Shown: positions 1 through 64,000 of the stretch, one piece after another | Layout: each line of letters begins with the position of its first letter | Numbering within the stretch: the stretch's first letter is position 1 | Assembly: GCA_963932905.1 (NCBI GenBank) | Contig: CAWVRN010000003.1 | Span: 1 to 64,000 of the forward strand | Direction of reading: 5' to 3' | Length of the DNA: 64,000 bases | Source: an uncultured Bdellovibrio sp. | Lineage (GTDB): Bacteria > Bdellovibrionota > Bdellovibrionia > Bdellovibrionales > Bdellovibrionaceae | Notes under the pieces: generated by a model | What the model saw: only the letters and a program-made list of their open reading frames with translations | The model's database searches: none | What the model was told of the DNA's origin: nothing | Made by a program: the position numbers and the translations under genes

Positions 1-60
1 CGGAATTTAAAAAAGCAAAAGTGCCCTCCAGACGCAGGCTGAGGGGCCAGTTCTTTCAAA

Positions 61-86
61 CTAGCGCAAAACAAATTCTGCGCTAG
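61..86 (-). terminator. Probable intrinsic terminator of the 101-427 gene
   Basis: CTAGCGCA...TGCGCTAG stem followed by TTTG on the minus strand, just downstream of the stop at 101. Confidence 0.45.
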
Positions 87-100
87 TCTGAGAGGGCTAA

Positions 101-427
101 TTAGCGGCAATTAGTGATTTGGCAGATTTGGCCAGTCGATTGACACACTAGCAATGCACGCTGACTTGCTGTGATTGTGTCGTTACCAATTCCGTATGTT
201 ACAAGGCCGTTAGCCAAACCAATAGCATTGCACGTATATACATACGGAGCTACTGGGTAAACCGGATATGTAGGATACGTTGGATACACTGGATATGCAG
301 GATACGGACGTACTGGGTAATGAGGCACAGGCAATGGACGAGGATAAGGATAGTAACCATGTTGAGCTTCAGCGGCAAAACTGAAAGTCACTACAGCCAT
401 AACAACGAGTAATAAATTTTTAATCAT
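101..427 (-). CDS. Secreted Pro/Tyr-rich small protein with C-terminal Cys domain
   Basis: ATG at 427 preceded by GAAGGAG; signal peptide MIKNLLLVVMAVVTFSFAAEA; YPxYP repeats; 4 Cys near C-terminus. Confidence 0.7.
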   Translation of the reverse strand: MIKNLLLVVMAVVTFSFAAEAQHGYYPYPRPLPVPHYPVRPYPAYPVYPTYPTYPVYPVAPYVYTCNAIGLANGLVTYGIGNDTITASQRALLVCQSTGQICQITNCR

Positions 428-555
428 AAAAACTCCTTCAATAACGTTTTTTAGTTCCATCAAGGGACTATCGAACACCGTTCCCATCGTCAACCGCAAA
501 AGTGCCGGAAAATGTATGTCAAATTTGTATAAATTTCACAGCACTTCAAACAAGT

Positions 556-1083
556 TTAATCTAACCCAACTTGCACATACCAGTTATTCAAAATCCTTTG
601 CCAGTTTGATTTTGAAGCGGCTTCATCCAACCCGCTAGAGTTGTATTTCAGAACCAAACGATCCTTTGATTGCACCATATCAACGTGGCTAGCACTGATA
701 ATTTCGCCCTCAGGGGAAATTCGGTATAAATACTGATCAATCACCCAGTTTCCTTCTTGATCCAGCTGCCAGTTTTCACTGACGACTTCAATACGACCAA
801 AATTAAACTGACCACCAGCATCCTTACCACCCACCAAGCTAAAATAATTAGCCACATGAGCCTGAGTTTTATCCACGGGTTCGACGTGCTCCACAAAAAG
901 ATAATCTCCATACTCAGTCTCTAAAAGATGCCCCTTCTTTTGAACAATATCCAACAGCTTGTTCCAGTTTCGTATTTGAACCGACTCTGCTGGCGACACG
1001 CCTGATACTGCAAATGCGTCTGCTGCCAACGTTGAAAAAGAAAACCCTAAACCGAACATTAAAACTAAAAATCCATTTGTCAT
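556..1083 (-). CDS. Secreted hypothetical protein
   Basis: ATG at 1083 after GGAGGGG; signal-peptide-like N-terminus. Confidence 0.65.
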   Translation of the reverse strand: MTNGFLVLMFGLGFSFSTLAADAFAVSGVSPAESVQIRNWNKLLDIVQKKGHLLETEYGDYLFVEHVEPVDKTQAHVANYFSLVGGKDAGGQFNFGRIEVVSENWQLDQEGNWVIDQYLYRISPEGEIISASHVDMVQSKDRLVLKYNSSGLDEAASKSNWQRILNNWYVQVGLD

Positions 1084-1248
1084 AACCCCTCCGAATAAAA
1101 ATCCTAGAAGCAAAAACGCACGCAATCAAATTGAAAATAAAATTTTTTTTTCGTGTAGAGAAAAGCCACATTTACTGATTTACGCATATGGATTTAACTA
1201 GACGTCTAAACCAAAACGTTATGAAATCGAATTTATCCATAAGGAGTC

Positions 1249-3063
1249 TTGATGTTATTCCGTTTCCCTTCGATTTCTCATTTGAAAAATGAGTTGTCGC
1301 GTGTTCTTTTTCGCTTCCCCCTTACATCGATTATCGTTGTCATTGCAACATTGACCATCATGGCATTAATCGAGAATAGGATTGCCATCGAAGAGAACAA
1401 TCCTGTCACTGACTTTCTTTTAGTTTTAGCATTAGGTTTACCCCTTTCTGTTTCATTTCAACTGCTGGCTGAAAACAAACCGTCTTGGCTTAAAATCCCT
1501 AACTGGAGTATTCCCTATTTAAGTTTAATTCCAATTTTCAGTTTCTATTTCTGGCGACAAACTCATAATGGCAGTGGTGAAATCATTCGTTTCTTTCAAT
1601 GGTTTCTTTATTCTCATTTATTAGTGGCGTTCGCGGCATTTATAAAATCAGCTCGAGCACGCGCTTTTTGGAATTTCAACTACCGTCTGTTTACCGCTTT
1701 TCTGATCAGCCGATTCTTTGGCGGTTTTCTATTTGTTGGCCTGATTCTGGCACTAAAAGCCACAAGTTCATTGCTAGAAGTTACCGTCCATGAAAGATCG
1801 TACTTTCATTTGTGCGCTCTTTGTTTAGTTGGCGTTTCCACCTTTCACTTTCTAGCACTTGTTCCTGACGAAAACGTTGAACTCTTAGATATTCAACACA
1901 GTCCCCCAACTTTGCTCAAAATATTTTGTCAATACATCCTAGTTCCGCTGAACGCTGTTTATATTTTGATACTTTATGCGTACATGATCAAAATTTTGAT
2001 CAGCGGCGTTTGGCCACAAGGTATGATTTCATGGCTAGTTTCAGCGGCTTCCATTCTGGGAGTATTTGCCCTCCTTTTGATGAATTCATTTTTCCACCAG
2101 GCTGAAAATCACTGGATGAAGAAGTTCCAGACCGTCTACTATATAAGTATCATTCCTCTTCTAATCATGGGACTAACATCAATCGGTCAACGCGTTCATC
2201 AGTATCACCTGACGGAAAAACGCTATATACTAATTCTTTTAAGTCTTTGGTTAATCGGGGTGGCTATTTACAACCTAGTTTCTAAAACTAAAAATATCAT
2301 TCTTATTCCAGTTTCCTTGTTTCTTCTGACTTTTGTCACCTCGTTCGGCCCTTGGGGACTATATCAAGTCGCTTGGCGCAGCCAATCGTCCCGCCTAGCT
2401 AATCTGCTTACCAAGTACAATGCACTTAAAGACGGCGTGATGGTAAAAAATGAAAATGAATTTTCTAATGAGGACGCGTATGAATTAAGAGAGTCTCTGG
2501 TCTACCTGATTTCATCACATGGAACCGACGAAATTCCAAAACTCTTTAACGCTGATGACACCAAAGAGCTCGAAGAAATATCTAGAAAAAAACAATCCTA
2601 CGTAGTTTACCAAGACGTTGAATCATTTATCCAACGTAAACTAAAAGTACCACGTCAGTTTAACCGCAATGAATACTTGCCATCGATCACAAATAATTTC
2701 TACGCCGAATACCGAGCTGAATTCATTGAACCCGATCTGTTTTACTTCCTAGTCGATTCCTACCAAACTCGCATCGTTACCGTACCATCTAGCAACAAGA
2801 GTTATTCTGTTTCTGTTGATCGCGATCATTTCAACTTAGTCATTCGTGAGGGGAACGACGACATCTTAGTCCAAGATTTAACACCTATCATTAAACTGAT
2901 GTCGGAAGCTAAAGATAATGATCGCAAAGTCAGATTTAAAATTAAAAATGACTTTGTTGAAGGCACCTTCCTGCCGAGTTTCTTGCAAGCAGAAGGCAAA
3001 GACGAAGCAAAAGCGACCTACACGGTATCAGGCATTCTTGTTTTCCGATTACTTAAACCATAA
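1249..3063 (+). CDS. Polytopic membrane protein, DUF4153-like
   Basis: About 11 hydrophobic segments, RFP start motif, ILYAY...WPQG, R..QY.LTEKRY, GPW, SQ..RL pattern. Confidence 0.75.
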   Translation: MMLFRFPSISHLKNELSRVLFRFPLTSIIVVIATLTIMALIENRIAIEENNPVTDFLLVLALGLPLSVSFQLLAENKPSWLKIPNWSIPYLSLIPIFSFYFWRQTHNGSGEIIRFFQWFLYSHLLVAFAAFIKSARARAFWNFNYRLFTAFLISRFFGGFLFVGLILALKATSSLLEVTVHERSYFHLCALCLVGVSTFHFLALVPDENVELLDIQHSPPTLLKIFCQYILVPLNAVYILILYAYMIKILISGVWPQGMISWLVSAASILGVFALLLMNSFFHQAENHWMKKFQTVYYISIIPLLIMGLTSIGQRVHQYHLTEKRYILILLSLWLIGVAIYNLVSKTKNIILIPVSLFLLTFVTSFGPWGLYQVAWRSQSSRLANLLTKYNALKDGVMVKNENEFSNEDAYELRESLVYLISSHGTDEIPKLFNADDTKELEEISRKKQSYVVYQDVESFIQRKLKVPRQFNRNEYLPSITNNFYAEYRAEFIEPDLFYFLVDSYQTRIVTVPSSNKSYSVSVDRDHFNLVIREGNDDILVQDLTPIIKLMSEAKDNDRKVRFKIKNDFVEGTFLPSFLQAEGKDEAKATYTVSGILVFRLLKP

Positions 3064-4212
3064 TTAACTTTGATAAGGATTATGATCATCATAATCCTTA
3101 AACAATACAGTCAGCTGTGTTTTTTCCCGTTCCACAAAATCCGCTATGGCCTGATTTAAACCAGGATGCAAAATCTTATGTGCACTGTAGGTCAGCGTTG
3201 GCAAAAAGCCACGTTGAAACTTGTGTTCTCCCTGTGCGCCGGCCTCAAATATTTCAAATTTATTTTTTATACAGTAATCTATTCCTTGATAGTAACAAAC
3301 TTCAAAATGAAGTGCGCGGTATTCAGCTAAACAACCCCAGTAGCGACCAAACAGCCTTTTAGTTCCGATAAAATTCAAGGCCCCTGCGACGGGTCTATCA
3401 TCGCCATCATAGGCTAGCACTAACATAATTTTATCTTTCATGGTGGAAAATATAGTTTGAAAAAAGTCGGCGGTTAAAAACTCAAATCCCTGTTTTTTAT
3501 CCATGGTGCTTTGATAAAACAAATGCATGATTCCGGCGTGCTCTGCCGTTAGCTGATCGCCGGTGTATTGCTGGATTTTAATGTTTTGTTTTTCGACCTG
3601 ATTGCGTTCACGAACCACTTCTCGTCGTCGTTTTCCAGTCAGGCTCGATAAAAATGTTTCAAAACTTGAGTAGCCCCGATTCACCCAGTGATATTGAAAA
3701 CTATTCCGGATAAAAAAACCACTCGCTTGATATAAAGACGTCTCAACCTCGGGGATAAATAAAAAATGCAAGGAACTCGCATCCGCTGTTTGAGTGATTT
3801 CATTAGCGGCATGCAGAAGGGTAATACGGATCGAATCAGCATCTTCCGTTGTTAACAAAATTTTAGATCCCGTAGCCGGGGTAAATGGAATGGCTGAAAC
3901 TAGTTTAGGGTAATAGGCAATACCCGCGTTGTAGGCCGCATCGGCCCATCCAAAATCAAAAATAAATTCGCCGTAACTATTATCCTTTGCATACAAGATC
4001 AAGGCCCCAACTAAACGATCATCAGACCAGGCCGTGATATAGATAGGCGTCCACCCCGTCCGTGTTCCGAGGCATTTAGTTTCTTCCAATGCAGATAAAA
4101 ACGCATAGTCAGTGAAGGGAAAATCAGCGACTTCTAAGGCGCGCCAATCTGTACGGTCGATTTTAAGGACAGAATCCACTATTTTGACTTGAGTAGCGAC
4201 AGCCTTATTCAT
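3064..4212 (-). CDS. GNAT/FemAB-like acyltransferase (DUF482 type)
   Basis: NSYGEFIFD..WA.A, YYPKL...PFTP.TG, GRYWG, LHFE.CYYQ, EAGAQGEHK..RGF.P motifs. Confidence 0.9.
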   Translation of the reverse strand: MNKAVATQVKIVDSVLKIDRTDWRALEVADFPFTDYAFLSALEETKCLGTRTGWTPIYITAWSDDRLVGALILYAKDNSYGEFIFDFGWADAAYNAGIAYYPKLVSAIPFTPATGSKILLTTEDADSIRITLLHAANEITQTADASSLHFLFIPEVETSLYQASGFFIRNSFQYHWVNRGYSSFETFLSSLTGKRRREVVRERNQVEKQNIKIQQYTGDQLTAEHAGIMHLFYQSTMDKKQGFEFLTADFFQTIFSTMKDKIMLVLAYDGDDRPVAGALNFIGTKRLFGRYWGCLAEYRALHFEVCYYQGIDYCIKNKFEIFEAGAQGEHKFQRGFLPTLTYSAHKILHPGLNQAIADFVEREKTQLTVLFKDYDDHNPYQS

Positions 4213-4277
4213 AAGTCCTAGATCTTAATATAAAAACATTGTAATGTAAGCCGCGGATTTATAAAAAGGGGTAAATA

Positions 4278-4610
4278 ATGCAAATTCACAACTCTGAAAA
4301 CAACGATCGCACCCGCGATGGGCAACAGACTGGCATTATTGTTCAAGAACGCCTAAAAACCCCGGCTATGTATGCCGTCGTTGTTCATAACGACCCGTTT
4401 ACTCCCCGTGCCTTCGTTGTTGAAGTTCTGCGCATGGTGTTTCAGAAAAATGAAGAGCAAGCCAAACACATCATGTTAACGGCTCACACGACGGGTCATG
4501 GCGTCGTTAATATTTACACACGCGAAATTGCAGAAACAAAAGCCGCACAAGCCAACACGTATTCTCATGATCAAGGTAAACTTTTGATATTCTCTGTCGA
4601 AGAGGTCTAA
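4278..4610 (+). CDS. clpS: ATP-dependent Clp protease adaptor ClpS
   Basis: Y.VVVHND.FTP..FVV.VL...F, IML.AH..G..V, IAETK motifs. Confidence 0.9.
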   Translation: MQIHNSENNDRTRDGQQTGIIVQERLKTPAMYAVVVHNDPFTPRAFVVEVLRMVFQKNEEQAKHIMLTAHTTGHGVVNIYTREIAETKAAQANTYSHDQGKLLIFSVEEV

Positions 4611-4843
4611 CTTCTGCTTGCCATAGGCAAAAAATCGGTGCAAACGGGGTTATGACGTTTTTTAGATATATTGTCCTATCTATCGCGGCTTTAAGTACAC
4701 GATCCTATGCACAGCTGTGTGGCACACGGTGGGGCTGGCAAACACGAAGAAATCGAGTCACTAAGCGACGCAGAATTTGACACAATGTTTTTAGGTATTC
4801 TAAAAATAGAATAAAATAAGACTTATTAAAGTAGGACATTCAT

Positions 4844-5335
4844 ATGCCATCATTCGATATAGTTTCAGAATTAAATATGCAAGAAGTCGACAATGCGATC
4901 AATCAGGCTCGCAAAGAAGTCGACGGTCGTTATGATTTTAAAGGCAGTAATGCCGAAATCAAATGGGACAAAGAAAAAAACGAAATTATTTTCCAAGCCG
5001 AAGACGATTACAAAATGGAGGCCATTTCCAGCATCATTTTGAACAAAGCCGGCAAACGCGGAATTGATTTAAAAGCATTCAAATTAGAACAATCTGAACC
5101 TGCGGGCGGAAAAACATTACGCCAAAAAATCAAACTGCAACAAGGTCTAGAAAAAGAAGTGGCTAAAGACATCGTTAAGTTCATCAAAGATTCTAAATTG
5201 AAAGTCCAACCCCAGATCATGGACGACAAAGTTCGCGTGACTTCAAAAAGCATCGATGAACTTCAGGAAACGATGTCTCAACTACGTAGACAAAATTTTC
5301 CGGTACCTTTGCAATACAACAATATGCGTTCTTAG
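4844..5335 (+). CDS. yajQ: YajQ family nucleotide/c-di-GMP-binding protein
   Basis: MPSFDIVS...QEVDNA, RYDFKG, KLKVQ.QI..D.VRV..K..D.LQ. Confidence 0.95.
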   Translation: MPSFDIVSELNMQEVDNAINQARKEVDGRYDFKGSNAEIKWDKEKNEIIFQAEDDYKMEAISSIILNKAGKRGIDLKAFKLEQSEPAGGKTLRQKIKLQQGLEKEVAKDIVKFIKDSKLKVQPQIMDDKVRVTSKSIDELQETMSQLRRQNFPVPLQYNNMRS

Positions 5336-6675
5336 TTTTCTTTGATTTTCATTAGCTGAGCTTTTTGATAGGCACCAAACACACCGTCAAAAAGACAGCG
5401 AACCAGCGGATCTTCAAGAAAATCAACGCCTTTCAAAGCGTCTTCTGTTTCTTCGTCGAAACGAGTATCGTTTATTCGTATGTACATACTGGTTAATGAT
5501 TCACCTAACACCAGCGCATTGTAGACTTTGGTTACAGGGACTTCAGTTAACCAATGAATAGGACCGTCGCCCTTTTCCATCAGTGCGATCATATTTCCCT
5601 GCAGCATATAATTAAACTGTCGTACTTGTCCCAAATGATCGTATAGATTCAGACGCCACAGTCGCGGTTTTTGAAAAAAACTACCCTCATCTATAAATAA
5701 AGCACTGTAGCGATCAAGCAAATCCTCTTGGCAAAACCCATACACCCGGTCGGCTTCTTTATTCGTTAACGGTGAAATTTTAGAAGCCACTATCGATGTG
5801 CTAGGCGCCTGGGAAGGTTCTTGAAATCTATAATCCACATCTTGACTACCTTGAGGCTGAATCCACGATAGAGGCGATGACATATGAAAATAACTCGAGG
5901 CCATCGTGATCGACACACCCGGATTTAACCTGATCACGTCTGCGTGCGGAATCACAATTTTCATAACTTCTTCAAATCGGCGATAGGTTATCGGAAAAAA
6001 AGCCTGGTTATACCAAGACCAAGGCTCATGAATGAATTGACAGGAACTGGGAACAATCATTCGAGGACTTAGCTCTTTGATTTGGTCTAACCATTCTGGC
6101 GGAAACTCGGTATTCAAACTCAGAAACCGCGATGGACTCAGCACTTCAATCTCACGCATCGTTTGAAATGGCCAAAGCACCATATCCCACGGTCCATTTT
6201 CTTTTAGTAATTGCAAGGTGTCTTGATCTATCCAGGAATCAACAACATTTAAAATATTTAAACCGCCGCCCTTGATATGAAAAATGCAATCAATATCTTC
6301 ATCGAGCGCACGACGAGGAATAACTTGCAGACTGCCAATAACTATCGGTTCATTCAGCTGTACCGAATGAACCTCCGTGAAACCAAGACTCCGAATCAAA
6401 TCTAGCATTTCTTTGTGAATACAAAAAATGTAGATAGATGTAGATCGATCAATCAAATTCAAACTTTCCATAGAACAATGATCATCGTGGTAATGCGAAA
6501 TAAAAACAGCATCAGGACGCATGTTTTTAATTTGATTCACATCAAATTTAACGTTGGGAAACGCATGGCAATTGCGACTAAATGGATTTTCAAAAATGGG
6601 ATCAAATAAAATCTGAGTCGATTCGCACTCAAATACATAACCCGCATGAAGGATTCTGGAAATTTTCAAACTCAC
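5332..6675 (-). CDS. MBL-fold metallo-hydrolase
   Basis: HAG..F...ILFDP and SHYHDDH metal motif. Confidence 0.8.
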   Translation of the reverse strand: MSLKISRILHAGYVFECESTQILFDPIFENPFSRNCHAFPNVKFDVNQIKNMRPDAVFISHYHDDHCSMESLNLIDRSTSIYIFCIHKEMLDLIRSLGFTEVHSVQLNEPIVIGSLQVIPRRALDEDIDCIFHIKGGGLNILNVVDSWIDQDTLQLLKENGPWDMVLWPFQTMREIEVLSPSRFLSLNTEFPPEWLDQIKELSPRMIVPSSCQFIHEPWSWYNQAFFPITYRRFEEVMKIVIPHADVIRLNPGVSITMASSYFHMSSPLSWIQPQGSQDVDYRFQEPSQAPSTSIVASKISPLTNKEADRVYGFCQEDLLDRYSALFIDEGSFFQKPRLWRLNLYDHLGQVRQFNYMLQGNMIALMEKGDGPIHWLTEVPVTKVYNALVLGESLTSMYIRINDTRFDEETEDALKGVDFLEDPLVRCLFDGVFGAYQKAQLMKIKEN

Positions 6676-6678
6676 CGA

Positions 6679-7134
6679 TCACTCGCGCTGATCAATTTTT
6701 TGAAAGTACTGCTGACATGAAGGAGTCGCTTCATTCTTGCGATTGTAATGCATGCTTTTATCAAAATTCCTACCGATGCAGGTTTCCAAAAAGTTGCCCG
6801 TTAGAAACGAAGGCCGTGCTTTCCTAATGGTGGCTAATCGATCCTCACAATCGCCATATGATGATGTCCACGCCGACATGCATGTTTCTTCCGACAAATT
6901 ATAACATTCAATTTGCTTAGATAGACGACCACACGGCGATCGATCCCCTTCGGGCGCCAGCTGACCTGAAATATGAGCAAAATAAAAATATAGGGCAGAT
7001 ATAAATATCATTGCGAATCCGGCGGCTGGATCCATCCAGGTTTCCGCTTGAAACCGAACCCTGATCGGGGCTTTAACAAACAAATACAAACCGCCGACAA
7101 ACGGAATCAAAAATATAACATCCCAAACATTCAT
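6679..7134 (-). CDS. Hypothetical membrane protein, 2 TM plus Cys-rich domain
   Basis: ORF with two hydrophobic segments and 6 Cys; stop 3 nt before the MBL start. Confidence 0.65.
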   Translation of the reverse strand: MNVWDVIFLIPFVGGLYLFVKAPIRVRFQAETWMDPAAGFAMIFISALYFYFAHISGQLAPEGDRSPCGRLSKQIECYNLSEETCMSAWTSSYGDCEDRLATIRKARPSFLTGNFLETCIGRNFDKSMHYNRKNEATPSCQQYFQKIDQRE

Positions 7135-7182
7135 AAGGATATTTTTAAGCAGTTTTAACTGTTTGTAAACCGTATATTATCA

Positions 7183-8406
7183 TTAAGTAAGCGAGTGATC
7201 CAAACCAGGTGATTTTTGAACCGATCCATATGGCAAACTGATCGAAAATTCGCTGCCTTGACCGATGCCCGCACTAGAAACTTGAATTTCACCTTGATGA
7301 GAATTAACAATACTTTTAGCGATAGTTAAACCTAAACCTAATCCACCATGAGATCGAGTTATATAGGCTTCTGTTTGACTAAATCGATCAAACAGTTTTG
7401 CTTGAAGATTTTTGTCAACCCCTGCGCCAAAATCTTTCACTTTAAATATTAAGCTTGGTCCTTGTTGAGCGAGTTCTAGAAAAATGCGATTGTGGTCGTT
7501 TGAAAACTTAATCGCATTATCAATCAAGTTGCCCATGGCCTGCCGCAACCGATCTGCGTCGGCATTGATCAAGGCTTGATTCAATTTTGAATTGAATACA
7601 ACCGAGATGTTTTTCTTCTGTGCCATCGGTAAATATTCAGCCAACGCAGCTCTAATCAAAGACACCAAATCGATTTCCTGTTTATGAACGGCAAACTTGC
7701 CCAAAACTATTTGCGAGGCATCCAGCAACCTATCGATTACTTGTCCTTGGGTTTTTGTGTTTCTATTGATCGCATCCATTCCCACGGGAACGAGTGATGG
7801 ATCAGCATCACGGTCCGATAGCATTTCTGACCAACCCATTATTGAATTTAGAGGTGTCCGTAGTTCATGCGATATCAGCATTAAAAATTCGTCCTTGGCT
7901 CGATTCGCCAATTCTAAATCGTTAACTCGCTCTTCTAACGATGACAGCAATTGTACGTTTTCGATCGCTACCGACGTCGTGTCGGCAATGGCTTGTAAAA
8001 TGGAGAGTTCTTCTTCGGTAGCCGTGTGCTTCTGCGCCCAATAGATTCCTATCGACGCGATGGGATCTGATTTTCTGACGGGCATCATAGCAAGACTTTT
8101 CACGAATGTCGGTCGATAAGCTTCGACGGGAATGCGATCATCTTGAAAAATGTCCGGAATGGCCACAGCTTGTTTATTCAACATCGCCCAACCACTGATA
8201 CACGCCGTCAGCGGAAACCGCTTTCCTTTCCATAAAGGTCCAATGGCGTCTTCGTCGACATAAAAGCAATAGCCGTTATCTTTCATCACAAACGTCGCCC
8301 CGTCAGCACCGGTTGCCGAACGAGCCGCTTTTCTGACGATATTAACTATTTCAGGGACACTTCTAACCTTAGAAAGGTCTTGCACAATTTTCACCAAGGA
8401 TTCCAT
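7183..8406 (-). CDS. GAF-domain sensor histidine kinase
   Basis: GAF region, SHELRTPL H-box, NLIDNAIKF, D.G.G, GGLGLGL. Confidence 0.92.
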   Translation of the reverse strand: MESLVKIVQDLSKVRSVPEIVNIVRKAARSATGADGATFVMKDNGYCFYVDEDAIGPLWKGKRFPLTACISGWAMLNKQAVAIPDIFQDDRIPVEAYRPTFVKSLAMMPVRKSDPIASIGIYWAQKHTATEEELSILQAIADTTSVAIENVQLLSSLEERVNDLELANRAKDEFLMLISHELRTPLNSIMGWSEMLSDRDADPSLVPVGMDAINRNTKTQGQVIDRLLDASQIVLGKFAVHKQEIDLVSLIRAALAEYLPMAQKKNISVVFNSKLNQALINADADRLRQAMGNLIDNAIKFSNDHNRIFLELAQQGPSLIFKVKDFGAGVDKNLQAKLFDRFSQTEAYITRSHGGLGLGLTIAKSIVNSHQGEIQVSSAGIGQGSEFSISLPYGSVQKSPGLDHSLT

Positions 8407-8595
8407 ACAAATTGCCTCCAGCTAAAATTATAGAAAAAAGAACGTGGTATTCAATTCGGGATACCGCGACCTTTCCCGTTTTTGTCAGGAAACATTCGTT
8501 TCTTTTGATGAAATATTTTCTAAAAACACATATCAGGAAGAAAAAACCGACCCCTGTTTACAAAGCTAAAATGTTTACTTGTCCAGGCTGATTAG

Positions 8596-9372
8596 TTGGG
8601 GATAAAAGACCCCTTAGGAGATTTTATGAACCTAATTTTTGTAACGTTGCTTTTATCTTCCGTTGTTTCCTTTGCCGCTAACAAAGTGGTTCAAAAAGCC
8701 AGAGTCGTCGACGAAAAAGTAGTCGCCGCTGAAGGTTGTTCGATCACTGGCGATTACACTAATGCTGGTTACACAACCACTGAGTATAAATACACAGTGA
8801 CGATGAAAGTTAAACTTCTCCAAAAACAAGAACTTTATAACGTGAACGTTAAAAAGCCCCTTTTTGGTAAATTGCAAGAAACTGAAATTCCAAATTCTAA
8901 AAAAGCAGGGCCGGATAAAACAGTTCCGTCAACTCGGCAAATCACCTTCGTGGCTAGATTTCCAACAGAATATAATCGCCTAGCGTTACTTAAAGCGTGC
9001 GAAGACGAATCCCTATTCATCAACACTGGATCTTATCCTCCACCACCTCCAAAACTACCTGAGCCTCCGAAAAAAACTCCAGCTCCTGCAACTCCATCCA
9101 CTACGGCGCCTTCGACTACAACGAAGGAAACTCCAAGTTTACCAGGCCTTCCAACGCTACCAGAAACACCACCTACAAGTTCATCCTCAACTCCAGCTAC
9201 AGATTTATTTCCAATTGTGGTTTTACCGGGTAACCCAGCCGATACCACGTCTCCAGCGCTTCCTGTACTTCCTGATTTATCATCAACAGCAGTAACTCCG
9301 GAGACTAAGCCATCAGCCGCGACTACCAAAACAGAAGTCAAAGCCGACCCGAAACCAGAAGTTAAAAAGTAG
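8596..9372 (+). CDS. Secreted protein with Pro/Thr-rich C-terminal tail (true start probably ATG 8626)
   Basis: AGGAG before MNLIFV; signal peptide; low-complexity P/T/S tail. Confidence 0.7.
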   Translation: MGIKDPLGDFMNLIFVTLLLSSVVSFAANKVVQKARVVDEKVVAAEGCSITGDYTNAGYTTTEYKYTVTMKVKLLQKQELYNVNVKKPLFGKLQETEIPNSKKAGPDKTVPSTRQITFVARFPTEYNRLALLKACEDESLFINTGSYPPPPPKLPEPPKKTPAPATPSTTAPSTTTKETPSLPGLPTLPETPPTSSSSTPATDLFPIVVLPGNPADTTSPALPVLPDLSSTAVTPETKPSAATTKTEVKADPKPEVKK

Positions 9373-9491
9373 TCTTGCTTCAGGTTATGCCCCTAAGCCC
9401 TTATTTTCAATATAACCTTGGGCATTTGAAAGAATGCCCTGTCACTTCTTAGACAGTTCAAAATTCCACACCACTGCGATATAAAACCACC

Positions 9492-10427
9492 ATGTCAATT
9501 GGGGTCGGACTTTTAGTATCATTCATTTCAATTTCCTTGCTAGCCAACAATCGGATTCATTTTTCGACTGGCAGGACTTATCCTCCTTCGGTAACGTTAG
9601 AAACGTCGCTCCCCACACCGGCAAAAGTACAACAATACGGCGAATGCCATATTTTAGCTGCAGTGACCGCGGCCGAAGCCGCCTGTTTTCGCCACACTCG
9701 CAAAAAATTTTCGCTGTCTTCGGCTTTCCAATTCTACAGACACATCCGTGCGCAACTGGAGAATCCAAACAGTCGGTCATTTTTGACCAGATTTAATGAT
9801 GGCCAATTCTCGCAGAACGATGCCGGTATTTTTGAAACAACCCTGGAACGCATTCAAAATGACAATGTGATGTTAGAGTCAGAATACACCATGACGCAGT
9901 TTAATCAGGCTGCGACAACGGCGCTTAAAATAAGAAACCAGTATTGGGATCTTTATTTTTCGAAGAACAACCCTAATCAATTTGAATTTGAAAACAAAAT
10001 GAGAAAACAATTAACTGCGGACCTTGATGAATCGGTAAAAAGCGTAAACCCTCTCGTGATTTCAAAAGACGAAACCGGTTGGACTCAAATCGTTAGCAAA
10101 ATAGCCCGTCATCCACTTCAAGCCTGTGAGTTTCCAAAACTAAATATAATGCATTTTAAGGTAACGCCAGAACGCGCCGTCGCGCTGATCAACAATGGTA
10201 TCCCATTCATTTGCCAAACCAAATTGGGCGGAACTAGAGGTCAGCATGTTGTATTGTATGCCGGTTATAAACTTTCTCCGAGTCACCATGAAAACCTAAC
10301 CTTCAATGTTCGCGACTCTCGCTTGTCACGCCTAGTAGATACGGGATGGGCCCCTTACTGCGTTCGAGCAGTGGTTGTATTCAATCCCGAAGAACGTAAT
10401 ACGGTACTTAAGAGCATCAACTTATAG
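9492..10427 (+). CDS. Putative secreted papain-like (C1/C39-like) cysteine protease
   Basis: Q..GECH (oxyanion Gln, catalytic Cys), LS..F, QHVVLYAGY (His), F.VRDS. Confidence 0.6.
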   Translation: MSIGVGLLVSFISISLLANNRIHFSTGRTYPPSVTLETSLPTPAKVQQYGECHILAAVTAAEAACFRHTRKKFSLSSAFQFYRHIRAQLENPNSRSFLTRFNDGQFSQNDAGIFETTLERIQNDNVMLESEYTMTQFNQAATTALKIRNQYWDLYFSKNNPNQFEFENKMRKQLTADLDESVKSVNPLVISKDETGWTQIVSKIARHPLQACEFPKLNIMHFKVTPERAVALINNGIPFICQTKLGGTRGQHVVLYAGYKLSPSHHENLTFNVRDSRLSRLVDTGWAPYCVRAVVVFNPEERNTVLKSINL

Positions 10428-10447
10428 CTGCATAAACAACATAGAAA

Positions 10448-11944
10448 TTAAAAATTAACGGCAAATCCAAGCGACCCAGTGCTTTTAGATTCTTCTTTGC
10501 CGGCTTTAATGGATTCGACGCCCAAAATAATATCAAAATTAACCTTTGCCCCAACTGGAAAAAATCGAGTCCCAATATAAAGGTTAAACAATGAAGCACT
10601 GGTTGAAACGGCGTTATCACTGGCACTCGATAGCAATCCCGTCCGCGCGCCAATAAGCCATTCATTATTCCAATTTTCACGACCAGGGTAATTCCCCTCA
10701 CCACCGATAGACATACGACTGTATTTGACCGTTTCGTTCGTATCTTTAATTTTATGGTCCTGCCCACCCAAGTGTACAGATAACCGCCAGCGTCCTTTGA
10801 GCGCTTCCGTCGATGGCGACAACAAAAAGAATTCACCCAGAGTGGTGTTTTCTTCGTTATCTTTTGTAGCAGGTCGTGAGGCTAGCAATAGGCCAAATAA
10901 AAACTGAGGCTGCGCACCTTTCGCACGGACGGAAGGGAAAGATCGTTTTTCCCACGTTAAACTCTGTTCTTCGATTGCTTGCATTTGATTTTCAACGATT
11001 TCAATTTGCCCGTGACCGATTTGCGTTTCGCTAGTCAATGTCACGTCGTAATCTCCACGCGGAACGCTAAGAATCTTTTCTTCGCCTTTATTTTTATAGA
11101 ATTTAAAAAAGTTAATTCCTTTAGAGGACGCTAGAGTCAACTCACCTTGCGATTCTTTACTGAGCTGAATTTGCCCATTCACTCGCGCCGGGTAGGAAAC
11201 TACCAAAGCCCCCTGTCCTGATAACTGCGAATGAAATTCGGGACTCTGCACCCGACCGCCGGACACTGTGCTTTGAAATTTGGTTTGCGCGTAGACGTAA
11301 TTATACAGTTCATCGATCGTGACCAGTCCGTCGTTATTGGAATCGGCCTGGCCGTATAGACCTGTCACTAAATGGTAAGTAAAAATACTGCCTTTTAGTT
11401 TCTCGCTTTCATACGACAATTCGTTTCCAGAACTCGACGTTAAGATCACACTACCTGTTGGTTCATCCACGTTATACTGAACAAGCTCGATGGGCTTAGA
11501 TCTTTGAACTCCCTTTGCTTTCAGCGCACCCGAAAAACAACTATCCAAGATGACGATTTTTAGTTTTGACTTCATTCCACCAAGTAATTCATGAAACTTA
11601 GATTTAGTAATAGATCCATCACGCAAGTGAAGTCCATTTTCATTTGAATGGCCCGAAAAATAGAACATAAACTTCTGTGTCGTTTTTTTACTAAGAAGAC
11701 TCACAGTCTTATCAAACTCTTCCATGCTGGGGTTTTTTAAACTTGTGATGTTTTGCGCATCGACTTTTCCGGCAACTGTTAATGCCCGAAATAATCGCTG
11801 TGCATCCATCGAGGCGTAATCCAATTTTTTCTCGCTAGCGATTGTAGAATCTTCTGCACTCACAATCAAAACCTGCAAATCGTTCTTTTCTTGTGCGTAA
11901 ACATAGGGAGTTAGCCACAGTAGAAATAAAATCAATGATTTCAT
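10448..11944 (-). CDS. Secreted caspase-family (C14) protease with probable C-terminal beta-barrel
   Basis: Signal peptide; YFSGH (H99) and ILDSCFSG (C136); FT..LV.GL.G.AD.N.DG.VT..EL..YV; amphipathic beta-strand C-terminus ending LGFAVNF. Confidence 0.88.
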   Translation of the reverse strand: MKSLILFLLWLTPYVYAQEKNDLQVLIVSAEDSTIASEKKLDYASMDAQRLFRALTVAGKVDAQNITSLKNPSMEEFDKTVSLLSKKTTQKFMFYFSGHSNENGLHLRDGSITKSKFHELLGGMKSKLKIVILDSCFSGALKAKGVQRSKPIELVQYNVDEPTGSVILTSSSGNELSYESEKLKGSIFTYHLVTGLYGQADSNNDGLVTIDELYNYVYAQTKFQSTVSGGRVQSPEFHSQLSGQGALVVSYPARVNGQIQLSKESQGELTLASSKGINFFKFYKNKGEEKILSVPRGDYDVTLTSETQIGHGQIEIVENQMQAIEEQSLTWEKRSFPSVRAKGAQPQFLFGLLLASRPATKDNEENTTLGEFFLLSPSTEALKGRWRLSVHLGGQDHKIKDTNETVKYSRMSIGGEGNYPGRENWNNEWLIGARTGLLSSASDNAVSTSASLFNLYIGTRFFPVGAKVNFDIILGVESIKAGKEESKSTGSLGFAVNF

Positions 11945-12618
11945 GGAGCCTTCCTTAAACGAAACCCCGCATAAATACAGTCTTGAGCTTTCTTGTTTTT
12001 CCCATGGACGACATCGGTTATGAATTCACGATCTAGAACTAACTGACGACCCGTGTTTTCCATGTTTGGATTGGGACACACGATCACAATCAAGTGTTCC
12101 CCTTGGTTAGGTGCGGTCAGTTGAAAACTAGAGTCAAAACTTGCGGACACGCCGGCTTTCACGTTCAGTTTTCCTGACTCGATATCTTTTACGTCATCTA
12201 AAACTTTAAAATCTTTATCTGCCACAGTCCAGTAGGCAACCGAGTCTTGATCTGCAATAATCTTAACGCCGACCTTGTCACCATCCACAAGTTCGCTGGA
12301 TTCGGTGAACGGGCTGACGGTTTCATTGCGTTGCCAGTAGACACTGATTTGTGTTGATCCTTTGGCCGTGAACGTATCGTCGGATTGCCTTGGCAACACC
12401 AATACTAATGCTAACGATGCTATCGTTAATGCGGACAAACCGAAATACCATTGCTCTTTTATTTTGGCCCAGTGTGATTCCCGTTTTTTCGAAAGCCGCA
12501 ATGGTGGTAATTCCAATTTATTTATTTTATTCCACTCCTTGCGTTCAGCCTCATTCAACTGCGATGGATCTTCGGTGATAATACGCAAGTGTTTGGAAAA
12601 CAGCGATTGATCAGACAT
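11941..12618 (-). CDS. Single-pass putative anti-sigma factor with periplasmic DUF4384-like domain
   Basis: Overlaps both ECF sigma and caspase genes; short N-terminal domain, one TM, AKG, then L.DGD...V and SF.L....G.E.L.V pattern. Confidence 0.6.
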   Translation of the reverse strand: MSDQSLFSKHLRIITEDPSQLNEAERKEWNKINKLELPPLRLSKKRESHWAKIKEQWYFGLSALTIASLALVLVLPRQSDDTFTAKGSTQISVYWQRNETVSPFTESSELVDGDKVGVKIIADQDSVAYWTVADKDFKVLDDVKDIESGKLNVKAGVSASFDSSFQLTAPNQGEHLIVIVCPNPNMENTGRQLVLDREFITDVVHGKNKKAQDCIYAGFRLRKAP

Positions 12619-13129
12619 TTTGCTGCCTCCTTAATTTTTCTATTTTTTCATCAACCTTTTCTTGTAATCGATTAACCGTACGACGCGATATTTGCATCAC
12701 CTCGGCGACTTCGTCTTGAGTCAGTCCTTCCAAATTACGATACACAAATACCGCAGCCTCATCCGCATCAAATGAATGTGCTATTTTTTTCCATAATTCG
12801 TGAGCCTGAGCATTCGATTCCAAGTCCGTAGTTTCCGACATCACCGATTCCGCGCGGGCTTCATCCAATTCCAGGTGTGAATTGTTGTGATTACGGATCG
12901 AATCAATGGCTGAATTCGTGCAACATTTATAAACCCAGGCGTACGCCCGTTTCAAATCGGGAAATACCATTTTGGTTTGCCACATTTTGGTAAACACATC
13001 TTGCACTATTTCTTCGGCGATGGATCGGCTGACTAAATTTATGGTTTTAGCCAAAGCAGGTCCACCCAGTTTTGCATAAAGCATTTGAACTGTCCTCTCA
13101 TCACTGCAATCAATATTTGTTTCCTGCAA
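12611..13129 (-). CDS. ECF RNA polymerase sigma factor
   Basis: AEEIVQDVF, AWVY...TN.AID..R, region-4 HTH EGLTQDEVAEVMQISRRTV. Confidence 0.9.
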   Translation of the reverse strand: MQETNIDCSDERTVQMLYAKLGGPALAKTINLVSRSIAEEIVQDVFTKMWQTKMVFPDLKRAYAWVYKCCTNSAIDSIRNHNNSHLELDEARAESVMSETTDLESNAQAHELWKKIAHSFDADEAAVFVYRNLEGLTQDEVAEVMQISRRTVNRLQEKVDEKIEKLRRQQNV

Positions 13130-13197
13130 ACTTATACGCGCCTCACTCGATTAGCTTATAAGATAGCGATAATTTGTACACATTTCCTTCATCTATT

Positions 13198-13228
13198 AAA
13201 CGTTTGGTCCAGGCGTTTTGTGCCAAAA
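13198..13228 (-). promoter_or_regulatory. Putative ECF promoter TTTTGGCAC-N17-CGTTT for the sigma/anti-sigma/caspase operon
   Basis: Minus strand reads TTTTGGCAC aaaacgcctggaccaaa CGTTT; same boxes and spacing as the divergent copy. Confidence 0.6.
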
Positions 13229-13280
13229 AAAACACAAGTTTTTTCACCAATCTTTTCAATAGGTTATAAATTTTAATTAT

Positions 13281-13311
13281 TTTTGGCACTTTTCTGCCGC
13301 CTGGCCCGTTT
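13281..13311 (+). promoter_or_regulatory. Putative ECF promoter TTTTGGCAC-N17-CGTTT for the lipoprotein
   Basis: TTTTGGCAC ttttctgccgcctggcc CGTTT, then AGGAGG RBS and ATG 13334. Confidence 0.6.
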
Positions 13312-13333
13312 GTCTAATACAGGAGGAACTTTT

Positions 13334-14506
13334 ATGTTCTCAAAAAAAACGAAAACGATGTTACTAGTTGCTATAATTTCTCTACTGCACGTCGCTTGCG
13401 CTCCTAACAAAAATGACTCAAATGAAAACGATCCAGCTATCGAAGCTATGTCTAGCCAGTTAAAATCTATGGGTGATGAATTTCTGCCAGCATCTATATA
13501 TGACGATGGCCGCGCGTCTTCGTCTTCAAAAATTTCGGCTAATAAATTATCGACAAACACAAACCATCAACATGACGATATCTGTGCTGGTGTGGATTTC
13601 ATCGAATGCCAGCCTAGACTTATCCGCGCTTACCTACAAATGGGACGCGAAGGTGTTTACACAACTCAAAAAATCGTATCCGATGTAGCTCGCAGTTTAT
13701 CAGGAGTCGGCAATAATACGAGCGGCGAGTTCCGCAGTAACGAGAACGGTTATTCTATTTCGTACAATAAACGTTCATCAACTGATTTTGATTTCTTGAT
13801 CTTAGAAAACAATATATCGATCGGCCGCGTATCCGCACAAAACGGAAACTACAATGTGCAATTCGACTTAAACGTTATCGATAAAAACAAAGCCGATTCT
13901 AATGGTGGTAAAGTTGATATCCAAGTTAAGCTAACGGATAGCACCCATTGGCAGTCTCAAATTACGTTCTCGGGATTAAAATGTAACGTGAACAAACCTG
14001 ATGACCCAGAAACAGCTCGTATCTATGTCGTTAGAAATGGTGACATCTGGAATGCTCAATCTAGTTTTTACAATGGTATCGGCGCGCAGTACAACGCAAC
14101 CAAATCATGTTCAACTCCTGCTAGCGATGTCACAGGTGTAGTGATTTACACAAATCTAGTTGCCGATCGCACAGCAGCTAAAGCGGCGATGTACTTACTG
14201 CGCAGAAACGAACAAAGCGTAGCAAACTTACAAAACTTCGGTATCAACAACTACTGCCAAAACTACCCTGACTTGTGCCAATCTTTAGCCACAGCATCAG
14301 GTCAATCTACGGCTGCCGTTGCCACTTACTTAGGCGCACTACAAAATCCATACTGCGTACACAGAGGCAACGCACAAGTGTTCTTTAACTCTGACTGTTC
14401 AAATGTTTCAGCAGCGGTGGCACAAGCACCACTGTTAGCCAACACGACCTTCTTATCGCCTTATGAGTTTTATCGATTGAATATCTCGATTCCTAATCAA
14501 TTATAA
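13334..14506 (+). CDS. Cys-rich lipoprotein of unknown function
   Basis: AGGAGG RBS; lipobox HVAC; multiple Cys; followed by terminator. Confidence 0.8.
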   Translation: MFSKKTKTMLLVAIISLLHVACAPNKNDSNENDPAIEAMSSQLKSMGDEFLPASIYDDGRASSSSKISANKLSTNTNHQHDDICAGVDFIECQPRLIRAYLQMGREGVYTTQKIVSDVARSLSGVGNNTSGEFRSNENGYSISYNKRSSTDFDFLILENNISIGRVSAQNGNYNVQFDLNVIDKNKADSNGGKVDIQVKLTDSTHWQSQITFSGLKCNVNKPDDPETARIYVVRNGDIWNAQSSFYNGIGAQYNATKSCSTPASDVTGVVIYTNLVADRTAAKAAMYLLRRNEQSVANLQNFGINNYCQNYPDLCQSLATASGQSTAAVATYLGALQNPYCVHRGNAQVFFNSDCSNVSAAVAQAPLLANTTFLSPYEFYRLNISIPNQL

Positions 14507-14531
14507 TATAGATCCAAATACAATCTTGATG

Positions 14532-14559
14532 AAAGGGAGCTATGTTAGCTCCCTTTTTT
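14532..14559 (+). terminator. Rho-independent terminator
   Basis: AAAGGGAGCTA-tgt-TAGCTCCCTTT followed by T-run. Confidence 0.9.
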
Positions 14560-14597
14560 ATTTGAACGCGACTCTCACCCCGTGCTAGCGTAGTTTC

Positions 14598-15122
14598 ATG
14601 GATGCACATTATCACAAAGTTATGAAGGCTCGCGAAGGAATCACGGACAAAGGCTCTCGACTCTATTTTGCATATTCAGGCATTTTAGATCGCGAAGCTT
14701 TTGATCAATGGCTTGAAGAACACAGCTATCAATTTTTTCAATTACCTGAAGGCCAAGTGGCCGAAGCTAAGGGTATTGATTTAATTTTTGATTTCCCATC
14801 ACGCTGGTGGGGCGGCCGTGTGGCTGGTCTTGTAGATAAAAATGGCGCCTCTGTGTTTGGTCGCCTATTTGAAATCCCCGCAGTGAACTGGCCAGTGGTT
14901 CAGCACAAAGAAGGCGTCGTCACTGGAATGTCGATCGAACGCACTGTTAAAGTGACAGTCGATGGCAAAGAATTCGAAGCAACCGCATTTGTGACATCTC
15001 CCGATCGTGCCAGCACCGATGGCCCAATCAGCCAGCGTTATATCGAGGCCCTAATCAGCGGAGCAAAACAAGCGCAACTACCAGAAAACTACATTTCAAG
15101 CTTGCGATCAAAAGCCGTCTAG
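14598..15122 (+). CDS. Gamma-glutamylcyclotransferase family protein
   Basis: LYFAYS..L, V.G.L.EI, ..KEG, PIS.RY...L..GA....LP..Y. Confidence 0.8.
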   Translation: MDAHYHKVMKAREGITDKGSRLYFAYSGILDREAFDQWLEEHSYQFFQLPEGQVAEAKGIDLIFDFPSRWWGGRVAGLVDKNGASVFGRLFEIPAVNWPVVQHKEGVVTGMSIERTVKVTVDGKEFEATAFVTSPDRASTDGPISQRYIEALISGAKQAQLPENYISSLRSKAV

Positions 15123-15166
15123 CCACGGCTTGCCATTTTTTACACCAGTGAATTAACAATTTGATG

Positions 15167-15195
15167 TAGAAACATTTATATAATAATTGTTTCTA
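15167..15195. promoter_or_regulatory. Palindromic operator TAGAAACA-N13-TGTTTCTA abutting lysR start
   Basis: Perfect 8-bp inverted repeat 2 nt before the ATG; core repeated at 17394-17418. Confidence 0.55.
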
Positions 15196-15197
15196 TT

Positions 15198-16070
15198 ATG
15201 GAAATATTTGAATTACGGTATTTTATAGCGGTGGCACAGAACGAAAACATTCATCGTGCATCTGAAGTATTGAATGTATCACCAGGATCGCTGAGTAAAG
15301 CTATTTCTCGCCTAGAAGACGAATTATCAGTTTCGTTGTTTTACAGACAAGGTCGCAACATCCGCCTGACCCCTGAAGGTATTGCCTTAAAAAAGCGCGC
15401 TACCCAAATAGTACAGCTCGAAGAAGACGCTAAGATTGAACTCAGCGGCGAAAAAGGCAGTCTTAACGTGGTCATATCTGCTGAAGAAATTTTGCAGACT
15501 CAATTTGGGGTCAATTTGTCGGAGGCAATCAACAAAACCTATTCAGCATCACGCATACAATTTCTAACTCGTTCGGAAGATAAAGTGATTCAACAAGTTT
15601 TAGATGGAGAAGCTCACTTCGGTATTCTTACGGGCGAAGTACCTCAAGGTTTGAAATCAAAGACTCTATCCAAAGTGGAATTCAAAACATGCGCTTCAAA
15701 CAAGCATCCTTTGTTTAAAAAATTCTCGCAAAACGCGAAGATCCCAGTGGGAGATATTTTAAAACATGCGTTTGTATCACCAGATTCAGCTATGTTAGGA
15801 AAAATTACAACTATGGCGTCTTTGGACGGTTGGCGCGACGACAAATTTCCACGGCAAATAAAATATCGAGCCTGTGGACTAAAGATTATGGAACAGTTGA
15901 TATTAAGAGGCCAGGCACTGGCCTACCTTCCTGACTACTATGTCAATGAGTTAAATTTGATTTCGCTGAACGTGTCCGGCTGCCCATACAGCTGCCATCA
16001 AACTGTAAAATTAATTTGCAGAGACCCCGATGCTTTAGGTTGGATGAATCATGTTTGGAGCCAAATTTAA
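15198..16070 (+). CDS. LysR family transcriptional regulator
   Basis: LRYF.AVA......AS..L.VS..SLS..I..LE.EL...LF.R.GR...LT..G. Confidence 0.95.
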   Translation: MEIFELRYFIAVAQNENIHRASEVLNVSPGSLSKAISRLEDELSVSLFYRQGRNIRLTPEGIALKKRATQIVQLEEDAKIELSGEKGSLNVVISAEEILQTQFGVNLSEAINKTYSASRIQFLTRSEDKVIQQVLDGEAHFGILTGEVPQGLKSKTLSKVEFKTCASNKHPLFKKFSQNAKIPVGDILKHAFVSPDSAMLGKITTMASLDGWRDDKFPRQIKYRACGLKIMEQLILRGQALAYLPDYYVNELNLISLNVSGCPYSCHQTVKLICRDPDALGWMNHVWSQI

Positions 16071-17059
16071 CTTACACCGGTGATCGATGCGCTTAGAATT
16101 TCCTGAACTAACGATTGAATTTTAGTTTGGTATAATTCTGGTGTCTGCTGAATATCGGCGGTTCTTGATAAGTCGATAATGGTTTGAAAACTTTTGGGAA
16201 ATTCCGTTAACAGTGTCGGCTGATTTGGCGCGATCTCATTTTTACCTAGCCTAGCGATCAGTTCTTCCAAGACAGCCATGTGACTTAAAGAACTGTAGCT
16301 AGGTGGCTGAGCCAAATCATCCAGCACCACCCCCAAAGTATATGGCAAAATCAAAGAGGCAATCGTGGGCTTCTGGGTATTTTTAAAGTAGCTATGAATA
16401 GAATGATACACTCGATCTGCCAGTGTTTTTAACAGAGGCCAGTGAGATTGATCAATTCCGGCTATGTGGGCAATTAAATCATGGGTCCCTAGGAAAGCGA
16501 TCTGACTATGACGAATTAAATCGGCAAATTTAATACTGTCATTATTTTCTATTTCCCAAAAATTGGTTTGGTAGTATCCCTTACTGGGATCAAACCCACC
16601 AAATATAGAATTCATACCCCACGTTTTTACTAGAACCAGATCAACACCGTGAGATTTAGCAATTCGATGAATGATGTCGGGAAAAACATACAATGAATGA
16701 AGAGTCCCGTCAGAATTAAATGATAATTCCGGGTGCACCACATCGTAGAACCCACTAGTTCTTAATGTTAATCGCCGACTTTCAGATGAATAAATTCTAA
16801 CGCCAAATAATCCACGCCATTCAACAAATTCGGCTTTGAACGAAGACTGGGTCACTGCATTTTTTGAATCGGCATCAAATACAAATCGAGCTAGTTCGTC
16901 ATTGACAGTACCTACTTCACGAGCCAAACCATAGCTCGCCACTTGTGAAGAAAAATACACATCGTCTGAAAACAAAGTGACTTCCGAATTAAGATTTTCA
17001 AATTTTCTTCGAAGGCGTGCCACCTCCTTCGAAGAAAACGAAACGACCGTTGGTTTCAC
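16067..17059 (-). CDS. Hypothetical protein (330 aa)
   Basis: Long ORF with GTG start 3 nt after upstream stop; THDLIAH and LDDL motifs. Confidence 0.7.
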   Translation of the reverse strand: MKPTVVSFSSKEVARLRRKFENLNSEVTLFSDDVYFSSQVASYGLAREVGTVNDELARFVFDADSKNAVTQSSFKAEFVEWRGLFGVRIYSSESRRLTLRTSGFYDVVHPELSFNSDGTLHSLYVFPDIIHRIAKSHGVDLVLVKTWGMNSIFGGFDPSKGYYQTNFWEIENNDSIKFADLIRHSQIAFLGTHDLIAHIAGIDQSHWPLLKTLADRVYHSIHSYFKNTQKPTIASLILPYTLGVVLDDLAQPPSYSSLSHMAVLEELIARLGKNEIAPNQPTLLTEFPKSFQTIIDLSRTADIQQTPELYQTKIQSLVQEILSASITGVS

Positions 17060-17062
17060 AGA

Positions 17063-17320
17063 CTAGACTTTAAATTCAGAATAAATTTTAGCGGCAGCGG
17101 AACTGATGGACGTGTCCGATAATTCCACAGGACTAGCATTAAAGCCACGTGCTTTGCACGATGCCGCCACCTTTAACCATGATCCTTCGATAGATTTTAA
17201 CGAAGCGACATTGAATTTAGCCACGTTTTCTTTGTGCTGGATCGCTGGCGCTTGCGCGTGTGCGATCATCGGACTAGCTGCCACGACAAGATTAGCGACC
17301 CCCATAATAACTTTGAACAT
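17063..17320 (-). CDS. Small secreted hypothetical protein
   Basis: AAGGAG RBS; signal-like N-terminus ending AHA. Confidence 0.6.
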   Translation of the reverse strand: MFKVIMGVANLVVAASPMIAHAQAPAIQHKENVAKFNVASLKSIEGSWLKVAASCKARGFNASPVELSDTSISSAAAKIYSEFKV

Positions 17321-17393
17321 ACTGACTCCTTTTAATCAAAACCACGATAGTGTGGATTGAACCTAACTTGCCATAAGTTATTCATACTTAAAA

Positions 17394-17431
17394 GAAACAT
17401 ATATTCACCATGTGTTTCGAATTACGAAACA
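17394..17431. promoter_or_regulatory. Operator GAAACA-N13-TGTTTC with overlapping TGTTTCG-N5-CGAAACA repeat
   Basis: Same core as the site at the lysR start; contains T-N11-A (TTCGAATTACGAA). Confidence 0.5.
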
Positions 17432-17577
17432 ATAGGTATATCATTATGGCCGCGCTACCGCTGCTTTATTAGGCAGGCGGGTTCCACGCTTGCCTTTCAC
17501 ATATCCAAAATCAAAATAATAACATAGACCTAAACCAAAATTAGCGATATTCATTTCACCTACAAAGCAGGTGTGAA

Positions 17578-17961
17578 ATGGATACAAACGTTGCGGTTAT
17601 TTTAGATCCCGATTTTGGCCAGAAATTAAAGTTAATTCCCACGGACTATGCGATCTGGATCTGCCGATCTGATGCGAACGAACCTGTTGCCGATGAAATT
17701 TGGAAAAAAGCTCAAGAAAGATCTATCACTGTTTTCGATATCGATGAAGAAGATGATGCCGAAGAGGCATTTATTGACATGCTGACGGGTGTTGCTCTTC
17801 ATCACGAATGGATTAATATCGACGTCTACGGTGCCGAATTATCCAACGAAATGAAAATGGATGCTCGCGCCGAACTAGAAGCAGCATTTGATGACGAAAT
17901 ACCCAGTCTATCTTTTGAAAAAACGACGTTTGGCTTCAGAATTAAAAGAGAAAACGCTTAG
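17578..17961 (+). CDS. Small acidic hypothetical protein
   Basis: ORF with AGGTG RBS; D/E rich. Confidence 0.65.
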   Translation: MDTNVAVILDPDFGQKLKLIPTDYAIWICRSDANEPVADEIWKKAQERSITVFDIDEEDDAEEAFIDMLTGVALHHEWINIDVYGAELSNEMKMDARAELEAAFDDEIPSLSFEKTTFGFRIKRENA

Positions 17962-18045
17962 TTTTTCCGAAATTTCAATTGTGGCTCCATTTAGACAATA
18001 AAATAAAGATTGCGTAGCCTGAATTTGAACTTTAAATTTATATAA

Positions 18046-18858
18046 ATGCCATCACCCAAGTTGTCTTCCCATTTTACGTTAGTACCTTTGAAACAAGGTC
18101 GCACATTAATTGCCAGTTTTTCCATGGCCCCAAAACGGTCGCGTCGCTGGTTGGTATTTTTAACTGAATCCGCTGCTGATTTTCGTGAAGGTGATCGCAA
18201 AGAATTAGAAGGACTGGTCGGCAAACGCGTGGCCCGGCATTTTAATTTTTTAGTCATCAACAAACCAGGACTCAGTCCACATGGTACCGATCGTGATTTG
18301 TTTGAAAAATCATTTCGTCGTACTCGACGAATTGAAGATGCATTAAAGGCCATGAAGCTAGTGATTCCAAAAAATCATCAGATTCATTTAGTGGGCTACT
18401 CGGAGGGGGCGTATTTGGCTCCACAAGTCGCTAAACGTGACAAACGCGTAGCCACTGTTAGCATGATTGGCGGCGGAACACGCGGCTGGCTAAAGGAAGA
18501 ATACAATACGGCAGGATTGTCGGAGCGTAAGGAATATTTAAATAAAATCAAAGATATCTATCGAAATCCCCGCTCGTTAGAAAAATGGAATGGATTTTCG
18601 TATGCAACGTGGTTTTCCTATCGGGGTGACAATACATTACAAGCATTACGTAATTTAAAACGCCCTACCTTAGCTATCTTGGGTGCCCGCGATCGAGTTA
18701 TCGATTTAAGATCGACTATCGTCGACATGGTATTAATCAGTGAAAAACAGCCGGTGCACATTCACGTATTTGGTGATTGTGGACACTATTTTTCCAAGCA
18801 TTGGTCGCAGGTTGAATTGGTATTGGGACGTTTTCTAACTGATAACGTTTTATCGTAA
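18046..18858 (+). CDS. Alpha/beta-fold hydrolase
   Basis: GYSEG nucleophile elbow, G.RD, GH. Confidence 0.85.
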   Translation: MPSPKLSSHFTLVPLKQGRTLIASFSMAPKRSRRWLVFLTESAADFREGDRKELEGLVGKRVARHFNFLVINKPGLSPHGTDRDLFEKSFRRTRRIEDALKAMKLVIPKNHQIHLVGYSEGAYLAPQVAKRDKRVATVSMIGGGTRGWLKEEYNTAGLSERKEYLNKIKDIYRNPRSLEKWNGFSYATWFSYRGDNTLQALRNLKRPTLAILGARDRVIDLRSTIVDMVLISEKQPVHIHVFGDCGHYFSKHWSQVELVLGRFLTDNVLS

Positions 18859-21318
18859 TTTATTTTTATATTGCAGTATTAACCCAATCAATTCGTTTTT
18901 ATTAATTGGCTTGGATAGAAAATCTGTAAAACCAGCATCTAGGCAACGCTTGCGTTCTTCTTTCATCGCATGTGCCGTAAGCGCCACCACTGGACGACGA
19001 AAGCCTGATGCTCGCAATTTTTTAATCGTCGTGATACCATCCATGATCGGCATCTGCACATCCATCAAAACAAGATCATGATGACCGTCAATGGCCATCT
19101 GATAACCTTGTTCTCCGTCGGAAGCAATATCGATATTAGCGCCGACCCTCCCTAGATAAATTGAAATCAACGCTTGGTTATCTGGTGAGTCTTCAACAAC
19201 AAGAATTTTCATTCCTGATAACTGCCCCGCATTGGCAATAGTTCGCGCCGGAACGGTTTCAAAACCAAGCACGTTGACATAATTTACGTTCGGTTTCATT
19301 GTTACAGCAATTCGAACAACAAAGGTACTACCCTGTCCTAAAACGCTGCGTTTTAAATCAAAACTGCCTCCCAAAGCTTCCGACAGACTGCGCGACAACA
19401 CCAAACCCAAACCTGTTCCGCCAAACTTGCGTGTTATTGAACTATCAGCCTGTGAAAATGGTTGAAACAAATTTTGTTCTTGTTCCGGTGAAATACCACG
19501 CCCAGTATCTTCAATTTCAAATTCTAGAAAACCATCTTTATAAGCGACACACATTTCAACGTGGCCACGTTCAGTGAACTTAATTGCGTTACCAACGACG
19601 TTAATCAAAATCTGCCGCAGTCGAGTGGGATCTGTAGTTACTAACGACGGCAAAGTAGTTACCGCTTTAGATGCAAAACCAATCCCTTTTTCACGCGCTT
19701 TAAAACCCATCAAAGAAGAAAAATCGGTTAGCATTTCAGGCAAAGAAAATTCAATATGTTCAATTAACATCATCCCGGCTTCGACTTTTGAAAGATCTAA
19801 AATATCATCAATAATACGCAGCAATTGCGAAGAATTTCTTTCGATGACCGATGAAAAACTGTCTCGTTCTTCTTTCTTCAGACCGTCATCTTTTAACAAA
19901 CTAGCAAAACCCATAATCGCACCTAGTGGTGTACGAATTTCATGACTCATGTTTGCTAAAAATTGTGATTTTGCAGCATTGGCACGATCAGCGACTAAAC
20001 GAGCTTCTTGCAAATCAATCATACTGTTTTCAGCCATGATTCTAGCCTGCGTCGTTTTCGTAATATCCATTGTGGTTCCATTGAATCGGATCGGTTCACC
20101 AAGGGAATCGTACACACCTTCCCCGCGGGCTTCGATCCAGTGGACGCTACCATTTGAATGAACAACTCGATACTGAATATTATAAGGCACTCGAGTTCGA
20201 ATCGCGGCATTAATTGCTGTCGAAACTCGTTCTCGATCCTCTGGGTGGATAACCGAAATGGTTTCTTCCAAAGTTGAATTAAAGGTGTCTTTATCGATTC
20301 CAAACTGTGTTAGCAAATGATCGGTTACCGATATATTTTGAGTTTTAAGATCCAGATTCCAAAAACCGACCTGAGCGATCTCAACAGCTTTGTTTAAATC
20401 CTTTTGAGTTTCTAAAAGTTGGCTTTCGACTTTTTTAAGTTCGGTAATATCTTGAAACAAAATCAACGCCGATTCCGGCTGACCATGAATCGCGGGCAAG
20501 TGCTCGGAAAAAACTTTTATATGAAATTCACCGACGGGAGTTGTAAGTATCACTTCTTCGCCATTAACAGCCTCGCCGCGAAGCACACGAGAGGACGGCA
20601 TATCTTCAATTTTGATGAGTTCGCCATTTGGGCGCTTGGCGATCAGTACACTACCAACCACGTCGGCCGCTGTATAACCGGCATACTCAATGCCTAACAT
20701 TCGCTTAGCCGCCTGGTTTGAATAACTCACCTTCTTTGCATCTAAATCTAACAAGAACAAAGGTTTCGGAAGACGATTCAAGGCTTCACGAATCCACATT
20801 TGTTGATTTTCAGATTGCTGAAAACTTTCACTGGCCGATCGCATATCTGAAATAGAGTTACGCAAGAATATCTCGACCGATCTTGACAGACTGATTTCAA
20901 TGGCTTGACTAAATAAATTCAGCGCCTCTTTGGAAATGGCAGCTGATGGTGGGATCACCGAAACAATTGTTTCACGCAGAATCAAATATTCATGGCGTAT
21001 ATTTAGCAAAGTGTATTTGCCCGACTGGGCCCGAAACAAGCCATGAACCGCCGCGAATTTTTCAAAATCTTGTGTGTTTTTTCTACGACCACGCTGAAGT
21101 AAAAATTCAGCCACTTCATCGATCAAATCCGGAATATGATCAGCAAGATAAGTGTCTTTATGATCATGAGCGGCTGGAACTTCGGCACGCACTCGACTTA
21201 GAAATGTCGCTAGAATATTTTGTTTCTCACTGGCGATAGCCCGTCCAAAAGATTCCGGTCCAATTTGGGAAAAACCAGATATCCGTTGCAAAAGTTGATT
21301 CCAAATCGACATGGACAC
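18850..21318 (-). CDS. Hybrid sensor kinase (RsbRD-N-like, PAS/PAC, HisKA, HATPase, REC)
   Basis: HG..R..SG.Y N-terminus; FLANMSHEIRTP; NAIKFT; GGTGLGL; LVLMDVQMPIMDG; SKP. Confidence 0.93.
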   Translation of the reverse strand: MSMSIWNQLLQRISGFSQIGPESFGRAIASEKQNILATFLSRVRAEVPAAHDHKDTYLADHIPDLIDEVAEFLLQRGRRKNTQDFEKFAAVHGLFRAQSGKYTLLNIRHEYLILRETIVSVIPPSAAISKEALNLFSQAIEISLSRSVEIFLRNSISDMRSASESFQQSENQQMWIREALNRLPKPLFLLDLDAKKVSYSNQAAKRMLGIEYAGYTAADVVGSVLIAKRPNGELIKIEDMPSSRVLRGEAVNGEEVILTTPVGEFHIKVFSEHLPAIHGQPESALILFQDITELKKVESQLLETQKDLNKAVEIAQVGFWNLDLKTQNISVTDHLLTQFGIDKDTFNSTLEETISVIHPEDRERVSTAINAAIRTRVPYNIQYRVVHSNGSVHWIEARGEGVYDSLGEPIRFNGTTMDITKTTQARIMAENSMIDLQEARLVADRANAAKSQFLANMSHEIRTPLGAIMGFASLLKDDGLKKEERDSFSSVIERNSSQLLRIIDDILDLSKVEAGMMLIEHIEFSLPEMLTDFSSLMGFKAREKGIGFASKAVTTLPSLVTTDPTRLRQILINVVGNAIKFTERGHVEMCVAYKDGFLEFEIEDTGRGISPEQEQNLFQPFSQADSSITRKFGGTGLGLVLSRSLSEALGGSFDLKRSVLGQGSTFVVRIAVTMKPNVNYVNVLGFETVPARTIANAGQLSGMKILVVEDSPDNQALISIYLGRVGANIDIASDGEQGYQMAIDGHHDLVLMDVQMPIMDGITTIKKLRASGFRRPVVALTAHAMKEERKRCLDAGFTDFLSKPINKNELIGLILQYKNKLR

Positions 21319-21570
21319 AGAGTTAGATTTGACAGCGAACTATGTCAAGGTATTCGGGCTATGTACCACAAATGCCCCACTACCGGCCAACGAAAGGTGC
21401 CTGGAGTGAATTCGGGGCATGTTCGACTACGGAAGACGTTCGTGGACGCGGGTCACTTACATGGAGTCTATTGCCCAGAATATCTTGCCGAAAAATTACC
21501 GAACTAGACTGGGTGCGTTTTGCCCGCGTGGAACGCTGGACATCTTTTAAAAATAGCTGGATGATTTTCC

Positions 21571-22431
21571 ATGGGAAATTTTTTTTTAAATCATCTAGCG
21601 ATTACTTTTTTGTTTTCAATTTCAACTTTAGCACAAACTATGGTGATATCCGATATCGACGACACCGTAAAGATATCGCATGTGTTAAATAAAGGCGCTG
21701 CCTTGGCCAACACCGTCCAAATTAAAAATCATTTCTATGGCATGGGCGAATTATTTACGGCCGTTCAAAAATCAAACCCTGATTTTAGTTTTGTATACCT
21801 TTCCGCGGCTCCAGAAAAATTAATGGAAAATTTGCATGTGGCATTTCTAAAACTAAACGGCTTTCCAACCGGCGAAGTTGTTTTGCGTGAAAGCATAGCT
21901 GATAAAGATTTTAAGGTTAACGCTATCCGCGCCTTGATCGCACAGAATCTGCCGCAACGTCTGATTTTAATTGGCGACAATGGTGAACGTGATCCTTATA
22001 TTTATGAGCAAATCCGTGCCGAATACCCCAACATCCAAACTGATATTTATATTCATCAAATCTATTCTTACCGCGCCAGAAAAGAAATCGGTGTTCCACC
22101 ACAAAGTGCACAAAGACTGTTTGTCACATCGATTGATTTAGCTCGTAAATTAGTTTTAGCTCAAGATCTACCTCAGCACGAATTAGAACAAATAGCCCTG
22201 GCCACAATTCCAAAACTATTTAAACAAAACCCAAAGAAAGAATCCGGCCCGATATTCATTCCAGCTTGGGTGGATTGCCGTGATTATTTTGGAGCTGAAA
22301 ATTTAGTAGCGACTCAATGGAATTTGGATCGTCGTTGGCCTTGGCAACCTGAACGCCCACTATCAGAATGGCTAGCCGCCTATGATCACAAATTATCCGC
22401 ACGTTGCCATAGTGGTCCACTGGCTGATTAA
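21571..22431 (+). CDS. Secreted App1-family phosphatidate phosphatase-like (HAD) protein
   Basis: ISDIDDT motif, YLS, ILIGDNGE.D..IY. Confidence 0.8.
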   Translation: MGNFFLNHLAITFLFSISTLAQTMVISDIDDTVKISHVLNKGAALANTVQIKNHFYGMGELFTAVQKSNPDFSFVYLSAAPEKLMENLHVAFLKLNGFPTGEVVLRESIADKDFKVNAIRALIAQNLPQRLILIGDNGERDPYIYEQIRAEYPNIQTDIYIHQIYSYRARKEIGVPPQSAQRLFVTSIDLARKLVLAQDLPQHELEQIALATIPKLFKQNPKKESGPIFIPAWVDCRDYFGAENLVATQWNLDRRWPWQPERPLSEWLAAYDHKLSARCHSGPLAD

Positions 22432-22517
22432 AATTTAAGTCACTTTGTAATCAAAATATACAGTTTATCCTGCGAAAGTCCGTTGGCACCGCTTGCAAGG
22501 AATCCTTCCGCTAACCT

Positions 22518-22614
22518 GCTTTTGGTAATCATGGAAGTCCGGTGTGAATCCGGCGCAGTCCCGCTACTGTAAGCTTTGTGTAAACAAAGTAAGCCAGATC
22601 TTTGACCCAGAAGC
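22518..22614 (+). ncRNA. Cobalamin riboswitch, short (class II-like) form
   Basis: GGAAgtccGGTGtgAATCCggcgCAGtCCCGCtACTGTAA core, short GCTTTGT/ACAAAGT hairpin, AAGCCAGA B12-box, closing GCTTTTGG/CCAGAAGC stem. Confidence 0.88.
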
Positions 22615-22640
22615 CAAACCTGATTCCCGAGGAGGAAATC

Positions 22641-23447
22641 ATGAGGCCCTGGTTCTATCTATGTGCTATTTTAACAGCACTGAGCATTTCGTCCAACACA
22701 TATGCCAATACATGCACACAGTTTTATACTCGACATCATGAAGCCTCGATTTTAGCTCACCTAGCTTCCCATGGTATCGAAGCACGGGCGCCTTCGACGT
22801 CATCACTAAATCGTCAACAGCTGCGTGGCTATGCTGTCCTGGTAGGAACGATGATCGGGAGCGCTGCCCTCAGCACCTACGTGACAGCGGAACTTCCTAA
22901 AAACATGACATTTTTATCCCAACTGGTTGGACAAGTCGCCACCATCGGGATCTATGTATTTGGTGCACCCATTTGGGAGCCGATTTCTTCCAAATTTAGA
23001 AAAATAGCGTTTGGTTTAAAAAACGATACTGTCGCGCCGGTAGCCACCGACAATGCCTTAGAAAAGCTTTGGCAAAAAACGCAGAACAACTACAGCCTGA
23101 ATGCACAGATGAGTCGCAACGTCGTCAACTCTCTACTGCTAGCCATTCAAAATCAATTTCACCATGCTCGCATTGCTATCCACACCGGCGATAAAGAATT
23201 AGTCAGCGACCTAATGGCCGAAGCCGCTGTTCGCATGCGACAACTATTTGCCGAAGTTGATCCTGATGATTCCGCGGTTGCTTTGGTTGCACAATCTAGT
23301 TTTACCCGTCACGTTCAAAACAAGTCAGAAATCAAAGAATTGATTTGGATTAAAATCCAAGCCTTTGATGATGAAGCCAGAACGAACGCGGGCCGAGTAT
23401 ATTATCAAGCATTAATTAGTTCATGGTTTAAAGAAAACATTCAGTAG
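22641..23447 (+). CDS. Hypothetical exported/membrane protein under cobalamin riboswitch
   Basis: GGAGGA RBS then ATG 22641; signal peptide, His cluster, two hydrophobic segments, helical C-terminus. Confidence 0.75.
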   Translation: MRPWFYLCAILTALSISSNTYANTCTQFYTRHHEASILAHLASHGIEARAPSTSSLNRQQLRGYAVLVGTMIGSAALSTYVTAELPKNMTFLSQLVGQVATIGIYVFGAPIWEPISSKFRKIAFGLKNDTVAPVATDNALEKLWQKTQNNYSLNAQMSRNVVNSLLLAIQNQFHHARIAIHTGDKELVSDLMAEAAVRMRQLFAEVDPDDSAVALVAQSSFTRHVQNKSEIKELIWIKIQAFDDEARTNAGRVYYQALISSWFKENIQ

Positions 23448-23460
23448 AGAAAGGAATTTT

Positions 23461-23874
23461 ATGAAATCAAGTATTTTAGTGTTTGCATTGTGTTTATCAC
23501 TGCATGTTCTTGCGGCAGACAACGCTGCGGTCAAAGAAACCACGGTCGAAGCCTGGTTATCCGAAAGCTCATTCAACGGTAAACAGTTTGACTATACGTA
23601 CACTGTTTACGATGAAGCCCATGAAGCCAAAGAAAAAATTGAAATCGATTGTGAGTTTTCTGAATATCAGAAGCAGCCGGTTTTATCTGCGATCAAAATT
23701 AAAATAATGATTACGGCCCAGTTCGCTAGTCCCGGCCAAGAACTTAAAAAATCAGGATCGGTGGATATTCGATCGGCTATTGAATCATGCCGACGAAAAT
23801 TACCTGCAGAAATGGCTCAATTCAAAATGCCAGTTCAAGTGAAACTACCACCGCTTTCAACGCCCTCATTATAG
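23461..23874 (+). CDS. Secreted hypothetical protein
   Basis: AAGGA RBS; signal peptide; 13 nt after previous stop. Confidence 0.7.
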   Translation: MKSSILVFALCLSLHVLAADNAAVKETTVEAWLSESSFNGKQFDYTYTVYDEAHEAKEKIEIDCEFSEYQKQPVLSAIKIKIMITAQFASPGQELKKSGSVDIRSAIESCRRKLPAEMAQFKMPVQVKLPPLSTPSL

Positions 23875-23888
23875 ACCAAAGGTATCAC

Positions 23889-24428
23889 GTGCGTTTGCTT
23901 TTCTTTCCATTTCTTTTATTCAAATTGTTTACCAGCATCGCGGCCGCTGAATCCGTTAATCAATGTCGGGGATTTTACTCCCCGACGGCACGTTTGGATT
24001 CTTTTCAAACGACGCCCTCGACAAAGGCGATGATCAAGAACCTGTATGTACAGCTTCACCAAGCTAAATATGATTACTATCGATCGTCAGCATTGGTTCA
24101 CTTCATTTATGTTCATGTTAGGAAAATTGGGACTACCGAATTATTCGATTTAATAGATGAATCACCCGACCTAGATACCCGCGAAACCGTTTTGAGCATA
24201 TACATCGAGGCGAATCTTGATCGTCTCACTGTGAACGAAATTGAATCTTTGATGATCGTTTCACCTTACTATGAAACTAAAGAAAGCATTGCTTTCAAGT
24301 TTATCCAAAAATATCGTTACACTTTAACACCAGGCGAGTTCCATCGGCTTGCTCACCTTGTTCACAATGAAACTGTTAAGGGGAATTTATTTATTGTTTA
24401 TTTTTCCGACTCTTTTGCTAACCCATGA
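23889..24428 (+). CDS. Secreted hypothetical protein with helical repeats
   Basis: In-frame GTG 23889 after AAAGG gives a signal peptide; repeated T..E...L......ET.E units. Confidence 0.55.
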   Translation: MRLLFFPFLLFKLFTSIAAAESVNQCRGFYSPTARLDSFQTTPSTKAMIKNLYVQLHQAKYDYYRSSALVHFIYVHVRKIGTTELFDLIDESPDLDTRETVLSIYIEANLDRLTVNEIESLMIVSPYYETKESIAFKFIQKYRYTLTPGEFHRLAHLVHNETVKGNLFIVYFSDSFANP

Positions 24429-24574
24429 TGAGTCTTCAGAATTTATGCGACTAAAATTCACGCGCCTCATTCCAAGACACTCAATATATCATTTGCCTTA
24501 ATCATATGTTTTTTAACATGCTAATATAGTGACATGTTCACCAGGGAAGTGGAACTTTTGGAGGTTATGAATAT

Positions 24575-24811
24575 ATGGCTTTCGCGTCCTATATACTTCT
24601 AAGCATTTTCTCTTTAATCTTTTATGTATGGTTTGTTTTTAAAGGTAATATTAGCAACCCTCCGGCGGGAACCACCGACGACGACATCATCAAACTAGTT
24701 AAAAAAGGGGACGAGCTTAAAGCCTTAAAGTGGTATCGCAAAATTCACAAGTGTTCACCGATCGACGCTCGCTCCGCGATCAATAAATTAAAAATGCAAA
24801 AAACCGGGTGA
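24575..24811 (+). CDS. Small membrane protein with ribosomal L7/L12-CTD-like domain
   Basis: N-terminal TM; KALKWYR..H..S..DA..A pattern. Confidence 0.55.
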   Translation: MAFASYILLSIFSLIFYVWFVFKGNISNPPAGTTDDDIIKLVKKGDELKALKWYRKIHKCSPIDARSAINKLKMQKTG

Positions 24812-24975
24812 CCGGAAGTTTGCGATAGACGTTTCGTAATAGTTCAGTTTTTTCAAAGTCACTTTGTCTGATCGATATACCTGATCTATAAAATAGATGT
24901 GAAAAAATTATTCTATAACGACACCGTAAAATCAAAACACTTCCTCTATGACCTAATTCTGGCATAATCATCCAC

Positions 24976-25380
24976 ATGACTAAACCGAAAAAATCTGAGT
25001 TAATCCCATCCACAGTGGATAAAGAAAATCCGGCTACTTGGTTAAAGTATACAAAAAATAGCTGCAAATTTTGCGCGAGTACTTGTTGTACAATGCCTAT
25101 CGAAGTCCGCTGGGAAGATTTAGTTAATTTAAATTTGGTCACAGAAGACGACTTAGTGAGTCCTCTTAAAACCACAATCGCTAAACTAAAAAAAGAAAAG
25201 GTAATCACGGCGTATCGCAAAGAATCAGGACTATTTGCTTTAAAACAAACGGATGAGGGCAAATGTCGCTATCTGATTAACAATCGTTGCATCGTATATA
25301 AAAAGCGTCCACTCGTTTGTCGAGCTTTTCCTTTAGAAATGGGCTGGCGCCACGGCTACTGCCCACAAAAACCTATCTAA
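24976..25380 (+). CDS. YkgJ/CxxCxxCC family cysteine-cluster protein
   Basis: CKFCASTCC, C.YL...RC.VY..RP.VCR.FP. Confidence 0.88.
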   Translation: MTKPKKSELIPSTVDKENPATWLKYTKNSCKFCASTCCTMPIEVRWEDLVNLNLVTEDDLVSPLKTTIAKLKKEKVITAYRKESGLFALKQTDEGKCRYLINNRCIVYKKRPLVCRAFPLEMGWRHGYCPQKPI

Positions 25381-26657
25381 CTGAGCTGATCCCAAGACTT
25401 GGCACTTTCGATTAATCCCGATAAGATTGAATGAAAGAAATTTTTCGTCTGCATTTTTTCAGCACCAAATCGACGAATAAATTCATTTTGAATAAAAGGA
25501 ACGTGTGCTGTACCGCCGGTTAAGAACACGTGCTCGATTTGCGAATCTTTCAGGTCCGCCTGTTTTAAACAACGATCCAGTGCCGACAGAATTTCTGTTT
25601 TTACTTTTACGGACCAGTCTTCAAATTCAACACTCGAGAAAACCTCGTTCGTTTCCAGATCAGGATAGTCAAATTTAAACGAACTTGTCGACTTAGACGA
25701 TAGATTCTTTTTAGTTTTTTCAATCTCTTCGAAGAAAGCAAAAATTTGTTGATCCTCAAGCATAATGAAAAGCCGATCAATGGCCTCCTTATCTTCGGCA
25801 CGCAAAGCGCACTTACGAACTTCTTTGATGAATTCATAGGTGTCACGCTCTTTCAAATGAACAATTTGCGAAGGCTTATTTAATCGATCCATAATCGACA
25901 CCGGCATTGTCATCAAATTACTAGACATAGGAAGTCGGTATTTTGTCTGTGCACCAAAACCGCGATTTAATCGCGAGCTCATAAATACGCTATCTAGGGC
26001 ATCCCCTGCTAATGGACACCCTTCCACCGCCAGAACATCTTTCTTTTGAAACTCATCCGGGGTAATTTTCATGATAGTAAAATCGGACGTACCACCACCA
26101 AAGTCACCGATCAAAATAGTTTTATCCTGATGAATGCCACGACGAAACTCTAAAGCCGCAGCCAGAGGCTCGGGAACAAACTTAACATCGGTGAAACCAG
26201 CGAATTCGGCCGCCTTTTTCATTCGGTGAATCGCAAACTCGTCAGCCGCCGCGTCCATTGAATACCGTGCTGGTCGACCAATCACTGCTTTGGTGACTTT
26301 CGTTTTCAACACGTCTTCTGCGCGCTTCTTCAATTCAAGCAGAAACAACCCGATCATATTTTCTAAAGATAAAATACGATTTTCAAAAACAGTTCCTAGA
26401 TAGTTTTTATTGGGCAAATGTGACTTGAATGATCGAAACAGACGGCCTTCCATTTCAAGTTCCGTGTATTTTTTTAACGCTTCGGCGCCATAAAAACATT
26501 GATCGGGATTAGGAAAATACAACAAGGTACGCATCAGCGTTGGATCAGAACTCGACGGATCAATGGCTAAATCATCAACGCGTTTACCTTGATGAAGTGC
26601 CCCCACCAGAGAATGGCTTGTTCCGAAATCGATCGCTAATATGGTTTTATCAGTCAT
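25377..26657 (-). CDS. yegD: Hsp70-family protein, YegD-like
   Basis: IDFGTSHS, VIGRP, EP.AAA, DFGGGTSDF, FLTGG; no substrate-binding domain. Confidence 0.8.
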   Translation of the reverse strand: MTDKTILAIDFGTSHSLVGALHQGKRVDDLAIDPSSSDPTLMRTLLYFPNPDQCFYGAEALKKYTELEMEGRLFRSFKSHLPNKNYLGTVFENRILSLENMIGLFLLELKKRAEDVLKTKVTKAVIGRPARYSMDAAADEFAIHRMKKAAEFAGFTDVKFVPEPLAAALEFRRGIHQDKTILIGDFGGGTSDFTIMKITPDEFQKKDVLAVEGCPLAGDALDSVFMSSRLNRGFGAQTKYRLPMSSNLMTMPVSIMDRLNKPSQIVHLKERDTYEFIKEVRKCALRAEDKEAIDRLFIMLEDQQIFAFFEEIEKTKKNLSSKSTSSFKFDYPDLETNEVFSSVEFEDWSVKVKTEILSALDRCLKQADLKDSQIEHVFLTGGTAHVPFIQNEFIRRFGAEKMQTKNFFHSILSGLIESAKSWDQLS

Positions 26658-26912
26658 TTTTCTGCCTATTTCACAAAGTGAAATTTAGCATAATCTTTAG
26701 TTCAAATGCCAGCGGTTTCCCGCTTATATCAATTATTTGTTTTTTTTGAAGCCATTTCTATGTATGCAGCCTTTAAGCCCAGCCTAACGTTCGCTCTAGT
26801 TAGGACCCTTTCAGATCAGCCACGTAGTGTTCCAAGTTGAAACATCTTCTGTGTTTCTCTCTTTCACCTGGCAAAAGTACGTTAAAATAAGATCATCCAC
26901 GATCTATACGGA

Positions 26913-27656
26913 GTGAAATCTGTGAGTAAAGCAAATTGTCTGTTGGTACTTTCTTTAGGAGTTATTCTTTATTTTTTAACCGATCAAGTTTCAAGTCCAT
27001 CGCAAAAAAAGATAACTTCCGTAAAAGTTAAACCGCAGCGGTCACTTGCAACCACTCAGGATGCAGAGGTGTCGACCGCGCTGAATTCCGATATTCCAAT
27101 TTCAGAAACAGTTACACCAATTGATTCTTATACGCTATTGCAAGAGACACAAAAGAAAGTTCCCATCGACGAGGTGAAAGAAAAAGCAAAAGTGAGCGCA
27201 TCGAAAGAATGGGTTGCGACGTTTCCGACACCAAATAGTCCGGCCGAGGAGCTTGTGCTAGAGATGTTACAGTATAAAATGGAAAACAATACCGAAGAAT
27301 TTAGGCGGTCATTAAACAGATTGTACCTTTTAAAGGAATCCAATCCTTCATTTAACAAATATATTATAGATTGTGTACAGCATGTGGAAAATCCATACGA
27401 TCAGGGTATTCGAAGCTTTTTCTACGCTATTGCATATTATCGAGGTCAGGATTTAAGGTCTATACAAGATTTGGCATTAAAAGACTTAAACGATATAACT
27501 CAATACTCCGAATTAGTCATTTCGAAGCAGTCCAGCGATCTAAAGAGTGTTCTCGAAAAACTCGAAGCTCATTTGAATTCACAGAAATTATCGGAAGCGG
27601 AAAGAGGTACAATTGAATGGGAGGCTTCGGCCGCCTTAGATATGCTTTTATTCTGA
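26913..27656 (+). CDS. Hypothetical membrane-anchored protein
   Basis: N-terminal TM, GGAG before GTG. Confidence 0.6.
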   Translation: MKSVSKANCLLVLSLGVILYFLTDQVSSPSQKKITSVKVKPQRSLATTQDAEVSTALNSDIPISETVTPIDSYTLLQETQKKVPIDEVKEKAKVSASKEWVATFPTPNSPAEELVLEMLQYKMENNTEEFRRSLNRLYLLKESNPSFNKYIIDCVQHVENPYDQGIRSFFYAIAYYRGQDLRSIQDLALKDLNDITQYSELVISKQSSDLKSVLEKLEAHLNSQKLSEAERGTIEWEASAALDMLLF

Positions 27657-27889
27657 CATCTATTAAAATATCAACAGCTTTAGATAGGCATTGGAGTGCG
27701 AATACCGAAGGGTTTAGGCAAAACACAACTTGATTAGCGCGTTTGATAAGCCCACAATCAAATTAACTAGACCGTATCGCCAGCAATGAGAATAGAAAGT
27801 CTGTGGAAGAGGTAGTCTTAAGAGACTTAGTTTTATATTCTAGAGAAGAATACTTATTTTACTCGCGCTGGCGGGGAAGTTTGTTTATC

Positions 27890-29113
27890 TGTAGAAGTTT
27901 AGACTTGATCTGACAGTCGCCCATTTGTTCAGCAAGTTATTTGTACTGTCAGTTTAAGTTTAAGCCGAGATCCTTTTGTCTCCAGATTTTAATTCCGTCA
28001 ATAAAAGTTTCCATCGGTGTTCTTCCATTGCACATTTTACCTTGGTGAGTTCTCCTTTCGTTATATTCTATCATCCACTGACCTAAATCAGTTTGTAAAT
28101 CGTCCATAGTTTTATAAATTTTCTTTCTAAAAGTGATTTGATAAAACTCTTGTAAAATTGTTTTATGAAATCGCTCACATATTCCATTGGTTTGTGGATG
28201 AGCAACTTTAGTTTTCGTGTGTTCTATATCATTGACGCCTAAATAAAGTTGGTAATCGTGTTGATCGACTTTGCCACAAAATTCAGTACCACGATCGGTA
28301 AGGACTCTAAGCACTGGCACTGAGTAGCTTTCAAAGAACGGCAGCACCTTGTCGTTGAGTAAATCCGCAGCGGTAATCGGTGTTTTTTGATTGTAAAGTT
28401 TGGTGAATGCAATTTTGGAGTAAGTATCGACAAAAGTTTGCTGATAAATTCGTCCAACACCTTTAATTGTGCCAACGTAAAACGTGTCTTGCGATCCCAA
28501 GTATCCTGGATGAGCGGTTTCTATTTCACCACTAGCGATGTCGTCGTCTTTCTTGCGCTCTAATGCTGCAATTTGAGCTTCCGTATAGACAATTCCTTCA
28601 GTGGCACTCTTGGCTTCTAGCGCTGCTAGCCGCTTTCTAAACTTTTCTAAATCATGGCGTAGCCAAATGCTCCGAACTCCTGCCGGAGAGAGGAAGATTC
28701 CGTTTTTACGAAGTTCATTGGCAGCGCGCTTTTGCCCGTAAGCGGGAAAATCAATAGCCATTTTTAAAACGCTGGACTCAATTGTTTCGTCCACTCTATT
28801 TTTGAAGTTTGGCTTCTTGCGAGTTCTCTCGTTAAGCGCTTCGATCCCACCTTCGTCTTTTAGCTCTTTATATCGGTAAAATGTGTCACGAGAATAGCCC
28901 ATTACTTTACAGGCCTTAGAAACATTTTGTAATTCCTCAGCTAAATTCAATAGTCCGAGTTTGTTTGAAATGATTTTTTGTTGTATTGTTTGCATGCTCA
29001 GTTATCCTTTAGGGGATTGGCCCCTTTTGTTTGTTAATGCCAAACAAAAGGGTAACTGAGTTTTCCACATCTTTTCTATTCCAGATGTGTCAGATCAAGT
29101 CTTAACTTCTACA
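27890..29113 (-). mobile_element. IS481-family insertion sequence (1224 bp)
   Basis: 26-bp terminal inverted repeats with TGT...ACA ends (27890-27915 and 29088-29113, 25/26 identical) around one transposase. Confidence 0.93.
27949..28995 (-). CDS. IS481-family DDE transposase
   Basis: N-terminal HTH (NVSKAC..MG.SR.TFYR), QDT, TDRG.EF, PQTNG..ERF. Confidence 0.95.
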   Translation of the reverse strand: MQTIQQKIISNKLGLLNLAEELQNVSKACKVMGYSRDTFYRYKELKDEGGIEALNERTRKKPNFKNRVDETIESSVLKMAIDFPAYGQKRAANELRKNGIFLSPAGVRSIWLRHDLEKFRKRLAALEAKSATEGIVYTEAQIAALERKKDDDIASGEIETAHPGYLGSQDTFYVGTIKGVGRIYQQTFVDTYSKIAFTKLYNQKTPITAADLLNDKVLPFFESYSVPVLRVLTDRGTEFCGKVDQHDYQLYLGVNDIEHTKTKVAHPQTNGICERFHKTILQEFYQITFRKKIYKTMDDLQTDLGQWMIEYNERRTHQGKMCNGRTPMETFIDGIKIWRQKDLGLNLN

Positions 29114-29338
29114 ATTGATTGAACCTACAATTTTTAAAATCATAAAAATTATCCATTTTGAGACTAACTAAAATCTCTACTACAACTAAACTCTTTGAGT
29201 TGAATCAAAATGATTAATATCTAATCTGTGAAATTATTTTATTCTGCCTTTAAAGCCAATAGACATGATTCATTCTGCATTTGAAACGTATGCGAAGCTA
29301 AACTTTTTTTTCCGACTTCCGAATTATTCAGACAATAT

Positions 29339-29905
29339 ATGACAAATGTAAAAAGAGTGATTCAAGTCTCGTTTCTTGCAAATTATAAAACGGCCGACAA
29401 TATTTCATTTAATTTTCGTATTCTTTGCGATCTCTATCAAATTTACTATCACTCGAGCACTATAAAAAAAATACGCCTTAGAAAACCTATAATAATTTTG
29501 ATAGTATCAATTTGCGAGGCCATTCTTTATGATTTCATTTTTCGTATCAGAAAGTTTACAAATGAAGGGGTAACACTACCTAAAAAAACATTACAGCAAA
29601 TTCAAAGTAACAACCAAATAAAGTTTGGAAGACTAATCGGAATAGCCCAAAGCAATAATGTTTTTCAACTGCCAATTACTAACAGCAAAAGCATTTACAA
29701 AGACTTAACTGTGCTGAAAGAAATCCGAGACAGAGTGCATATTCAATGGCCAGGAAATCTAGGGATCGATGAATCGGCGATTTACACAGCAGCAAATATG
29801 AAATTGGCAGAAGATACTTTGGATTTACTCATCTCAACCATCGAAAAAAATCACCCCAGGCCGGGAAAAGCAAAGTTTATACCTAAATTCAACATTCCGT
29901 GGTGA
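29339..29905 (+). CDS. Putative HEPN-like (DUF4145-type) helical nuclease
   Basis: IIIL..SI.EA.L helix and L..L.EIRDRVH (R..H) motif. Confidence 0.5.
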   Translation: MTNVKRVIQVSFLANYKTADNISFNFRILCDLYQIYYHSSTIKKIRLRKPIIILIVSICEAILYDFIFRIRKFTNEGVTLPKKTLQQIQSNNQIKFGRLIGIAQSNNVFQLPITNSKSIYKDLTVLKEIRDRVHIQWPGNLGIDESAIYTAANMKLAEDTLDLLISTIEKNHPRPGKAKFIPKFNIPW

Positions 29906-30093
29906 CCACACTTTTGGGGCCGCCTTATCCCGTAGCGGCATTATAAAAAACTGAAAATCCTAAAACGTATTAAAATGAAAAGAGAGCAAAGTGAAACAAA
30001 CGATAGCCACATTTACCTTGGGATTCTAGAAAACTATGGACAATCACGTAGTTAGTATACTACTCCAATTAATCATTAGACCTGGGGGCAAAT

Positions 30094-31134
30094 ATTTCAG
30101 TTCCAGCCGATGAATTAGAGAATAGAGAGCTAAACGATGATTGGATCGTAGTTAGCAAGATCAATAAGAATCCAGTCGGCACCGGTGGTGCGTTCTCAAT
30201 TCCGTATATTGTGAAAAACAAAAAAACGGGAGAAGAAGCTTTCCTCAAAGCCTTAGACTTCTCGTCGTCGGCCCAGTCATCCGACAGGCTGACCGCCTGG
30301 AAAATTTTAGTTGAAGCATATCTTTTTGAGCGGGATTTGCTCCTAAAATGCAAAACCAAAAAACTTAACAATATTTCTACACCAATTGCACATGGCGACG
30401 TTTTCGTTCCGGGATATTCGGAGTTTGGAAGGGTTTACTACTTAATTTTTGAAAAGGCCGAAGAGGGAGACGTTCGTAATTATCTTAGTAAACCTAGTGC
30501 TTTCGAGTTACGTTGGTGTTTCGCTAGCTTACATAGCATTGCTGTGGGTATTAGACAGTTACACACAAATGGGATTGCACATCAGGATTTAAAACCGTCA
30601 AATGTTCTCATCATGAATACTGAAAACACAAAAATTTCGGATCTTGGCCGAGCCTCCGATTCAGTCACTCCCTCTGAAAATGACAATCGTATGGTAGCGG
30701 GAGATCGAGGCTACGCTCCAATTGATCTTTGGTTTGAAGAGATTCCTATTAAGGGATTTGAAAGGAAATTTTTAACCGATATCTATTTATTGGGAAGTTT
30801 GATTTACTTTTTTTTCACTGGTGTAAGTGCGAAACAAGCTCTTTATTCGAAATTAACTGCCGATCAAAGAATTAATCGAGAAATGAAATTTAACGAACTC
30901 CTTCCTTATTTAAGAGACGCTTTTGCATTAACTCTTGAAGACCTTCGAACGGAAATTAAAAAGGTTGCTCCAGATTTCGTTGAAGACTTGATTGAGCTCG
31001 TAAAACAACTTTGCGAACCCGACCCCTCTCAGCGCGGAGATCCCAAATGGCAGCGCACACTCACTCCAACTTATGATTTGCAGAGAGTCATTTCAAAACT
31101 AAATATAATGGTTAGTACGGTTAGGCGTAATTAA
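30094..31134 (+). CDS. Hanks-type Ser/Thr protein kinase (start probably non-canonical ATT at 30094)
   Basis: Gly loop GTGGAFS upstream of the tracked GTG; AFLKA, HQDLKPSN, DLG, GDRGYAP, DIYLLG. Confidence 0.85.
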   Translation: MSVPADELENRELNDDWIVVSKINKNPVGTGGAFSIPYIVKNKKTGEEAFLKALDFSSSAQSSDRLTAWKILVEAYLFERDLLLKCKTKKLNNISTPIAHGDVFVPGYSEFGRVYYLIFEKAEEGDVRNYLSKPSAFELRWCFASLHSIAVGIRQLHTNGIAHQDLKPSNVLIMNTENTKISDLGRASDSVTPSENDNRMVAGDRGYAPIDLWFEEIPIKGFERKFLTDIYLLGSLIYFFFTGVSAKQALYSKLTADQRINREMKFNELLPYLRDAFALTLEDLRTEIKKVAPDFVEDLIELVKQLCEPDPSQRGDPKWQRTLTPTYDLQRVISKLNIMVSTVRRN

Positions 31135-32651
31135 TGAGTTTCAAAAACATTTTTAGTGGAACCCGACATATGATTCCTCGATGGTTCACCTATCCTACGG
31201 CGAGGTGGCTCGGGCTCCTTAATGGAGTGCAACCTCCAAAGGACATTCTCTCGTCGATTGACTTTGAACGATCAAAGGCTGACTGGTTAAACAACAACGA
31301 CAAGCTGATTCATGCAAATGAAGCTGTTGGAAATTCGATAATGTTAAATCGCTTCAACGATCCTAGCATAAATGAAGCAGCAAAATTTGTTTTGACCAAT
31401 GAAAACGCTAGTCAAATTGCTAGAACAATGGCTAATGACTATATTTTCTATTCCCAAGGCGGCGTGGAGCCCACTCCAGAAACTTATTTACCTCAAGCTA
31501 CTCCTGCTTATTTTAAAATTATCTCTAATATTAAAAAACAGTTAATCGAATATCCCAAAAACTATATTAAATGGGCCGAACTTTCCTTTTTTTACGCTAC
31601 AATCGGGCAAACAGAAAAAGCTGAAAAATGCATGGATATTGCCATATCTGGAAATTCAGAAAATAGGTTCATTTTGCTTTCAGCCTCAAGATATTTTATG
31701 CATTCCGAGAATCAGGACAGAGCTCTTTATTACTTAAGAAAGGCGGCAAACAAATTAACTGATCCATGGGTTATATCGGCTGAAATTGCGATTTCAGATA
31801 CTTTGGGTCTTGGCCCAAAAACATATAAACAAGGCAATCTTCTTTTGGAAAGTGATAAGATTACCGACTTTCATAAATCGGAACTTGCTAGTGCAATCGG
31901 AACAATTGAAAGCAAATCCGGTCTGATAAAATCAGCAAGAAAATATATGCGAACGGCATTAATTAATCCGACTGAAAATTCAATTGCTCAAGCCGTATTC
32001 TTAGCTCCAAATTTGGGGGTTTTTGACCTCGGCCAATCTTTGCTAAATAGTAAAGTATCATTTGAAGCGGAATCTAGATTAAGCTTTCAAGCCGGAAAAT
32101 ACCGCGAGTCACTTGAACTGGTTAAAAAGTGGCTAAAGTTTCAACCATTCAGTTCTCGACCAGCTATTATGGGATCATATATAGCTTCCGTTGCTCTAGG
32201 TGATTTCGAGGAAGGAATTAACATTGCGAAAATTGGGCTTCTCACATCTCCTCATGAATTTATGCTTTTAAACAACTTAGCATTCTCGCTCATATCATTG
32301 GATCGGTTGCCAGAGGCCGAAGAAGTTTTAAATCGTATGCCCTCAACGATTCAGATCAAGGCCGAGTCAGCAGTCTTTCTTGCTACCCAGGGAGCTTTTG
32401 AATTCCGAAGCAATCGTATAGAACGCGGAAGAGAACTTTATCAAGAATCTATTTCTATATTTACGGAGCTTAAAGATGAAGTTTCGAAAGCTTTGGCAAC
32501 GTATTTTTGGAAAAGAGAAGAGAGTCGAGTCAAAGATGATAGTTGGATTGATAAAGTAAATTACGAGCTCAATCAGCTTCTAAAAAAGACCGGATTGGAC
32601 GAAGTAAAGTTATTCGTAAATGAAAATGAGAAAAAACCGCAATCAGAATAG
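31134..32651 (+). CDS. TPR-repeat protein translationally coupled to the kinase
   Basis: TAATG overlap; repeated TPR-like units (NNLAFSL..L....EA, G.....G...Y..SI). Confidence 0.75.
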   Translation: MSFKNIFSGTRHMIPRWFTYPTARWLGLLNGVQPPKDILSSIDFERSKADWLNNNDKLIHANEAVGNSIMLNRFNDPSINEAAKFVLTNENASQIARTMANDYIFYSQGGVEPTPETYLPQATPAYFKIISNIKKQLIEYPKNYIKWAELSFFYATIGQTEKAEKCMDIAISGNSENRFILLSASRYFMHSENQDRALYYLRKAANKLTDPWVISAEIAISDTLGLGPKTYKQGNLLLESDKITDFHKSELASAIGTIESKSGLIKSARKYMRTALINPTENSIAQAVFLAPNLGVFDLGQSLLNSKVSFEAESRLSFQAGKYRESLELVKKWLKFQPFSSRPAIMGSYIASVALGDFEEGINIAKIGLLTSPHEFMLLNNLAFSLISLDRLPEAEEVLNRMPSTIQIKAESAVFLATQGAFEFRSNRIERGRELYQESISIFTELKDEVSKALATYFWKREESRVKDDSWIDKVNYELNQLLKKTGLDEVKLFVNENEKKPQSE

Positions 32652-32685
32652 TACGTAAGTGAATGCGGCTAAACCTTCGGGACGA

Positions 32686-32856
32686 TTATTTATTTACCAA
32701 CATGTTGTTTAATTCTTTAAAAGACACCCCTCCCTTTTTATGGGCGCGCACTGCCTCTTTACCAATTGAGTTTTTGGCCTCCATCAATGTGCCTGTTGCC
32801 AGGCAGGCTATTGCAATCCAAATAATAGCTTTAATAAACTTAATCGGTCCAGACAT
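32686..32856 (-). CDS. Small (56 aa) membrane protein
   Basis: AAGGAGA RBS before ATG 32856; one TM. Confidence 0.5.
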   Translation of the reverse strand: MSGPIKFIKAIIWIAIACLATGTLMEAKNSIGKEAVRAHKKGGVSFKELNNMLVNK

Positions 32857-32904
32857 GTATTCTCCTTTTTTACTAGAAAAATAGCTGTGTGAGCGGCTTT
32901 TGGG

Positions 32905-32937
32905 TTGGTAGCAAATTGGTAGCAAAAAAGTAGCAAA
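32905..32937. repeat. Tandem TTGGTAGCAAA repeats, integrase arm-type-like sites
   Basis: TTGGTAGCAAA x2 plus GTAGCAAA, about 125 bp from the tRNA remnant. Confidence 0.6.
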
Positions 32938-33060
32938 GCGATGAAATTTGGCGACGTTTCTTGATATTTCAGAGTCGATTAGCAAAAACCAATTCTCGTG
33001 TTTTTAAGTACTTAGAACATTTTCATTTTTTTAATTTTCTGGATTTCTTCGAAAGAAGAA

Positions 33061-33112
<52 letters not shown>

Positions 33113-33464
33113 GCTTACCATCTTAAAGGCATAGGTCGGCCAAGGGGTGCCAGCGGAAAAGCTGACCCCGTGAGACGCTAAAAATTTTGGATTTGAATGA
33201 GCCTGTCGGCCCGATAAATGTCGCAAACGTGGATCTTTTAGACCCAGGCGAACGCTCGAAATTTTTTTTGATGTGATGTGGCGGGAGAGGGAATGTAACG
33301 CAGGCTGTCTTCACGATTAGCGTGAGAACGGCGATTTTTCCTATGACTTTTTCATCGGCTAGCCCATTCATCGGGCATCGGAGAGAGCCTTGAACTCCCA
33401 GGTGTGCCTGTCACACCGATGCGTATATCGCTATATTACGAACACGGAAAATTATGTTGGAGCG

Positions 33465-33734
33465 TTAGCCCCAATCAAAATCACCATCGTTCGCTTTCTT
33501 AATGAGTTCGTCGATGTCGACATAACGATTTCTATCCGCTGATGGATGAATGAGAGCGTAGTCTCTTAGAATTTTTCTTAGAGCACGTTTATTCCGGCAA
33601 TCATTTCGGCGTCCTGGAATAAAGTTTCTCTTAATGAACTCCTGAACAACATCAACGATAATTCGGTTCAGGATTTTTCTTAATGCTTCGTTCTCTGCTT
33701 TGGCTTTTAGGTAGGTTCTCTTTTTTACGAACAT
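33465..33734 (-). CDS. Small basic hypothetical protein
   Basis: ORF coupled to the upstream 33736 ORF. Confidence 0.5.
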   Translation of the reverse strand: MFVKKRTYLKAKAENEALRKILNRIIVDVVQEFIKRNFIPGRRNDCRNKRALRKILRDYALIHPSADRNRYVDIDELIKKANDGDFDWG

Positions 33735-33735
33735 T

Positions 33736-34071
33736 TTACGCCTCGACTTTCAGAGTCGGCAAAATCTCTTCAAGACTCGTGAAGTACTCGATGAATAGTT
33801 CGTCAGCCTCTGCGTAGAACTTCAAAGCGTAGGCTTTGCTTTTTTCCAGGTTATTCAAGTCGAAGTAATACCGAATCACCCGACATAGAGTTTCAAGATA
33901 TTCTGCCAAGACTTCTTGGTGAACCTCCTTCGGCATTCCAATATCGCTGAGGTGAAGATTGTCGGCTTTATCGAAACCGCAAGCGACGAAGAGACACTCA
34001 TGCTTCTCCACCATCCTGGTAATGGCATTTAAGTCGGACTGAATTCTCGAACTGGATTTCTGTTGCCCCAT
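33736..34071 (-). CDS. Small hypothetical protein
   Basis: AAGGA RBS, 111 aa. Confidence 0.55.
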   Translation of the reverse strand: MGQQKSSSRIQSDLNAITRMVEKHECLFVACGFDKADNLHLSDIGMPKEVHQEVLAEYLETLCRVIRYYFDLNNLEKSKAYALKFYAEADELFIEYFTSLEEILPTLKVEA

Positions 34072-34570
34072 AAATTTCCTTTCTTCTTTGGTTAAGAAGG
34101 AAATTTTCTAATCACCATGGGATGTGATTGAGGCACCCTTTTGTTTGAAGCGGAAAAAGGTAAGGTTCATTTCCAACCGCTTTATTCGTATAAGAACAAT
34201 ATATCATTTTCCGTGCCACTCGTCAAGTCAAAAGGCTAGTGATTACAGCTATTTATGTCTCATTTTGAGACAGCCTACATGTGGCTTAGAACAGCCTTTT
34301 AACTCCGATTTAGTTTAACAAAATCGAACTAATGCCGGAGGCAAGCCGTAGCCCGCAGAGGCGAAGGCGAAGTCTTCGGTCATCCCGTAGTTCTATTAGG
34401 GATGACTTATTAAAGTTAGCCCCAGAAATTCAGAAAATACGCGATATACGCCGTATTTAAATTTTCTTTCGAAAAATCTCAGATTTCCCAAAATTTCTCC
34501 TATTTAAAAAAAGTGAAGTCGTTGGTGGTCAACGAACTCACTTAATCAAACAGCCTTCGGGCAAGGAGAA

Positions 34571-34813
34571 ATGAATATGAAACAGTTTATCTTAGCAAAG
34601 GTCCATTCGTGTTCTGCGAACTTGGAACCAAAAGATTTGGAGAAAGGGCTGACCCACATTGTGGTCATCGAAGCAACGAAGCGAATCGCTGATGTTGTGG
34701 TGCCAGATTTTTTGAAATGTAAAAGCCTGACTAAGCTTGAACCGGGAGAAACGCTTTTAGAGGTAGAGATGTTTAACATCGCACCTCCTGGCGGCGGTAA
34801 GTTACCACAGTAA
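34571..34813 (+). CDS. Small hypothetical protein, possibly truncated
   Basis: AAGGAGA RBS; beta-rich 80 aa. Confidence 0.45.
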   Translation: MNMKQFILAKVHSCSANLEPKDLEKGLTHIVVIEATKRIADVVVPDFLKCKSLTKLEPGETLLEVEMFNIAPPGGGKLPQ

Positions 34814-35082
34814 TTGGAGAATCAAGCTTTCCTGGAAAGGGATCTTTTTGAAGAAATCTACCTGAGCTTGAGTTCAATGATTCAACTAAATCAAGTGTAT
34901 TATTATGATAATTTTTATACTAGTGTTTGTAAAGCATATTAGATTATAAAGTACTCTAATTTAACCAATCGCCTTCTTGTTGGACAGTCTCATTTTTAGA
35001 TACAATAAAAATTGTCTAGACTAAAGTTATTTAATTTATAGTCCGAGATTTTTAGCGAACCAATCTTAAGGGGAGCCATCTC

Positions 35083-38000
35083 ATGTATCGCTTAACGGCT
35101 ATCGCTATTCTATTGTTTGCTCAGTTCGTCCTTGCTCAAAACACCGCAGATCAGGTTGTGGTCTTTCCTGATAAGACCTACCGTGGCTCCTTCAAATCGG
35201 TCAATCAAGTTACCGAAACAATTAGCGTCACTTCAGACGCAATCAAAAATGACTTTATCATTAAGATGAAAAACGCCGACGGTCAGAATCACGAAAATGT
35301 CGTCTGCGCGGGCGGACTACTTCAAAAATGTTCCTGCGGTCTTAAGAACCTTGCTAATTTACTTTATCGCACTTTTTTCAGAGTTGAATATGCTGAAATC
35401 ACTTGGAACGGCAAAAAGGTCGTCGATGCGAATACGTTTAATAGAAACGTAGCCACTCTTTCTGTTTCTGTAAAACCGGAGCTAAGCAATTCGCTCGTGA
35501 TCAAATATAAAGGACTATTTACTTCGTATTTCTCACTTGGAATATATCGCCCGTCTTCACCGAAGGACACTACTGCGCCGACTATTTTGACCCAATTACG
35601 TAGTAATACGTTCACAAATCAAAAATCGGCGAATGTTGAAATTCAGGATATTTCCAATGTCACATCCACAGTTTCCATCAATGGGGCCGTAGTTAAATCG
35701 TCAACGGCAAAAAGTTTTACTTTCGATCTTGTTAACGGAAACAATAACATTGAAATCAAATCTCAAGATCAGTTTAACAACATAGCTTCGCCTGTTGTGA
35801 TTTCAAATGTAGTTTTGGATCAATCAAACCCAAGTATTTCTCTGTCATCGAGCGATCCGGTTTATGTTAACTCACTACCGAAAACTTTAGCTGCCCAGTT
35901 CATATCAAACGAGCCTTTGAAATCGCTTCTTGTGAATTCAAATCAGGTGTCGCTTAATGAGAGTGGAAAGATTGGCGTCTATAATTTTAGCATTTTGCAA
36001 TCTGGCGCCAATAGTGTCGCTGTTCAAGCGACAGATCTAGCGGGAAATGTATCAAATCAAAATTTATCGCTTTCGGTAATTCTCGACAACACCTCCCCTG
36101 CAATTTCTTTTGGAATAGCTGAGGGAACACTAACTAATCAAAGCTTAATCGTAATCCCCATCAAAATCACAGAGGCCAATGATGTTCACTCGATAATAAA
36201 AGTTAACGGCGTGGATGTACTCAGAACCGGCGCCAAGGAATTTGATTTCGAAGCTAGTCTTTTATTAGAAGGTGAAAATCAAGTTCAAGTTGAAAGTACC
36301 GATATCGCTGGAAACATTTCACAATCACTAATTTTGAAAATTATAAAAGATTCAACACAACCCGTTCTTTCAAATATCCAGCCCGCGAACAATCGCAGAA
36401 TTGATCGTCTTGTTTTTTCAGTTACAGGCCGTGCAAATGAAAAACTGGATCAAATAAATGTCAATGGTCTGGCGCTAACTTTAGATGCAAACAGAGTCAA
36501 CTTTTCGGGAACCTATGTGGCTGCTAAAAACGGTACAGAAGAACTTTTGTTTTCCGCAACTGATCTTGCTGGAAATAAAACCGAAATTAGAAATACTATT
36601 CAAATCGACAATCGTTTATTGATACCGGAACTTGTGTCTATTAGCCCTAGTCCAGATCGGCTGCATTTAAATATAATAGGCGCGGCAGGGAGCGTAAGAT
36701 CTGAAATCAGCGTGAGCGCCTCTAGTGGACTTTTGGGATTTTATTCTGATAGCACGACGTCAACTGTAGATGGCAGTTTTATTTTAAAATTACCTCCATT
36801 TTCGACTGCAACTTTAAAAGTTAAAGATCAGCAAAATAACGAGGAGACAACTCTAACTCTTTCTTACGAAATCGGCACTCGACTGTCCGGCATTATCAAA
36901 GACACGGACGGAAATCCACTTCCGGGAGCCACTATTAGAATTTCTTCTTATGACGGCAGTGTCCTATCAGATAGCTCTGGGGTATTTAGCATTGCTAGCC
37001 CGGCCACTGGTGATCAGACTCTAACTGTTGACGGTTCTACAATTGCGCAATCAGTTACCGGACCTAGTCGTAAATTTTCAACTACACAAATTCAAATTAA
37101 CATCGGACTAGGCCAAGAAAACGTTTTAGAGCGGCCAATTTATCTAGCACCGCTAATTCTTAATGGCAGCGAAACGACAATCATTGCTGGAGAAAGTGCG
37201 ACAGTAAAAAATCCCCTAGCGGCCGGAGTGCAATTAGATATTCCTGCCAATTCGACGGTTTTTCCAGGTGGAGGTAGCAGCGGCTCTATAAACATTGCAA
37301 GTATAGACGCGAACAAATCCACTGTTCCAGTTTTAGCAAATGTAGTTCCAGATAAAGTAATCGCATTAGAACCTTCTGGATTAAAATTCCAACAAAGAGT
37401 TCCAGTAACGTTGCCAAACGATAGCGATTTTCCTGCTGGCGTAGAGATGTTTATTCTCTCGATGGATAGCTCAAAAGGAATTTGGGAAGTCGACGGCATG
37501 GCTAAAGTTTCTGAAGACGGAAGGTCCATTGAAACCAAACCTGGGCAAGGAATTTCACATTTTAGCTTGATCTATGCCGCCCCAGCAAAACCGGTTTTAG
37601 CAGCGGTAGACAATCCTAAACAAGCAGGTATTGATATTTCTCAAGGCTCGTTGAGCAGTTCGTTCAGTTTACCTTCATGGAAATCTCTTGGCGTAAGCAT
37701 CGCTCCAAGCTTGATTTACAAAAGTAATTGGGCAAACCCTACAGCCTATGTTTCAAATTATATTGATGTTCCTCGACAGGAGTACACCGCATCCTACGCA
37801 GATTCAGGCTCCGTTTCGTCAATTGAAGCGATAAAGGGTCGATATTGCGACACCGTTTTAGGTGTCCCGGTGAAATGCTACAATACCTATGATGAATACG
37901 TTTTGAGTGTAGAGTATAAAAACACTGCCGAAGTTTCGACTTGGTATCAACCAGATTCTATTAAGTCCCAGTTTTTTATTGGCGACCTGGCCTCAAACAT

Positions 38001-41000
38001 TATCGAGTATATCGACAATTCAACGCCGAACTATGAAAATACGGGTTCATCAAATATTCCAGGATCACTTTTTGCTGGCGGTTTTGGCTCCAACATTACA
38101 AACTACACAGGCATTCCCAATCGATCCATGATTTCCTATGCCGTCCCATTGAAATATTCAACTACGGGCGAGTATCTGCCTTCTGGGGTTTACCCGTCAC
38201 TTGCTAGATACGAATTGAAAATAAAAAACCTTACGATTCGTTCATCTACTGAATACGAAGCGTACTCAGTGAAATTTGTTGATGACAAATTTAGAGAAGC
38301 AAATCAATCGAACGTAATATTGACAAATAAATCGACTACGACAAAGTCGTCGCAAGTTCTAGATCAAATATTTCCTTCCGACGTTTTGGCTCCGTTGTTA
38401 GTGCAAAATAAAGTCAAATCACCTGCCGGACGTGGTTGGCATCTTGGACTTACGCAAAATATTCTAAATCCAGGCGGAAATCGTGTTCTAGTTGAAGAAG
38501 CGAGCGGAGAGCTATCAACTTATTCCGTCAGCAATACAATCTCTACCATTTATAACTCATCCACGACAGGCGTAGATACAAAATCAGCAATAGATTTTTC
38601 TCAGTGGCCAAAAGCAGTGGCGCTCTACCGTAACTCTTCAAAGGAAAACTATTTTGTTGAACTCGATCTATCAAGTTCTTCGCCGATCTTATCAACTTTA
38701 GAGAAAATTGAACAGTACTCTGGGTACTTTACCTATAGTCCATATTATACTGGGGCATGTAGTGCTGATCCTAGCTCTTCAAGTCCAATAAGCGATGTAA
38801 CCTATAGCTATAAAACTCAAAATGACCCAACATCCATAATTAGATTTCAAAATGGCGCGATATATGCCGTTAGTCAGCGAGATCATTCGCTTTACCAAAT
38901 CCAAAGCGGAGTTAATACCTATCTAATTGAAAATAGAACTGCGGCATTGCCGACAAATAGCGCTAAAACAGTGGCGCAGATTGAAAGTGAATGTCTTTCT
39001 ATATCGGGTCAGCCTTGTGATACTAGAGTCAAGAGAACGTACTCATGTGCAAATCCTGATGATACAGAATTTCCTTTCCGATCAATTAGCTTTTATAGAC
39101 CACAGCAGGCTATCACCCAAGGTATACCTGGTTCAGTACGCGGAGAATTCACAAATGCATTTGCAAGTACTCTAGCCCAAGCCGATCTTAACAATCCACA
39201 AGGTATGGTCGTATCTCCAGATGGCTTTTTAGTTATTGCCGACTCTGGTAACAATATGGTTCGTAAAGTCGATCTGACAAACAACCAAATTTCGACCATT
39301 GCGGGTGATGGCTCTAATATCGATCAGATAAACGAGGATTCCCCACTCGTATCGGGAATATTCCACCCACAAAGTGTCGTGTATGACCTTAACAAAAATT
39401 TATACATACTAACTGAAAATGGTTATATCCGCAAAATCAACTCGCAAGGAAAAATTTCGAGCTTTGCCGGCTTACCGCTTTCTCAAGGCGGCGTGCGATC
39501 AGATCAAGCCCCGATGCAGCAGATGGCATTCAATCACCCTCACGGAATGGTGTTTGATAATGTAAATCAGTATCTTTACGTGGCCGACACGGACAATCAT
39601 CGAGTGGTGCGAATTGATCTAAAGACCCAAATGGCTACTAACGTTGCCGGTGGAACGTGCATAGATTCTGAGGTATCCGATAACGGCCCAGCTCTAGGTA
39701 CGTCATTATGTAGTCCAAAATATATTGGTTTAGATTCTAACCAAAATCTTATTATCGTCGATTCAGGGCACAATCGAATCAGAAAAGTAAATTTTAATTT
39801 CTCAACCACTGGAGCACTTGCATTTTTACCTTCAGCGAAGGACGGTTCAAATTTATATAGATACAATGACGGCTCATGGTCTCGCACCTTAAGAAATGGG
39901 ACTATAACTTATTTTAATATCGACGGCCAAGAAATTAAGACGATCGACAGGGTCGGAAACGCAATAAGCTATGAGTACAATAGCCAGAAAAAGCTAACTA
40001 AAATTACGGATGCGGTAAATCAAGTTACGGTACTAAATTACTCAGGTGATTTGCTCTCATCAATCACTGACCCAGCTGGTCGAACTACGTCTTTTAACGT
40101 CAGTTCTGGAAAATTAACCTCCGTTACTTTTCCAGACTCTTCAGTCAAGTCCTTTGAATACGATGACAACGGTCTTATGACAAAAGAAACCAATCAAAAT
40201 GGATTCTCTAAAAAATATGCATATAACCAGTTTAATCGGTTGGCATCGGTTACTGATGAGCAAAATCAGGTAACAGAAGTAAACGATGTTCTTTCAAGCT
40301 CAATGTCAAATAACTATACTGGTGGAAATGTAGGACAACTTAATAATCAAGGTTCAGGAGCTTCTCAGCTTCACGATAGAGTGGTCGACGCAAAAAGTAT
40401 CGAAACTGAAATCACCAAAGATTTCAACGGCCTTATAACAAAAATAAAAGATGGAAAAGGGCAAATTACATCAATTGAACGAGATATCGAAGGATACACA
40501 AAGAAAGTAGTATTCCCGGATTTATCAGAAGTGACTTTAGAATATGATCCAGCAACCAAAGATCTTCTTAAAACGACCGATACTGGAACGGGAATTAGCA
40601 AGTCTCGTTTATTCAATTCGTTTGGACAAATAGTTTCTATAACTGATGGAAGAGGTTTTACTCAAACTAGACAATACGATCCAAGCACAGGTTTGTTGAC
40701 CCAAGAAACACTACCTAGTTCGCAAATTTTTAAATATACGTACACGAACAGTGGACAGCTCGCTTCAACTACCAAAGCCCCCATCGTCGGTGTCAATAAC
40801 ATCACTCTTTTTGAATATGATTCATTTGGAAATAAATCTAGAACCATTTTTCCAGATGGCAGATCAGAATCGTATCTTTACGACAACGCAGGAAACATGA
40901 CCCAAAAACTATTGCAAATAAATGCGAGCGTACAGGAAATCACAAAATATCAATATGACAAATTTAACCGCATTGTGAAAGTGATCTCGCCGAAAAATGA

Positions 41001-43008
41001 AGTAACCGAGTATAAGTATACTCAATCAGGTCAAATTTCGTACATTAGAGACCCTTTAAGCAACGAAACAATATTCAACTACAATGAAAAAGGTCTGCTC
41101 ACTAATAAGGTAGAACCGGGAAACAAAATATACAATTTTAACTATGATGCAAACGGCAACTTGGTATTCGAGTCCGATCCCAATGGCGTTACAAAGACTT
41201 ATACTATTGACGAACTCAATCAAATTGTAAAAATTAATTTGCCCGACGATGAATACAACTTTGCGTACTCAGCGAAAGGAGAATTGACTCTTGCTTCAAA
41301 TAACACCGCCACAATTTCGCAAAGTTTTGATACAAAGGGACGAATAGTATATAGCTCGACGAGCCTTGCCCCGAGTGTCGGCAACTACCCAAATGTTCCT
41401 ATTTCATATACGTACGATAAAAACGGAAATCGAGAAACTTTGAGATCAAGCGTTATCGGCTTAGATTATTTATACGACCAAACCAATCGCCTTGTAAGAA
41501 TTGACAATTCGAGCGGCGATCAATTTGCTTTTGAATATGACAATTCTAATCGCCTTACCAAAATTATGCGTCCAGGCACAATTACAGCTATTTCATATAA
41601 TTCTGACGATTCATTGGCCGCGATTGCTCACTCTAAACAAGGTGGCTTAATTGATCAAAATGTCTATTCGTACGATCAAAGGAACCTAACCACTCAAAAA
41701 AGAACAATCGCTGGAAGTGTCGACTATGGATATGACACTAACGGCCAACTTGTGTCTGCTAATTCTAATACCATAAGTGAAATCTTTTCGTACGATGAGA
41801 TTGGAAATCGAACTTCGGATAAAGTGGGCGCTTACACTTACGACTCTACTAAGCAAAATTTATTGAGGACATTGAGTAACGCCTACGCTAGTGACAACAA
41901 CGGAAATATTATTGAAAGATCTTCGCTGACGGGAAATCAAAATGAAAAATATATTTACAATTCATTGAATCAGCTAAAAGAATTGAAGATGTATTCCGGT
42001 TCATCTTTAGTAAAGACAATTAGATATTACTATGATCCCAAAGGTAGACGTGTTTTCAAGTCAGTTATTGACGAAGTGGACGGCTCAAAGTCTTTTTCTA
42101 GAGCCTATATATACGACGGTGAAAAGATTATTGCCGAATTTGACGGGTCTGGAAATCGACTTGCCACATACACTCATTCTGAGATTGGAAACGATGATAT
42201 ACTTGGGCTAGAAGTCTCTAACCAAGGAAAAATTTCAGGACTGGCAAAAAATCCCGGAAAATACTACTATCTAAAGGACCACTTAGGTTCAGTCGATTTG
42301 GTCACTGATAGTTCTGGTATAGTAGTTCAAAAATACTTGTACTCAGCTTTTGGTAAAATTGAAAAGATACTTGATGGAGGTAATACTGCGATCACCGACG
42401 CTCCGGTTGTTAACTCTTCATTTACATTTACTGGAAGAGAATTAGACTATGAATCAGGCTTGATGCACTATCGGACAAGGTATTATAGCCCCGAACTGGG
42501 GCGATTTATTCAGAAGGATTCATACGCTGGAAAAACTGAAAGTCCTGTTTCGATTTCCAACAGATATACATACGTTGAGAATAATCCAATAAAATATAAG
42601 GACCCTTCTGGAAGAATAAAAGATCCGTCAGATTTTACAAACGTGCATGGCGCCTACTGTGGCGCTACTGCAACCGGACAAACGCTAAATCAGTACGGAC
42701 AAATAGTGAATGTAGAACCCGAAGATTCACTCGACTGGGCCTGTATGAGCCATGATGAAGCTTACGCAACTAAGGAAATAGCTTTTAGTTCCCACATTAA
42801 CTACTCTCTAGGTCGAGTGGCGGGTGACTTAAATTTATTCTTGAATGGCGTCGCATTTATAACAATTAAGCCAGTAGATGGACTTCTAGTCGCGGGGGGC
42901 GGCGCGCTTTTTTTAAGCTATAGTTCCACAAGGGCCATCATGATCGATTTGCCTTTAAATTTTTGGTCTTCTTTGTTACAATTTATTGGGATTAAGGTTA
43001 ACCTCTAG
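35083..43008 (+). CDS. Secreted teneurin-like RHS/YD protein with C-terminal phospholipase A2-like toxin domain
   Basis: Signal peptide; Ig-like repeats (D.AGN); carboxypeptidase-regulatory/TTR-like domain; GRGWHL; NHL repeats; YD repeats; RHS core DHLGS, FTGRE.D, RYY.P..GRF..D, NP....DPSG; CTD HGAYCG...DSLDWACMSHDEAY. Confidence 0.9.
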   Translation: MYRLTAIAILLFAQFVLAQNTADQVVVFPDKTYRGSFKSVNQVTETISVTSDAIKNDFIIKMKNADGQNHENVVCAGGLLQKCSCGLKNLANLLYRTFFRVEYAEITWNGKKVVDANTFNRNVATLSVSVKPELSNSLVIKYKGLFTSYFSLGIYRPSSPKDTTAPTILTQLRSNTFTNQKSANVEIQDISNVTSTVSINGAVVKSSTAKSFTFDLVNGNNNIEIKSQDQFNNIASPVVISNVVLDQSNPSISLSSSDPVYVNSLPKTLAAQFISNEPLKSLLVNSNQVSLNESGKIGVYNFSILQSGANSVAVQATDLAGNVSNQNLSLSVILDNTSPAISFGIAEGTLTNQSLIVIPIKITEANDVHSIIKVNGVDVLRTGAKEFDFEASLLLEGENQVQVESTDIAGNISQSLILKIIKDSTQPVLSNIQPANNRRIDRLVFSVTGRANEKLDQINVNGLALTLDANRVNFSGTYVAAKNGTEELLFSATDLAGNKTEIRNTIQIDNRLLIPELVSISPSPDRLHLNIIGAAGSVRSEISVSASSGLLGFYSDSTTSTVDGSFILKLPPFSTATLKVKDQQNNEETTLTLSYEIGTRLSGIIKDTDGNPLPGATIRISSYDGSVLSDSSGVFSIASPATGDQTLTVDGSTIAQSVTGPSRKFSTTQIQINIGLGQENVLERPIYLAPLILNGSETTIIAGESATVKNPLAAGVQLDIPANSTVFPGGGSSGSINIASIDANKSTVPVLANVVPDKVIALEPSGLKFQQRVPVTLPNDSDFPAGVEMFILSMDSSKGIWEVDGMAKVSEDGRSIETKPGQGISHFSLIYAAPAKPVLAAVDNPKQAGIDISQGSLSSSFSLPSWKSLGVSIAPSLIYKSNWANPTAYVSNYIDVPRQEYTASYADSGSVSSIEAIKGRYCDTVLGVPVKCYNTYDEYVLSVEYKNTAEVSTWYQPDSIKSQFFIGDLASNIIEYIDNSTPNYENTGSSNIPGSLFAGGFGSNITNYTGIPNRSMISYAVPLKYSTTGEYLPSGVYPSLARYELKIKNLTIRSSTEYEAYSVKFVDDKFREANQSNVILTNKSTTTKSSQVLDQIFPSDVLAPLLVQNKVKSPAGRGWHLGLTQNILNPGGNRVLVEEASGELSTYSVSNTISTIYNSSTTGVDTKSAIDFSQWPKAVALYRNSSKENYFVELDLSSSSPILSTLEKIEQYSGYFTYSPYYTGACSADPSSSSPISDVTYSYKTQNDPTSIIRFQNGAIYAVSQRDHSLYQIQSGVNTYLIENRTAALPTNSAKTVAQIESECLSISGQPCDTRVKRTYSCANPDDTEFPFRSISFYRPQQAITQGIPGSVRGEFTNAFASTLAQADLNNPQGMVVSPDGFLVIADSGNNMVRKVDLTNNQISTIAGDGSNIDQINEDSPLVSGIFHPQSVVYDLNKNLYILTENGYIRKINSQGKISSFAGLPLSQGGVRSDQAPMQQMAFNHPHGMVFDNVNQYLYVADTDNHRVVRIDLKTQMATNVAGGTCIDSEVSDNGPALGTSLCSPKYIGLDSNQNLIIVDSGHNRIRKVNFNFSTTGALAFLPSAKDGSNLYRYNDGSWSRTLRNGTITYFNIDGQEIKTIDRVGNAISYEYNSQKKLTKITDAVNQVTVLNYSGDLLSSITDPAGRTTSFNVSSGKLTSVTFPDSSVKSFEYDDNGLMTKETNQNGFSKKYAYNQFNRLASVTDEQNQVTEVNDVLSSSMSNNYTGGNVGQLNNQGSGASQLHDRVVDAKSIETEITKDFNGLITKIKDGKGQITSIERDIEGYTKKVVFPDLSEVTLEYDPATKDLLKTTDTGTGISKSRLFNSFGQIVSITDGRGFTQTRQYDPSTGLLTQETLPSSQIFKYTYTNSGQLASTTKAPIVGVNNITLFEYDSFGNKSRTIFPDGRSESYLYDNAGNMTQKLLQINASVQEITKYQYDKFNRIVKVISPKNEVTEYKYTQSGQISYIRDPLSNETIFNYNEKGLLTNKVEPGNKIYNFNYDANGNLVFESDPNGVTKTYTIDELNQIVKINLPDDEYNFAYSAKGELTLASNNTATISQSFDTKGRIVYSSTSLAPSVGNYPNVPISYTYDKNGNRETLRSSVIGLDYLYDQTNRLVRIDNSSGDQFAFEYDNSNRLTKIMRPGTITAISYNSDDSLAAIAHSKQGGLIDQNVYSYDQRNLTTQKRTIAGSVDYGYDTNGQLVSANSNTISEIFSYDEIGNRTSDKVGAYTYDSTKQNLLRTLSNAYASDNNGNIIERSSLTGNQNEKYIYNSLNQLKELKMYSGSSLVKTIRYYYDPKGRRVFKSVIDEVDGSKSFSRAYIYDGEKIIAEFDGSGNRLATYTHSEIGNDDILGLEVSNQGKISGLAKNPGKYYYLKDHLGSVDLVTDSSGIVVQKYLYSAFGKIEKILDGGNTAITDAPVVNSSFTFTGRELDYESGLMHYRTRYYSPELGRFIQKDSYAGKTESPVSISNRYTYVENNPIKYKDPSGRIKDPSDFTNVHGAYCGATATGQTLNQYGQIVNVEPEDSLDWACMSHDEAYATKEIAFSSHINYSLGRVAGDLNLFLNGVAFITIKPVDGLLVAGGGALFLSYSSTRAIMIDLPLNFWSSLLQFIGIKVNL

Positions 43009-43014
43009 AGGTAA

Positions 43015-43641
43015 ATGAAAAAAATAAGATTTATAGCAATATTTTTGACAGTTTTATTTTTCGAGTTGGTTCACGCAAATAGCTTGAAAATAGCCGTTGA
43101 ACGGAACGCTCCATTGATTGGCGGTTCTAGCTCAAATAGAGATTTTCTCCAAAGTTCGGGGACACGCTCTGACATATTTCATGCATCCTACTTTTTCGGG
43201 GAAACAAACGGTTTCTATTTTGGTTTTAACTACTCTAAAGAATATTCTAAATACACACAACCCCAAACCCTGTCTCGACCATTCGCTGAGTTTTCTTCTA
43301 CCTTCACAAGCATTGGCCCCGAGATTGGTTTATGGATACAGCCATCAGAATTAATTGTGCTAGAATCCGGAATCAGTATTGGAACAGGTGGCTTTAAGTT
43401 TAGTAATTCTGAGTTAGGAGTATCAGCCTCACAAAATCCCCTAAAAATTGATTTTCATGTTGGGGCCGTGCATCCTTCTGATATTTTGGGATCACAAATA
43501 CGTCTAGATTTTTTTACTAAATTTGGAGGATATGTTGTTCAGTTGAAAGAATTTACCTATAACGATATTACTTACACACAATCTGAACTTGAGTTGAAAT
43601 ACTACATTTATATTAGTGTCGGATTGGGCCTAAGATTTTAG
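43015..43641 (+). CDS. Small outer-membrane beta-barrel protein, paralog 1
   Basis: Signal peptide, alternating beta-strand pattern, C-terminal beta-signal GLGLRF. Confidence 0.75.
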   Translation: MKKIRFIAIFLTVLFFELVHANSLKIAVERNAPLIGGSSSNRDFLQSSGTRSDIFHASYFFGETNGFYFGFNYSKEYSKYTQPQTLSRPFAEFSSTFTSIGPEIGLWIQPSELIVLESGISIGTGGFKFSNSELGVSASQNPLKIDFHVGAVHPSDILGSQIRLDFFTKFGGYVVQLKEFTYNDITYTQSELELKYYIYISVGLGLRF

Positions 43642-43676
43642 TAAAATTTAAATCTGTTGAGCTTAAGGTAAAACTA

Positions 43677-44309
43677 TTGGTGAATAAATTCGATCTTTTT
43701 TCGATTATCGGTATAACTCTGATTGCGACCTTGGCTTACTCCGCTGAAGTCAAATTTACTGCTGAAAAAATTATTCCGTTTATAGGGGGTTCTGACTACA
43801 ATAGAGATAATTTACAGAAATCTGGTCTTGTGAAGGTTGATCAGATCGGTGCATACTATTTTTTTGGCGAAGGCAAAGGTTTATATTTAGGCTTAATTAA
43901 CTCCAGTGAAAAAGCTGAATATACACAGTTTGAATCAAACGCCAGGCCGTATGGACATTTTTCATCAAGTTTCTCAAGTTTAGGTACTGATTTTGGCCTC
44001 TGGGTGCAGCCATCCGATATTCTCAGAATAGAAGGCGGCTTGGGGATAAGCCAGGGCACCTTCGAAATATCTGATTCTTCGTCCACAATCTCAAAACAAC
44101 CAAATACTAAAAAGTTAGATGTTCACTTTAGTTTTATATACCCGACTAATTTTTTAAGCCCCGATGTAAATATAGATTTATTTGTAAAGTTAGGATATTA
44201 TAAAGTTTTTATCAGCGATTTTAACTATAATGGGGTATCCTACTCCGCTCCTGAAATAAATTTAAAAACATATCTCTATCTCAGTTTTGGAGTGGGAGTT
44301 AGATTTTAG
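43677..44309 (+). CDS. Small outer-membrane beta-barrel protein, paralog 2
   Basis: Signal peptide; shares P.IGG, YTQ...RP...FSS.F, G.W.QPS with paralog 1; ends GVGVRF. Confidence 0.75.
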   Translation: MVNKFDLFSIIGITLIATLAYSAEVKFTAEKIIPFIGGSDYNRDNLQKSGLVKVDQIGAYYFFGEGKGLYLGLINSSEKAEYTQFESNARPYGHFSSSFSSLGTDFGLWVQPSDILRIEGGLGISQGTFEISDSSSTISKQPNTKKLDVHFSFIYPTNFLSPDVNIDLFVKLGYYKVFISDFNYNGVSYSAPEINLKTYLYLSFGVGVRF

Positions 44310-44396
44310 CTTTCTTGTTTAGAAGAACAGGAGCGCGAGTTTTCAAAACTTAGTGGTTACAGTTGAAGGGCATTTGATGTTGGTATTTAGGAAAAC

Positions 44397-45020
44397 ATGA
44401 TGGCAACTAGACTAGCCGTTATGATACTACTTGCTTGTTACGACTTTTCATTTGGCGGAGCTTACAAGGTGTCTATCCACACCGGCCAACCCGTATTTGG
44501 TGGTTTTTCGAAAGATTCGGAATCATTGAGGAATGGAGGCTCAAAAACTAAAGAATACCAAGTTTCGTATTTGCACGGTGAAAATAATGGCATTTTAATT
44601 GGAGTAATGAGAGGAATTGAATTCAGTAAATATGTTCAATTTACAACTACAAGTCGTCAATATGGAAAGTACTCCTCCAATTATCAGTATGATGGCATTG
44701 CAATAGGATACTGGCATAGTGTTAACCCGACTTTCAGATTTGAAACCGGATTAAATTACGGTGTTGGAAGCTTTGAATTTAATTTAGAAAATATAGACCC
44801 CATCATTCTAAATGATATTAGAATAACAAATTTGTTTTGGAATGGTATCTATCCCTATTCGTTTTTTAACGAGCAATTTAAAATAGATTTCATTGGTTCC
44901 ATGGGACTATACAAAATAAATGTGCCCGACTTTAGCTACAACCAAATTAGTTTTACTCAATCAGATTTAATGCAAAAATTATATTTTTATATGTCAATTG
45001 GAATAGGTTTTAGATTTTAG
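44397..45020 (+). CDS. Small outer-membrane beta-barrel protein, paralog 3
   Basis: Signal-like N-terminus; EFSKY.Q, DF.YN...TQS.L..K.Y.Y.S.G; ends GIGFRF. Confidence 0.72.
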   Translation: MMATRLAVMILLACYDFSFGGAYKVSIHTGQPVFGGFSKDSESLRNGGSKTKEYQVSYLHGENNGILIGVMRGIEFSKYVQFTTTSRQYGKYSSNYQYDGIAIGYWHSVNPTFRFETGLNYGVGSFEFNLENIDPIILNDIRITNLFWNGIYPYSFFNEQFKIDFIGSMGLYKINVPDFSYNQISFTQSDLMQKLYFYMSIGIGFRF

Positions 45021-45224
45021 AACACTTCTGTCGCTTGAAAACTGATGTCTTTCAGCGCTGATGTATAATTCTGGAAATATTTTGGCATCGATAGTTCGTT
45101 CGAACTCAGAAGCTCTATAAGCAATTCATGCAAAGAAAGGACATGTTTATGCCTCATTCATTTTCAAGCATACAGGAAGCAAATCAATAATGAGTGGATC
45201 GCATGGAAGCCAAATCTTAAAGAA

Positions 45225-45788
45225 ATGGAACGCTACAACCAAAAAAATAAAGAATTACCAGAGCGCTACTTAGCACGATGGCATTGGTCTCCGAGCTGGG
45301 CGTCGCAGTTAAAGTTTCCAATTATTATAAAAAAAGAATGGAAATCAGATCCATTCTTTGATGGCAGCGGAAGTTTTCACTATCACGCTATTATGACTAA
45401 CGAAGATTTAACTAAAAACAGCTATCAAGATATTTACGAGCGTTACGCTCAGCGGGCCAATATGGAGAACTTCATCAAAGAAGCTAAAATGAACTTTGAT
45501 GCCTATCATTTGCCGTGCTTAAGCTTTAAAGCCAACCATGCATTTTTGTTATTGCTTCTCACTGCGTTTAATCTACTTCGTTGGATTTCAGTGATCACAA
45601 AACCAGAGAAGCCGCACTATGCAAAAAAACTACGTCGTAGTTTTATTTTTCAAGCCGGAAAAATTCAGCTTAGATCCAGACAAGTCTTTCTAAAGGTATC
45701 AGAAAAGTATTTCAAGGAGGTGCAAAGACTAAAAGAGGCATGGGAATCACAGCCGATAAGAATTTTCCCACAGTTCTCCACAGCATAA
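45225..45788 (+). pseudogene. 5'-truncated IS1380-family transposase
   Basis: Y..RA.MEN.IKE.K..F....LP...F.AN, LR...I..AG.....SRQ..L; N-terminal catalytic part missing; candidate right IR ...GTCGAATTTTGGG ending 46031. Confidence 0.75.
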
Positions 45789-46121
45789 CTATGTCAGTCT
45801 GTGGATAAAAGTTAGATCCTTGAAAACCTAAATACGGAATCGGAAATATTTTTTTGATTTTGAATTTGGAGTGGACAAGGGTTTGAACCCACGAACGCTT
45901 AACATAACTAGGTTATACCACCATGAGCTTTGACGAAGGCTCGTAAAAATACTATTGTCCGCGCGATCCTGACGATGAGCACATCGCCTGTAAGTCCACT
46001 CATCTAAGAGGTTTTACTGTCGAATTTTGGGCATGACAGGGCCTCCTCGTTGCCTTCGGCAACGCTGGAACATTTAAATTTTCAAATTTTTAAAATTTCT
46101 ATATTTTTTTGCTCAGCAGAA

Positions 46122-46170
46122 TTCAGATCTGGGTTCAGATCTGGGCCTAAAGGGAAAAATGGTTGCAGGG
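46122..46170. other. Candidate att boundary of the ICE: TTCAGATCTGGG direct repeats and tRNA-end-like TGGTTGC core
   Basis: TTCAGATCTGGG x2 (46122-46145); GAAAAATGGTTGCAG (46154-46168) matches 33055-33069 at 13/15; about 60 bp from integrase stop. Confidence 0.5.
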
Positions 46171-46226
46171 AAATCCTGCTTGTCTTTTCATATAGTTACA
46201 CAATTTTGGCAGGGAATGGAAGGGTT

Positions 46227-47381
46227 TTATTTTGCCACCCTCGCGAGTGGCAAAATATCAGCATTCTTCGTCGATGGAACCTTAATTTGCAGCTTGTCCG
46301 TTGTGCCCATGAGTTCAGCACCCGATGAAACAAAGTATTCGTTTGTGGTAGCAATACGAGCGTGCCCAGCACTCTCCATTGTTACTCCTAGCGATACACC
46401 GTCGTTTAACATCAAAGTAATATAAGTTGACCTTAACTGGTGGTGCCGAATCTCTCGAATACCAATTTTTTTACAAAACTCTCGTAAAACTTGAGCTTGT
46501 CGTCCTTTTTCCCAGCCCAGGTTCTCAATCTCTATTACAAATTCGCTTTTAGCTCTTAATTTATATAAGCTCAAAAAAGGCATAATGAAAATAGGTATTG
46601 GAACCATCCTATCATTCCCATTTTTCAGTTTGTTAACAATTCCCTCTTTGGGTTTCTTCTGCCTACATAAGTGAGCCAGTCGCGTATTAAAATCTACATC
46701 CGACCATTTAAGACCAGCTAACTCGCTTCTTCGGAGACCTAAAGTCAAAGTTAGCAGCCAGATTAAAAAGAAAGGATGATTTTCCCGCTGTGCTTCAGAC
46801 AGTAGTTTTTCAACTTCTGAATGATTCAAAGCCGCCTTTTTCCTTTTTGGCCTACGACGATTCTTTAAATGAGCCATTGAATTGACTTTTAAAAAACCAG
46901 CTTCATGGGCAAAAACAAAAATGCATTTTACTTCTTTCTGTATATCATAGGCCCTCGACTCAGAGATCTTGCCTTCCTTAAGACGAGCATCGATATCTGA
47001 TTTAACAAATAACGGAGTAATTAGATCCAGTTTCTTAGAATTCCAATCGACCAAATGTTTTAAGCAGCCATTCTTATTTTCTATCGTTGCTGGACTCATA
47101 CCATTTATATTTTCTGGTGTTCGCTTATTTTGCTCCAACTTTTCTCTGTAATACTCGACAAGCTTCTGCCAGTTCTCAATCGTAGGGATATCCGGTCTTT
47201 CATAACGACACTGATGCCACAGCTGTTTGTATATCAATTCGGCTTTAGGGCGAGACTCTATTCCTCTTTTTTTTCTTTGTACCCTTTCGCCTGTATACTC
47301 ATTAATAGCTTCAGCCATAACCGTGTACACAGTTTTAAAAATTCCAGTCTTTACTTCCTTTTTTGAAATTGAAATTGCCAT
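46227..47381 (-). CDS. int: Tyrosine recombinase/integrase
   Basis: GLRRSEL..L.W, HQLR.TY, GH....T..Y catalytic residues. Confidence 0.93.
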   Translation of the reverse strand: MAISISKKEVKTGIFKTVYTVMAEAINEYTGERVQRKKRGIESRPKAELIYKQLWHQCRYERPDIPTIENWQKLVEYYREKLEQNKRTPENINGMSPATIENKNGCLKHLVDWNSKKLDLITPLFVKSDIDARLKEGKISESRAYDIQKEVKCIFVFAHEAGFLKVNSMAHLKNRRRPKRKKAALNHSEVEKLLSEAQRENHPFFLIWLLTLTLGLRRSELAGLKWSDVDFNTRLAHLCRQKKPKEGIVNKLKNGNDRMVPIPIFIMPFLSLYKLRAKSEFVIEIENLGWEKGRQAQVLREFCKKIGIREIRHHQLRSTYITLMLNDGVSLGVTMESAGHARIATTNEYFVSSGAELMGTTDKLQIKVPSTKNADILPLARVAK

Positions 47382-47618
47382 TTAACCTCCTTGGATTAAA
47401 GAGACTATTTCTTTTTTCTTAAAACGAAGACTTTTCCCAAATAACCTGTATGACTTCAGTTTACCTTGATACACCCATTTCCGTATTTGTTTTGGAGATG
47501 TCCTCAAAAACTCAGCCACTTCTTTTGTGTTTAACCATATGCAATTTTCAAAGAGCATTTCTGACGATGATTTATTTTTATCAACGTCGTTGTTCGTTCT
47601 ATTTATATCGAATTTCAT
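47382..47618 (-). CDS. xis: Excisionase-like HTH protein
   Basis: WLNTKEVAEFL......IRKW...GKL......LRF; abuts integrase. Confidence 0.82.
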   Translation of the reverse strand: MKFDINRTNNDVDKNKSSSEMLFENCIWLNTKEVAEFLRTSPKQIRKWVYQGKLKSYRLFGKSLRFKKKEIVSLIQGG

Positions 47619-47699
47619 TAAAAAAATCTATTTTAATTTTTTCAAATAAAATTTCAGATGCAATGCTCGTAATATCCAATAATCCATTTTTAACCATCA

Positions 47700-48062
47700 C
47701 TATTGCGAACTCTTCTCTACGGAATCTACTTTTAAATCCGCTTTAGCAGTACTGACAGAATCGCCTTTTGATTTCCGGCGAGGCGGCTTACTCATTGCGC
47801 TTGCAGCAAGCGATTCTCTAAGAGCCGCAATCAGTTCATCGTTGCTGGCGCTTCTTTTTAAATTCTCGCGCACAAGTTTTGATAAATTGGTAAACGCTTT
47901 AATCATAAATGGTTTTGAGGATTCAAAATGATTTGAGCTAAACTCGCGGACAATCCAAGATGTAATCTCCGAAGGGGTTACACTCACCCCTTTATTGGTT
48001 TTTAATTCTTTGGCCATCTGTTTTAAATCATTAGCGGCATCACTCGATAATATGACTCGCAT
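47700..48062 (-). CDS. Hypothetical ICE protein, possible DNA-binding accessory
   Basis: 120-aa ORF in ICE block. Confidence 0.6.
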   Translation of the reverse strand: MRVILSSDAANDLKQMAKELKTNKGVSVTPSEITSWIVREFSSNHFESSKPFMIKAFTNLSKLVRENLKRSASNDELIAALRESLAASAMSKPPRRKSKGDSVSTAKADLKVDSVEKSSQ

Positions 48063-48068
48063 CAGATT

Positions 48069-48539
48069 TTACTTACCACCAGAGGGTTTCTTTTTGTGCC
48101 GCTTTGCCCACTCGGGTCGTTCAACAATAACTGATTCGCAGTGAGCCTCGATCAGCTTGTTTCCCCTGACGTCAGAATCAAAGCACTGCGTTTCAACCCT
48201 TGGTTGAGTCACAAAGTAGTCGCTTGGATCATCTTCACCGCTGGCAATACTCGGACGAGATACATTGAATCGATCTAGATTTAATAATGTTTCCTGACGA
48301 ACACGATTGTCCCTGTCTTCAAGACTTCCATGAATAAAATAACTTGTGGCAAGGCCAACGACCGCTCCAATCATAGCACCGTTGTTTTTGGCGTTATCAT
48401 TGTCCCTATCGATTTGGCTATTAAGTACCGCTCCACTGATGGCACCAATACCGGTACCTAGTAATAATGATTCTTTCATTGTTGCACATCCCATTAGTGA
48501 TATTACACTAATGCCCACTATTTGATTTCGTAATTTCAT
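48069..48539 (-). CDS. Lipoprotein with glycine zipper (possible TraV/VirB7-like or exclusion protein)
   Basis: AGGAG RBS; lipobox LMGC; G.G.GA..GA and GA..GA..G repeats. Confidence 0.65.
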   Translation of the reverse strand: MKLRNQIVGISVISLMGCATMKESLLLGTGIGAISGAVLNSQIDRDNDNAKNNGAMIGAVVGLATSYFIHGSLEDRDNRVRQETLLNLDRFNVSRPSIASGEDDPSDYFVTQPRVETQCFDSDVRGNKLIEAHCESVIVERPEWAKRHKKKPSGGK

Positions 48540-48607
48540 AATTCTCCTTATAGAATTTTAAATTCCTTATATTTAAAACTGACTCTAACTTTTGCTTGTC
48601 AGTTGCT

Positions 48608-48666
48608 CGCTATTTCAATTATTTATAGCGCGTTCACTAGCGGCGCGCCGTAACTACGCCGCTAGT
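48608..48666. repeat. Nested inverted repeats, candidate oriT/ori
   Basis: CGCTAT/ATAGCG, ACTAGCGGCG/CGCCGCTAGT and palindrome CGGCGCGCCG just downstream of the relaxase-like gene. Confidence 0.5.
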
Positions 48667-48678
48667 AAATTCAGCTTG

Positions 48679-49422
48679 TTATTTGATCTCGAATTTGACC
48701 TGATTTCGATTTACCAATGTCATTGATTCAGCTAGTGATCTGACATCCTGAAACAATATAAAATACATTTTAGAATGACCTTCGGGATGTAGCTCTCGCT
48801 CGATCTGCTGAATGGCCCTTACCGTCGACTCGTCTCTGCAAATATAAAAGACAAAATCTATTCCTGTGTTAACATAGTAATAAAGGATCTTGTCCCTATA
48901 TCTATCGATCCACTTCTTAGTTGGCTCATACTCAATAGCCACCGTTTTTAACTTTTCGTTCACTTTTAAAAACGCTGCCGCATCGGATTTCATATCAATC
49001 AGGGGTTTGAGTCTTACGTCAGAATGCAAATGGCCAAAGCATTGTAGCATGTTTTCAGTGAAATACTCTTCCAACATCAATGATTTTGCAAAACGGTTTC
49101 TAATATCTACTAATCCGACATCATGTTCAAAAGTGTAAGAATGAGTCGGCTTCTGGATGAATTCAACCTCAATAGTATTCATTGCATAAGCTAATCCCGA
49201 ATCAGTTAACTCGTAAAAAATGTCACTACGGCTGATTCGCTTTTGCATTTTGTCAGTGATGAATCCGACATTCAATAGCCGCTTTAGGTAATGGCTAAGG
49301 CTTTTTTTCCCAACGCTTGGAAAAATAGCCTGGTGAATTTGATTTCTGGTCATAACTTTGTTTTCAACAAGGCGCTCTAGCAAAAGCCTTTCACGAACAG
49401 TAAAAAGTTGTTTCTTTGCCAA
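48679..49422 (-). CDS. Replication-relaxation (PF13814-like) putative relaxase
   Basis: N-terminal wHTH (LT.RE..LL..L, Y.LT..G), HD, SDA, IEYE...K...RY..K...Y. Confidence 0.75.
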   Translation of the reverse strand: MAKKQLFTVRERLLLERLVENKVMTRNQIHQAIFPSVGKKSLSHYLKRLLNVGFITDKMQKRISRSDIFYELTDSGLAYAMNTIEVEFIQKPTHSYTFEHDVGLVDIRNRFAKSLMLEEYFTENMLQCFGHLHSDVRLKPLIDMKSDAAAFLKVNEKLKTVAIEYEPTKKWIDRYRDKILYYYVNTGIDFVFYICRDESTVRAIQQIERELHPEGHSKMYFILFQDVRSLAESMTLVNRNQVKFEIK

Positions 49423-49424
49423 TT

Positions 49425-50912
49425 CTATTTAATACCTAAAGTAGGTTCAGCTTCATTCGTTGCTTCAACGATCGCCCTAAACGGCAACGAAAAATTTGAT
49501 CTGACGCCAGCTTCGTATTCAATCTTTATTTTATTGATTTCATCTTTCAATACGTCCTCTTTAACAAAAGGGGTTTGAACTTCCGTAAAAGTGGTCCCAT
49601 TTGCCCATACTGCACGCCCTTTAACGTCAGGGAGTTCAAATGCCATTTTATTTCCAAGTACGGTCAGTGATCCTTGAAGCGTATTTGCCCTGAAGCAAAT
49701 GCGACCACCCATATTTTCTTGAATTTTGGTATCAATGGTATCCGTAGTCACTTTTTGAGTTGCAATGATGAGATTCATTTTTGCAGCTCGACCTAGTTTT
49801 GCTAGATCGTCTGTTAGTTCTCGCGCTTGAGTCACATTTTTTGCGCGCTCTTTGCTGACTTTAGTCTTTCCATAAAGGACCGATGCTTCATCGACAGCAA
49901 TTACAATATAGTCCTTTTTATCCCTTTCTGGATCGATCGAAGTACGTCCATTTTTTTCTAAAAGATCAAAGCGGCTAATCATTTCTTGCCTTAGTTTAGC
50001 TAGAAGTAGATTCGCTTCGATTTCAGTTTTCGCAATGCTGACATTAGGTAAGCATGAAAATTCTTTCGCTTCGATGCCTTTTTTTAAGTCCAAAATGTAT
50101 ACTTGAATATTTTTGGTACTTTTAATTAAACTCAGAAGTGTTTGCTTAAAGAAATTACTTTTACCACCACCGGATGCCCCAGCGATCATCATATGTGGAA
50201 GACTCGACAAATATTGAATTTGAATTCCCGCCAGCGACTCACCGATAGGAAATGAAAGCGGTTCATTGATGGACTGAACCACATCTAAGTATGGAACCAT
50301 TGAAGGTATAATCTTGGTCGTGGTTAAAATTTCAACAAACTTGTTATTCGCTGTCGTCCTAATAGATTCAACTGTAGCGCCTAAGGCCATTTCAAGATCA
50401 GACTTTTTCTCTAAATACCGTTCAACACCAATTCCAATGCTAGATACTAAAACCCGCTGTCGATATTCGTCTAAATTTACAACTTTGCTAACTAAAGGCT
50501 CTCTTCCTTGTGCTGTTTTTAAACCTAGATGAGCTAACGCCTGAGAAATTTCTTTCTTTTTATCTTTCGTGACAATTCCAAATAAAAATCCAAAAAAGGC
50601 AATTGGACCAAGAATTAATATCAGCGTATGAATCAAAATCGGTAACGGCATTTCTTCGACTAAGATCTCAACTACAGTTGGCGTAAAAACATTTGGAAAA
50701 AATAAGTGCAACCATTTAAGATGTTTGTAGTTCCAAAATACCAATAGAAAACTTATCCAGCTCCATAAAAAGGCAATAAAATATAAACTCCTGAACCGAA
50801 TAAAAAGTTCGGCCGCTCCACGAATTGAAATTCCACCTAAAAATGAAAGAACTTTCAGGACCTCATCAAATCCTTTTGATGAATGACTCGCTTTGGCTTT
50901 TACCTGACTCAT
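49425..50912 (-). CDS. FtsK/SpoIIIE-type DNA translocase, TcpA-like coupling protein
   Basis: N-terminal TMs; PH..IAG.SGGGKS; D.K; EM..R; VDEA; GRAA.....ATQ. Confidence 0.88.
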   Translation of the reverse strand: MSQVKAKASHSSKGFDEVLKVLSFLGGISIRGAAELFIRFRSLYFIAFLWSWISFLLVFWNYKHLKWLHLFFPNVFTPTVVEILVEEMPLPILIHTLILILGPIAFFGFLFGIVTKDKKKEISQALAHLGLKTAQGREPLVSKVVNLDEYRQRVLVSSIGIGVERYLEKKSDLEMALGATVESIRTTANNKFVEILTTTKIIPSMVPYLDVVQSINEPLSFPIGESLAGIQIQYLSSLPHMMIAGASGGGKSNFFKQTLLSLIKSTKNIQVYILDLKKGIEAKEFSCLPNVSIAKTEIEANLLLAKLRQEMISRFDLLEKNGRTSIDPERDKKDYIVIAVDEASVLYGKTKVSKERAKNVTQARELTDDLAKLGRAAKMNLIIATQKVTTDTIDTKIQENMGGRICFRANTLQGSLTVLGNKMAFELPDVKGRAVWANGTTFTEVQTPFVKEDVLKDEINKIKIEYEAGVRSNFSLPFRAIVEATNEAEPTLGIK

Positions 50913-51910
50913 TTTTCCACATAGGTTTTTGTTAGGCTTACAATTATATCACGACCGGCTGGAATCGTAATATAGTCTTCGGTATCTTTGTAGGACTCGA
51001 TCTGTCGACTAGCTTCTTCCTGCGCCGAAGTGGATAGACCCTTCTTTATTGCATTCTCAAGGCTTGCTTTTGGCATAGTTTGGCCTAACGAGTTCATAGT
51101 TTCACGCTCAATCATTATTTCACTAGCACCCGAAGCAACACTCAGTCCGAGAGCAGCAAGTACCCGAGTATCAGACTCCGAGTTTGTATCACCGATCAGC
51201 CCAGTGGAATAGCTTTTAGGGTCCAGAACTTGGGCATTAATATCAAACTCCTGTTCCGATGGAAATAATCCCTTAGTGATTTGGATACCGACTTTGCGTC
51301 CTCGTCCAGAGTAAACAACCTGTCCAAAAAGAATAGTGCCTTTCGGAATTTCAGTTCCATATTTTGATCGACCACCATAGGGCAATAATATTTTTATCAA
51401 CTGTCCCGCCTCACGAGTGTCAATTGCCGTTAAAGTTTTTCCGATCATATTTGTTCCAATTGGGATGCTTCGCTCTGGGTCGCTAGTTCCATCGCGGACT
51501 ATAACTTGACCTGCTTTAAAGTTTATCTTTGCTGAGGGTATGCCTTGCATCGATCGCTCTTTACTGCCTCCGCCTCCACTTTTTGATACGGTTTTTCCTT
51601 CACTTAAAATTTTTCTCGCCGTGTCCGAATAGGTTCGCTTGTCATCGTGATCTAATTTCGATTCAGTCCTGGTTGGTTCTTTGGCAGCATCTACCAGTCG
51701 TTTCTCTGATTGCCCCAGAAAACTTGTGTCTTCATTACTTGATAAAACAAAAGCCGTAAGAATTAGCAAAAACAAAATAGGGCCTCCGAAGAGGCCCACT
51801 TGCTTTAGATTTATGACGTCTTTTTCGCCGTCTCGCTTCAAAAAAAACGCTTTAATGTTTGGAATTTTCCCTTTTAAAATATTCCATTTACATTTTTGTA
51901 CCGAATTCAT
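50909..51910 (-). CDS. VirB10/TrbI/TraM-like T4SS core protein
   Basis: N-terminal TM, linker, IP.GT...G and IPKGT..FG, I.IPAG. Confidence 0.7.
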   Translation of the reverse strand: MNSVQKCKWNILKGKIPNIKAFFLKRDGEKDVINLKQVGLFGGPILFLLILTAFVLSSNEDTSFLGQSEKRLVDAAKEPTRTESKLDHDDKRTYSDTARKILSEGKTVSKSGGGGSKERSMQGIPSAKINFKAGQVIVRDGTSDPERSIPIGTNMIGKTLTAIDTREAGQLIKILLPYGGRSKYGTEIPKGTILFGQVVYSGRGRKVGIQITKGLFPSEQEFDINAQVLDPKSYSTGLIGDTNSESDTRVLAALGLSVASGASEIMIERETMNSLGQTMPKASLENAIKKGLSTSAQEEASRQIESYKDTEDYITIPAGRDIIVSLTKTYVEK

Positions 51911-52656
51911 AAAAATTCCTTTTTTAACGAAAAACTTTGATTTTCATTAGGTAATGATATCAACACCTTAATATCTTGTTTTAAAATACTAGAAAAAAAT
52001 ACACGTACTTTTGCTCCAGACTTACTTTCAATTTGAGATTTTTCTTTTACGATCATTTGCCTATCAAGGGTCAGACCATTTCGAACAACAAGTAGTTTTA
52101 AATCAGCGATATCCAATTTATTTTTTGTTACATTTTGTACAAATAAATCTAAAGCATTTAATTTCATTTCAGGAAGGTACTGAATATGCGCTGGTCTTAC
52201 AATCAAACCGTTTTTGAGTTTAACCTCAATACCCCGAATTTCCTTTCTCCTCGAAACCATAGCGGATCGAAAATTAAGTGTTGATCGCTGTCGATTTGTA
52301 GAATCCCATTCTATCTTTACAAGATCATCGTGATTAACACTTCCCACTTTGAGATAGAATCCATAGGTGCGACTCTCAGTATAGACAAACATATTGGTTT
52401 TGATTTGCCCGTGTGGTTGAATCGCAATATCATTTTCAATGAACTCGATCCCAAAATAGTTTTGATTTCCAATTACTATTTTCTTTGGCTTATCTTTAAA
52501 TCTTAAGACCGTTGACTTTCCCATGCTAAGGTTAATTGATTCCATTGCACTTGGCCCTGCTGTAACAGATCTAACTCCACCAGCTAAGGCAACATTGCAC
52601 AATGCCAGTATTCCAAGCGCTAGCACCAATAACCTAATCGCCTTTCGTGCCTTCAT
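51907..52656 (-). CDS. VirB9/TraK-like secreted T4SS protein
   Basis: Signal peptide; STVLRF...P..IVIG, TN.FVYT..R.Y.F; sits between VirB8-like and VirB10-like genes. Confidence 0.6.
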   Translation of the reverse strand: MKARKAIRLLVLALGILALCNVALAGGVRSVTAGPSAMESINLSMGKSTVLRFKDKPKKIVIGNQNYFGIEFIENDIAIQPHGQIKTNMFVYTESRTYGFYLKVGSVNHDDLVKIEWDSTNRQRSTLNFRSAMVSRRKEIRGIEVKLKNGLIVRPAHIQYLPEMKLNALDLFVQNVTKNKLDIADLKLLVVRNGLTLDRQMIVKEKSQIESKSGAKVRVFFSSILKQDIKVLISLPNENQSFSLKKEFL

Positions 52657-53260
52657 GCTCTATGATACCGTTTACATATAGACCAAGAAGGTTCCAGTTA
52701 GTAACAGGACCATCAACAATTTGAAAGGACGCCTCACAGGGAACAACAAGAGGAATTCCCGCAATGCGAAGCACTTTATCATATGTCGCCGTGATTTCTT
52801 TTTCACTCACCTTGATTTTAATATGGGCAATGTCTTGAGAAACCGCCTGGTTTTTAAAATCCCGATCTCTTCTTTGAAGAAGAAGAATTTTAATTTTTTC
52901 AGTTAAAGCATCGCTCGTAAAAGGGCTTATTTCTTTTACGATTTTATCGGGTTCTAGTTTTTCCCATTTAAAATAAAGAAACAAATAGTCCGACAAGAAA
53001 CGACTAATTTGATCTTCATCAATTTTAAACGGCTTAGATTCACTTCTGAGTGGTATCTTATTCAATCCATCGTCATAAATCACAAGCGGTGACTTAAGCG
53101 ACTGAAATAGCACGACACATAGTAAAAGCATTCCAATTCCGGCACAGACCGCGCCGACTAGTTTATAAAGCTGTAACTGGTTATTTGTCTCAATCCAGTG
53201 GTCTAATGATGATTTCACTGTTTTTAAATTTTCTTTTTTCAAACTATCTTCGTTTGTCAT
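52634..53260 (-). CDS. VirB8/TraE-like bitopic T4SS protein
   Basis: Single TM, F..DYL helix, C-terminal N..GLYV..I motif. Confidence 0.65.
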   Translation of the reverse strand: MTNEDSLKKENLKTVKSSLDHWIETNNQLQLYKLVGAVCAGIGMLLLCVVLFQSLKSPLVIYDDGLNKIPLRSESKPFKIDEDQISRFLSDYLFLYFKWEKLEPDKIVKEISPFTSDALTEKIKILLLQRRDRDFKNQAVSQDIAHIKIKVSEKEITATYDKVLRIAGIPLVVPCEASFQIVDGPVTNWNLLGLYVNGIIEHEGTKGD

Positions 53261-54197
53261 TATTTCCTTTTCTTAAATCTTTAGGTAAAAATAGATTTTC
53301 ATATGTTTTTTTCATTTCATTCAGTTTTGGATTCACTCGACGCTTGAGCAATTCAGCTCTACCGACAAAGGGGTTCGTCATAGGCTTTGCCGCAAACTTT
53401 CCACCTGATACCACACCGCTCGCTATACCTTTAGCAAGTTTTGCCATTTGTGCTTTAAGCGCAACCCCTGTTGCCATTGTGGGAACAGCCGTGATGGCGG
53501 AAGCCGCGCTTTCCATACCATCATTAAGAAGTGATCTTGTCGCAATCGGAATGAAGAGCATACTAAGACCGATGGATAAATTAATGATTATAGACATCAA
53601 ATAATCTTCCATGCCAGTGACTTTGGGATTCATCGCTAATTTTAATAGCAACACCCCAAGAAGACTCCACAATATTTTCCAGAGCACAACTTGCACTAAA
53701 CCCTTGTAAAGACTAAACGTAACATGCTCAGTTTGCCGGGCCACATAAGCCAGTATCATCAGTGGCGAGCAGACAAATAATATAGTCCACACAAAGTGGA
53801 TCATCGCATTGGAAATAAAAAAACCAAGATAGGCGATGATATAGGCGGCAATATTAAAAATATAAAGTGCCGTTTCTCTTAGATTAAACCAGTCATTGCT
53901 AGCACTATTATAATTTGGCCCTAGATTTTTTAAAACGTCCCACAGTTTTTGAAGCCCGTCGATTTTTTCAGTAATGCTATCACCAATTGTCGCAATAGAG
54001 TTTAGCGTGATGTCAAAACTATATAGCAATAAAACTGAAACCAAGACCCGTCGAAAAATATCTTTAACATCTGGCTCATCACTTTTTAAAAATTCCATTA
54101 CTAGCAGTAGTAGAACAAGCGGAACAATAAGAACCCAGTAGGTCGAAACCAGCTCTGTACGCAGACTTCGACCCACATCGCTTAGATAATCAAACAT
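53244..54197 (-). CDS. VirB6/TrbL-like polytopic T4SS protein
   Basis: About 6 TMs, SPL.I motif, Gly/Ala-rich tail. Confidence 0.7.
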   Translation of the reverse strand: MFDYLSDVGRSLRTELVSTYWVLIVPLVLLLLVMEFLKSDEPDVKDIFRRVLVSVLLLYSFDITLNSIATIGDSITEKIDGLQKLWDVLKNLGPNYNSASNDWFNLRETALYIFNIAAYIIAYLGFFISNAMIHFVWTILFVCSPLMILAYVARQTEHVTFSLYKGLVQVVLWKILWSLLGVLLLKLAMNPKVTGMEDYLMSIIINLSIGLSMLFIPIATRSLLNDGMESAASAITAVPTMATGVALKAQMAKLAKGIASGVVSGGKFAAKPMTNPFVGRAELLKRRVNPKLNEMKKTYENLFLPKDLRKGNNDKRR

Positions 54198-54926
54198 CTA
54201 GAATTTTATTAGACTCATTTTCGGATTTAGTTCTTGAAAGCTTTTCCCAAGATCCTGATTCACTCGCTGAAAGTTAGAAACACTATCTTTACCCATTTTA
54301 TTTTGCATCCCAAATTGCTCGCTTTGTAGCTTTAGCATCTGAGTATTAAGACGAATCAATTGAGACAGTGATCTCAGAATCTGCGCGCTGGTTTCAGCCT
54401 GCATTCTCATGGCTCCTTTGGGCGATGCCGCACGGCTGTCAATGGCCACTCGAATTGAGTTTTCTTCTTGCTTTACCGAGTATTCCTTGAAGTCATTTAT
54501 CATTCTCAAACTTTCAGAAATAGTTTGGTCATGCAGTCTTTGCATTAACTCTTCTTTACTTTTAGGAACGGCGCCGTAAATTTCTGATATTTTTTCCACC
54601 GCCTTTTTGAAATTGCGTATTTCAGATAGTACTCTTTCATCCTTGATGGGCAACGATTCGATAAGACCCAAAGAGTTATCTAGGCCAGAGTTAACTAGGC
54701 GTAGGTAATCCCGTTGGTCTTTAGCTAGTTCGATCATGGTTTTAAGTTGATAGTACCTTCGAATATTTTCCTCCAATATTTTAATCAGGTATGTCACTTG
54801 GGTCCATCCAGATCCGTCAGTAAAAGCAGCCGCTTTGGGCGGGTTCGCAAGACCAAAAACGACTACAACTAAGATAGGCATAAAATAAAGCCGCATTGAC
54901 ACGTTTTCTAATTTAGCTACTTTCAC
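54198..54926 (-). CDS. VirB5/TrbJ-like secreted helical protein
   Basis: Signal peptide, coiled-coil Q-rich helices, position between virB4 and virB6-like genes. Confidence 0.55.
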   Translation of the reverse strand: MKVAKLENVSMRLYFMPILVVVVFGLANPPKAAAFTDGSGWTQVTYLIKILEENIRRYYQLKTMIELAKDQRDYLRLVNSGLDNSLGLIESLPIKDERVLSEIRNFKKAVEKISEIYGAVPKSKEELMQRLHDQTISESLRMINDFKEYSVKQEENSIRVAIDSRAASPKGAMRMQAETSAQILRSLSQLIRLNTQMLKLQSEQFGMQNKMGKDSVSNFQRVNQDLGKSFQELNPKMSLIKF

Positions 54927-57340
54927 GTCTTGTCCACTCCGTTTTCAAAAGCCAGTCTTTGCAGAATTTGAATTTTTGATTCATTCGGATATTTATTCTC
55001 CATTTCTTGAATTTTTGCTTTTTCATTTCCGTCACTAGTGCAAATCCAGTAACTCAGTGGTTCGGGAACTAGTCTTAGTATGGCCTGATTCTCGTCTTGA
55101 ATGAGATAAAATTCAGAGTACTTTCCTTTTACGATTTCTAGGCTTTTTATCGCTTCCACTTGAGAGTCATTAAAATCAAAGCTTGATTTAAAATCACTCC
55201 AGTCAATTTTTCGTTGTCGCAATATAAACACATTTGTTGTGTTTGGCATTAAACTCTCCGCTAGGTCTTTATCAGATAAAAAATCCCGGTAATTTTGAGA
55301 AATACAATAAATGCCGGCATTGTACTTCCTGAATGTACGAAAACAATCTATCGCAAAATCTCTTCCACTTTCTGTTTTAAAAAGGCGCTGGGCCTCATCG
55401 ATTATAAGCAAGTACGGAGTTTGAAGGTCTCTCGCGGCTTCTGTCTTTATGTAACTTGTAAAAAGAAGTAAAAAAATGTCCTTCAGTTCTCGATGATTAT
55501 CTAAACCTTTAATTTCAATCGTGATTAAATCTGACTTTAATTTTACGTTGCTTTGCCGATCCAGCATCCGTCCATAGGCAGTGTCACCGGTCCAAGAAAA
55601 TAATATTTGAGCATATTTTCTCATTTCAGTTTCAGCGTGCTCTGAAAGAATTGATTTTAAATCTGATAAAACCGGAACTCTATCTTTTACATTTTGGTAC
55701 ATTCTAAAAATGGACTCTTCAAGAAGGGCCTTTTCCCGTTTAGGAAGTCCCTTTTTATCTTCATCCTTTAAAATCAGCTCTAACACTCCAAGCATCATTT
55801 TAATTCGTGATGGACTGGGTGACGATTCTCCGTCTTCCAGGTCAAATAAATTAATCGAGATTCCCGATTCTAACGTCAGATCAATAAACTCGCCATCTAA
55901 CACTTCTAACAACCGTTGCGATGAAGCGCCGTTATCAATCCAAATAATTTTCGGACTTGGTTCTTGCCCGTAGAATTGAAGCATTAACTGCGCAACGCTA
56001 AACGATTTACCTGAACCGCTTCCTCCAAACACAAGCCCATTCCAGTTAGGAAGCTCCTTAGCAAACGGGTCTAATGAAAAAAGTGAATTTTCCCTATTTG
56101 GTAGTAAACATACTGGCCTAGAATTACCTGACCAGCCGGAATAAAAGGGCAACAGATGGGCAGCGTTTGAGGTTTTGATTTTCTTAAGCCTAAACCCTTT
56201 ACAAATGGAGGGTGCGGCGGCCAAAAATGCATCAAGACCCGCGTAAGTTTCCTGAATTCCTTCGGCCTGATTTAACGATCGAAAAGACCGCAGAACTTCA
56301 TCGGTTTTTGTTTCAAGTTCTTCTTGATTGCTTGCCCAGATGATTACATTAAAATCCATCAACACAATCTTTTCAGAGCCTTCATGAAGTTCACGCGCTA
56401 GATTTTCAATATGTTCAAGCTGAGTTTCGCTTTCAATGTCAGATACATTTTTACTACCAGAGGCCATAGATCGGGCAACTCGTCGACTCAGTTCCAACTT
56501 ACTTAGCTCCTTTTTTTGATTCAGTGTTTTTAAATTTTGACTGATCCATAAATGAAATGGAAGCTTTGTAAAATTCTCAATCATCGCAGCATGAGTGTTT
56601 CCTTCAGGTAGTATTGCTAGCGTCAATACCCGAAATTTCAAATCGCCGATTGAAATTGCATCTTTATCCACACTCATGTCACTTAAAACAACTTGGTCAG
56701 ATAGAGTGTGATCAACCGAAATTGGACGAAGATGGGGAGGTCCCATGTTTTCCACTCGATGTTTATTAAAATAAGTGAAAATATTTTTGTACCACTCGAT
56801 TGGATCAATTTCACATGGAAGCAGTCCGGCTGATTGAAGGCCGCTATATATAAGCGTGAGTGTTCTTTCAAATTTTTGTCGATGCTGCGCGTACTCTTTC
56901 TTTGTCATGATCTCAAATAATTCTCGTTTTTCCCAAAATCGTCTTTGTTTCAAACGATAACTTGCAGACCTTACATAAACGAAAATTTCAGGGACAAAGT
57001 ACTGTCGATTCTCGGCGTTGTCTCTAAGAAAGTGGACTCTCGCCTTACGAATTGGCTGATAGCTCTCTTTACAGTTTAGGGACACATCTTCATGTTTTTG
57101 AATAATATTTTCCATCTCATGATTTAATTTGTAAAATAGCTGCAAAGAGTAGTCTTCAGGTAATGAATTTAGCAGCCCCTCTATTTTTTCCGAAAAATAG
57201 TTCACTTCGGTTGGAGTTTTTAAGCTAATATCATTTCCAATAATTTTAAATCCGGCACCTAGGGAGCCGTCATTAAAAACGACTAAATTGTCGTCTAGAT
57301 GCCATAACCCTAGCATGTCTTTAATGTGATTTGCCATCAA
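54923..57340 (-). CDS. virB4: VirB4/TraC conjugative ATPase
   Basis: N..VFG.SGSGKS Walker A, IIDEA Walker B, FRKYN......SQ. Confidence 0.93.
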   Translation of the reverse strand: MMANHIKDMLGLWHLDDNLVVFNDGSLGAGFKIIGNDISLKTPTEVNYFSEKIEGLLNSLPEDYSLQLFYKLNHEMENIIQKHEDVSLNCKESYQPIRKARVHFLRDNAENRQYFVPEIFVYVRSASYRLKQRRFWEKRELFEIMTKKEYAQHRQKFERTLTLIYSGLQSAGLLPCEIDPIEWYKNIFTYFNKHRVENMGPPHLRPISVDHTLSDQVVLSDMSVDKDAISIGDLKFRVLTLAILPEGNTHAAMIENFTKLPFHLWISQNLKTLNQKKELSKLELSRRVARSMASGSKNVSDIESETQLEHIENLARELHEGSEKIVLMDFNVIIWASNQEELETKTDEVLRSFRSLNQAEGIQETYAGLDAFLAAAPSICKGFRLKKIKTSNAAHLLPFYSGWSGNSRPVCLLPNRENSLFSLDPFAKELPNWNGLVFGGSGSGKSFSVAQLMLQFYGQEPSPKIIWIDNGASSQRLLEVLDGEFIDLTLESGISINLFDLEDGESSPSPSRIKMMLGVLELILKDEDKKGLPKREKALLEESIFRMYQNVKDRVPVLSDLKSILSEHAETEMRKYAQILFSWTGDTAYGRMLDRQSNVKLKSDLITIEIKGLDNHRELKDIFLLLFTSYIKTEAARDLQTPYLLIIDEAQRLFKTESGRDFAIDCFRTFRKYNAGIYCISQNYRDFLSDKDLAESLMPNTTNVFILRQRKIDWSDFKSSFDFNDSQVEAIKSLEIVKGKYSEFYLIQDENQAILRLVPEPLSYWICTSDGNEKAKIQEMENKYPNESKIQILQRLAFENGVDKT

Positions 57341-57647
57341 TTCGAACTCCTATTATTTTTTTCCGATTTAAATCATTTTCTCCCGCAGCAAAGAATCCGT
57401 TGCTTAGATAGAATCTAAGTAAATGGATAAGATAGTCGTCGGGCTTTCCTCTTTTTCCAAAATATAAAATGCTTAGTAAAAGTGCTGGCAAGACAATCAC
57501 AAAAATAAATGAAAATGAGGTGCGACCAAAAAATAGGTTCATTACAGAAGCAAATATAAGAACCGCTAAAATGTCGGGGGCTTCCATGCCCCCAATTCTA
57601 ATTTTAGCGTCCAGCTTCCTGTGGACAGTTGATTCTTTATACTCCAT
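57321..57647 (-). CDS. VirB3-like membrane protein
   Basis: VHR.LD...RI.G.E, two TMs, K..KPD.Y; overlaps virB4 start. Confidence 0.7.
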   Translation of the reverse strand: MEYKESTVHRKLDAKIRIGGMEAPDILAVLIFASVMNLFFGRTSFSFIFVIVLPALLLSILYFGKRGKPDDYLIHLLRFYLSNGFFAAGENDLNRKKIIGVRIDGKSH

Positions 57648-57958
57648 TACATCCCTGAAATACTTTGAAGCCAGCGGATCAACATCGGCGCCAAGAACCC
57701 AACAATACTTGCAACAGCCACTAACACCATTCTAGACTTTGCCTCAGCATCGCCGGTAGCCGCGAGTATCGCCGCATACACAAGCCCTAAAACACTCACT
57801 GCCGGTAGCAGCACATTAACAAGTCCCTTTGTTACACCGCCGACCTTACTCTGAAAATCTCCTCCTCCGTACTGGGCAAATGAGAGTTCCGGTACAAATA
57901 AGGTAATGCTGATAAAGGCAAGAGTACCCAACACAATCCAAGATTGATTTTTATTCAA
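57647..57958 (-). CDS. VirB2/TrbC-like pilin
   Basis: Signal ending PELSFA-Q, two hydrophobic helices, immediately upstream of virB3/virB4. Confidence 0.75.
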   Translation of the reverse strand: MNKNQSWIVLGTLAFISITLFVPELSFAQYGGGDFQSKVGGVTKGLVNVLLPAVSVLGLVYAAILAATGDAEAKSRMVLVAVASIVGFLAPMLIRWLQSISGM

Positions 57959-57961
57959 ACT

Positions 57962-58300
57962 CTACTCTTCTGCATAAAGTGATAGAATTCGGGTATAGGG
58001 TCCTAGCTCCATGTATATGTATGGGCCACCTGCACGGGAGCTTTTTCCTATACCAATGGGTGAGGATCTAACAAATTTACCATCTTTTCTAAGACTCACA
58101 TCGACTCGGTAATGGACGGTGTCACCGTCGGAGCCGGTTGGCCTTAAGAAAATGTACTTATCATCTGGCATGGCATCAACTTTAAGTCGAAATTCACCCT
58201 TATCTTCGTGGTAAAATGCCACTCCCGCCGGAAATTTTCTGCCGGTTTCCTTATCAATCCATTCAAGATCTAATTTTTTATTTTTTACTTTATTTTCCAT
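57962..58300 (-). CDS. Hypothetical beta-rich protein, possible ssDNA-binding
   Basis: AAGGA RBS; G.AF......L..D..P beta pattern. Confidence 0.55.
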   Translation of the reverse strand: MENKVKNKKLDLEWIDKETGRKFPAGVAFYHEDKGEFRLKVDAMPDDKYIFLRPTGSDGDTVHYRVDVSLRKDGKFVRSSPIGIGKSSRAGGPYIYMELGPYTRILSLYAEE

Positions 58301-58348
58301 AGTTATTTTTCCTTCCTAGAAACTAGTTTTTTGTTTAGCTACTCTGTT

Positions 58349-58594
58349 TTAAGCAGCTTTTAATTTTAAAAGTTCTTCTCTCATTAAGCTCAGCGCTTTC
58401 GCATGAGTTACTTGCACATCATAAAGTTCCATGCCAAGCGTTTGAGCAATGTGTTTTAGACCCATTCCTAGCCAATATCTTAGATACACGATGGCCCTTT
58501 CATCCTGTGGTAGATCCATAGCTATTTGTTTGACCTCCATTTTTTCTTTATCGCCTAACGGAAAACTCCATGTTTTCTGTTTTTCTATTTTCAT
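58349..58594 (-). CDS. Stand-alone sigma70 region-4-like HTH protein
   Basis: LP.DER..V.LRY..G.....IA..LG.....V......AL..MR. Confidence 0.7.
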   Translation of the reverse strand: MKIEKQKTWSFPLGDKEKMEVKQIAMDLPQDERAIVYLRYWLGMGLKHIAQTLGMELYDVQVTHAKALSLMREELLKLKAA

Positions 58595-58607
58595 GTGTAA
58601 CTACCCA

Positions 58608-58823
58608 TTATCCTAAAAAGTGCATTCGCATAAATTTAAGTTCATTTTCGCGCTTGATTTCATCGATCTTACGATCGTCAATTTCATAACTAAATATTCT
58701 CTTCCAAAAACTTGTCTTTAATTTCTTCTCTTCCAGTTTTTTTATGTTTTGATTCATTTCTTTAGGCGCATTCTTTATCGTCATTAGCGGCCTCCAAACT
58801 GTTGCAGATTTCATTCTCTTCAT
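58608..58823 (-). CDS. Small basic hypothetical protein
   Basis: ORF in ICE leader; start uncertain. Confidence 0.4.
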   Translation of the reverse strand: MKRMKSATVWRPLMTIKNAPKEMNQNIKKLEEKKLKTSFWKRIFSYEIDDRKIDEIKRENELKFMRMHFLG

Positions 58824-58980
58824 AGGAAGTCATTTGCTTTGCTTCTCTTAGCGCTTGCAAGTTCGCTGTATCAGCATCGCTCCAATAATCTTCAAAATAA
58901 AAACAACTCACGCAGTGTGAATACGTCCGCAGAACCTCTAAAATTCCCCCGCAGCGCGGGCATCTTTGTGTTATTGCCAT
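58762..58980 (-). CDS. Small zinc-ribbon protein
   Basis: GGGGG RBS; CPRC...CVSC. Confidence 0.55.
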   Translation of the reverse strand: MAITQRCPRCGGILEVLRTYSHCVSCFYFEDYWSDADTANLQALREAKQMTSYEENEICNSLEAANDDKECA

Positions 58981-59223
58981 AATTGGCCCCCTTTAAAAGG
59001 ACGCTTGTTTTAATGTCCTTTCACCAATTACTAATGCAAAAAGAGATAGACTTTGTGCCAGCAGATTAAAATATTGAATTTACTAGCAGATTCTATCTGC
59101 TGAAAAAAATACCTAGGTCAGGTAAGTTCGTTTTTGCGGAGTTTGAGTTCGCATAAAATAAAAATAGTCGCTGATTTGCTTTAGGTAGGCTCAAGTCGCT
59201 AAGGCACTCTTGTTAATAACCAG

Positions 59224-59637
59224 CTAGATGCTTTTCTTAAATTCAATAAGACGAGCCTGAATATTGTCCCGGGCTTCACGAAAGCGGAGTAGTGATTCTT
59301 GTTCGGAGAGAGGTTCTTTCGTTACTGGGTCTGGAAATGGCCAATGAAGTTTTTTTGCCGTTTGCGACGGAAGAACCGGGCATATCTCTTCCGCACACAA
59401 AGTAATAATATAATCGAGATTAGCTAAAAATTTGGGACTTAGCTCATTCTTCGATTTTGAAAAATGCTTTGAAATATCAAGATTGATCTCCTTCATCACG
59501 TGCACAGCAAAGGGAGTAAGTTTTCCTGGATGAGAACCTGCGCTTTGAACTTCAGCGTCTGGAAATAAACTACGAGCCAGTCCTTCAGCCAATTGGCTAC
59601 GAGCTGAGTTTGCAACGCACATAAAAAGTATTTTCAT
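59224..59637 (-). CDS. arsC: Thioredoxin-type arsenate reductase (LMW-PTP fold)
   Basis: ILFMCVANSARSQLAEG, SAG, TLC...CP, HW...DP. Confidence 0.88.
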   Translation of the reverse strand: MKILFMCVANSARSQLAEGLARSLFPDAEVQSAGSHPGKLTPFAVHVMKEINLDISKHFSKSKNELSPKFLANLDYIITLCAEEICPVLPSQTAKKLHWPFPDPVTKEPLSEQESLLRFREARDNIQARLIEFKKSI

Positions 59638-59669
59638 TGGTGACCCCCAAAAAGTCGCGCAGAGCCTAT

Positions 59670-60203
59670 TTAGATATGCGCTCGGCTTCGTCTTAGCCGA
59701 TAGCTGCCTTCAATCGAAACAAAACCACCAATCATTGCACCGACTATCCATAGGACAACAAATGTTCCAACAAGCTCAGCACCAAAGAAATAGAACGCTG
59801 CTAGGGAAGCAAGCCCAATGACTCCTGTTTGCAGCCATTCATAGCGCTTTATGGACTCAAGCTCTTCGAGACTTAAAAATAAATTCGCAAACATATAGGT
59901 CGTTGCCATAAAGAACAATCCACAAAGGAGCATACAAAAATTATGGCCAGCCACTTTCATAAACCAGTTCGTCAAAGATTGCTGAGTATCAAAGGGATTA
60001 AGTCCAAATTGATTACAAACAGCCAAAGACATAAATCCAACAACGACATGAATAGTAGTAACTTTACCAAACACAATCCATGGATTTGGAAAAAGACGAT
60101 TCTTTATTTGAGTAAATGTTGATCGCGGCACCTGCACTTGGTCCGTATTGATAGTAGAGAATTCTGTATATTCTTTAAGCCATTCTGTGTGTTCTTTAGA
60201 CAT
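59670..60203 (-). CDS. Cys/His-containing polytopic membrane protein, putative anti-sigma
   Basis: 3 nt downstream of ECF sigma; about 4 TMs with H...AVC.QFG and HNFCMLLCG. Confidence 0.6.
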   Translation of the reverse strand: MSKEHTEWLKEYTEFSTINTDQVQVPRSTFTQIKNRLFPNPWIVFGKVTTIHVVVGFMSLAVCNQFGLNPFDTQQSLTNWFMKVAGHNFCMLLCGLFFMATTYMFANLFLSLEELESIKRYEWLQTGVIGLASLAAFYFFGAELVGTFVVLWIVGAMIGGFVSIEGSYRLRRSRAHI

Positions 60204-60206
60204 AAA

Positions 60207-60743
60207 TTATTCTCCTTTTCCGTTAAAAGCTTGGCGCAGCTTTTTAATTCCGCGACTAACAAGCTGTCTTGCATTTTCTGGCGACGTTGAAAGTCGCGCG
60301 GCTATTTCTTCAAACGTTTCCTCATCATAGACACGCAGTCGAATCGCCTGCTGCTGTTGCTGAGGCAAAGTTTCTAAAACTTCAGTTAAATTCTTATCCA
60401 CAGCTTCCGGCTCTAAAATAGAAATTTGCTCAAGGTCTTTAACATCAACAGAGTCTTCCAAATTCTTCTTTTTAGAATAATCAAAAAGCACAGAGCGCGT
60501 GATCGAAAACAACCAGGGTGCAAACGGAAGAGTGACATTGTACAGATGCTTTGAGCGATGCAGTTTAAAAAAGACCTCTTGAAGAAGATCATTCGCTTCT
60601 TTCTTTTTGGCTATTCTTTGAGACAAAAAACCAAGAACACGCGCCGAGTGACGGTGAAATAAAATATCAAACGCAGCTACTATACCCTTTTGATAATTCT
60701 CCATAAGTTCTTCATCTGATTTTGTTTCCAAATCTTTTGACAT
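60207..60743 (-). CDS. ECF RNA polymerase sigma factor
   Basis: DEELM..Y..G...AF, DLLQEVF, PWLF.I.R, LP.QQ.....LR....EEIA. Confidence 0.92.
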   Translation of the reverse strand: MSKDLETKSDEELMENYQKGIVAAFDILFHRHSARVLGFLSQRIAKKKEANDLLQEVFFKLHRSKHLYNVTLPFAPWLFSITRSVLFDYSKKKNLEDSVDVKDLEQISILEPEAVDKNLTEVLETLPQQQQQAIRLRVYDEETFEEIAARLSTSPENARQLVSRGIKKLRQAFNGKGE

Positions 60744-60759
60744 CCCTTCTTGCTAGTTA

Positions 60760-60787
60760 ATACGATCGAAATACGGTAATTGTGACA
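60760..60787 (-). promoter_or_regulatory. ECF promoter TGTCACA-N16-CGTAT for sigma-antisigma-arsC
   Basis: Minus strand TGTCACA attaccgtatttcgat CGTAT. Confidence 0.75.
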
Positions 60788-60840
60788 CGAGCTAATTAAA
60801 AAGGTCAAAACCCAAGTTATTTCAATGTGTTGCGTTTTTT

Positions 60841-60868
60841 TGTCACAAATGAGAGGTTTTCATCGTAT
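60841..60868 (+). promoter_or_regulatory. ECF promoter TGTCACA-N16-CGTAT for the efflux operon
   Basis: TGTCACA aatgagaggttttcat CGTAT, 8 nt before ATG 60877. Confidence 0.75.
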
Positions 60869-60876
60869 CTACAAAT

Positions 60877-62079
60877 ATGAAAACATGGTTTCTTTGGTCT
60901 GTCTCACTTTTATATATTTTATCGCCATTAATGGCTAGAGCTCAGGTACTCACTCTAGATGCATTCTTAGAGTCAGTAAAAAAAGAGAGTCCTGATTTTA
61001 TTATTGAAAAAGCAAACCTTGAAGCCGCTAACGCCAAAGCCAGTGGTATTCGAATTAATCCACCCATGATTGGCCTAATGCAAATGAAGGAGAGTGGAAA
61101 CTCAAGAAATGGATATGAAGTTTCACAAGAACTTCCGTTTCCGACAAAAATCGCCCAAGACAAAAAAGTTCGCGACCTTGAACTTGAAACCCAGAAGGAA
61201 AATAGCAGCTACCAAAAAGCGCTCATCTTAAATGAGGCTAGAAATGCCTATCTTGGTTTTTGGAGTAACTATGAAAAACTTCAAATTTTAAAAGATAAAC
61301 ATCACTGGCTTAAACATCACGTATCTTTAACTAGATCCGCTACACGCTCAGATAGCCTGGCCCAAGTTCATCTTCTAGAAGTTGAGTCTGATAGTGACCT
61401 TGTTGAGAATGAGATTTTGAGTCTTGATGCGGATCTATTAGAAAAAAGAAATGCACTTAAAATGTATGCGCCATCATTAGACGTGGAATCATCTCTTCCA
61501 AAAGAGCCAGTTTTACCTGCAATTGAGATCGAAAAAGCGAGTCGATCGTTGGTGACATTAAAAGAAAAAGAAGTCGCTACTTTAGAAGCTCAAGAGAATC
61601 TTAAAAAGCAGAGCTATATTCCTGATCTTTTTCTAAGACTGCGATCCTTTGACGGGAGTGAAACAGCTTCAAGCAATCAAGAGATCATGGTTGGAATCAC
61701 CCTACCGTTTCTATATTTCTGGCAGCCAAACGCAGAAGTGGCTGAAGCCTCAGCGCAGAGAATGAAAGCCCAAGCAGAACTTCAGAAGACAAAAACTGCA
61801 TTTGATACGCGATTTTCCACACTCACGAAAAAGATGGAATCTCTAAAAGCCCAGCTTACAAATTTAAAAGAGAAACTGATTCCTAGAGCCGAGAAACGAA
61901 GAAAGCTTGTCACTAATCTCTCAACTCGCACCATGGAAGGCTTGGATGAACATAAATCAGTTGTGATCGGGTTATTAGATTTAAAAATGAAAGCCATTGA
62001 TCTTAGACTTGAATATGAAAACACCTTTAAAGAAATTTTAAAACTCACGGGAGCTGATTCAAAAGCAGATACATTATGA
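60877..62079 (+). CDS. TolC-family outer-membrane factor (CusC/CzcC-like)
   Basis: Signal peptide, SQ..PFP.K, PD..L, VGITLP, long coiled coils. Confidence 0.85.
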   Translation: MKTWFLWSVSLLYILSPLMARAQVLTLDAFLESVKKESPDFIIEKANLEAANAKASGIRINPPMIGLMQMKESGNSRNGYEVSQELPFPTKIAQDKKVRDLELETQKENSSYQKALILNEARNAYLGFWSNYEKLQILKDKHHWLKHHVSLTRSATRSDSLAQVHLLEVESDSDLVENEILSLDADLLEKRNALKMYAPSLDVESSLPKEPVLPAIEIEKASRSLVTLKEKEVATLEAQENLKKQSYIPDLFLRLRSFDGSETASSNQEIMVGITLPFLYFWQPNAEVAEASAQRMKAQAELQKTKTAFDTRFSTLTKKMESLKAQLTNLKEKLIPRAEKRRKLVTNLSTRTMEGLDEHKSVVIGLLDLKMKAIDLRLEYENTFKEILKLTGADSKADTL

Positions 62080-62909
62080 AAAAAATAATTTTTTTTGGAT
62101 CACTTGTGATTACGGCTTTTTCATGGGCTCCCAAGGCTTACTCTCAAGATAAAGACACCAATTCGAAATCTCCTGCCATTGGTTCAAATCACGAGGACCC
62201 CGACGGATACTATACATGTCCTATGCACCCGCAGGTTCATGAACACAAAGCAGGAAAGTGTCCCATTTGCGGAATGCCATTAGTTAAAACCGCTGGAAAA
62301 AAACAAGAGGCAAAAAAAGAATCTATCGAGGACTCTGAGATTTCTGTCACCAATACTCAGTTGAGCCTTGCTGGTATCGGCAAATACACTGTGACTCGAA
62401 AGGAATTAATCTTTTCGGTACCCGTATCTGGCAGAATGATTTCATCAAGAGACATTGCTTTTCAGGTTTTTGAATCAGATCTTCAGGTTGTTAAGAATGG
62501 CCTTGAATTTACAGGCTCCCCGTCTTCATCTCCGGATAAAAAACTAAAAGGACAGATTCGCTCTGTTGATTCCATGCTTGATCCTTCCAGCCGTACCATT
62601 CGCGTGATTGGAACTTTGTCTCAAACCCCTAAAAGATTTGTACTAGAAGGAAGCTTTGATGGCGAAATTCAATCTAAAGAGAAAAACCAAATTACTGTTC
62701 CTGAAGACGCCGTTTTACACACGGGCAAAGGTAGTCTCGTTTATGTTTTTACTTCTGACAATAACCTTAAACCTGTCTCCGTAACTTTAGGAAAACGAGC
62801 CTCGTCTAAGGAATATCAAATTCTTTCTGGTTTAAACGAAGGCGATGTCATTTCAACTGGCCCCAATTTCCTGATTGATTCAGAAGCCAAGATTCGAGGC
62901 GCCCATTGA
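62076..62909 (+). CDS. cusB: CusB-like periplasmic adaptor with heavy-metal-binding domain
   Basis: YTCPMHP...GKCPICGM.L; D..SRT..V; VP..AV..TG; GL..GD.....FLIDSE. Confidence 0.85.
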   Translation: MKKIIFFGSLVITAFSWAPKAYSQDKDTNSKSPAIGSNHEDPDGYYTCPMHPQVHEHKAGKCPICGMPLVKTAGKKQEAKKESIEDSEISVTNTQLSLAGIGKYTVTRKELIFSVPVSGRMISSRDIAFQVFESDLQVVKNGLEFTGSPSSSPDKKLKGQIRSVDSMLDPSSRTIRVIGTLSQTPKRFVLEGSFDGEIQSKEKNQITVPEDAVLHTGKGSLVYVFTSDNNLKPVSVTLGKRASSKEYQILSGLNEGDVISTGPNFLIDSEAKIRGAH

Positions 62910-64000
62910 TCAAACGTATCATCGAGTTCTCTGCTACAAACCGGCTTTTGATCTTGATGGTTACGGCCGTGTTTATGGGACTTGGCGTTTACTCGGTTCA
63001 AAAAATTCCCCTTGATGCCATTCCTGATCTATCGGACACGCAAGTGATCATCTATTCTAAATGGGATCGCTCGCCGGAGATTTTGGAAAAACAAGTTACT
63101 TATCCTATTGTAGCCGCATTACTTGGAGCACCTAAAATCAAATCGGTGCGCGGTTTTTCTGATTATGGTTATTCTTATGTGTACGTGATTTTTGAAGATG
63201 GTACGGATCTCTATTGGGCGCGAAGCCGAGTCGTTGAATATTTAAGTCGAATTACAAATCAATTACCACAAGGAGTGCAAACGGAACTTGGGCCTGATGC
63301 AACAAGTGTCGGTTGGGTCTATCAGTATGCTCTTGTTGATGAAACCGCAAAGCTTAATTCTGGAGATTTAAGATCTTTGCAAGACTGGACCATTCGCTAT
63401 CAACTTCAATCGGTTCCAGGAGTTGCCGAAGTCGCTAGTGTTGGGGGTTTTGTTAAGCAGTTTCAAGTTAAAGTCGATCCAAGAAAGCTTGAGCTCTATC
63501 AACTAACATTGTCGCAAGTCTTAGATGCTGTTAGAAACACAAATCAAGAATCTGGCGGACGAGTCATTGAGTTTTCGGGAACAGAAGCCATGGTCAGATC
63601 TCAAGGATTGATTTCATCGATTGAAGAAATTGAAAATGCGGTAGTTACCTATCCACTTAAAAGCCGCGCTCCTATATTACTTAAACAAGTAGCTCAAGTT
63701 TCCATCGGTCCTGAAATGCGCAGAGGCATCACAGACTTTAACGGCCAAGGTGATACCGTTGGCGGCATCATAGTGATGAGGCAAGGAGAGGATGCTCCTT
63801 CTGTTATTGATCGTGTTAAAACTAGGATCGCCGACATTCAAAAATCTTTACCCGAAGGCGTAAAAATTAAAACTGTCTACGATCGATCAGACCTTATTCA
63901 TCGAGCCATTGAAACTCTAAAAGGCACTTTGATTGAAGAACTTGTTATCGTGAGTCTTGTCATTCTTCTATTCCTTTGGCATGTGCCTTCCGCGATTGTT
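62906..64000 (+). CDS. cusA: CusA/CzcA heavy-metal RND permease (3' part outside window)
   Basis: TTG start overlapping cusB stop; IPLDAIPDLSDTQVIIY, QVTYP, DLYWARSRV.EYL, LGPDAT.VGWVYQY, YDRS.LI..AI. Confidence 0.92.
   Translation, partial: MIKRIIEFSATNRLLILMVTAVFMGLGVYSVQKIPLDAIPDLSDTQVIIYSKWDRSPEILEKQVTYPIVAALLGAPKIKSVRGFSDYGYSYVYVIFEDGTDLYWARSRVVEYLSRITNQLPQGVQTELGPDATSVGWVYQYALVDETAKLNSGDLRSLQDWTIRYQLQSVPGVAEVASVGGFVKQFQVKVDPRKLELYQLTLSQVLDAVRNTNQESGGRVIEFSGTEAMVRSQGLISSIEEIENAVVTYPLKSRAPILLKQVAQVSIGPEMRRGITDFNGQGDTVGGIIVMRQGEDAPSVIDRVKTRIADIQKSLPEGVKIKTVYDRSDLIHRAIETLKGTLIEELVIVSLVILLFLWHVPSAIV

Follow-up and report, generated by a model that had tools for sequence, protein, structure and literature searches.

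A predicted outer-membrane-tethered caspase-family protease in a candidate sigma/anti-sigma envelope signaling module of an uncultured Bdellovibrio

What a secreted caspase relative might do in an operon with a sigma factor and a membrane protein is the question raised by one locus in the window analyzed here, a 64,000-nucleotide stretch of contig CAWVRN010000003.1 from an uncultured Bdellovibrio sp. Three minus-strand genes, each overlapping the next, encode an ECF sigma factor (12611..13129), a single-pass anti-sigma factor (11941..12618), and a secreted caspase-family protease (10448..11944), with overlaps of 8 nt between the first two genes and 4 nt between the last two. An earlier sequence-only reading had called these genes together with a divergent lipoprotein gene, and all four were found as called, apart from a revised lipoprotein start. 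The three-gene unit is best explained as one member of a large family of envelope signaling modules.

The assignment of the first gene product (172 aa, TTG start) to the ECF (group 4) sigma factors, as previously claimed, was confirmed by profile matches above cut-off to Pfam Sigma70_r2 (28.3 bits; cut-off 24), Sigma70 r4 (31.8 bits; cut-off 24.1), and TIGR02937 (65.7 bits; cut-off 42.9). The second product (225 aa) was assigned as an anti-sigma factor from its AlphaFold2 model (pLDDT 82) and its locus linkage. In the model, two N-terminal cytoplasmic helices (residues 6-15 and 23-34) are followed by a membrane helix (aa 49-74; 12397..12474, minus strand; DSSP on the model and sequence), a flexible linker (75-89), and a periplasmic beta-sandwich (90-220). 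Pfam profile searches with the window protein returned no family and no DUF4384 match; among five relatives tested, one reached the DUF4384 cut-off, and matches of relatives to the NCBIfam "antisigma" model NF052375 were weak (25.5 bits versus a cut-off of 100). Most relatives have a longer N-terminus than the window protein, whose own matched no anti-sigma model. In structure comparisons, the sandwich resembled macroglobulin/Ig-type domains at Z 8.4 or below; a DUF4384-like beta-sandwich is the best explanation for this periplasmic part. The short N-terminus, the weak NF052375 scores, and the scarcity of DUF4384 matches were counted against the mechanism proposed below.

The third product (498 aa, minus strand) combines a C14, metacaspase-like protease with a predicted C-terminal barrel. 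It matches PF00656 at 54.9 bits (cut-off 21.4), and its AlphaFold2 model (mean pLDDT 79) aligns with caspases, metacaspases, and MALT1 at Z 20-22 (Foldseek E 1.8e-10). Judged by its sequence, the N-terminus, MKSLILFLLWLTPYVYA, is a signal peptide (aa 1-17, ending in VYA; 11894..11944), and the N-termini of relatives are likewise hydrophobic. Within the caspase domain (aa 23-240; 11225..11878; model, fold matches, and alignment), the catalytic H99 (11648-11650) and C136 (11537-11539), the latter in a DSCxSG motif that aligns with metacaspase-4 and GSU0716, occur in 80 of the 81 family members aligned, the exception being a truncated ORF; the intact dyad claimed earlier is thus borne out. An Asp two residues ahead of the catalytic Cys is also present in 80/81. 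Between helices 187-199 and 210-227 lies an EF-hand-type loop, DSNNDGLVTIDE (aa 201-212; 11309..11344), conserved at D201 (81/81), D205 (80/81), V/I208 (81/81), and E212 (81/81), with a Pfam EF-hand_1 score of 13.8 bits, under the cut-off. This loop is the only candidate input feature found, and it possibly serves Ca2+ gating of the protease. A middle beta-sandwich domain follows (aa 250-335; 10940..11197), with model strands spanning residues 256-333.

The C-terminal portion (aa 343-498; 10451..10918) is modeled as an 8-stranded outer-membrane beta-barrel: the last 156 residues form eight long hairpin-connected strands, pLDDT is about 90 over residues 345-498, and the protein ends in LGFAVNF. 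Solved 8-stranded barrels align at Z 14-16.5, led by NspA (Z 16.5, rmsd 3.0, 146 residues aligned), PagL (Z 16.2), and the OprF N-domain (Z 15.8), with OmpA, OmpW, and OprH also matching. The sequence-only reading had predicted a C-terminal barrel with a terminal Phe, naming it as a test of its proposal, and had cast that barrel as a sensor; the barrel prediction and the lipoprotein output are supported, and of the four outcomes that this reading listed as refuting, three could be addressed in silico and none spoke against the proposal. The sensor role is not supported, an NspA/OmpA-type 8-stranded barrel being more likely a plain membrane anchor. In OmpA, OmpX, and NspA both barrel ends lie on the periplasmic side. 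Because such barrels have both ends periplasmic, the modeled protease should face the periplasm, held beneath the outer membrane by its barrel.

The linkage of the three genes was assessed in the loci of the best 80 relatives, from Bdellovibrionota, Myxococcota, Spirochaetota, and some Proteobacteria. The caspase gene has an anti-sigma homologue beside it in 71/80 loci and a sigma homologue in 64/80; by our own reading of the loci, upstream sequence is absent at the caspase gene in five of the nine loci lacking the anti-sigma homologue and in 12 of the 16 lacking the sigma homologue. The trio is kept while other neighbors vary, in sigma-anti-caspase, caspase-sigma-anti, or divergent order. In three other genomes, with five, one, and seven copies, all 13 anti-sigma homologues are found no more than about 600 nt from a caspase homologue, and several cognate sets per genome are the pattern expected of signaling modules. 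Conservation of the triad had been set beforehand as a test, and the triad was found again in dozens of loci spanning several phyla, a recurrence that places the three-gene unit beyond chance. The unit is widespread and conserved across phyla; within its own phylum the module is rare (4/201 sampled genomes, 0/20 in the same family). At L040, L061, L071, and L080, four loci whose flanks are ample, no sigma or anti-sigma gene adjoins the caspase, which nonetheless retains its [KR]-G; these loci, like the rarity within the phylum, were counted against the proposed mechanism. A search for fused anti-sigma-caspase proteins found none, which is weak evidence against it; an apparent fusion in locus L067 was an artifact of a stretch of Ns.

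No feature of the anti-sigma family is more strongly conserved than a short motif, R-hydrophobic-K/R-G, newly recognized from these alignments. In the window protein it corresponds to K86-G87 (context TFTAKGS; 12358..12363, minus strand), proposed as the site-1 cleavage site on the basis of its conservation and linker position. Across the loci, K is present in 70/70 and G in 69/70; in independent cluster representatives, K and G are each present in 147/148 and R at P3 in 129/148. The K-G pair lies a median of 16.5 residues past the membrane helix across the family, in a linker that is modeled with low confidence. In the model, K86-G87 is only three residues ahead of the first strand of the sandwich, so its conservation could be structural.

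The same motif recurs almost invariantly in two disordered loops of the caspase protein. K144-G145 (LKAKGV; 11510..11515, minus strand), past the catalytic Cys, is a proposed autoprocessing site, with K144 and G145 each in 79/81 caspases and pLDDT below 50 over residues 137-160. K342-G343 (VRAKGA; 10916..10921, minus strand), in the sandwich-barrel tether, is a proposed self-release site; 46 of the 81 members have R at position 342 and 33 have K, G343 is present in 78/81, and pLDDT is below 50 over 337-343. A motif matrix built from the 148 anti-sigma sites was scanned over the 81 caspases and over shuffles of them. The top match fell on one of the two K-G loops in 63/81 proteins and elsewhere in 18/81, with VRAKGA the best match in the window caspase (11.5 bits). 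The median top score was 10.6 bits, compared with 2.9 in shuffles, although the shuffle 95th percentile (9.8 bits) is near the observed median; moreover, the test is not independent, because it was run after the K-G pairs had been spotted. The P3 residue is T in the window anti-sigma and K at the K144-G145 site, neither being R, which was also counted against the proposed mechanism. The occurrence of one motif in flexible segments of both proteins is nevertheless the basis on which cleavage of the anti-sigma by the caspase is suggested, and orthocaspases are described as cutting after basic residues in the accessible text of PMC6426788.

Candidate outputs were sought through promoter motifs. 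Ahead of the sigma operon, 70 nt before its TTG start, lies a putative ECF-type promoter, TTTGGCAC-N17-CGTT (13199..13227, minus strand), and a second, divergent copy lies 23 nt ahead of the lipoprotein ATG (13282..13310, plus strand), both within the 204-nt intergenic region. GGCAC-N17-CGT occurs upstream of the sigma gene in loci L001 and L003-L006, and the lipoprotein-side motif is kept in L001, L005, and L006, with one change (TGGCCC) in L010; among the loci compared, none outside Bdellovibrionales showed the motif. A looser pattern gave two matches in the window versus 0.13 expected. Genome-wide, the motif gave six matches versus none in the reversed control, while a less specific pattern showed no enrichment (six matches versus eight in the control). 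This lack of enrichment and the restriction of the motif to Bdellovibrionales loci were weighed against the proposed mechanism. A third copy precedes the lipoprotein P0093, on another contig, by 25 nt.

The divergent lipoprotein itself (390 aa; 13334..14506, plus strand) starts at the ATG at 13334, which replaces the TTG at 13283 considered initially. Its signal sequence ends in a Cys invariant in 5/5 orthologues, and eight further Cys are invariant. No Pfam or NCBIfam family matched it, and a protein-atlas search gave unnamed clusters only. Among the loci compared, orthologues are confined to L001, L005, L006, and L010. The description of a Cys-rich lipoprotein with its own terminator holds, with nine invariant Cys in total and an intrinsic terminator past the gene, a 12-pair stem followed by a T run (14531..14557, plus strand). 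The conserved copy of the sigma operon's promoter motif in orthologous loci supports the lipoprotein as an output, as had been proposed, and makes it a probable regulon member.

The domain folds, the conserved triad, the shared motifs, and the promoter copies provide the in silico support for a scheme in which every proteolytic step, the Ca2+ input, the binding of sigma by anti-sigma, and the use of the promoter are inferred. At rest, sigma would be held at the inner membrane by the anti-sigma factor, with the protease a zymogen beneath the outer membrane. Upon activation, possibly Ca2+-gated through the EF-hand loop, the protease would cut with Lys/Arg specificity after the basic residue of R-hydrophobic-K/R-G: in its own loop past the catalytic Cys, leading to maturation; in its own barrel tether, releasing it from the outer membrane; and in the juxtamembrane linker of the anti-sigma at K86-G87, as the site-1 cleavage. 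An RseP-type site-2 protease would then remove the shortened anti-sigma (an RseP-type M50 protease is encoded in the genome), and freed sigma would transcribe from TTTGGCAC-N17-CGTT the operon that encodes it, the gene of the divergent Cys-rich lipoprotein, and probably also that of the second lipoprotein on the other contig. The central claim, that sigma release begins when a periplasmic caspase with Lys/Arg specificity cleaves the anti-sigma at K86-G87, is given a probability of roughly 0.5.

The most credible alternative, though a distinctly less probable one, is that the caspase is an output: the sigma pair would sense through housekeeping site-1 proteases and induce an operon whose outer-membrane-tethered protease either breaks down proteins, periplasmic or foreign, or works with the induced lipoproteins to remodel the envelope. 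The caspase gene is indeed last in what would be an autoregulated operon, a short outer-membrane tether is far from a site some 12-16 residues above the inner membrane, and four loci retain the caspase without an adjacent sigma pair. However, ECF outputs usually differ by lineage, whereas here the caspase is constant and the other neighbors vary; the pairing of 13/13 anti-sigma homologues in three genomes with their own caspase also speaks against this alternative, which leaves the motif common to the substrate-like loops of both proteins unexplained. It is rather unlikely that the role of the caspase is instead binding or co-regulation, with the K-G segment of the anti-sigma held as a pseudo-substrate by the caspase sandwich or active site (compare RseB on RseA and RcsF on IgaA) while another protease cuts, the signal being a trans-envelope contact lost or gained, for instance upon envelope perturbation. 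Envelope-contact sensors such as Rcs pair an outer-membrane anchor with an inner-membrane partner, the geometry predicted here; both proteins contain beta-sandwich domains and the same short motif, and the limited similarity of the anti-sigma sandwich to macroglobulin/Ig-type domains (at most Z 8.4) also suits a binding role. Yet 80/81 members retain the catalytic dyad and the Asp two residues ahead of its Cys, which argues for an active enzyme over a pure binder, and the motif also occurs in two flexible loops of the protease itself.

A cell-death or defense module, in which the caspase would damage its own envelope upon phage or predator attack and sigma would only supply expression, is improbable. 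In the accessible text of PMC3501461, bacterial caspase homologues are often discussed under programmed cell death, and the available sections of PMC11506125 and bioRxiv 10.1101/2022.08.17.504292 describe ECF-linked caspase-like proteases in the DdvS/DdvA defense island and CRISPR type III-E; the distribution within the phylum is also patchy. Against this, no defense genes were seen among the conserved neighbors, copy numbers of 5-7 or more in myxobacterial genomes suit a sensing role better than a suicidal one, and the probable outputs identified are lipoproteins.

In outline, cleavage of the anti-sigma by the caspase would resemble the sigma-E pathway (RseA/RseB/DegS/RseP), where RseP acts after an initial site-1 cleavage of the periplasmic portion of a single-pass anti-sigma; this genome likewise encodes an M50 protease. 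The presumed site-1 protease here is a caspase-fold cysteine protease anchored in the outer membrane, encoded with its own sigma pair, unlike DegS, a serine protease anchored in the inner membrane. The FecA/FecR/FecI genes also lie together and specify the same trio of component types as here, namely an outer-membrane protein, an anti-sigma in the inner membrane, and an ECF sigma. A TonB-type cell-surface signaling relative was nevertheless rejected on structural grounds: Pfam searches found no TonB-dependent transducer, plug, signaling, or FecR domain, and the barrel has eight strands versus 22. The caspase domain shares its fold with metacaspase-4 (Z 21.5) and MALT1 (Z 20.8), its DSCxSG-type active site with the metacaspase/orthocaspase/MALT1 group, and a following Ig-like domain with MALT1; it differs from all of these in being secreted, in its in-domain EF-hand loop, and in its C-terminal outer-membrane barrel.

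Closer counterparts combine an ECF sigma with a caspase-like protein. In DdvS/DdvA of Myxococcus xanthus, as described in the accessible text of PMC11506125, the anti-sigma that holds the sigma spans the membrane once and carries, in the periplasm, a caspase-like CHAT domain with a His-Cys dyad, and cleavage is proposed ahead of RseP; the DdvA structure 8rot_B aligns with the caspase domain here at Z 10.2. According to the same text, DdvA is dimeric, with TPR-CHAT fused to the anti-sigma and a zinc-binding cytoplasmic domain, and its outputs are CBASS/CRISPR, whereas the Bdellovibrio locus encodes a separate, outer-membrane-anchored C14-type protease and an anti-sigma with a small sandwich and no zinc motif, with lipoproteins as probable outputs. 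In the craspase system (Csx29-Csx30-RpoE), the available sections of bioRxiv 10.1101/2022.08.17.504292 describe a caspase-like protease that cuts the flexible linker of an ECF-sigma-holding protein, and assign one group of Csx30 C-terminal domains to DUF4384, a link to relatives of the anti-sigma here. As presented there, craspase is cytoplasmic and RNA-activated, with a TPR-CHAT protease and no membrane anchor or barrel, unlike the present module.

Asplund-Samuelsson et al. (2012; PMC3501461), as far as the accessible sections go, reported four of the five metacaspases of M. xanthus to be encoded in operons together with sigma-70-family factors and also listed Anaeromyxobacter, Haliangium, Sorangium, Ralstonia, and Fibrobacter. 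These are very probably operons of the same kind. Co-occurrence was listed there, with no anti-sigma, barrel, motif, promoter, mechanism, or Bdellovibrionota or Spirochaetota operons found in those sections, and no mechanistic study of sigma-metacaspase operons was found in the literature. What the present comparison appears to add, from sequence, is the R-hydrophobic-K/R-G motif in the anti-sigma and in two caspase loops, the EF-hand loop, and the promoter copies; if the caspase does cut the anti-sigma, these would point to a signaling role for bacterial caspase relatives.

Three overlapping genes on the minus strand make up the module: an ECF sigma factor (12611-13129, 172 aa, TTG start), a bitopic protein assigned as its putative anti-sigma (11941-12618, 225 aa, sharing 8 nt with the sigma gene), and a secreted caspase-family protein (10448-11944, 498 aa, overlapping the bitopic gene by 4 nt). 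This layout, as described in the sequence-only reading, was confirmed, with the family assignments of both the sigma factor and the caspase lying over their cut-offs. The sigma factor matches the Pfam models Sigma70_r2 (28.3 bits; cut-off 24) and r4 (31.8 bits; cut-off 24.1), as well as TIGR02937 (65.7 bits; cut-off 42.9), and contains regions sigma-2 and sigma-4 only, as do ECF (group 4) sigma-70 factors; no specific ECF group model scored above its cut-off for this protein. The 4.55-Mb genome has a single copy of the module and 13 sigma-70/ECF-type matches over cut-off.

The protease, for which PF00656 (Peptidase_C14) scores 54.9 bits against a cut-off of 21.4 over aa 37-241, was modeled with AlphaFold2 using 23 relatives as input (mean pLDDT, 79). 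In the model, the signal peptide is followed by a caspase domain (aa 23-240), then by a beta-sandwich spanning aa 250-335, and finally by eight long, hairpin-joined barrel strands (aa 349-497; pLDDT ~90). The caspase domain superimposes on caspase-3 with a Z score of 21.8 (rmsd 3.1 over 203 aligned residues), on metacaspase-4 with 21.5 and on MALT1 with 20.8; caspases, metacaspase-4, MALT1 and legumain all match at Z 19-22, and Foldseek recovers caspases at an E value of 1.8e-10. The catalytic dyad H99/C136, together with D134, is kept in 80/81 aligned sequences, the sole gap belonging to a truncated ORF, and the DSCxSG motif aligns with those of metacaspase-4 and GSU0716. No function is known for most caspase homologues of bacteria.

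The C-terminal barrel of the caspase, also claimed from the sequence, holds at the level of prediction. Residues 343-498 match solved eight-stranded barrels, namely NspA (Z 16.5, rmsd 3.0, 146 residues), PagL (Z 16.2), the N-domain of OprF (Z 15.8) and OmpA (Z 12.4-14.9), in addition to OmpW and OprH, and the last residue of the window protease is F. Of 74 complete relatives, 36 end in an aromatic residue, and 57 in either an aromatic or an aliphatic one. In OmpA, OmpX, and NspA both ends of the barrel are on the periplasmic side; since both ends of the modeled barrel would likewise face the periplasm, the caspase domain should hang there, beneath the outer membrane. The three proteins very probably constitute a single functional unit, its caspase lying in the periplasm and anchored by the barrel.

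In four high-GC loci (L040, L071, L012, and L057), the caspase ORFs have long N-terminal extensions that contain no additional Pfam domain, and these ORFs are probably over-extended. In two relatives of 700-800 aa, from Treponema bryantii (L026) and Archangium (L030), the C-terminal regions match the NCBIfam 'LA_2272 family surface repeat' (at most 51.3 bits) and, below cut-off, the 'VC2662 family'; because of these matches, their membrane part may differ from the eight-strand barrel of the window protein. Treponema caspases have a long acidic linker past the [KR]-G site and a C-terminal end reading ...GFKIK.

Inside the caspase domain, between helices 187-199 and 210-227, sequence and model place an EF-hand-type loop, DSNNDGLVTIDE, which fits the 12-residue pattern D-x-[DNS]-x-[DNS]-G-x-[ILV]-x-x-x-E. 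Its positions 1, 5, 8, and 12 are nearly invariant across the family (D201, 81/81; D205, 80/81; V/I208, 81/81; E212, 81/81), and Pfam EF-hand models all score below cut-off (EF-hand_1, 13.8 bits; cut-off 25.4). The presence of this loop in the caspase domain suggests Ca2+ as an input to the protease.

The model of the anti-sigma (pLDDT 82) shows two short N-terminal helices (pLDDT ~90) and a membrane helix at aa 49-74, from which a flexible linker at aa 75-89 (residues 78-81 at pLDDT <50) leads into a beta-sandwich (aa 90-220). Its arrangement, with one membrane helix and a gene directly after that of the sigma factor, is shared by most of the 64 loci in which both genes occur. Neither this protein nor the divergent lipoprotein matches a Pfam or NCBIfam family. 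The window anti-sigma matched no anti-sigma model, its profile gave no better than chance-level matches against PDB sequences, and its N-terminal sequence has no Cys/His zinc motif; the N-terminus of an Archangium relative matches NF052375 'antisigma' weakly (25.5 bits; cut-off 100). A fold search with the sandwich returned generic Ig/macroglobulin-type domains only (Z at most 8.4). DUF4384 (PF14326) gave nothing at E <=0.1 in the window protein. When five relatives from other phyla were tested for this domain, one reached the cut-off of 27 (L013, 27.2 bits), three fell beneath it (L026, 22.2; L014, 17.5; L022, 14.2), and L030 gave no match; P0136, a relative bearing repeats, scored 60.4 bits.

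The anti-sigma family is very large, its profile retrieving 8,368 cluster representatives at E <=0.001, 5,858 at 1e-10, and 2,005 at 1e-30; of the best 150, almost all have a length of 220-300 aa. A separate search with the profile for longer proteins, in which anti-sigma and caspase might be fused, found none, which is weak evidence on the point. One apparent fusion of this kind, at locus L067, is an artefact of an ORF reading across a run of N. A BLAST cluster link from the anti-sigma sandwich to the caspase protein arose solely through this chimera, and homology of the two was rejected. In another protein (P0216), sigma region 2 lies ahead of the anti-sigma part, which may be a gene-call fusion.

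Conservation of the triad was assessed in a scan with one genome per species, which yielded at least 565 caspase relatives; the best 80 loci were analyzed, with neighbors assigned by HMMs iterated on their ORFs. These 80 best loci come from Bdellovibrionales, Myxococcota, Spirochaetota (many of them Treponema), and a few Proteobacteria, and in this subset of the at least 565 relatives a sigma gene adjoins the caspase in 64/80 and an anti-sigma homologue in 71/80. By our reading, there is no room upstream of the caspase in 5 of the 9 loci without an anti-sigma and in 12 of the 16 without a sigma gene, while L040, L061, L071, and L080 have ample flanks, yet neither partner is adjacent. Usually the sigma gene comes first, followed by the anti-sigma and the caspase genes; in a Kofleriaceae group the caspase gene precedes the sigma and anti-sigma genes, and one locus (L011) is divergent. 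Searched from the anti-sigma side, three further genomes contain 5, 1, and 7 homologues, and each of these 13 has a caspase homologue within ~600 nt. This family of caspases is thus linked, one to one, with a sigma/anti-sigma switch. Within Bdellovibrionota, the module is rare: it occurs in 4 of 201 sampled genomes, the source genome included, and in none of 20 genomes of the same family. In myxobacteria, the anti-sigma copy number is 5-7 or more per genome.

Which other genes adjoin the module depends on the lineage: Myxococcaceae, for instance, have a DUF2807 gene and Treponema has HSP90. At the Archangium locus L030, the DUF2807 gene (3931-4641, plus strand; head GIN domain, 102.3 bits) is directly upstream of the sigma gene on the same strand, and five further Myxococcaceae/Archangium loci have it upstream; in this lineage it constitutes a specific fourth module gene. 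Several 'conserved neighbors' returned by clustering proved to be antisense ORFs overlapping real genes and were discarded.

Nothing in the anti-sigma family is conserved more strongly than a Lys-Gly pair, located at a median of 16.5 residues past the membrane helix in the loci set. Across this set (71 aligned rows, one of them gapped at the column, with the L067 chimera excluded) K is present in 70/70 and G in 69/70. Among 148 independent cluster representatives, K and G each occur in 147 and R at P3 in 129, with I, L or V at P2. In the window anti-sigma the pair is K86-G87 (TFTAKGS), situated in the linker, three residues ahead of the first strand. The protease has two such sites of its own, conserved to the same degree: K144-G145, in the loop after the catalytic Cys (K and G each in 79/81), and K342-G343, in the tether between sandwich and barrel, where position 342 is R in 46 and K in 33 sequences and G343 is kept in 78/81. 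Both caspase segments are disordered in the model (pLDDT <50), R is frequent at P3 in both, and the three sites in the window all read A-K-G.

A position matrix built from the 148 anti-sigma sites was scored on the 81 caspases. Its best match falls on one of the K-G loops in 63/81 (45 on the first loop, 18 on the second) and elsewhere in 18, and 73/81 caspases have at least one of their two best matches there; the median top score is 10.6 bits vs 2.9 in shuffles (95th percentile of shuffles, 9.8). The matrix was devised after the K-G pairs had been noticed, so that these figures quantify the observation and are not an independent confirmation of it. Proteolytic activity and a basic P1 specificity of the protease are suggested by two indirect pointers, the alignment of DSCxSG with metacaspase-4 and the conserved [KR]-G motifs. 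Orthocaspases cut after basic residues (PMC6426788).

Upstream of the sigma gene and divergent from it, a Cys-rich lipoprotein gene (13334-14506, plus strand) has its true start at an ATG codon (position 13334) that a good ribosome-binding site precedes, and is followed by a strong terminator of its own at 14531-14557, as had been noted from the sequence. Orthologues were found in L001, L005, L006, and L010 only, always divergent from the sigma gene; their nine Cys residues, including that of the lipobox, are invariant down to 28% identity, and the protein atlas places the lipoprotein in unnamed clusters only. The 204-nt region between the two genes contains two copies of TTTGGCAC-N17-CGTT, one at 13199-13227 (minus strand), 70 nt upstream of the sigma start, and one at 13282-13310 (plus strand), 23 nt upstream of the lipoprotein ATG. 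A looser form of the pattern is found twice in the window vs 0.13 expected, and 2 occurrences were reached in 1 of 100 shuffles. Both copies are kept across the orthologous Bdellovibrionales loci, the sigma-side copy in L001 and L003-L006 and the lipoprotein-side copy in L001, L005, L006 and, altered at one position, L010. Outside the Bdellovibrionales loci, sigma genes are not preceded by the motif; six of the 63 loci scanned have it, and the instance at L030, one of these six, is probably due to chance. A sigma-54 reading of TGGCAC was rejected because the second element, CGTT, is 17 nt away, which is not the spacing of a -12 TTGC element; with this distance an ECF-type bipartite promoter, as a putative assignment, fits better.

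Genome-wide, the 8+4-base pattern occurs 6 times vs 0 in the reversed control, and a shorter pattern 6 times vs 3, while TGGCAC-N16/17-CGTTT, which omits the T run, is not enriched (6 vs 8 in the control). Four pattern sites lie outside the window, and two of these have no ORF downstream. Another of the four, a third well-placed copy of TTTGGCAC-N17-CGTT at contig C4:43467-43495 (minus strand), is 25 nt before the gene for P0093, a lipoprotein of 393 aa (L084, 296-1477, minus strand) with lipobox LISC and a weak, below-cut-off match to glycosyl hydrolase family 53 (GH53-like), making P0093 a candidate regulon member. The last of the four, a promoter-like motif on another contig of the genome (G000 C1:364618-364646, minus strand), lies 16 nt before a 779-aa ORF in an apparent operon; an 83-aa sigma-4-like ORF is located ~1 kb upstream in that operon.

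Several other genes flank the module. At 9492-10427 (plus strand), convergent with the caspase gene and with stop codons 20 nt apart, lies a gene for a secreted protein of 311 aa that has a weak match of Peptidase_C39_2 type (17.7 bits, below cut-off); this gene is not conserved beside the module in related loci. The product of 8596-9372 (plus strand) is secreted, 258 aa long and without a family match, its C-terminal half forming a low-complexity tail rich in Pro, Thr, and Ser, and the product of 7183-8406 (minus strand) resembles, on inspection, a soluble GAF-type sensor histidine kinase (HELRTPLNS H-box, ATPase motifs). Directly past the lipoprotein terminator, the product of 14598-15122 (plus strand) is AIG2-like, resembling gamma-glutamyl cyclotransferases (PF13772, 67.5 bits); the next ORF is 15198-16070 (plus strand), where an N-terminal helix-turn-helix suggests a LysR-type regulator.

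The mechanism we infer, in all of its proteolytic, binding, and promoter-use steps, carries a probability of about one half. The outer-membrane-tethered, Lys/Arg-specific caspase would be the site-1 protease of its cognate anti-sigma, cutting at the juxtamembrane K-G pair; RseP, which is present in the genome, would complete removal of the anti-sigma, and the freed sigma factor would act on its own operon and on the lipoprotein genes. The two internal K-G sites of the caspase would serve for its maturation and for self-release from the barrel, and self-release would bridge the gap between an outer-membrane tether and a site near the inner membrane. The sequence-only reading had proposed trans-envelope signaling by sigma factor, anti-sigma, and barrel-anchored caspase, with the divergent lipoprotein as output; its triad stands as observed, and its interpretation is supported in part, with the steps of the caspase cascade retained here as proposals. 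So conceived, the system would be a new and widespread variant of regulated anti-sigma proteolysis.

Set beside the K-G pairs shared by protease and anti-sigma, a caspase that is a mere output of the sigma system, encoded in the operon that the freed sigma factor would transcribe, is a doubtful alternative. It is less probable still that the caspase acts as a contact partner while another protease makes the cut, a reading to be held against the catalytic residues kept in nearly every relative. A death or defence module is very improbable. If the caspase does cut its anti-sigma at the shared motif, ECF signaling would gain a new class of site-1 protease, many operons now labeled 'hypothetical' in Myxococcota, Spirochaetota (Treponema among them), and Bdellovibrionota would have an explanation, and a simple, orthogonal, protease-gated transcription switch would become available. 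A tentative extension of the site-1 reading, on the unlikely side, is that the caspase family as a whole consists of dedicated site-1 proteases for the very large ECF anti-sigma family, waiting beneath the outer membrane, switched by Ca2+ via the EF-hand, freeing themselves and cutting the anti-sigma at R-x-K/R-G; such a caspase cascade might read periplasm width and integrity, or envelope Ca2+, and signaling, not cell death, might then count among the ancient roles of this protein fold.

In the literature searched, metacaspase, anti-sigma, and outer-membrane anchor are joined nowhere. The word 'caspase' does not occur in the main text of the ECF reclassification as available, nor do 'caspase', 'Peptidase_C14' or 'PF00656' in the available part of its supplement (PMC7826278); later group descriptions may bear on this point. 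ECF54 has been linked to CHAT proteins in Actinobacteria (PMC7826278, PMC8999054), a context that differs from that of the window module. A 2012 survey, in the portion at hand, lists four M. xanthus metacaspase operons, among others, that contain sigma factors, without a mechanism (PMC3501461). Identity with TonB-type cell-surface signaling was ruled out: none of the module proteins has a Pfam match to Plug, TonB_dep_Rec, STN or FecR, and whereas the FecA/FecR/FecI system uses a 22-strand transducer with a plug and an N-terminal signaling domain, the predicted barrel of the window protease has 8 strands. A cytoplasmic parallel is provided by the type III-E craspase, which cuts Csx30, the holder of an ECF sigma factor; some Csx30 C-terminal domains are DUF4384 (bioRxiv 10.1101/2022.08.17.504292). 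The closest characterized system is DdvS/DdvA of M. xanthus, in which the anti-sigma DdvA has a periplasmic TPR-CHAT part with a His-Cys dyad and autoproteolysis ahead of RseP was proposed (PMC11506125). In contrast to DdvA, which has a CHCC zinc site and a fused TPR-CHAT protease, the protease of the window module is a separate C14 protein with a predicted place in the outer membrane.

Follow-up and report, generated by a model that had tools for sequence, protein, structure and literature searches.

A teneurin-like protein with a Sec signal peptide and a predicted phospholipase A2-like C-terminal domain in an uncultured Bdellovibrio

On the basis of sequence and structure models, the product of the open reading frame at 35083-43008 of the window (the whole stretch of 64,000 nucleotides analysed here) is a bacterial teneurin-like protein (TLP). 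The best overall explanation, to which we assign a probability of about 0.8, is that this protein represents a Sec-exported polymorphic toxin whose plug, propeller and shell would enclose a small C-terminal toxin. The frame on the forward strand was open without interruption over 2641 aa. From N to C terminus, the domains were a Sec signal peptide, an N-terminal domain, Ig-like repeats, a TTR domain, a ZU5-like domain, an FN-plug, a six-bladed NHL propeller, a YD shell, an RHS core with PxxxxDPSG, and a 131-residue C-terminal domain (CTD). An earlier note on this DNA had claimed the series from signal peptide to RHS core with PxxxxDPxG, and each element was located in that order. As a kind, bacterial TLPs were reportedly described in 2018 by Jackson et al. 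(PMC5851990). The type example is BiTLP of Bacillus inaquosorum (PDB 9ifo and 9pt5; Raoelijaona et al., Nat Commun 2026, PMC13018210), and the accompanying survey found TLPs in 139 genomes of six phyla (PMC13018210). The protein family is already known; what is new for TLPs is the phylum Bdellovibrionota, which lies outside these six phyla, the probable phospholipase A2 (PLA2)-like toxin and the candidate immunity genes. There was no mention of 'Bdellovibrio' in the main text or the 11 text supplements of PMC13018210. The features of the locus are as follows.

27949..28995, - strand: IS transposase with rve integrase core, in the upstream flank (context)
35083..43008, + strand: intact TLP gene, 2641 aa (open reading frame, Pfam/NCBIfam domains, PDB and fold matches)
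35083..35136, + strand: Sec (SPI-type) signal peptide, residues 1-18, read from the sequence
35137..35577, + strand: N-terminal domain, residues 19-165, matching no known family and conserved among paralogs
35578..36873, + strand: Ig-like repeat stalk, residues 166-597 (Pfam Big_3_3, Big_13, three Glucodextran_B)
36877..37158, + strand: TTR/carboxypeptidase-regulatory-like domain, residues 599-692 (Pfam and fold comparison)
37168..37587, + strand: ZU5-like domain, residues 696-835 (fold matches), at the position of the published TIP domain
37558..37566, + strand: His826-Phe827-Ser828, predicted self-cleavage site between Phe and Ser (invariant motif at the C-terminal end of the ZU5-like fold)
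37591..38457, + strand: FN-plug, residues 837-1125, with long hairpin insertions (teneurin fold matches); GRGW motif at its end, 38428-38439
38530..39807, + strand: six-bladed NHL beta-propeller, residues ~1150-1575 (Pfam and fold), with a low-confidence Cys-rich insertion
39850..42339, + strand: YD-repeat shell, residues ~1590-2419 (Pfam, NCBIfam and fold comparison)
42340..42612, + strand: RHS-associated core with R2466, D2479 and PxxxxD2507-P-S-G (TIGR03696; aspartyl self-cleavage motif)
42613..43005, + strand: predicted C-terminal toxin domain, 131 aa, PLA2-like core and hydrophobic tail (2585-2641)
43015..43641, + strand: outer-membrane beta-barrel-like protein 1, 208 aa, candidate immunity protein, starting 6 nt past the TLP stop
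43677..44309, + strand: outer-membrane beta-barrel-like paralog 2, 210 aa, 39% identical to paralog 1
44397..45020, + strand: outer-membrane beta-barrel-like paralog 3, 207 aa, 28% identical to paralog 1
45225..45788, + strand: DDE transposase fragment (Pfam DDE_Tnp_1_4, last third of the profile only)
46227..47381, - strand: tyrosine integrase (context); conjugation genes follow as far as ~57.3 kb

Architecture and fold of the protein

The signal peptide claimed earlier was supported by typical features of residues 1-18 as read by eye, namely a basic N terminus, a hydrophobic stretch and V-L-A ahead of Q19. No lipobox cysteine was seen there; the signal is of the SPI type, whereas Gram-negative TLPs are predicted to carry an SPII lipoprotein signal. 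Residues 19-165 were 77-96% identical among the paralogs and had zero Pfam matches, even at E 10. In the stalk, Pfam recognised the Ig-like repeats of the earlier note as Big_3_3 (299-367), Big_13 (350-420) and three stretches of Glucodextran_B (best 427-509), and a D-x-A-G-N motif recurred at 318, 407 and 494. The protein also had a weak OmpL47-type match (26 bits, cut-off 40). The TTR domain was matched by Pfam CarboxypepD_reg at 601-657 (E 3.9e-10), and its model agreed with the TTR domain of carboxypeptidase D (5aq0_B; Z 12.2, rmsd 1.5, 80 aligned) and with that of teneurin-2 (956-1037; Z 11.2), in line with the domain proposed before.

The TTR, ZU5-like and FN-plug folds all appeared in a structure model of residues 585-1125 (pLDDT 80.4). 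At the sequence level the FN-plug matched nothing in a profile search or in Pfam up to E 10; its model, on the other hand, aligned with teneurin-2 1018-1175 (Z 9.1, 141 aligned) and teneurin-3 971-1129 (Z 8.3), at 141-142 residues for the two. The GRGWHL motif, named as the plug motif in the earlier note, was present at 1116-1121 and conserved, with S1113, G1116, G1118 and W1119 invariant in 48 of 48 aligned rows (S-x-x-G-R-G-W); because the FN-plug spans about 837-1125, it marks the C-terminal end of this domain, not the whole plug. The claimed NHL repeats were borne out by Pfam (NHL 1.9e-13, TEN_NHL 3e-8) and by the fit of the propeller model to NHLRC2 (Z 32.2, 306 aligned), and the claimed YD shell by RHS_repeat (1.5e-45) and YD_repeat (1.1e-38).

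By sequence, the best PDB matches were the BiTLP entries 9pt5 (E 1.7e-45) and 9ifo (E 1.1e-44). A second structure model, covering residues 1085-2284 and hence the shell up to 2284 (pLDDT 85.5), had 9ifo_A as its top Foldseek match (E 1.3e-56, 1259 columns). VIA-align placed 983 residues of this model on 9ifo (Z 29.6) and 983 on teneurin-2 (6fb3; Z 29.0), the rmsd of the global superpositions being 12-14 A (14 A for 9ifo), so that the packing of the plug in the shell is provisional. The earlier note had proposed a teneurin-type order, to be refuted by a model without the plug and propeller arrangement that groups with ordinary RHS proteins. The outcome did not refute it: the model did contain plug and propeller and aligned full length with the solved TLP and teneurins. 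T6SS Rhs proteins in the fold list covered 820-980 columns, that is, the shell part only. We regard the protein as a bacterial TLP because of this full-length alignment with 9ifo and teneurins, the shell-only alignment of T6SS Rhs proteins and the lack of T6SS markers in the genome.

A competing explanation sees in the protein a conventional Rhs effector, or a component of the Tc-toxin BC type, that a T6SS or a TcA pentamer delivers and whose likeness to teneurins is superficial. The family profile scored the YD shell equally against T6SS-linked Rhs 8qja and BiTLP: over solved chains, the whole-family profile was topped by the T6SS-linked VgrG-Rhs 8qja (1.7e-117), with BiTLP slightly behind (1.1e-109). 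Likewise, TcB-TcC fusions appeared in the fold list (E 1e-22 to 1e-24), although below TLPs and teneurins. Nevertheless, plug, NHL and shell aligned as one piece with TLPs and teneurins, and a Sec signal peptide was present. Pfam found no PAAR, VgrG or Rhs clade domain in the protein, and the SpvB N-terminal domain had no match at E up to 0.1. Genome-wide (98.6% complete), VipB, PAAR and Hcp were not found, while an E. coli control genome was positive; the earlier claim that the window lacks PAAR/VgrG features and T6SS genes was supported for the protein and, for these three families, across the genome. We consider this explanation exceedingly improbable and already largely refuted. Since 8qja outscored BiTLP and the TTR/ZU5/plug part of the family profile matched nothing in BiTLP by sequence, the clade is a distant TLP.

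Compared with known systems, the window TLP shares with BiTLP the Ig-like, TTR, inserted, FN-plug and NHL domains, the YD shell, the RHS core with its aspartyl cleavage motif, a CTD of ~14 kDa, a downstream cassette gene, H-F-S in the inserted domain and several copies per genome. It differs in having barrel-like downstream genes in triplicate and in its lack of detectable sequence similarity upstream of NHL. With metazoan teneurins (teneurin-2, 6fb3) it has the TTR, FN-plug, NHL and YD-shell superfold in common, but teneurins carry EGF repeats, sit in the membrane as type II proteins and lack the ZU5-like insert. Furthermore, a passage of PMC13018210 describes the teneurin RHS protease as inactive and the teneurin C terminus as lying outside the shell, whereas a cleavable enclosed toxin would be expected in the window TLP. 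T6SS Rhs effectors (RhsA 7q97, Tse15 8uy4, VgrG-Rhs 8qja) resemble it in the YD shell, the RHS core cleavage motif, a polymorphic C-terminal toxin, adjacent immunity genes (candidates in the window) and orphan cassettes; unlike them, it has a Sec signal, plug and NHL propeller, no PAAR, VgrG or clade domain, and no T6SS markers in its genome.

ZU5-like domain and predicted self-cleavage

The ZU5-like segment of the earlier note (EPSGLKF...TLPN, 763-779) fell inside a fold resembling ankyrin ZU5: residues 696-835 aligned with Z 9.7-10.0, 117-127 residues, rmsd 2.8-3.4 and Foldseek probability 1.0. A Pfam scan up to E 10 gave nothing useful for this segment at the sequence level. Residues His-Phe-Ser at its C-terminal end were invariant in 48 of 48 aligned rows, so that both hallmarks of a ZU5-superfamily autopeptidase, a ZU5-like beta-sandwich and a C-terminal H-F-S, appear to be present in model and sequence. 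According to a section of PMC3210808, H-F-S is the self-cleavage motif of PIDD and Nup98, and CARD8/NLRP1 and PIDD are cut at the C-terminal end of ZU5. Zhang et al. 2012 predicted, in a part of that work, ZU5 autopeptidases on the N-terminal side of RHS toxins (PMC3482391). The domain resembles self-cleavers of the ZU5/FIIND/Nup98 type (PIDD, CARD8, NLRP1) in its beta-sandwich (Z ~10) and in the place of its H-F-S, and the RHS-toxin ZU5 autopeptidases described in that part of PMC3482391 in lying N-terminal of RHS repeats. It differs from self-cleaving ZU5 domains in having no sequence-level ZU5 match, and its solved matches are non-cleaving: every ZU5 fold match listed was an ankyrin ZU5, a type that does not cut itself. 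Structures of FIIND, PIDD and UNC5 ZU5 were not among the 50 fold matches listed for the model of residues 585-1125, an absence that carries no weight.

In published TLPs, a TIP domain lies between TTR and FN-plug in 96% of members (PMC13018210). The ZU5-like domain holds this position and ends in H-F-S, with no BiTLP sequence match there; nonetheless, the BiTLP row of the published alignment also has H-F-S at the TIP position. In the published TLP alignment file, 'HFT' occurred 137 times and 'HFS' 16 times, and among the passages listed from it, all six with HFT and 13 of 16 with HFS shared one column, followed by P-W-D-x-N-W. The mapped N-terminal cut of BiTLP is, however, between G723 and S724, ~41 residues downstream of BiTLP's HFS and not at HFS (PMC13018210). 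The matching position here is G855-S856, where Ser occurred in just 21 of 48 rows. In mapping the G723/S724 site, neither the profile of 900-1135, nor the sequence of 690-900, nor the whole-family profile matched BiTLP upstream of NHL.

We tentatively put forward a linked pair of proposals, whose joint chance falls somewhat short of even: that the near-universal TIP domain may be a ZU5-type self-cleaver, cutting between His-Phe and Ser/Thr, and that predatory Bdellovibrionota may possess a battery of TLPs with a shared export module, one of them carrying a PLA2 neutralised by barrels.

C-terminal domain and downstream barrel-like genes

The RHS core with PxxxxDPxG claimed earlier was recovered by TIGR03696 at 2420-2510 (E 3.8e-21), and DPSG lay exactly where the earlier note had placed it (residues 2507-2510, window 42601-42612). 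The first RHS protease motif read D-S-Y-A-G instead of D-P-x-G. Behind this intact cleavage motif, the 131-residue CTD takes the place of the C-terminal toxin that had been suggested. It contains a Y2525-C-G...G2532 loop, C2554-x-x-H2557-D2558-x-x-Y2561 and D2582. Its nearest clusters in the ESM Atlas were PLA2-like (PF08398; score 0.91, 199 of 256 features in common). Eleven relatives were found among 1.84 billion representative proteins; an RHS-core tail was present in all nine that extend N-terminally, and the other two start at the domain. G13, Y15, C16, G17, D41, C44, H47, D48, Y51, R68 and D72 were invariant in all 12 CTD rows.

The window CTD and 7 of 11 relatives had sub-threshold Pfam PLA2 matches, the best scoring 17 bits against a cut-off of 32.1 and every PLA2 family remaining below its cut-off; the CTD family profile reached solved PLA2 chains at E 0.08-0.35 only. 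Like secreted and viral-type PLA2 and Tox-PLA2, the CTD has the Y-C-G...G loop and the C-x-x-H-D-x-x-Y motif. Its two invariant cysteines are at what we take to be the positions of the sPLA2 Cys29-Cys45 disulfide, beside sPLA2 His48, Asp49 and Tyr52. Apart from its scores, the CTD departs from PLA2 families in having two cysteines only and an extra 55-residue hydrophobic tail. A PLA2 class is among the RHS toxins listed in part of Zhang et al. 2012 (PMC3482391). For published TLPs, 'phospholipase' and 'lipase' are unmentioned in the main text of PMC13018210. As far as sequence motifs can tell, the CTD is probably a PLA2-like toxin with a putative calcium loop and His-Asp dyad.

The protein might instead act mainly in adhesion or recognition at the predator's surface, much as teneurins do in animals, with the CTD as a membrane-interacting module and not an active lipase. 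Consistent with this are the long Ig stalk and NHL propeller, the sub-threshold PLA2 membership and the tails of the other four paralogs in the genome, which are Gly-rich, hydrophobic and not enzymes; moreover, the BiTLP CTD acts via membrane permeabilisation, according to a passage of PMC13018210. Yet the RHS cleavage residues are intact, in contrast to animal teneurins, the putative calcium loop, His-Asp dyad, Tyr and two cysteines are invariant in every CTD row, and the CTD-linked downstream cassettes point to a toxicity that needs neutralisation. We judge the adhesin role quite improbable.

Pfam had no match in the three downstream barrel-like proteins. In the ESM Atlas, the barrel-like protein scored 0.97 by features, and the Atlas model had TM 0.65-0.76 to OMP_b-brl clusters. 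The proteins have signal peptides and a terminal R-F as read from the sequence. Over an 8-row alignment, M1, G62, R88, G119, G125 and G205 were invariant, and no conserved catalytic His or Ser was seen. A tblastn search of the whole genome found four copies only, three of them beside the window TLP and the fourth on another contig (C44), 6 nt after an orphan RHS tail with a 60%-identical PLA2-like CTD. In a genome of another family, an orphan PLA2-like tail had barrel-like genes on both sides. Downstream of the other four TLP paralogs, the genes were different and none was barrel-like. The three paralogs are probably immunity genes, because barrel-like genes occur solely beside the PLA2-like CTD type. 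An outer-membrane barrel is an unusual kind of immunity protein. A complex prediction for the CTD and barrel protein 1 scored 0.00 in both runs, without controls, and has no bearing either way.

Alternatively, the barrels may be CTD-specific outer-membrane partners that either form a pore in the producer, where the hydrophobic tail docks or is translocated, or anchor the exported protein. In favour of this, they have signal peptides, a terminal ...R-F and a predicted outer-membrane barrel but no conserved catalytic His/Ser, their strict co-occurrence with the PLA2-like CTD would suit any CTD-specific partner, and the passage of the TLP through the outer membrane lacks an explanation. They are not a general exporter, however, because four paralogs with the same N terminus have no such genes. 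In addition, their position directly after the toxin, their tandem divergence (28-39% identity) and their occurrence beside orphan toxin tails are the signature of an immunity cassette, as given for TLPs in a passage of PMC13018210. A partner role therefore seems unlikely to us, and we retain immunity as the preferred reading.

Genomic context, paralogs and proposed mode of action

That the gene lies on a 'mobile islet' was upheld in part. On its two sides are an IS transposase and, downstream, a DDE transposase fragment, a tyrosine integrase and conjugation genes, and none of the three searched genomes of the same genus has the TLP type of the window. No definite island edges emerged, however, and GC content was not distinctive. 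An upstream Hsp70-like gene was kept in two of the three same-genus genomes; the downstream efflux gene was found in none of five relatives, with no synteny around it. The window contained no tRNA genes, and promoter-like (32 versus 32.1 in shuffled sequence) and terminator-like sites (11 versus 8.2) were at shuffle level. Four secretins occur in the genome and GspL was not found, which does not discriminate among outer-membrane routes. The sequencing runs listed were groundwater and wastewater DNA with shares of 0.13 or less and included no RNA run; they have no bearing on expression or habitat.

The genome held five intact full-length TLP paralogs, the window copy included, while 'up to four' were reported for published TLPs. 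Identity of the other four to the window copy fell from 76-100% over residues 1-165 (signal peptide 76-100%) and 70-92% over 166-340 to 33-55% for NHL and YD and 11-21% for the CTD; the first ~340 residues are thus nearly identical in all five and the toxins differ. Orphan RHS-tail cassettes adjoin the TLP paralogs. TLPs were present in 27 of 400 other genomes sampled across Bdellovibrionota; for the family to which the window belongs, the figure was 8 of 53. A related-locus search with a 12-row alignment returned only 4 loci. Homologues and relatives were Bdellovibrionaceae, and a Leptospira origin, to which the weak OmpL47-type match had pointed, was rejected on this ground.

In the proposed mechanism, Sec would export the protein to the periplasm, from where it would reach the cell surface by some outer-membrane route, the near-identical first 340 residues of the five paralogs being a likely common export or anchoring module. 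The RHS core would cut after DPSG (residue 2510) and leave the 131-residue toxin loose within the shell. Self-cleavage of the ZU5-like domain between Phe827 and Ser828 could detach the capsule of plug, propeller and shell from its Ig/TTR stalk, or loosen it. The toxin may be a calcium-dependent PLA2-like enzyme that has a single disulfide and whose hydrophobic tail seeks out membranes; its target may be the envelope phospholipids of a neighbouring Gram-negative cell, prey or rival. The three downstream barrel-like paralogs would protect the producer.

Animal teneurins descend from bacterial TLPs. Predatory Bdellovibrionota, too, commonly have members of this family, with one genome carrying five copies, and this occurrence fits the published idea that TLPs are typical of bacteria in close cell-cell contact. 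If true, self-cleavage of the TIP domain would explain how N-terminal processing, which the TLP authors describe as unresolved, comes about, TLP release would use the same chemistry as PIDD, NLRP1 and the GPS sites of adhesion GPCRs, and outer-membrane-barrel immunity would be a location not known for Rhs-type toxins. The invariant His-Phe-Ser at the end of the ZU5-like domain offers a directly testable route for freeing the capsule from the stalk, and the locus is a tractable case that combines a putative lipid-attacking payload with envelope-located immunity candidates.

Teneurin superfold of the window protein

The gene at 35083-43008 (+) is a single uninterrupted ORF of 2641 aa. To the eye, its N-terminus resembles a type I signal peptide: a basic residue and a hydrophobic stretch lead up to V-L-A ahead of Gln19, and cysteine is absent. 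A sequence-family scan placed the following domains downstream.

Domains of the window teneurin-like protein (TLP)
Residues 299-367: Big_3_3
Residues 350-420: Big_13
Three stretches, best 427-509: Glucodextran_B
Residues 601-657: CarboxypepD_reg (E 3.9e-10)
Residues 1424-1570: TEN_NHL (E 3e-8)
NHL (E 1.9e-13)
Seven stretches: RHS_repeat (E 1.5e-45)
YD_repeat (E 1.1e-38)
Residues 2420-2510: RHS-associated core (E 3.8e-21)

Bacterial TLPs are defined by an FN-plug, an NHL domain and a YD shell, and have been surveyed in 139 genomes of six phyla, where 96% of the TLPs place a "TIP" domain between their TTR and plug (Raoelijaona et al. 2026, PMC13018210, the source of PDB chains 9pt5 and 9ifo). 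The type example, Bacillus inaquosorum TLP (BiTLP), undergoes two self-cleavages, at G723|S724 and after L2144, encloses a C-terminal toxin domain (CTD) of ~15 kDa and has an immunity gene downstream (PMC13018210). The window TLP is of this already known, recently characterised kind. A PDB sequence search with it yielded 25 distinct chains at E <=0.001, the closest being the two named "Teneurin-like protein" (9pt5_A, 1.7e-45; 9ifo_A, 1.1e-44; query 1363-2513), followed by T6SS Rhs effectors and by teneurin-4 at 7e-10.

Two fold models were each built with 47 homologues, selected from 88 non-self matches after leaving out partial-coverage and NHL-only proteins. Model 1 (residues 1085-2284, pLDDT 85.5, pTM 0.69) had 9ifo_A as its top Foldseek match (E 1.3e-56, 1259 columns), and teneurins covered 1300-1400 columns, whereas T6SS Rhs proteins covered only 820-980. 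In VIA-align, it matched 9ifo_A with Z 29.6 (983 aligned, model 2-1200 on chain 809-1972) and teneurin-2 6fb3 with Z 29.0 (983 aligned); the NHL propeller taken alone gave Z 32.2 (rmsd 3.3, 306 aligned), and global superpositions gave rmsd 12-14 A. Model 2 (residues 585-1125, pLDDT 80.4) contained a TTR domain (599-692; Z 12.2 to carboxypeptidase D and 11.2 to the teneurin-2 TTR), a ZU5-like sandwich (696-835; Z 9.7-10.0, 117-127 aligned, Foldseek probability 1.0) and the FN-plug (837-1125; Z 9.1 and 8.3, 141-142 aligned, to the plug regions of teneurin-2 and teneurin-3). The shell was modelled to residue 2284 and the plug is divided between the two models, so sealing of the shell by the plug is putative. 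All elements of the teneurin superfold are thus present, in the correct order.

The earlier note had read a teneurin-like protein from the sequence alone; the finding is real and the interpretation right: the structure comparison that it proposed recovered plug and propeller, with 9ifo_A on top and teneurins aligning at length, and its ZU5-like segment is borne out by the fold. The motifs on which it relied, EPSGLKF (residue 763), GRGWHL (1116) and DPSG (2507-2510; window 42601-42612), were all found in place. The affiliation with BiTLP is remote, since the best solved chain for the whole-family profile was 8qja, a T6SS-linked VgrG-Rhs protein (1.7e-117), with BiTLP just behind (1.1e-109), and no sequence similarity to BiTLP was found upstream of the NHL domain; by these comparisons, the window TLP belongs to a distant TLP clade. 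Within the NHL region, a Cys-rich stretch (window 38940-39160, residues about 1288-1360; C1304, C1312 and C1322 conserved) has pLDDT <50 and may form a disulfide-bonded insertion loop.

A candidate N-terminal self-cleavage site

The ZU5-like fold closes, immediately ahead of the plug, with His826-Phe827-Ser828, which is invariant (48/48 rows). PIDD and Nup98 use H-F-S for self-cleavage; in CARD8 and NLRP1 the cut, S-F|S, falls at the C-terminus of a ZU5-like domain (PMC3210808). [quoted passage not shown] 2012, PMC3482391). In the literature searched, we found nothing joining ZU5, teneurin and RHS beyond two papers of 2012. ZU5 is not mentioned in the main text or supplements of PMC13018210, whose peer-review file has the authors call a motif for N-terminal cleavage challenging to define. 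In their alignment (supplementary file 7), the BiTLP sequence has H-F-S ~41 residues ahead of C719...G723|S724. Whole-file string counts, which are not column counts, gave 137 'HFT' and 16 'HFS', and the same TIP-domain column, followed by P-W-D-x-N-W, was occupied in 6/6 'HFT' and 13/16 'HFS' passages listed; this HF[S/T] column is not discussed in the main text.

The chances that the window TLP would cleave itself at Phe827|Ser828 are about even. Against it, the mapped BiTLP cut is G|S, elsewhere than H-F-S, and the solved ZU5 matches are ankyrin domains, which do not cleave. The G|S-equivalent in the window clade, G855-S856, has Ser in just 21/48 rows, and H-F-S is therefore the better-conserved candidate here.

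A probable PLA2-like toxin and its barrel-like neighbours

The RHS protease residues R2466, D2479 and D2507 are present, and the first motif reads D-S-Y-A-G. The CTD comprises the 131 residues after DPSG. ESM Atlas placed it beside phospholipase A2 (PLA2)-like clusters (PF08398; score 0.91, 199/256 features). Only 11 relatives turned up when 1.84 billion representative proteins were searched in full with HMMER; an RHS-core tail precedes the domain in all nine that reach there, and the other two start at the domain. In the 12-row alignment, G13, Y15, C16, G17, A20, P36, D38, D41, C44, H47, D48, Y51, R68, D72, L75, G79, P87 and G90 are invariant, including Y2525-C-G...G2532, C2554-x-x-H2557-D2558-x-x-Y2561 and D2582 of the window TLP, in which a hydrophobic tail (2585-2641) ends the CTD. 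We read these motifs as the secreted-PLA2 calcium loop, Cys29-Cys45 disulfide pair and His48/Asp49/Tyr52 centre. The Pfam PLA2 score was 17 bits, below the 32.1 cut-off, with sub-threshold matches in 7/11 relatives, and the CTD profile reached E 0.08-0.35 against the PDB. The CTD is probably a PLA2-like lipase; PLA2 toxins borne by RHS proteins have been described as a class (Zhang et al. 2012, PMC3482391).

Three small ORFs follow the TLP gene.

Barrel-like genes
43015-43641 (+): ORF 1, 6 nt after the TLP gene
43677-44309 (+): ORF 2, 35 nt after ORF 1
44397-45020 (+): ORF 3, 87 nt after ORF 2

They are paralogs (mutual identity 28-39%), each with a signal peptide at the start and R-F at the end, and had no match in a Pfam scan. 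ESM Atlas placed ORF 1 among outer-membrane beta-barrel clusters (features 0.97; model TM 0.65-0.76 to OMP_b-brl clusters). A word-indexed search found only two outside relatives of the family, and the window's genome holds only four copies, three behind the window TLP and the fourth on contig C44, 6 nt downstream of an orphan RHS tail with a PLA2-like CTD 60% identical to that of the window TLP. In a genome from another family of the phylum (G360), barrel-like genes lie on both sides of an orphan PLA2-like tail, and the remaining four TLP paralogs have other genes downstream, mostly lipoprotein-like. The barrel-like genes are linked to the toxin type and not to the TLP scaffold, as is usual for immunity cassettes. 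An outer-membrane partner specific to the toxin is an unlikely role for their products; we lean slightly towards candidate immunity proteins.

Export, mobile setting and paralogs

A search of the window's genome for VipB, PAAR and Hcp families came back empty, with a positive E. coli control, which makes T6SS delivery very unlikely. The genome has four secretins; GspL was not found.

Mobile genes around the TLP locus
27949-28995: IS transposase, flanking
45225-45788: DDE transposase fragment, flanking
46227-47381: tyrosine integrase, flanking
48679-49422 (-): Replic_Relax-like (relaxase-like)
49425-50912 (-): FtsK/VirD4-like ATPase
50909-51910 (-): TrbI/VirB10
51907-52656 (-): CagX/VirB9
54923-57340 (-): TraC/VirB4-like

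The conjugation-type set (47700-57340, - strand) adjoins the integrase, and together they look like an integrative conjugative element. We saw no tRNA gene in the window, no GC anomaly at the locus and no usable synteny around it in relatives. The locus is fairly described as accessory and adjoining mobile genes, the mobile islet of the earlier note being supported only in part. Between IS element and TLP gene, a Ser/Thr protein kinase gene and that of a 505-aa TPR protein overlap stop to start (30211-32651, +). A Cus-like efflux set (60877-64000, +) encodes an outer-membrane factor, an AcrB-type pump and an HlyD-type adaptor that bears a heavy-metal-binding domain; it is probably accessory too, because none of the five relatives searched yielded the outer-membrane factor.

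Named homologues come from Bdellovibrio, Bdellovibrionaceae, Bacteriovoracaceae and Bdellovibrionales, and related loci lie in four genomes (two Bdellovibrionaceae MAGs, Bdellovibrio sp. HCB-162 and HCB274). The window's genome itself belongs to the Bdellovibrionaceae. At E <=1e-50 with query residues 590-1640, 28/401 phylum genomes matched, the window's included, among them 8/53 of its own family; two of three same-genus genomes had no match and one only 39%-identical types. "Bdellovibrio" is absent from the main text of PMC13018210 and its 11 text supplements; Bdellovibrio RHS proteins (Bd0109 and four others) were noted earlier, though not as teneurin-like in the parts available (PMC3818213, PMC4267844).

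The window's genome (4.55 Mb, 98.6% complete) carries five intact full-length TLP paralogs, on contigs C3, C11, C33, C1 and C52. Identity to the window copy falls from 76-100% (residues 1-165) and 70-92% (166-340) to 33-55% across the NHL and YD parts and 11-21% across the CTD; this pattern marks a common N-terminal module with swapped toxins. The first ~340 residues (window 35083-36100: signal peptide, an unassigned domain and two Ig-like repeats), 70-100% identical among paralogs, point to gene conversion or to a strongly constrained common export/anchor module. Orphan RHS C-terminal cassettes, which lie 3' of some of the TLP paralogs, have small genes of their own downstream (C44:18537-20524; C33:14739-15827; C1:375512-376636).

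New for TLPs are the bacterial phylum of the window's genome, the five-copy battery with its common N-terminal module, the probable PLA2-like payload and the barrel-like immunity candidates. Further, the proposed cleavage at the ZU5 His-Phe-Ser site is testable and may hold for the whole TLP family.

Follow-up and report, generated by a model that had tools for sequence, protein, structure and literature searches.

Coupling proteins of the TcpA type are described as restricted to Firmicutes, or to a subset of the MPF_FA systems, in the sections of two reviews on which we draw here (PMC3548315, PMC12857230). In the portion of the latter used here, the Pfam family PF13814 corresponds to the established MOB_C class of relaxases, which combine a winged HTH (wHTH) with a PD-(D/E)XK nuclease domain. 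We analyzed a window of 64,000 nucleotides from the genome of an uncultured Bdellovibrio sp., in which positions 46154-59152 form a compact, co-oriented element of ~13.0 kb. The initial annotation had described a diderm T4SS whose coupling position is taken by an ATPase of the FtsK/TcpA type, together with a non-HUH relaxase candidate of the Replic_Relax type and integrase and excisionase genes that bound this module. Our analysis recovered all of these components, and we consider it likely that ~46154-59152 represents an ICE that is compact, integrated, and probably functional, belongs to a widespread Bdellovibrionota family, and would work by the mechanism proposed below. Literature searches returned no description of this element type, and its gene order recurs in 78 loci, in line with the earlier reading of a little-described compact ICE class.

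Extent of the element and integration module

All 18 minus-strand open reading frames (ORFs) initially listed are present between 46227 and 58980, and all genes of the element named below lie on this strand. The left end (attL region, 46154..46226) comprises the 73 bp past the integrase stop codon. In three public contigs (X2, X3, and X5, from three runs of three studies) the match to the window begins at 46154 and extends rightwards; leftward of this position, the three contigs share one sequence unrelated to that of the window. The right end, which includes the promoter-side non-coding region (58981..59152), was placed by comparison with a second copy of the element on contig C1 of the same genome. 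This copy is 80% identical at the nucleotide level and carries a different integrase; its similarity to the window spans 47600 to 59152 and ends abruptly after ...GAGTTCGC. The contigs of runs X2 and X3 extend beyond the element to include the arsC flank, showing 0-3 differences. No direct repeats that might represent an att core were identified flanking the element. A gene for a giant RHS-repeat protein adjoins the element outside the 46154 boundary and is missing from the contigs of other strains; paralogues of this gene stand beside other copies of the element.

The integration module consists of a tyrosine recombinase (384 aa, 46227..47381; PF00589, 1.9e-18), which shares only 26% identity with the integrase of the C1 copy, and a 78-aa excisionase-type HTH protein (47382..47618; HTH_17, 4.1e-13) that exceeds the cut-off of the TIGR01764 'excise' model (34.7 versus 28.8 bits). 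Next to it lies orf120 (120 aa, 47700..48062), a conserved gene with homologues in the same position in related loci (35 ORFs) and no match in Pfam and NCBIfam searches. At the opposite side of the element, a conserved 112-aa protein (orf112, 57962..58300), which likewise matches no Pfam or NCBIfam family, is encoded by the first of the T4SS genes and recurs as 36 ORFs in related loci, each immediately preceding the pilin gene. A small sigma-70 region-4-like DNA-binding protein (81 aa, 58349..58594; Sigma70_r4_2, 2.6e-6, 27.4 bits with a cut-off of 25.7) is probably a regulator. Two small ORFs of 71 and 72 aa (58608..58980) are kept in the C1 copy with 75 and 68% identity, respectively; the 72-aa ORF has a CxxC...CxxC zinc-ribbon-like N-terminus and was found again in eight related loci. 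Pfam and NCBIfam searches revealed neither recognizable cargo nor accessory DNA-metabolism genes in the element, and no effector-like gene was found within its 13 kb.

Secretion system

The T4SS genes comprise a TrbC/VirB2-type pilin (103 aa, 57647..57958; PF04956, 26.8 bits versus a cut-off of 27.9), whose paralogues in sister clusters reach 33-43 bits, and a VirB3/TraL-like small membrane protein (108 aa, 57321..57647), which scores below the cut-offs of both TraL (18.2 bits) and TIGR02762 (20.7 bits) and keeps its place ahead of VirB4 across the family. The VirB4 ATPase (805 aa, 54923..57340) matches the F-type TraC model TIGR02746 with 271.6 bits (cut-off 567), VirB4_CagE with 183 bits, and P-loop_TraG with 6.5e-24. 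The VirB10/TrbI homologue (333 aa, 50909..51910) is above the cut-off of PF03743 (2.1e-13, 51 versus 35 bits). VirB9/CagX (249 aa, 51907..52656) carries a signal peptide, stays below the CagX cut-off (28.4 versus 34.2 bits), and matches TIGR02781 (VirB9) with 4.1e-8; paralogues from the sister clusters have scores of 40-57 bits.

For the labels 'B5-, B6-, B8-like' of the initial annotation, none of the three proteins has a direct Pfam match, and among 18 sampled family members of each no relevant match was found at E<=0.001, the sole match being to the unrelated RNA_polI_A14 in one B8-position member. The identity of the protein at the VirB8/TraE position (208 aa, 52634..53260) is supported indirectly, through paralogues in the genome's sister clusters that match VirB8 or TraE: it is related in tblastn to the paralogue in cluster C12 (26% identity, E 2e-4), which matches TraE (PF05309), and the paralogues in clusters C1b and C22 match VirB8 (PF04335). 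A polytopic membrane protein (317 aa, 53244..54197) and a secreted helical protein (242 aa, 54198..54926) are VirB6/TrbL-like and VirB5/TrbJ-like, respectively, by position; their language-model neighbours, which we treat as leads only, are TrbL/VirB6 clusters (0.90-0.92) and TrbJ/PF07996 clusters (0.91-0.92). A glycine-zipper lipoprotein (156 aa, 48069..48539, lipobox LMGC; Gly-zipper_YMGG, 3.2e-6, 27.2 bits and thus slightly below cut-off) is a possible outer-membrane accessory of the T4SS. Its gene follows the relaxase-like gene throughout the family and occurs in the VirD4-type sister clusters too.

Proposed coupling ATPase and candidate relaxase

The 495-aa protein encoded at 49425..50912 is a TcpA-family FtsK-like ATPase (PF01580, FtsK_SpoIIIE, 8.9e-13) with N-terminal hydrophobic segments and a Walker A motif (GASGGGKS, residues 245-252). 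For the single sequence, the best relative of solved structure is TcpA of pCW3 (6o1z; E 2.3e-23, 86 bits), with FtsK at 38 bits. The family profile matches the same TcpA structure with 191 bits (profile positions 113-450) versus 125 bits for FtsK, and has no match to VirD4/TrwB at E<=1e-3. The nearest plasmid proteins are the TcpA of the pCW3-family plasmids of C. perfringens (28% identity). By these comparisons the ATPase is specifically TcpA-like, and we propose that it serves as the coupling protein. As initially stated, VirD4, VirB11, and HUH or HD relaxases are absent from the block and the entire window: six-frame searches of the whole genome placed no member of PF02534 (VirD4), VirB11/T2SSE, or the relaxase families PF03432, PF08751, PF03389, and PF07514 within it.

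The candidate relaxase (247 aa, 48679..49422) has, according to structure models, an N-terminal wHTH and a C-terminal PD-(D/E)XK nuclease fold. It matches PF13814 (Replic_Relax) marginally, with 25.6 bits (cut-off 25.3) and over residues 15-94 only, which represent the wHTH part; the NCBIfam model MobC_subf aligns with residues 9-207 at 22.9 bits, its cut-off of 200 bits being about tenfold higher. Within the relaxase-like family, which includes 690 cluster representatives at E<=1e-3, nearly all of 240-260 aa, PF13814 is matched by 81 and MobC_subf by 79 of 112 members. The 'HD / D / E.E..K' motif noticed initially is real and conserved (H100 D101, E123, D147, E164, E166, K170). In the AF2 model (pLDDT 95.7) the wHTH resembles MarR-type domains (Z up to 12.2). 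The best 50 structural matches of the C-terminal domain (pLDDT 92.8) are mostly restriction, nicking, and repair endonucleases, with Z-scores in the middling range of the tool's scale (LlaBIII 9.1, R.BspD6I 8.0, N.BspD6I 7.7, FokI 7.0); a Foldseek search with this domain gave no match at E<=0.001. The link to characterized MOB_C relaxases is remote, because tblastn against the PLSDB plasmids retrieved no match at E<=0.01. The protein thus appears to be a distant relative of the MOB_C relaxases (PF13814/MobC) and a candidate relaxase. The initial annotation had named membership in an already described MPF/MOB class as something that would speak against its reading; for the MOB class, this applies at the superfamily level, where PF13814 corresponds to MOB_C, although the present protein is a remote relative.

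Beside the relaxase-like gene, a conserved non-coding gap (48540..48678) probably contains the oriT. It harbors an inverted repeat (48633-48645 / 48657-48669) with 13-nt arms that are 92% complementary, and is 90% identical in the C1 copy, where the repeat is kept. Across 51 related loci the gap has a median length of 194 nt and the perfect stem a median of 9 bp versus 5.8 bp in shuffled sequences; the stem was longer than in all 50 shuffles in 17 of these loci.

Distribution and exchange of the coupling protein

The survey of this gene order in Bdellovibrionota that had been suggested initially revealed that the arrangement represents a family: the TcpA-like gene was found in 78 loci, nearly all in MAGs of this phylum. 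Downstream sequence of 800 bp or more was available for 68 loci; in 64 of these the relaxase-like gene immediately follows the TcpA-like gene, and in 54 VirB10 immediately precedes it. VirB4 is no more than 7 kb away in 40 of 50 loci, and a recombinase follows in 36 of 45 (20 tyrosine, 16 serine). Some loci consist of the TcpA-like, relaxase-like, and integrase genes only, as in mobilizable elements. In a sample of 401 genomes from the phylum, about 99 encode the ATPase, frequently more than once; in one genus it occurs in none of 26.

The same genome contains clusters C12, C1b, and C22, in which the gene between VirB10 and the lipoprotein and relaxase-like genes encodes a VirD4-type protein (PF02534/PF12696). 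The relaxase-like profile aligns with neighbors of 254 and 271 aa in VirD4-type clusters (hhalign probability 97-97.6) and with a 289-aa neighbor in a second TcpA-type cluster (probability 99). That VirD4-type proteins occupy this same position while the relaxase-like family stays the same indicates that the coupling protein has been exchanged; judged from gene order, the coupling ATPase is interchangeable.

Proposed mechanism and alternatives

By homology, excision and re-integration of the element would rest with the tyrosine integrase together with the Xis-type HTH protein. The 247-aa wHTH and PD-(D/E)XK protein would bind and cut oriT as a MOB_C-type relaxase, an activity suggested by its fold and remote homology, at a site that probably lies in the adjacent non-coding gap. 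The TcpA-family ATPase, a presumably hexameric, membrane-anchored FtsK-like protein encoded immediately upstream, would replace VirD4 and act as coupling protein and DNA motor that delivers DNA into the channel, a function to which both its family and its equivalent position point. A minimal VirB-like diderm T4SS (pilin, VirB3, VirB4, VirB5/6-like proteins, VirB8, VirB9, VirB10, and the lipoprotein, without VirB11 or VirB1) would provide the envelope-spanning channel and the pilus.

The initial annotation had suggested different DNA-processing chemistry or dsDNA transfer, which is speculative. In this alternative, the same element might move its DNA in double-stranded form, or at least with no pilot protein covalently bound to it. 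The ATPase would then pump duplex DNA like FtsK or TraB of Streptomyces, and the PD-(D/E)XK protein would merely open or linearize the excised circle. That TcpA and FtsK, rather than any VirD4, are the closer relatives of the ATPase fits this mode of transfer, which the authors of the TcpA crystal structure suggested for pCW3, as quoted in the portion of PMC12857230 used here; the same portion reports that a covalent intermediate was not seen for the MOB_C relaxase TraX. However, the VirD4-type sister clusters contain the same T4SS genes and relaxase-like family, which argues for one shared type of substrate. The substrates described for known VirB-type channels are of the ssDNA-protein kind, which also counts against duplex transfer. 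TcpA-dependent elements of Firmicutes are described as ssDNA systems in the section of PMC3548315 on which we draw. Altogether, we regard this alternative as unlikely.

It is quite improbable that the 247-aa protein is a replication initiator, regulator, or housekeeping nuclease and that the DNA is processed in trans or by an unrecognized protein. The marginal match to a family named 'replication-relaxation' would agree with such a role, and other processors could be envisaged: an F-like ICE on contig C16 of the same genome encodes a VirD4 protein along with a canonical MOB_P relaxase and might, in principle, serve the compact element in trans. Three conserved element proteins lack an assigned function, and orf120 or orf112 might be such a processor. 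Yet the single canonical relaxase would have to serve six or more compact clusters of this genome, and the relaxase-like gene, with its invariant catalytic-type residues, adjoins the coupling ATPase in nearly all loci, accompanies both types of coupling protein, and travels with the ATPase even in integrase modules that lack a T4SS. Finally, the T4SS and its FtsK-like ATPase could serve a predatory bacterium for contact-dependent effector delivery, killing, or DNA release and be carried on a mobile island, since the hosts are predators, the RHS gene and its paralogues lie next to copies of the element, and recognizable cargo is absent. This reading appears very improbable: the RHS gene is located beyond 46154 and is not shared by other strains, the element itself lacks effector-like genes, and the module includes a nuclease-type MOB-like gene and mostly a recombinase. 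Several divergent copies per genome and a patchy distribution also suit a selfish mobile element.

Comparison with known systems

The proposed compact ICE would join a Gram-negative-type secretion machine with a motor that pumps DNA and an enzyme that cuts it, of kinds described together so far only in Gram-positive systems. It belongs to a large and conserved family in a phylum of predatory bacteria. The two-domain layout of its candidate relaxase is that reported for TraX of pAD1 (in the part of PMC12857230 used here). Its TcpA-type ATPase occurs with a diderm VirB-like T4SS, whereas the reviews, in the sections cited, confine TcpA to MPF_FA systems of Firmicutes (PMC3548315, PMC12857230).

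Gene content of the element

Eighteen tightly packed ORFs, all on the minus strand at window positions 46227-58980, form one block whose genes were assigned by Pfam and NCBIfam searches of the window ORFs. The block closes with the genes of an excisionase-type HTH protein (TIGR01764, 34.7 bits, above cut-off) and a tyrosine integrase (PF00589, 1.9e-18). Beside them lie the genes of a 120-aa protein without a family match, a glycine-zipper lipoprotein (Gly-zipper_YMGG, 3.2e-6), a 247-aa protein, and a 495-aa ATPase (FtsK_SpoIIIE, PF01580, 8.9e-13), and then homologues of VirB10 (TrbI, 51 bits) and VirB9 (CagX, 28.4 bits, below cut-off; TIGR02781, 4e-8). The VirB4 protein matches the F-type TraC model TIGR02746 with 271.6 bits (cut-off 567), VirB4_CagE with 183 bits, and CD1110 with 182 bits, all below the cut-offs of these models. 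VirB3 shows a weak TraL-like match, and the pilin reaches 26.8 bits with TrbC/VirB2 (cut-off 27.9). An 81-aa protein is sigma-70 region-4-like, and a 112-aa protein and two small ORFs have no family match. The block thus holds the gene set of an ICE, with VirB4, pilin, homologues of VirB3, VirB8, VirB9, and VirB10, a TcpA-family ATPase, and a MOB_C-like protein. By homology and position, the ATPase would be the coupling protein and the MOB_C-like protein the relaxase.

The initial annotation had described an unusual ICE that pairs a diderm T4SS with an FtsK/TcpA-type coupling protein and a Replic_Relax-type, non-HUH relaxase. Its observation is confirmed by the family assignments, which recover the 18 co-oriented ORFs, and by six-frame searches of the genome, which bear out the lack of VirD4, VirB11, and an HUH relaxase in the block. 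None of these searches gave a match to the VirD4 family, to the PF03432 relaxases, or to T2SSE/VirB11-type ATPases in the window. VirD4 matches lie on contigs C1, C12, C16, and C22 of the same assembly, the sole PF03432 match is on C16, every T2SSE/VirB11-type match is located elsewhere, and the relaxase families PF08751, PF03389, and PF07514 have zero matches anywhere in the genome. The labels given to the 208-, 317-, and 242-aa proteins in the VirB8, VirB6, and VirB5 positions fared less uniformly. These proteins have no direct family match, and 18 sampled relatives of each gave no Pfam match at E ≤ 0.001 save one unrelated. The VirB8 label is backed by paralogues in sister clusters that match VirB8 or TraE, and the VirB5 and VirB6 labels follow from position and from tentative language-model leads to the TrbJ and TrbL clusters.

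Extent and flanks

A second copy of the element, on contig C1 (354935-366493), is 80.5% identical over window positions 47600-59152. Its proteins are 68-94% identical to those in the window, apart from the integrase (26%) and the excisionase (37.5%). The alignment of the two copies breaks off sharply at 59152. At the other end, contigs of three public sequencing runs from three studies track the window from 46154 rightwards, and left of this point they share one identical sequence that is unrelated to the window and absent from the assembly when up to four mismatches are allowed. These two breaks place the ends at 46154 and 59152 and suggest an extent of about 13.0 kb. Two of the run contigs extend across the right end of the element into the flank with arsC and show 0-3 differences. 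In the part that runs from VirB4 into the right flank (55386-61202), contigs of the three runs (X2, X3, and X5), which represent other strains, are near-identical to the window, each with 0-3 differences; in the part from the integrase up to the VirB8/VirB6 region (46532-54508) they differ by 1-5%. This uneven divergence suggests recombination between ICE copies.

Searches between both ends and across the window revealed no convincing att direct repeat, and no circular-junction, skipping, or empty-site joint occurs in the assembled public-run contigs, which cannot show rare forms. In three genomes of the same genus the right flank is either about 70% identical and rearranged (one genome) or absent (two genomes), so that attB is not readable in these too strongly diverged flanks. 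A tRNA-like 3′ fragment at 45867-45897 was dropped as a candidate att site, because it lies outside the element. Neither ARAGORN nor Rfam makes a call there, and under relaxed settings ARAGORN proposes a permuted tmRNA, which is implausible. A repeated IS-like sequence reaches into this fragment and has its end at 45879. Positions 45187-45879 comprise this end and a truncated DDE transposase (187 aa, covering only the C-terminal third of PF13701), and the repeat is found again on contig C31 with 89% identity.

The other left neighbors of the element are the gene of a 2641-aa giant protein with RHS-repeat, NHL, and Ig-like regions (35083-43008, plus strand) and, at 43015-45020, three small ORFs of about 208 aa that have no family match and may be immunity-type genes. 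Paralogues of the 5′ part of the RHS gene, 89% identical, occur on contig C33 and right beside the right end of the ICE copy on C1 (366657-368134). Farther paralogues with 72-74% identity are situated beside a sister cluster on C11 and on C52. To the right, the element is followed by arsC, an ECF sigma factor gene, and a metal-efflux operon. Elsewhere in the window, an AdoCbl (cobalamin) riboswitch was found at 22505-22644 on the plus strand (Rfam RF01482, 62.7 bits, above the gathering score).

A TcpA-family ATPase in the coupling-protein position

When compared with all solved protein chains, the 495-aa ATPase is most similar to 6o1z, 6o1x, and 6o1w, annotated as 'DNA translocase coupling protein', which we take to be the structures of the TcpA protein of plasmid pCW3 that PMC12857230 cites. 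The match to these chains covers residues 122-453 (E = 2.3e-23, 86 bits), and FtsK follows with 38 bits. A profile of 40 ATPase relatives gives the same ranking, with 191 bits for TcpA (profile positions 113-450), 125 bits for FtsK, and lower scores for EccC-type proteins; no VirD4 or TrwB chain was recovered with this profile at E ≤ 1e-3 among the solved chains. The best plasmid matches in tblastn searches are likewise from the pCW3 family of C. perfringens, with 28% identity over about 340 residues. The Walker A and B residues are invariant in the 40 sequences, and the N-terminus contains hydrophobic segments. Judged by these profile scores, the ATPase belongs to the TcpA family and is nearer to TcpA than to FtsK or VirD4. 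The described setting of this family, in Firmicutes MPF_FA systems without an outer-membrane core, is not matched here, where the hosts are Bdellovibrionota and the adjoining genes code for VirB9 and VirB10 homologues.

The 247-aa relaxase candidate

The protein encoded directly downstream of the ATPase matches PF13814 (Replic_Relax) only with residues 15-94 and just above the threshold (25.6 bits, cut-off 25.3). The model NF041423 ('MobC family replication-relaxation') is matched over residues 9-207 with 22.9 bits, compared to a cut-off of 200. A word-based search found only 4 relatives, and an exhaustive profile search raised this number to 690 cluster representatives at E ≤ 1e-3, 404 of them at E ≤ 1e-10. 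Almost every one is 240-260 aa long and matches end to end. After fragments and length outliers had been removed by eye, 112 of 150 listed matches were aligned. At E ≤ 0.01, 81 of these 112 relatives match PF13814 (best 3.2e-12) and 79 match NF041423 (best 9.2e-12), the latter all far below the model cut-off.

In the AlphaFold model of the protein (pLDDT 95.7), residues 1-86 match MarR-type winged-helix domains with Z up to 12.2, and a fold search with the full-length model retrieves almost solely wHTH regulators. The C-terminal domain was modeled separately (pLDDT 92.8), with an input of 55 natural sequences that remained of 58 after 3 length outliers had been removed. Foldseek found no match for this domain model at E ≤ 0.001. 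With VIA-align, at least 24 of the 50 best matches bear titles of restriction, nicking, repair, or homing endonucleases, and several further ones are nucleases of the same fold. They include LlaBIII (Z 9.1, rmsd 3.3, 119 aligned residues), AF1548 (Z 8.2), R.BspD6I (Z 8.0), N.BspD6I (Z 7.7), BsaWI (Z 7.6), and FokI (Z 7.0), values that VIA-align grades as middling. The residues S95, H100, D101, E123, D147, and E166 are invariant in the 55 sequences, and E164 and K170 are conserved in at least 90%. Models and alignment together reveal a winged HTH followed by a PD-(D/E)XK domain with conserved acidic and lysine residues. PMC12857230 describes the same layout, a winged HTH with a PD-(D/E)XK active site, for TraX, the MOB_C prototype. 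No PLSDB plasmid matches the 247-aa protein in tblastn searches at E ≤ 0.01. By its sequence, this candidate relaxase would at most be a remote relative within the MOB_C superfamily, outside the named subfamily.

The Myxococcus stipitatus plasmid pYRE (locus L096) encodes a 240-aa hypothetical protein at 9637-10359, right after a VirD4-type gene. Its match to the relaxase-like profile is weak (hhalign probability 35, E = 4e-4), and the conserved positions are aligned as H-H, D-A, and E-Y. Since pYRE is classified as non-mobilizable by MOB-suite, it may carry an unrecognized MOB_C-like relaxase.

Related loci in the Bdellovibrionota

Species-representative genomes were scanned with the ATPase alignment, which yielded 167 confirmed stretches. 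The best 80 of these (79 loci) were kept and searched with HMMs built from paralogues in the genome under study. Nearly all of these 80 stretches derive from MAGs of Bdellovibrionaceae, Pseudobdellovibrionaceae, Bacteriovoracaceae, Halobacteriovoraceae, and Oligoflexia; a few carry odd source labels (Nomurabacteria, Polynucleobacter, Alphaproteobacteria, and Rickettsiales). The HMM search found the ATPase in 78 loci from this best set. Throughout the family the gene order is orf112, pilin, virB3, virB4, virB5, virB6, virB8, virB9, virB10, ATPase, relaxase-like gene, lipoprotein, and orf120, followed either by xis and a tyrosine integrase or by a serine recombinase, orf112 and orf120 being the conserved genes of the 112- and 120-aa proteins. 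The linkage between ATPase and relaxase candidate is near-obligate: the relaxase-like gene is directly downstream of the ATPase gene in 64 of 68 testable loci. VirB10 is directly upstream in 54 of 68, VirB4 occurs within 7 kb in 40 of 50, and a recombinase within 6 kb in 36 of 45 loci (20 tyrosine, 16 serine). Several loci consist of ATPase, relaxase-like gene, and integrase only, which is the layout of mobilizable elements. In L059, L063, L064, and L068 (and in L048 and L062), a serine recombinase or DNA methylase gene sits within the T4SS operon, between the VirB4/VirB5-like and VirB6-like genes.

The distribution of the family is patchy. Among 401 genomes sampled across the phylum, 135 contain ATPase matches at E ≤ 1e-40. 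Matches of only 1e-41 to 1e-45 were found in 36 of these 135 genomes and are taken to be chromosomal FtsK. Once these are set aside, about 99 of the 401 genomes carry the ATPase, and one genus lacks it altogether (0 of 26).

Sister clusters and exchange of the coupling protein

The genome that harbors the window copy contains multiple diverged copies of this system, at least seven further compact T4SS clusters of the family. Besides the close copy on C1, three clusters (C3, the contig of the window, at ~235000-248000; C11 at ~55000-64000; C45 at ~11900-17600) encode a second, more distant type of FtsK-like ATPase together with a 289-316-aa neighbor, a lipoprotein, a DNA methylase, and a serine recombinase. 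In the other three (C12 at ~9700-22500; C1 at ~523600-536200; C22 at ~20600-34300), a VirD4-type protein (PF02534/PF12696) occupies the exact slot after VirB10, so that VirD4 and the TcpA-like ATPase are positionally equivalent. These VirD4-type clusters have a 254- or 271-aa neighbor, and each contains a serine recombinase. The relaxase-like profile matches all three tested neighbors in hhalign comparisons, namely the 289-aa protein of the C3 cluster (probability 99), the 254-aa protein of C12 (probability 97.6), and the 271-aa protein of the VirD4-type cluster on C1 (probability 97).

A FastTree phylogeny was calculated from 31 VirB4 proteins, namely every second sequence among those longer than 700 aa, together with references. 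It contains a well-supported main clade of TcpA-type systems (22 sequences). The second TcpA-type cluster groups with the VirD4-type clusters, with a support of 92, which is not strong. Two loci in which the pair of ATPase and relaxase-like gene lies beside an F-like VirB4 (L065 and L077) group with the F-like TraC of C16. Because of these groupings, the type of coupling protein does not simply follow channel phylogeny; as far as these sequences tell, the coupler is exchangeable across the channels of the family. The C16 sequence belongs to a separate F-like ICE of the same genome (C16 at ~58000-79000; loci L015 and L016), which codes for TraC, TraE, TraF, TrbI, a T2SSE-type ATPase, a NikA-like protein, and a tyrosine integrase with excisionase, and which also contains a 1020-aa VirD4/TraD-type protein and the sole PF03432 (MOB_P) relaxase of the genome.

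Proposed mode of transfer and implications

In the proposed scheme, integrase and excisionase would excise the element, the PD-(D/E)XK protein would cut at an oriT, and a hexamer of the TcpA-like ATPase would deliver the DNA to the VirB-like channel without VirB11. The oriT might lie in the conserved non-coding gap at 48540-48678, which contains an inverted repeat (48633-48669) that is kept in the C1 copy. In the corresponding gaps of 51 related loci, the median perfect stem is 9 bp, compared to 5.8 bp in shuffled sequences, and in 17 of the 51 loci the stem beats all 50 shuffles, which amounts to weak evidence. A more far-reaching scenario, which we consider improbable, is that in a phylum-wide family of Gram-negative ICEs a TcpA/FtsK-type translocase has repeatedly taken the place of VirD4 while the VirB-like channel stayed the same, and that every exchange left in place a PD-(D/E)XK relaxase which, as is the case for TraX, does not become covalently linked to the DNA. 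Were this true, the DNA would pass through a diderm T4SS with no pilot protein bound to it covalently, possibly in duplex form. Gram-negative T4SSs are not known to conjugate in this way, and the family would offer a natural comparison of VirD4 and TcpA on one chassis.

The element and its relatives break the rule, put forward in PMC12857230, PMC3548315, and PMC4027160, that VirD4-type coupling proteins serve all Gram-negative T4SSs and that TcpA occurs only in a subset of Firmicutes systems. The exception extends to 78 loci with the ATPase and, in the Bdellovibrionota, to about one in four sampled genomes. Typing schemes that expect VirD4 and an HUH relaxase may overlook such elements, and the nearest plasmids are called non-mobilizable by MOB-suite. 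As homologous T4SS clusters with either type of coupler and the same relaxase-like family coexist in one genome, they provide a direct experimental handle on two questions: whether the cargo of a TcpA-type motor is ssDNA or dsDNA, and how DNA is handed over from a non-covalent PD-(D/E)XK relaxase to the secretion channel. The family would also be a main vehicle for gene flow in predatory bacteria now under consideration as living antibiotics.

Comparison with known systems

The coupling protein most closely resembles TcpA of pCW3 and the TcpA-like couplers of Tn916/ICEBs1-type MPF_FA systems. All are FtsK/SpoIIIE-type ATPases that have membrane segments at the N-terminus and a length of about 500 aa, and as in pCW3 the gene lies beside that of the (candidate) relaxase and its product would stand in for VirD4. 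Unlike pCW3, however, the element resides in a diderm phylum, its machinery includes homologues of the VirB9/VirB10 outer-membrane core and a VirB2 pilin, and the partner relaxase is MOB_C-like instead of MOB_T or TcpM (MOB_M). PMC3548315, PMC4027160, and PMC12857230 restrict TcpA to Firmicutes or a subset of MPF_FA; PMC4027160 states that TcpA replaces VirD4 only in a sub-class of MPF_FA, and PMC12857230, from 2025, assigns VirD4 to all Gram-negative T4SSs and TcpA to an MPF_FA subset only. The openly accessible literature yielded no account of a diderm T4SS with a TcpA-type coupler and none of ICEs in Bdellovibrionota.

With the MOB_C relaxases (pAD1 TraX and CloDF13 MobC; PF13814, NF041423), the 247-aa protein shares the winged HTH, the PD-(D/E)XK restriction-endonuclease-like domain, a length of about 250 aa, and the lack of an HUH motif. 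The kinship is no more than remote (22.9 bits, cut-off 200; no PLSDB match), and the partner is a TcpA-type ATPase, whereas CloDF13 has a VirD4-type coupling protein.

With MPF_T systems such as R388 and the VirB system of pTi, the element has in common the succession of pilin, VirB3, VirB4, VirB5, VirB6, VirB8, VirB9, and VirB10, then coupling protein, then relaxase, the genes of R388/VirB being arranged in the same order. In addition, the nearest plasmid VirB4, of Thermus pTA69, is part of a system typed as MPF_T by MOB-suite. Of the MPF_T set, the element has homologues of VirB2, VirB3, VirB4, VirB8, VirB9, and VirB10 and lacks VirB11, VirB1, and VirD4, and its VirB4 fits best to the F-type TraC model (271.6 bits; R388 TrwK, 33 bits). 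Among plasmids, its nearest VirB4 relatives are those of Thermus and Myxococcus, with 24-26% identity, and these adjoin VirD4-type genes. The element also differs from MPF_F, as its TIGR02746 score is less than the cut-off of 567 and none of the F-specific Pfam families (TraF/H/N/U/W/G) occurs in the block, whereas the F-like ICE on C16 has TraF and TraE.

Another integrated element of a diderm, ICETh1 of Thermus thermophilus, resembles the one described here in that DNA donation reportedly requires the translocase ATPase TdtA and not VirD4 (PMC5365140, PMC7767461). According to these articles, this transjugation is an unconventional process that needs the competence system of the recipient and a DNA secretion system of the donor. 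The Bdellovibrio element, in contrast, encodes a complete T4SS built on VirB4 as well as a candidate relaxase. It is classified here as an ICE made up of parts from known superfamilies, whose combination and host range are excluded by current classifications.
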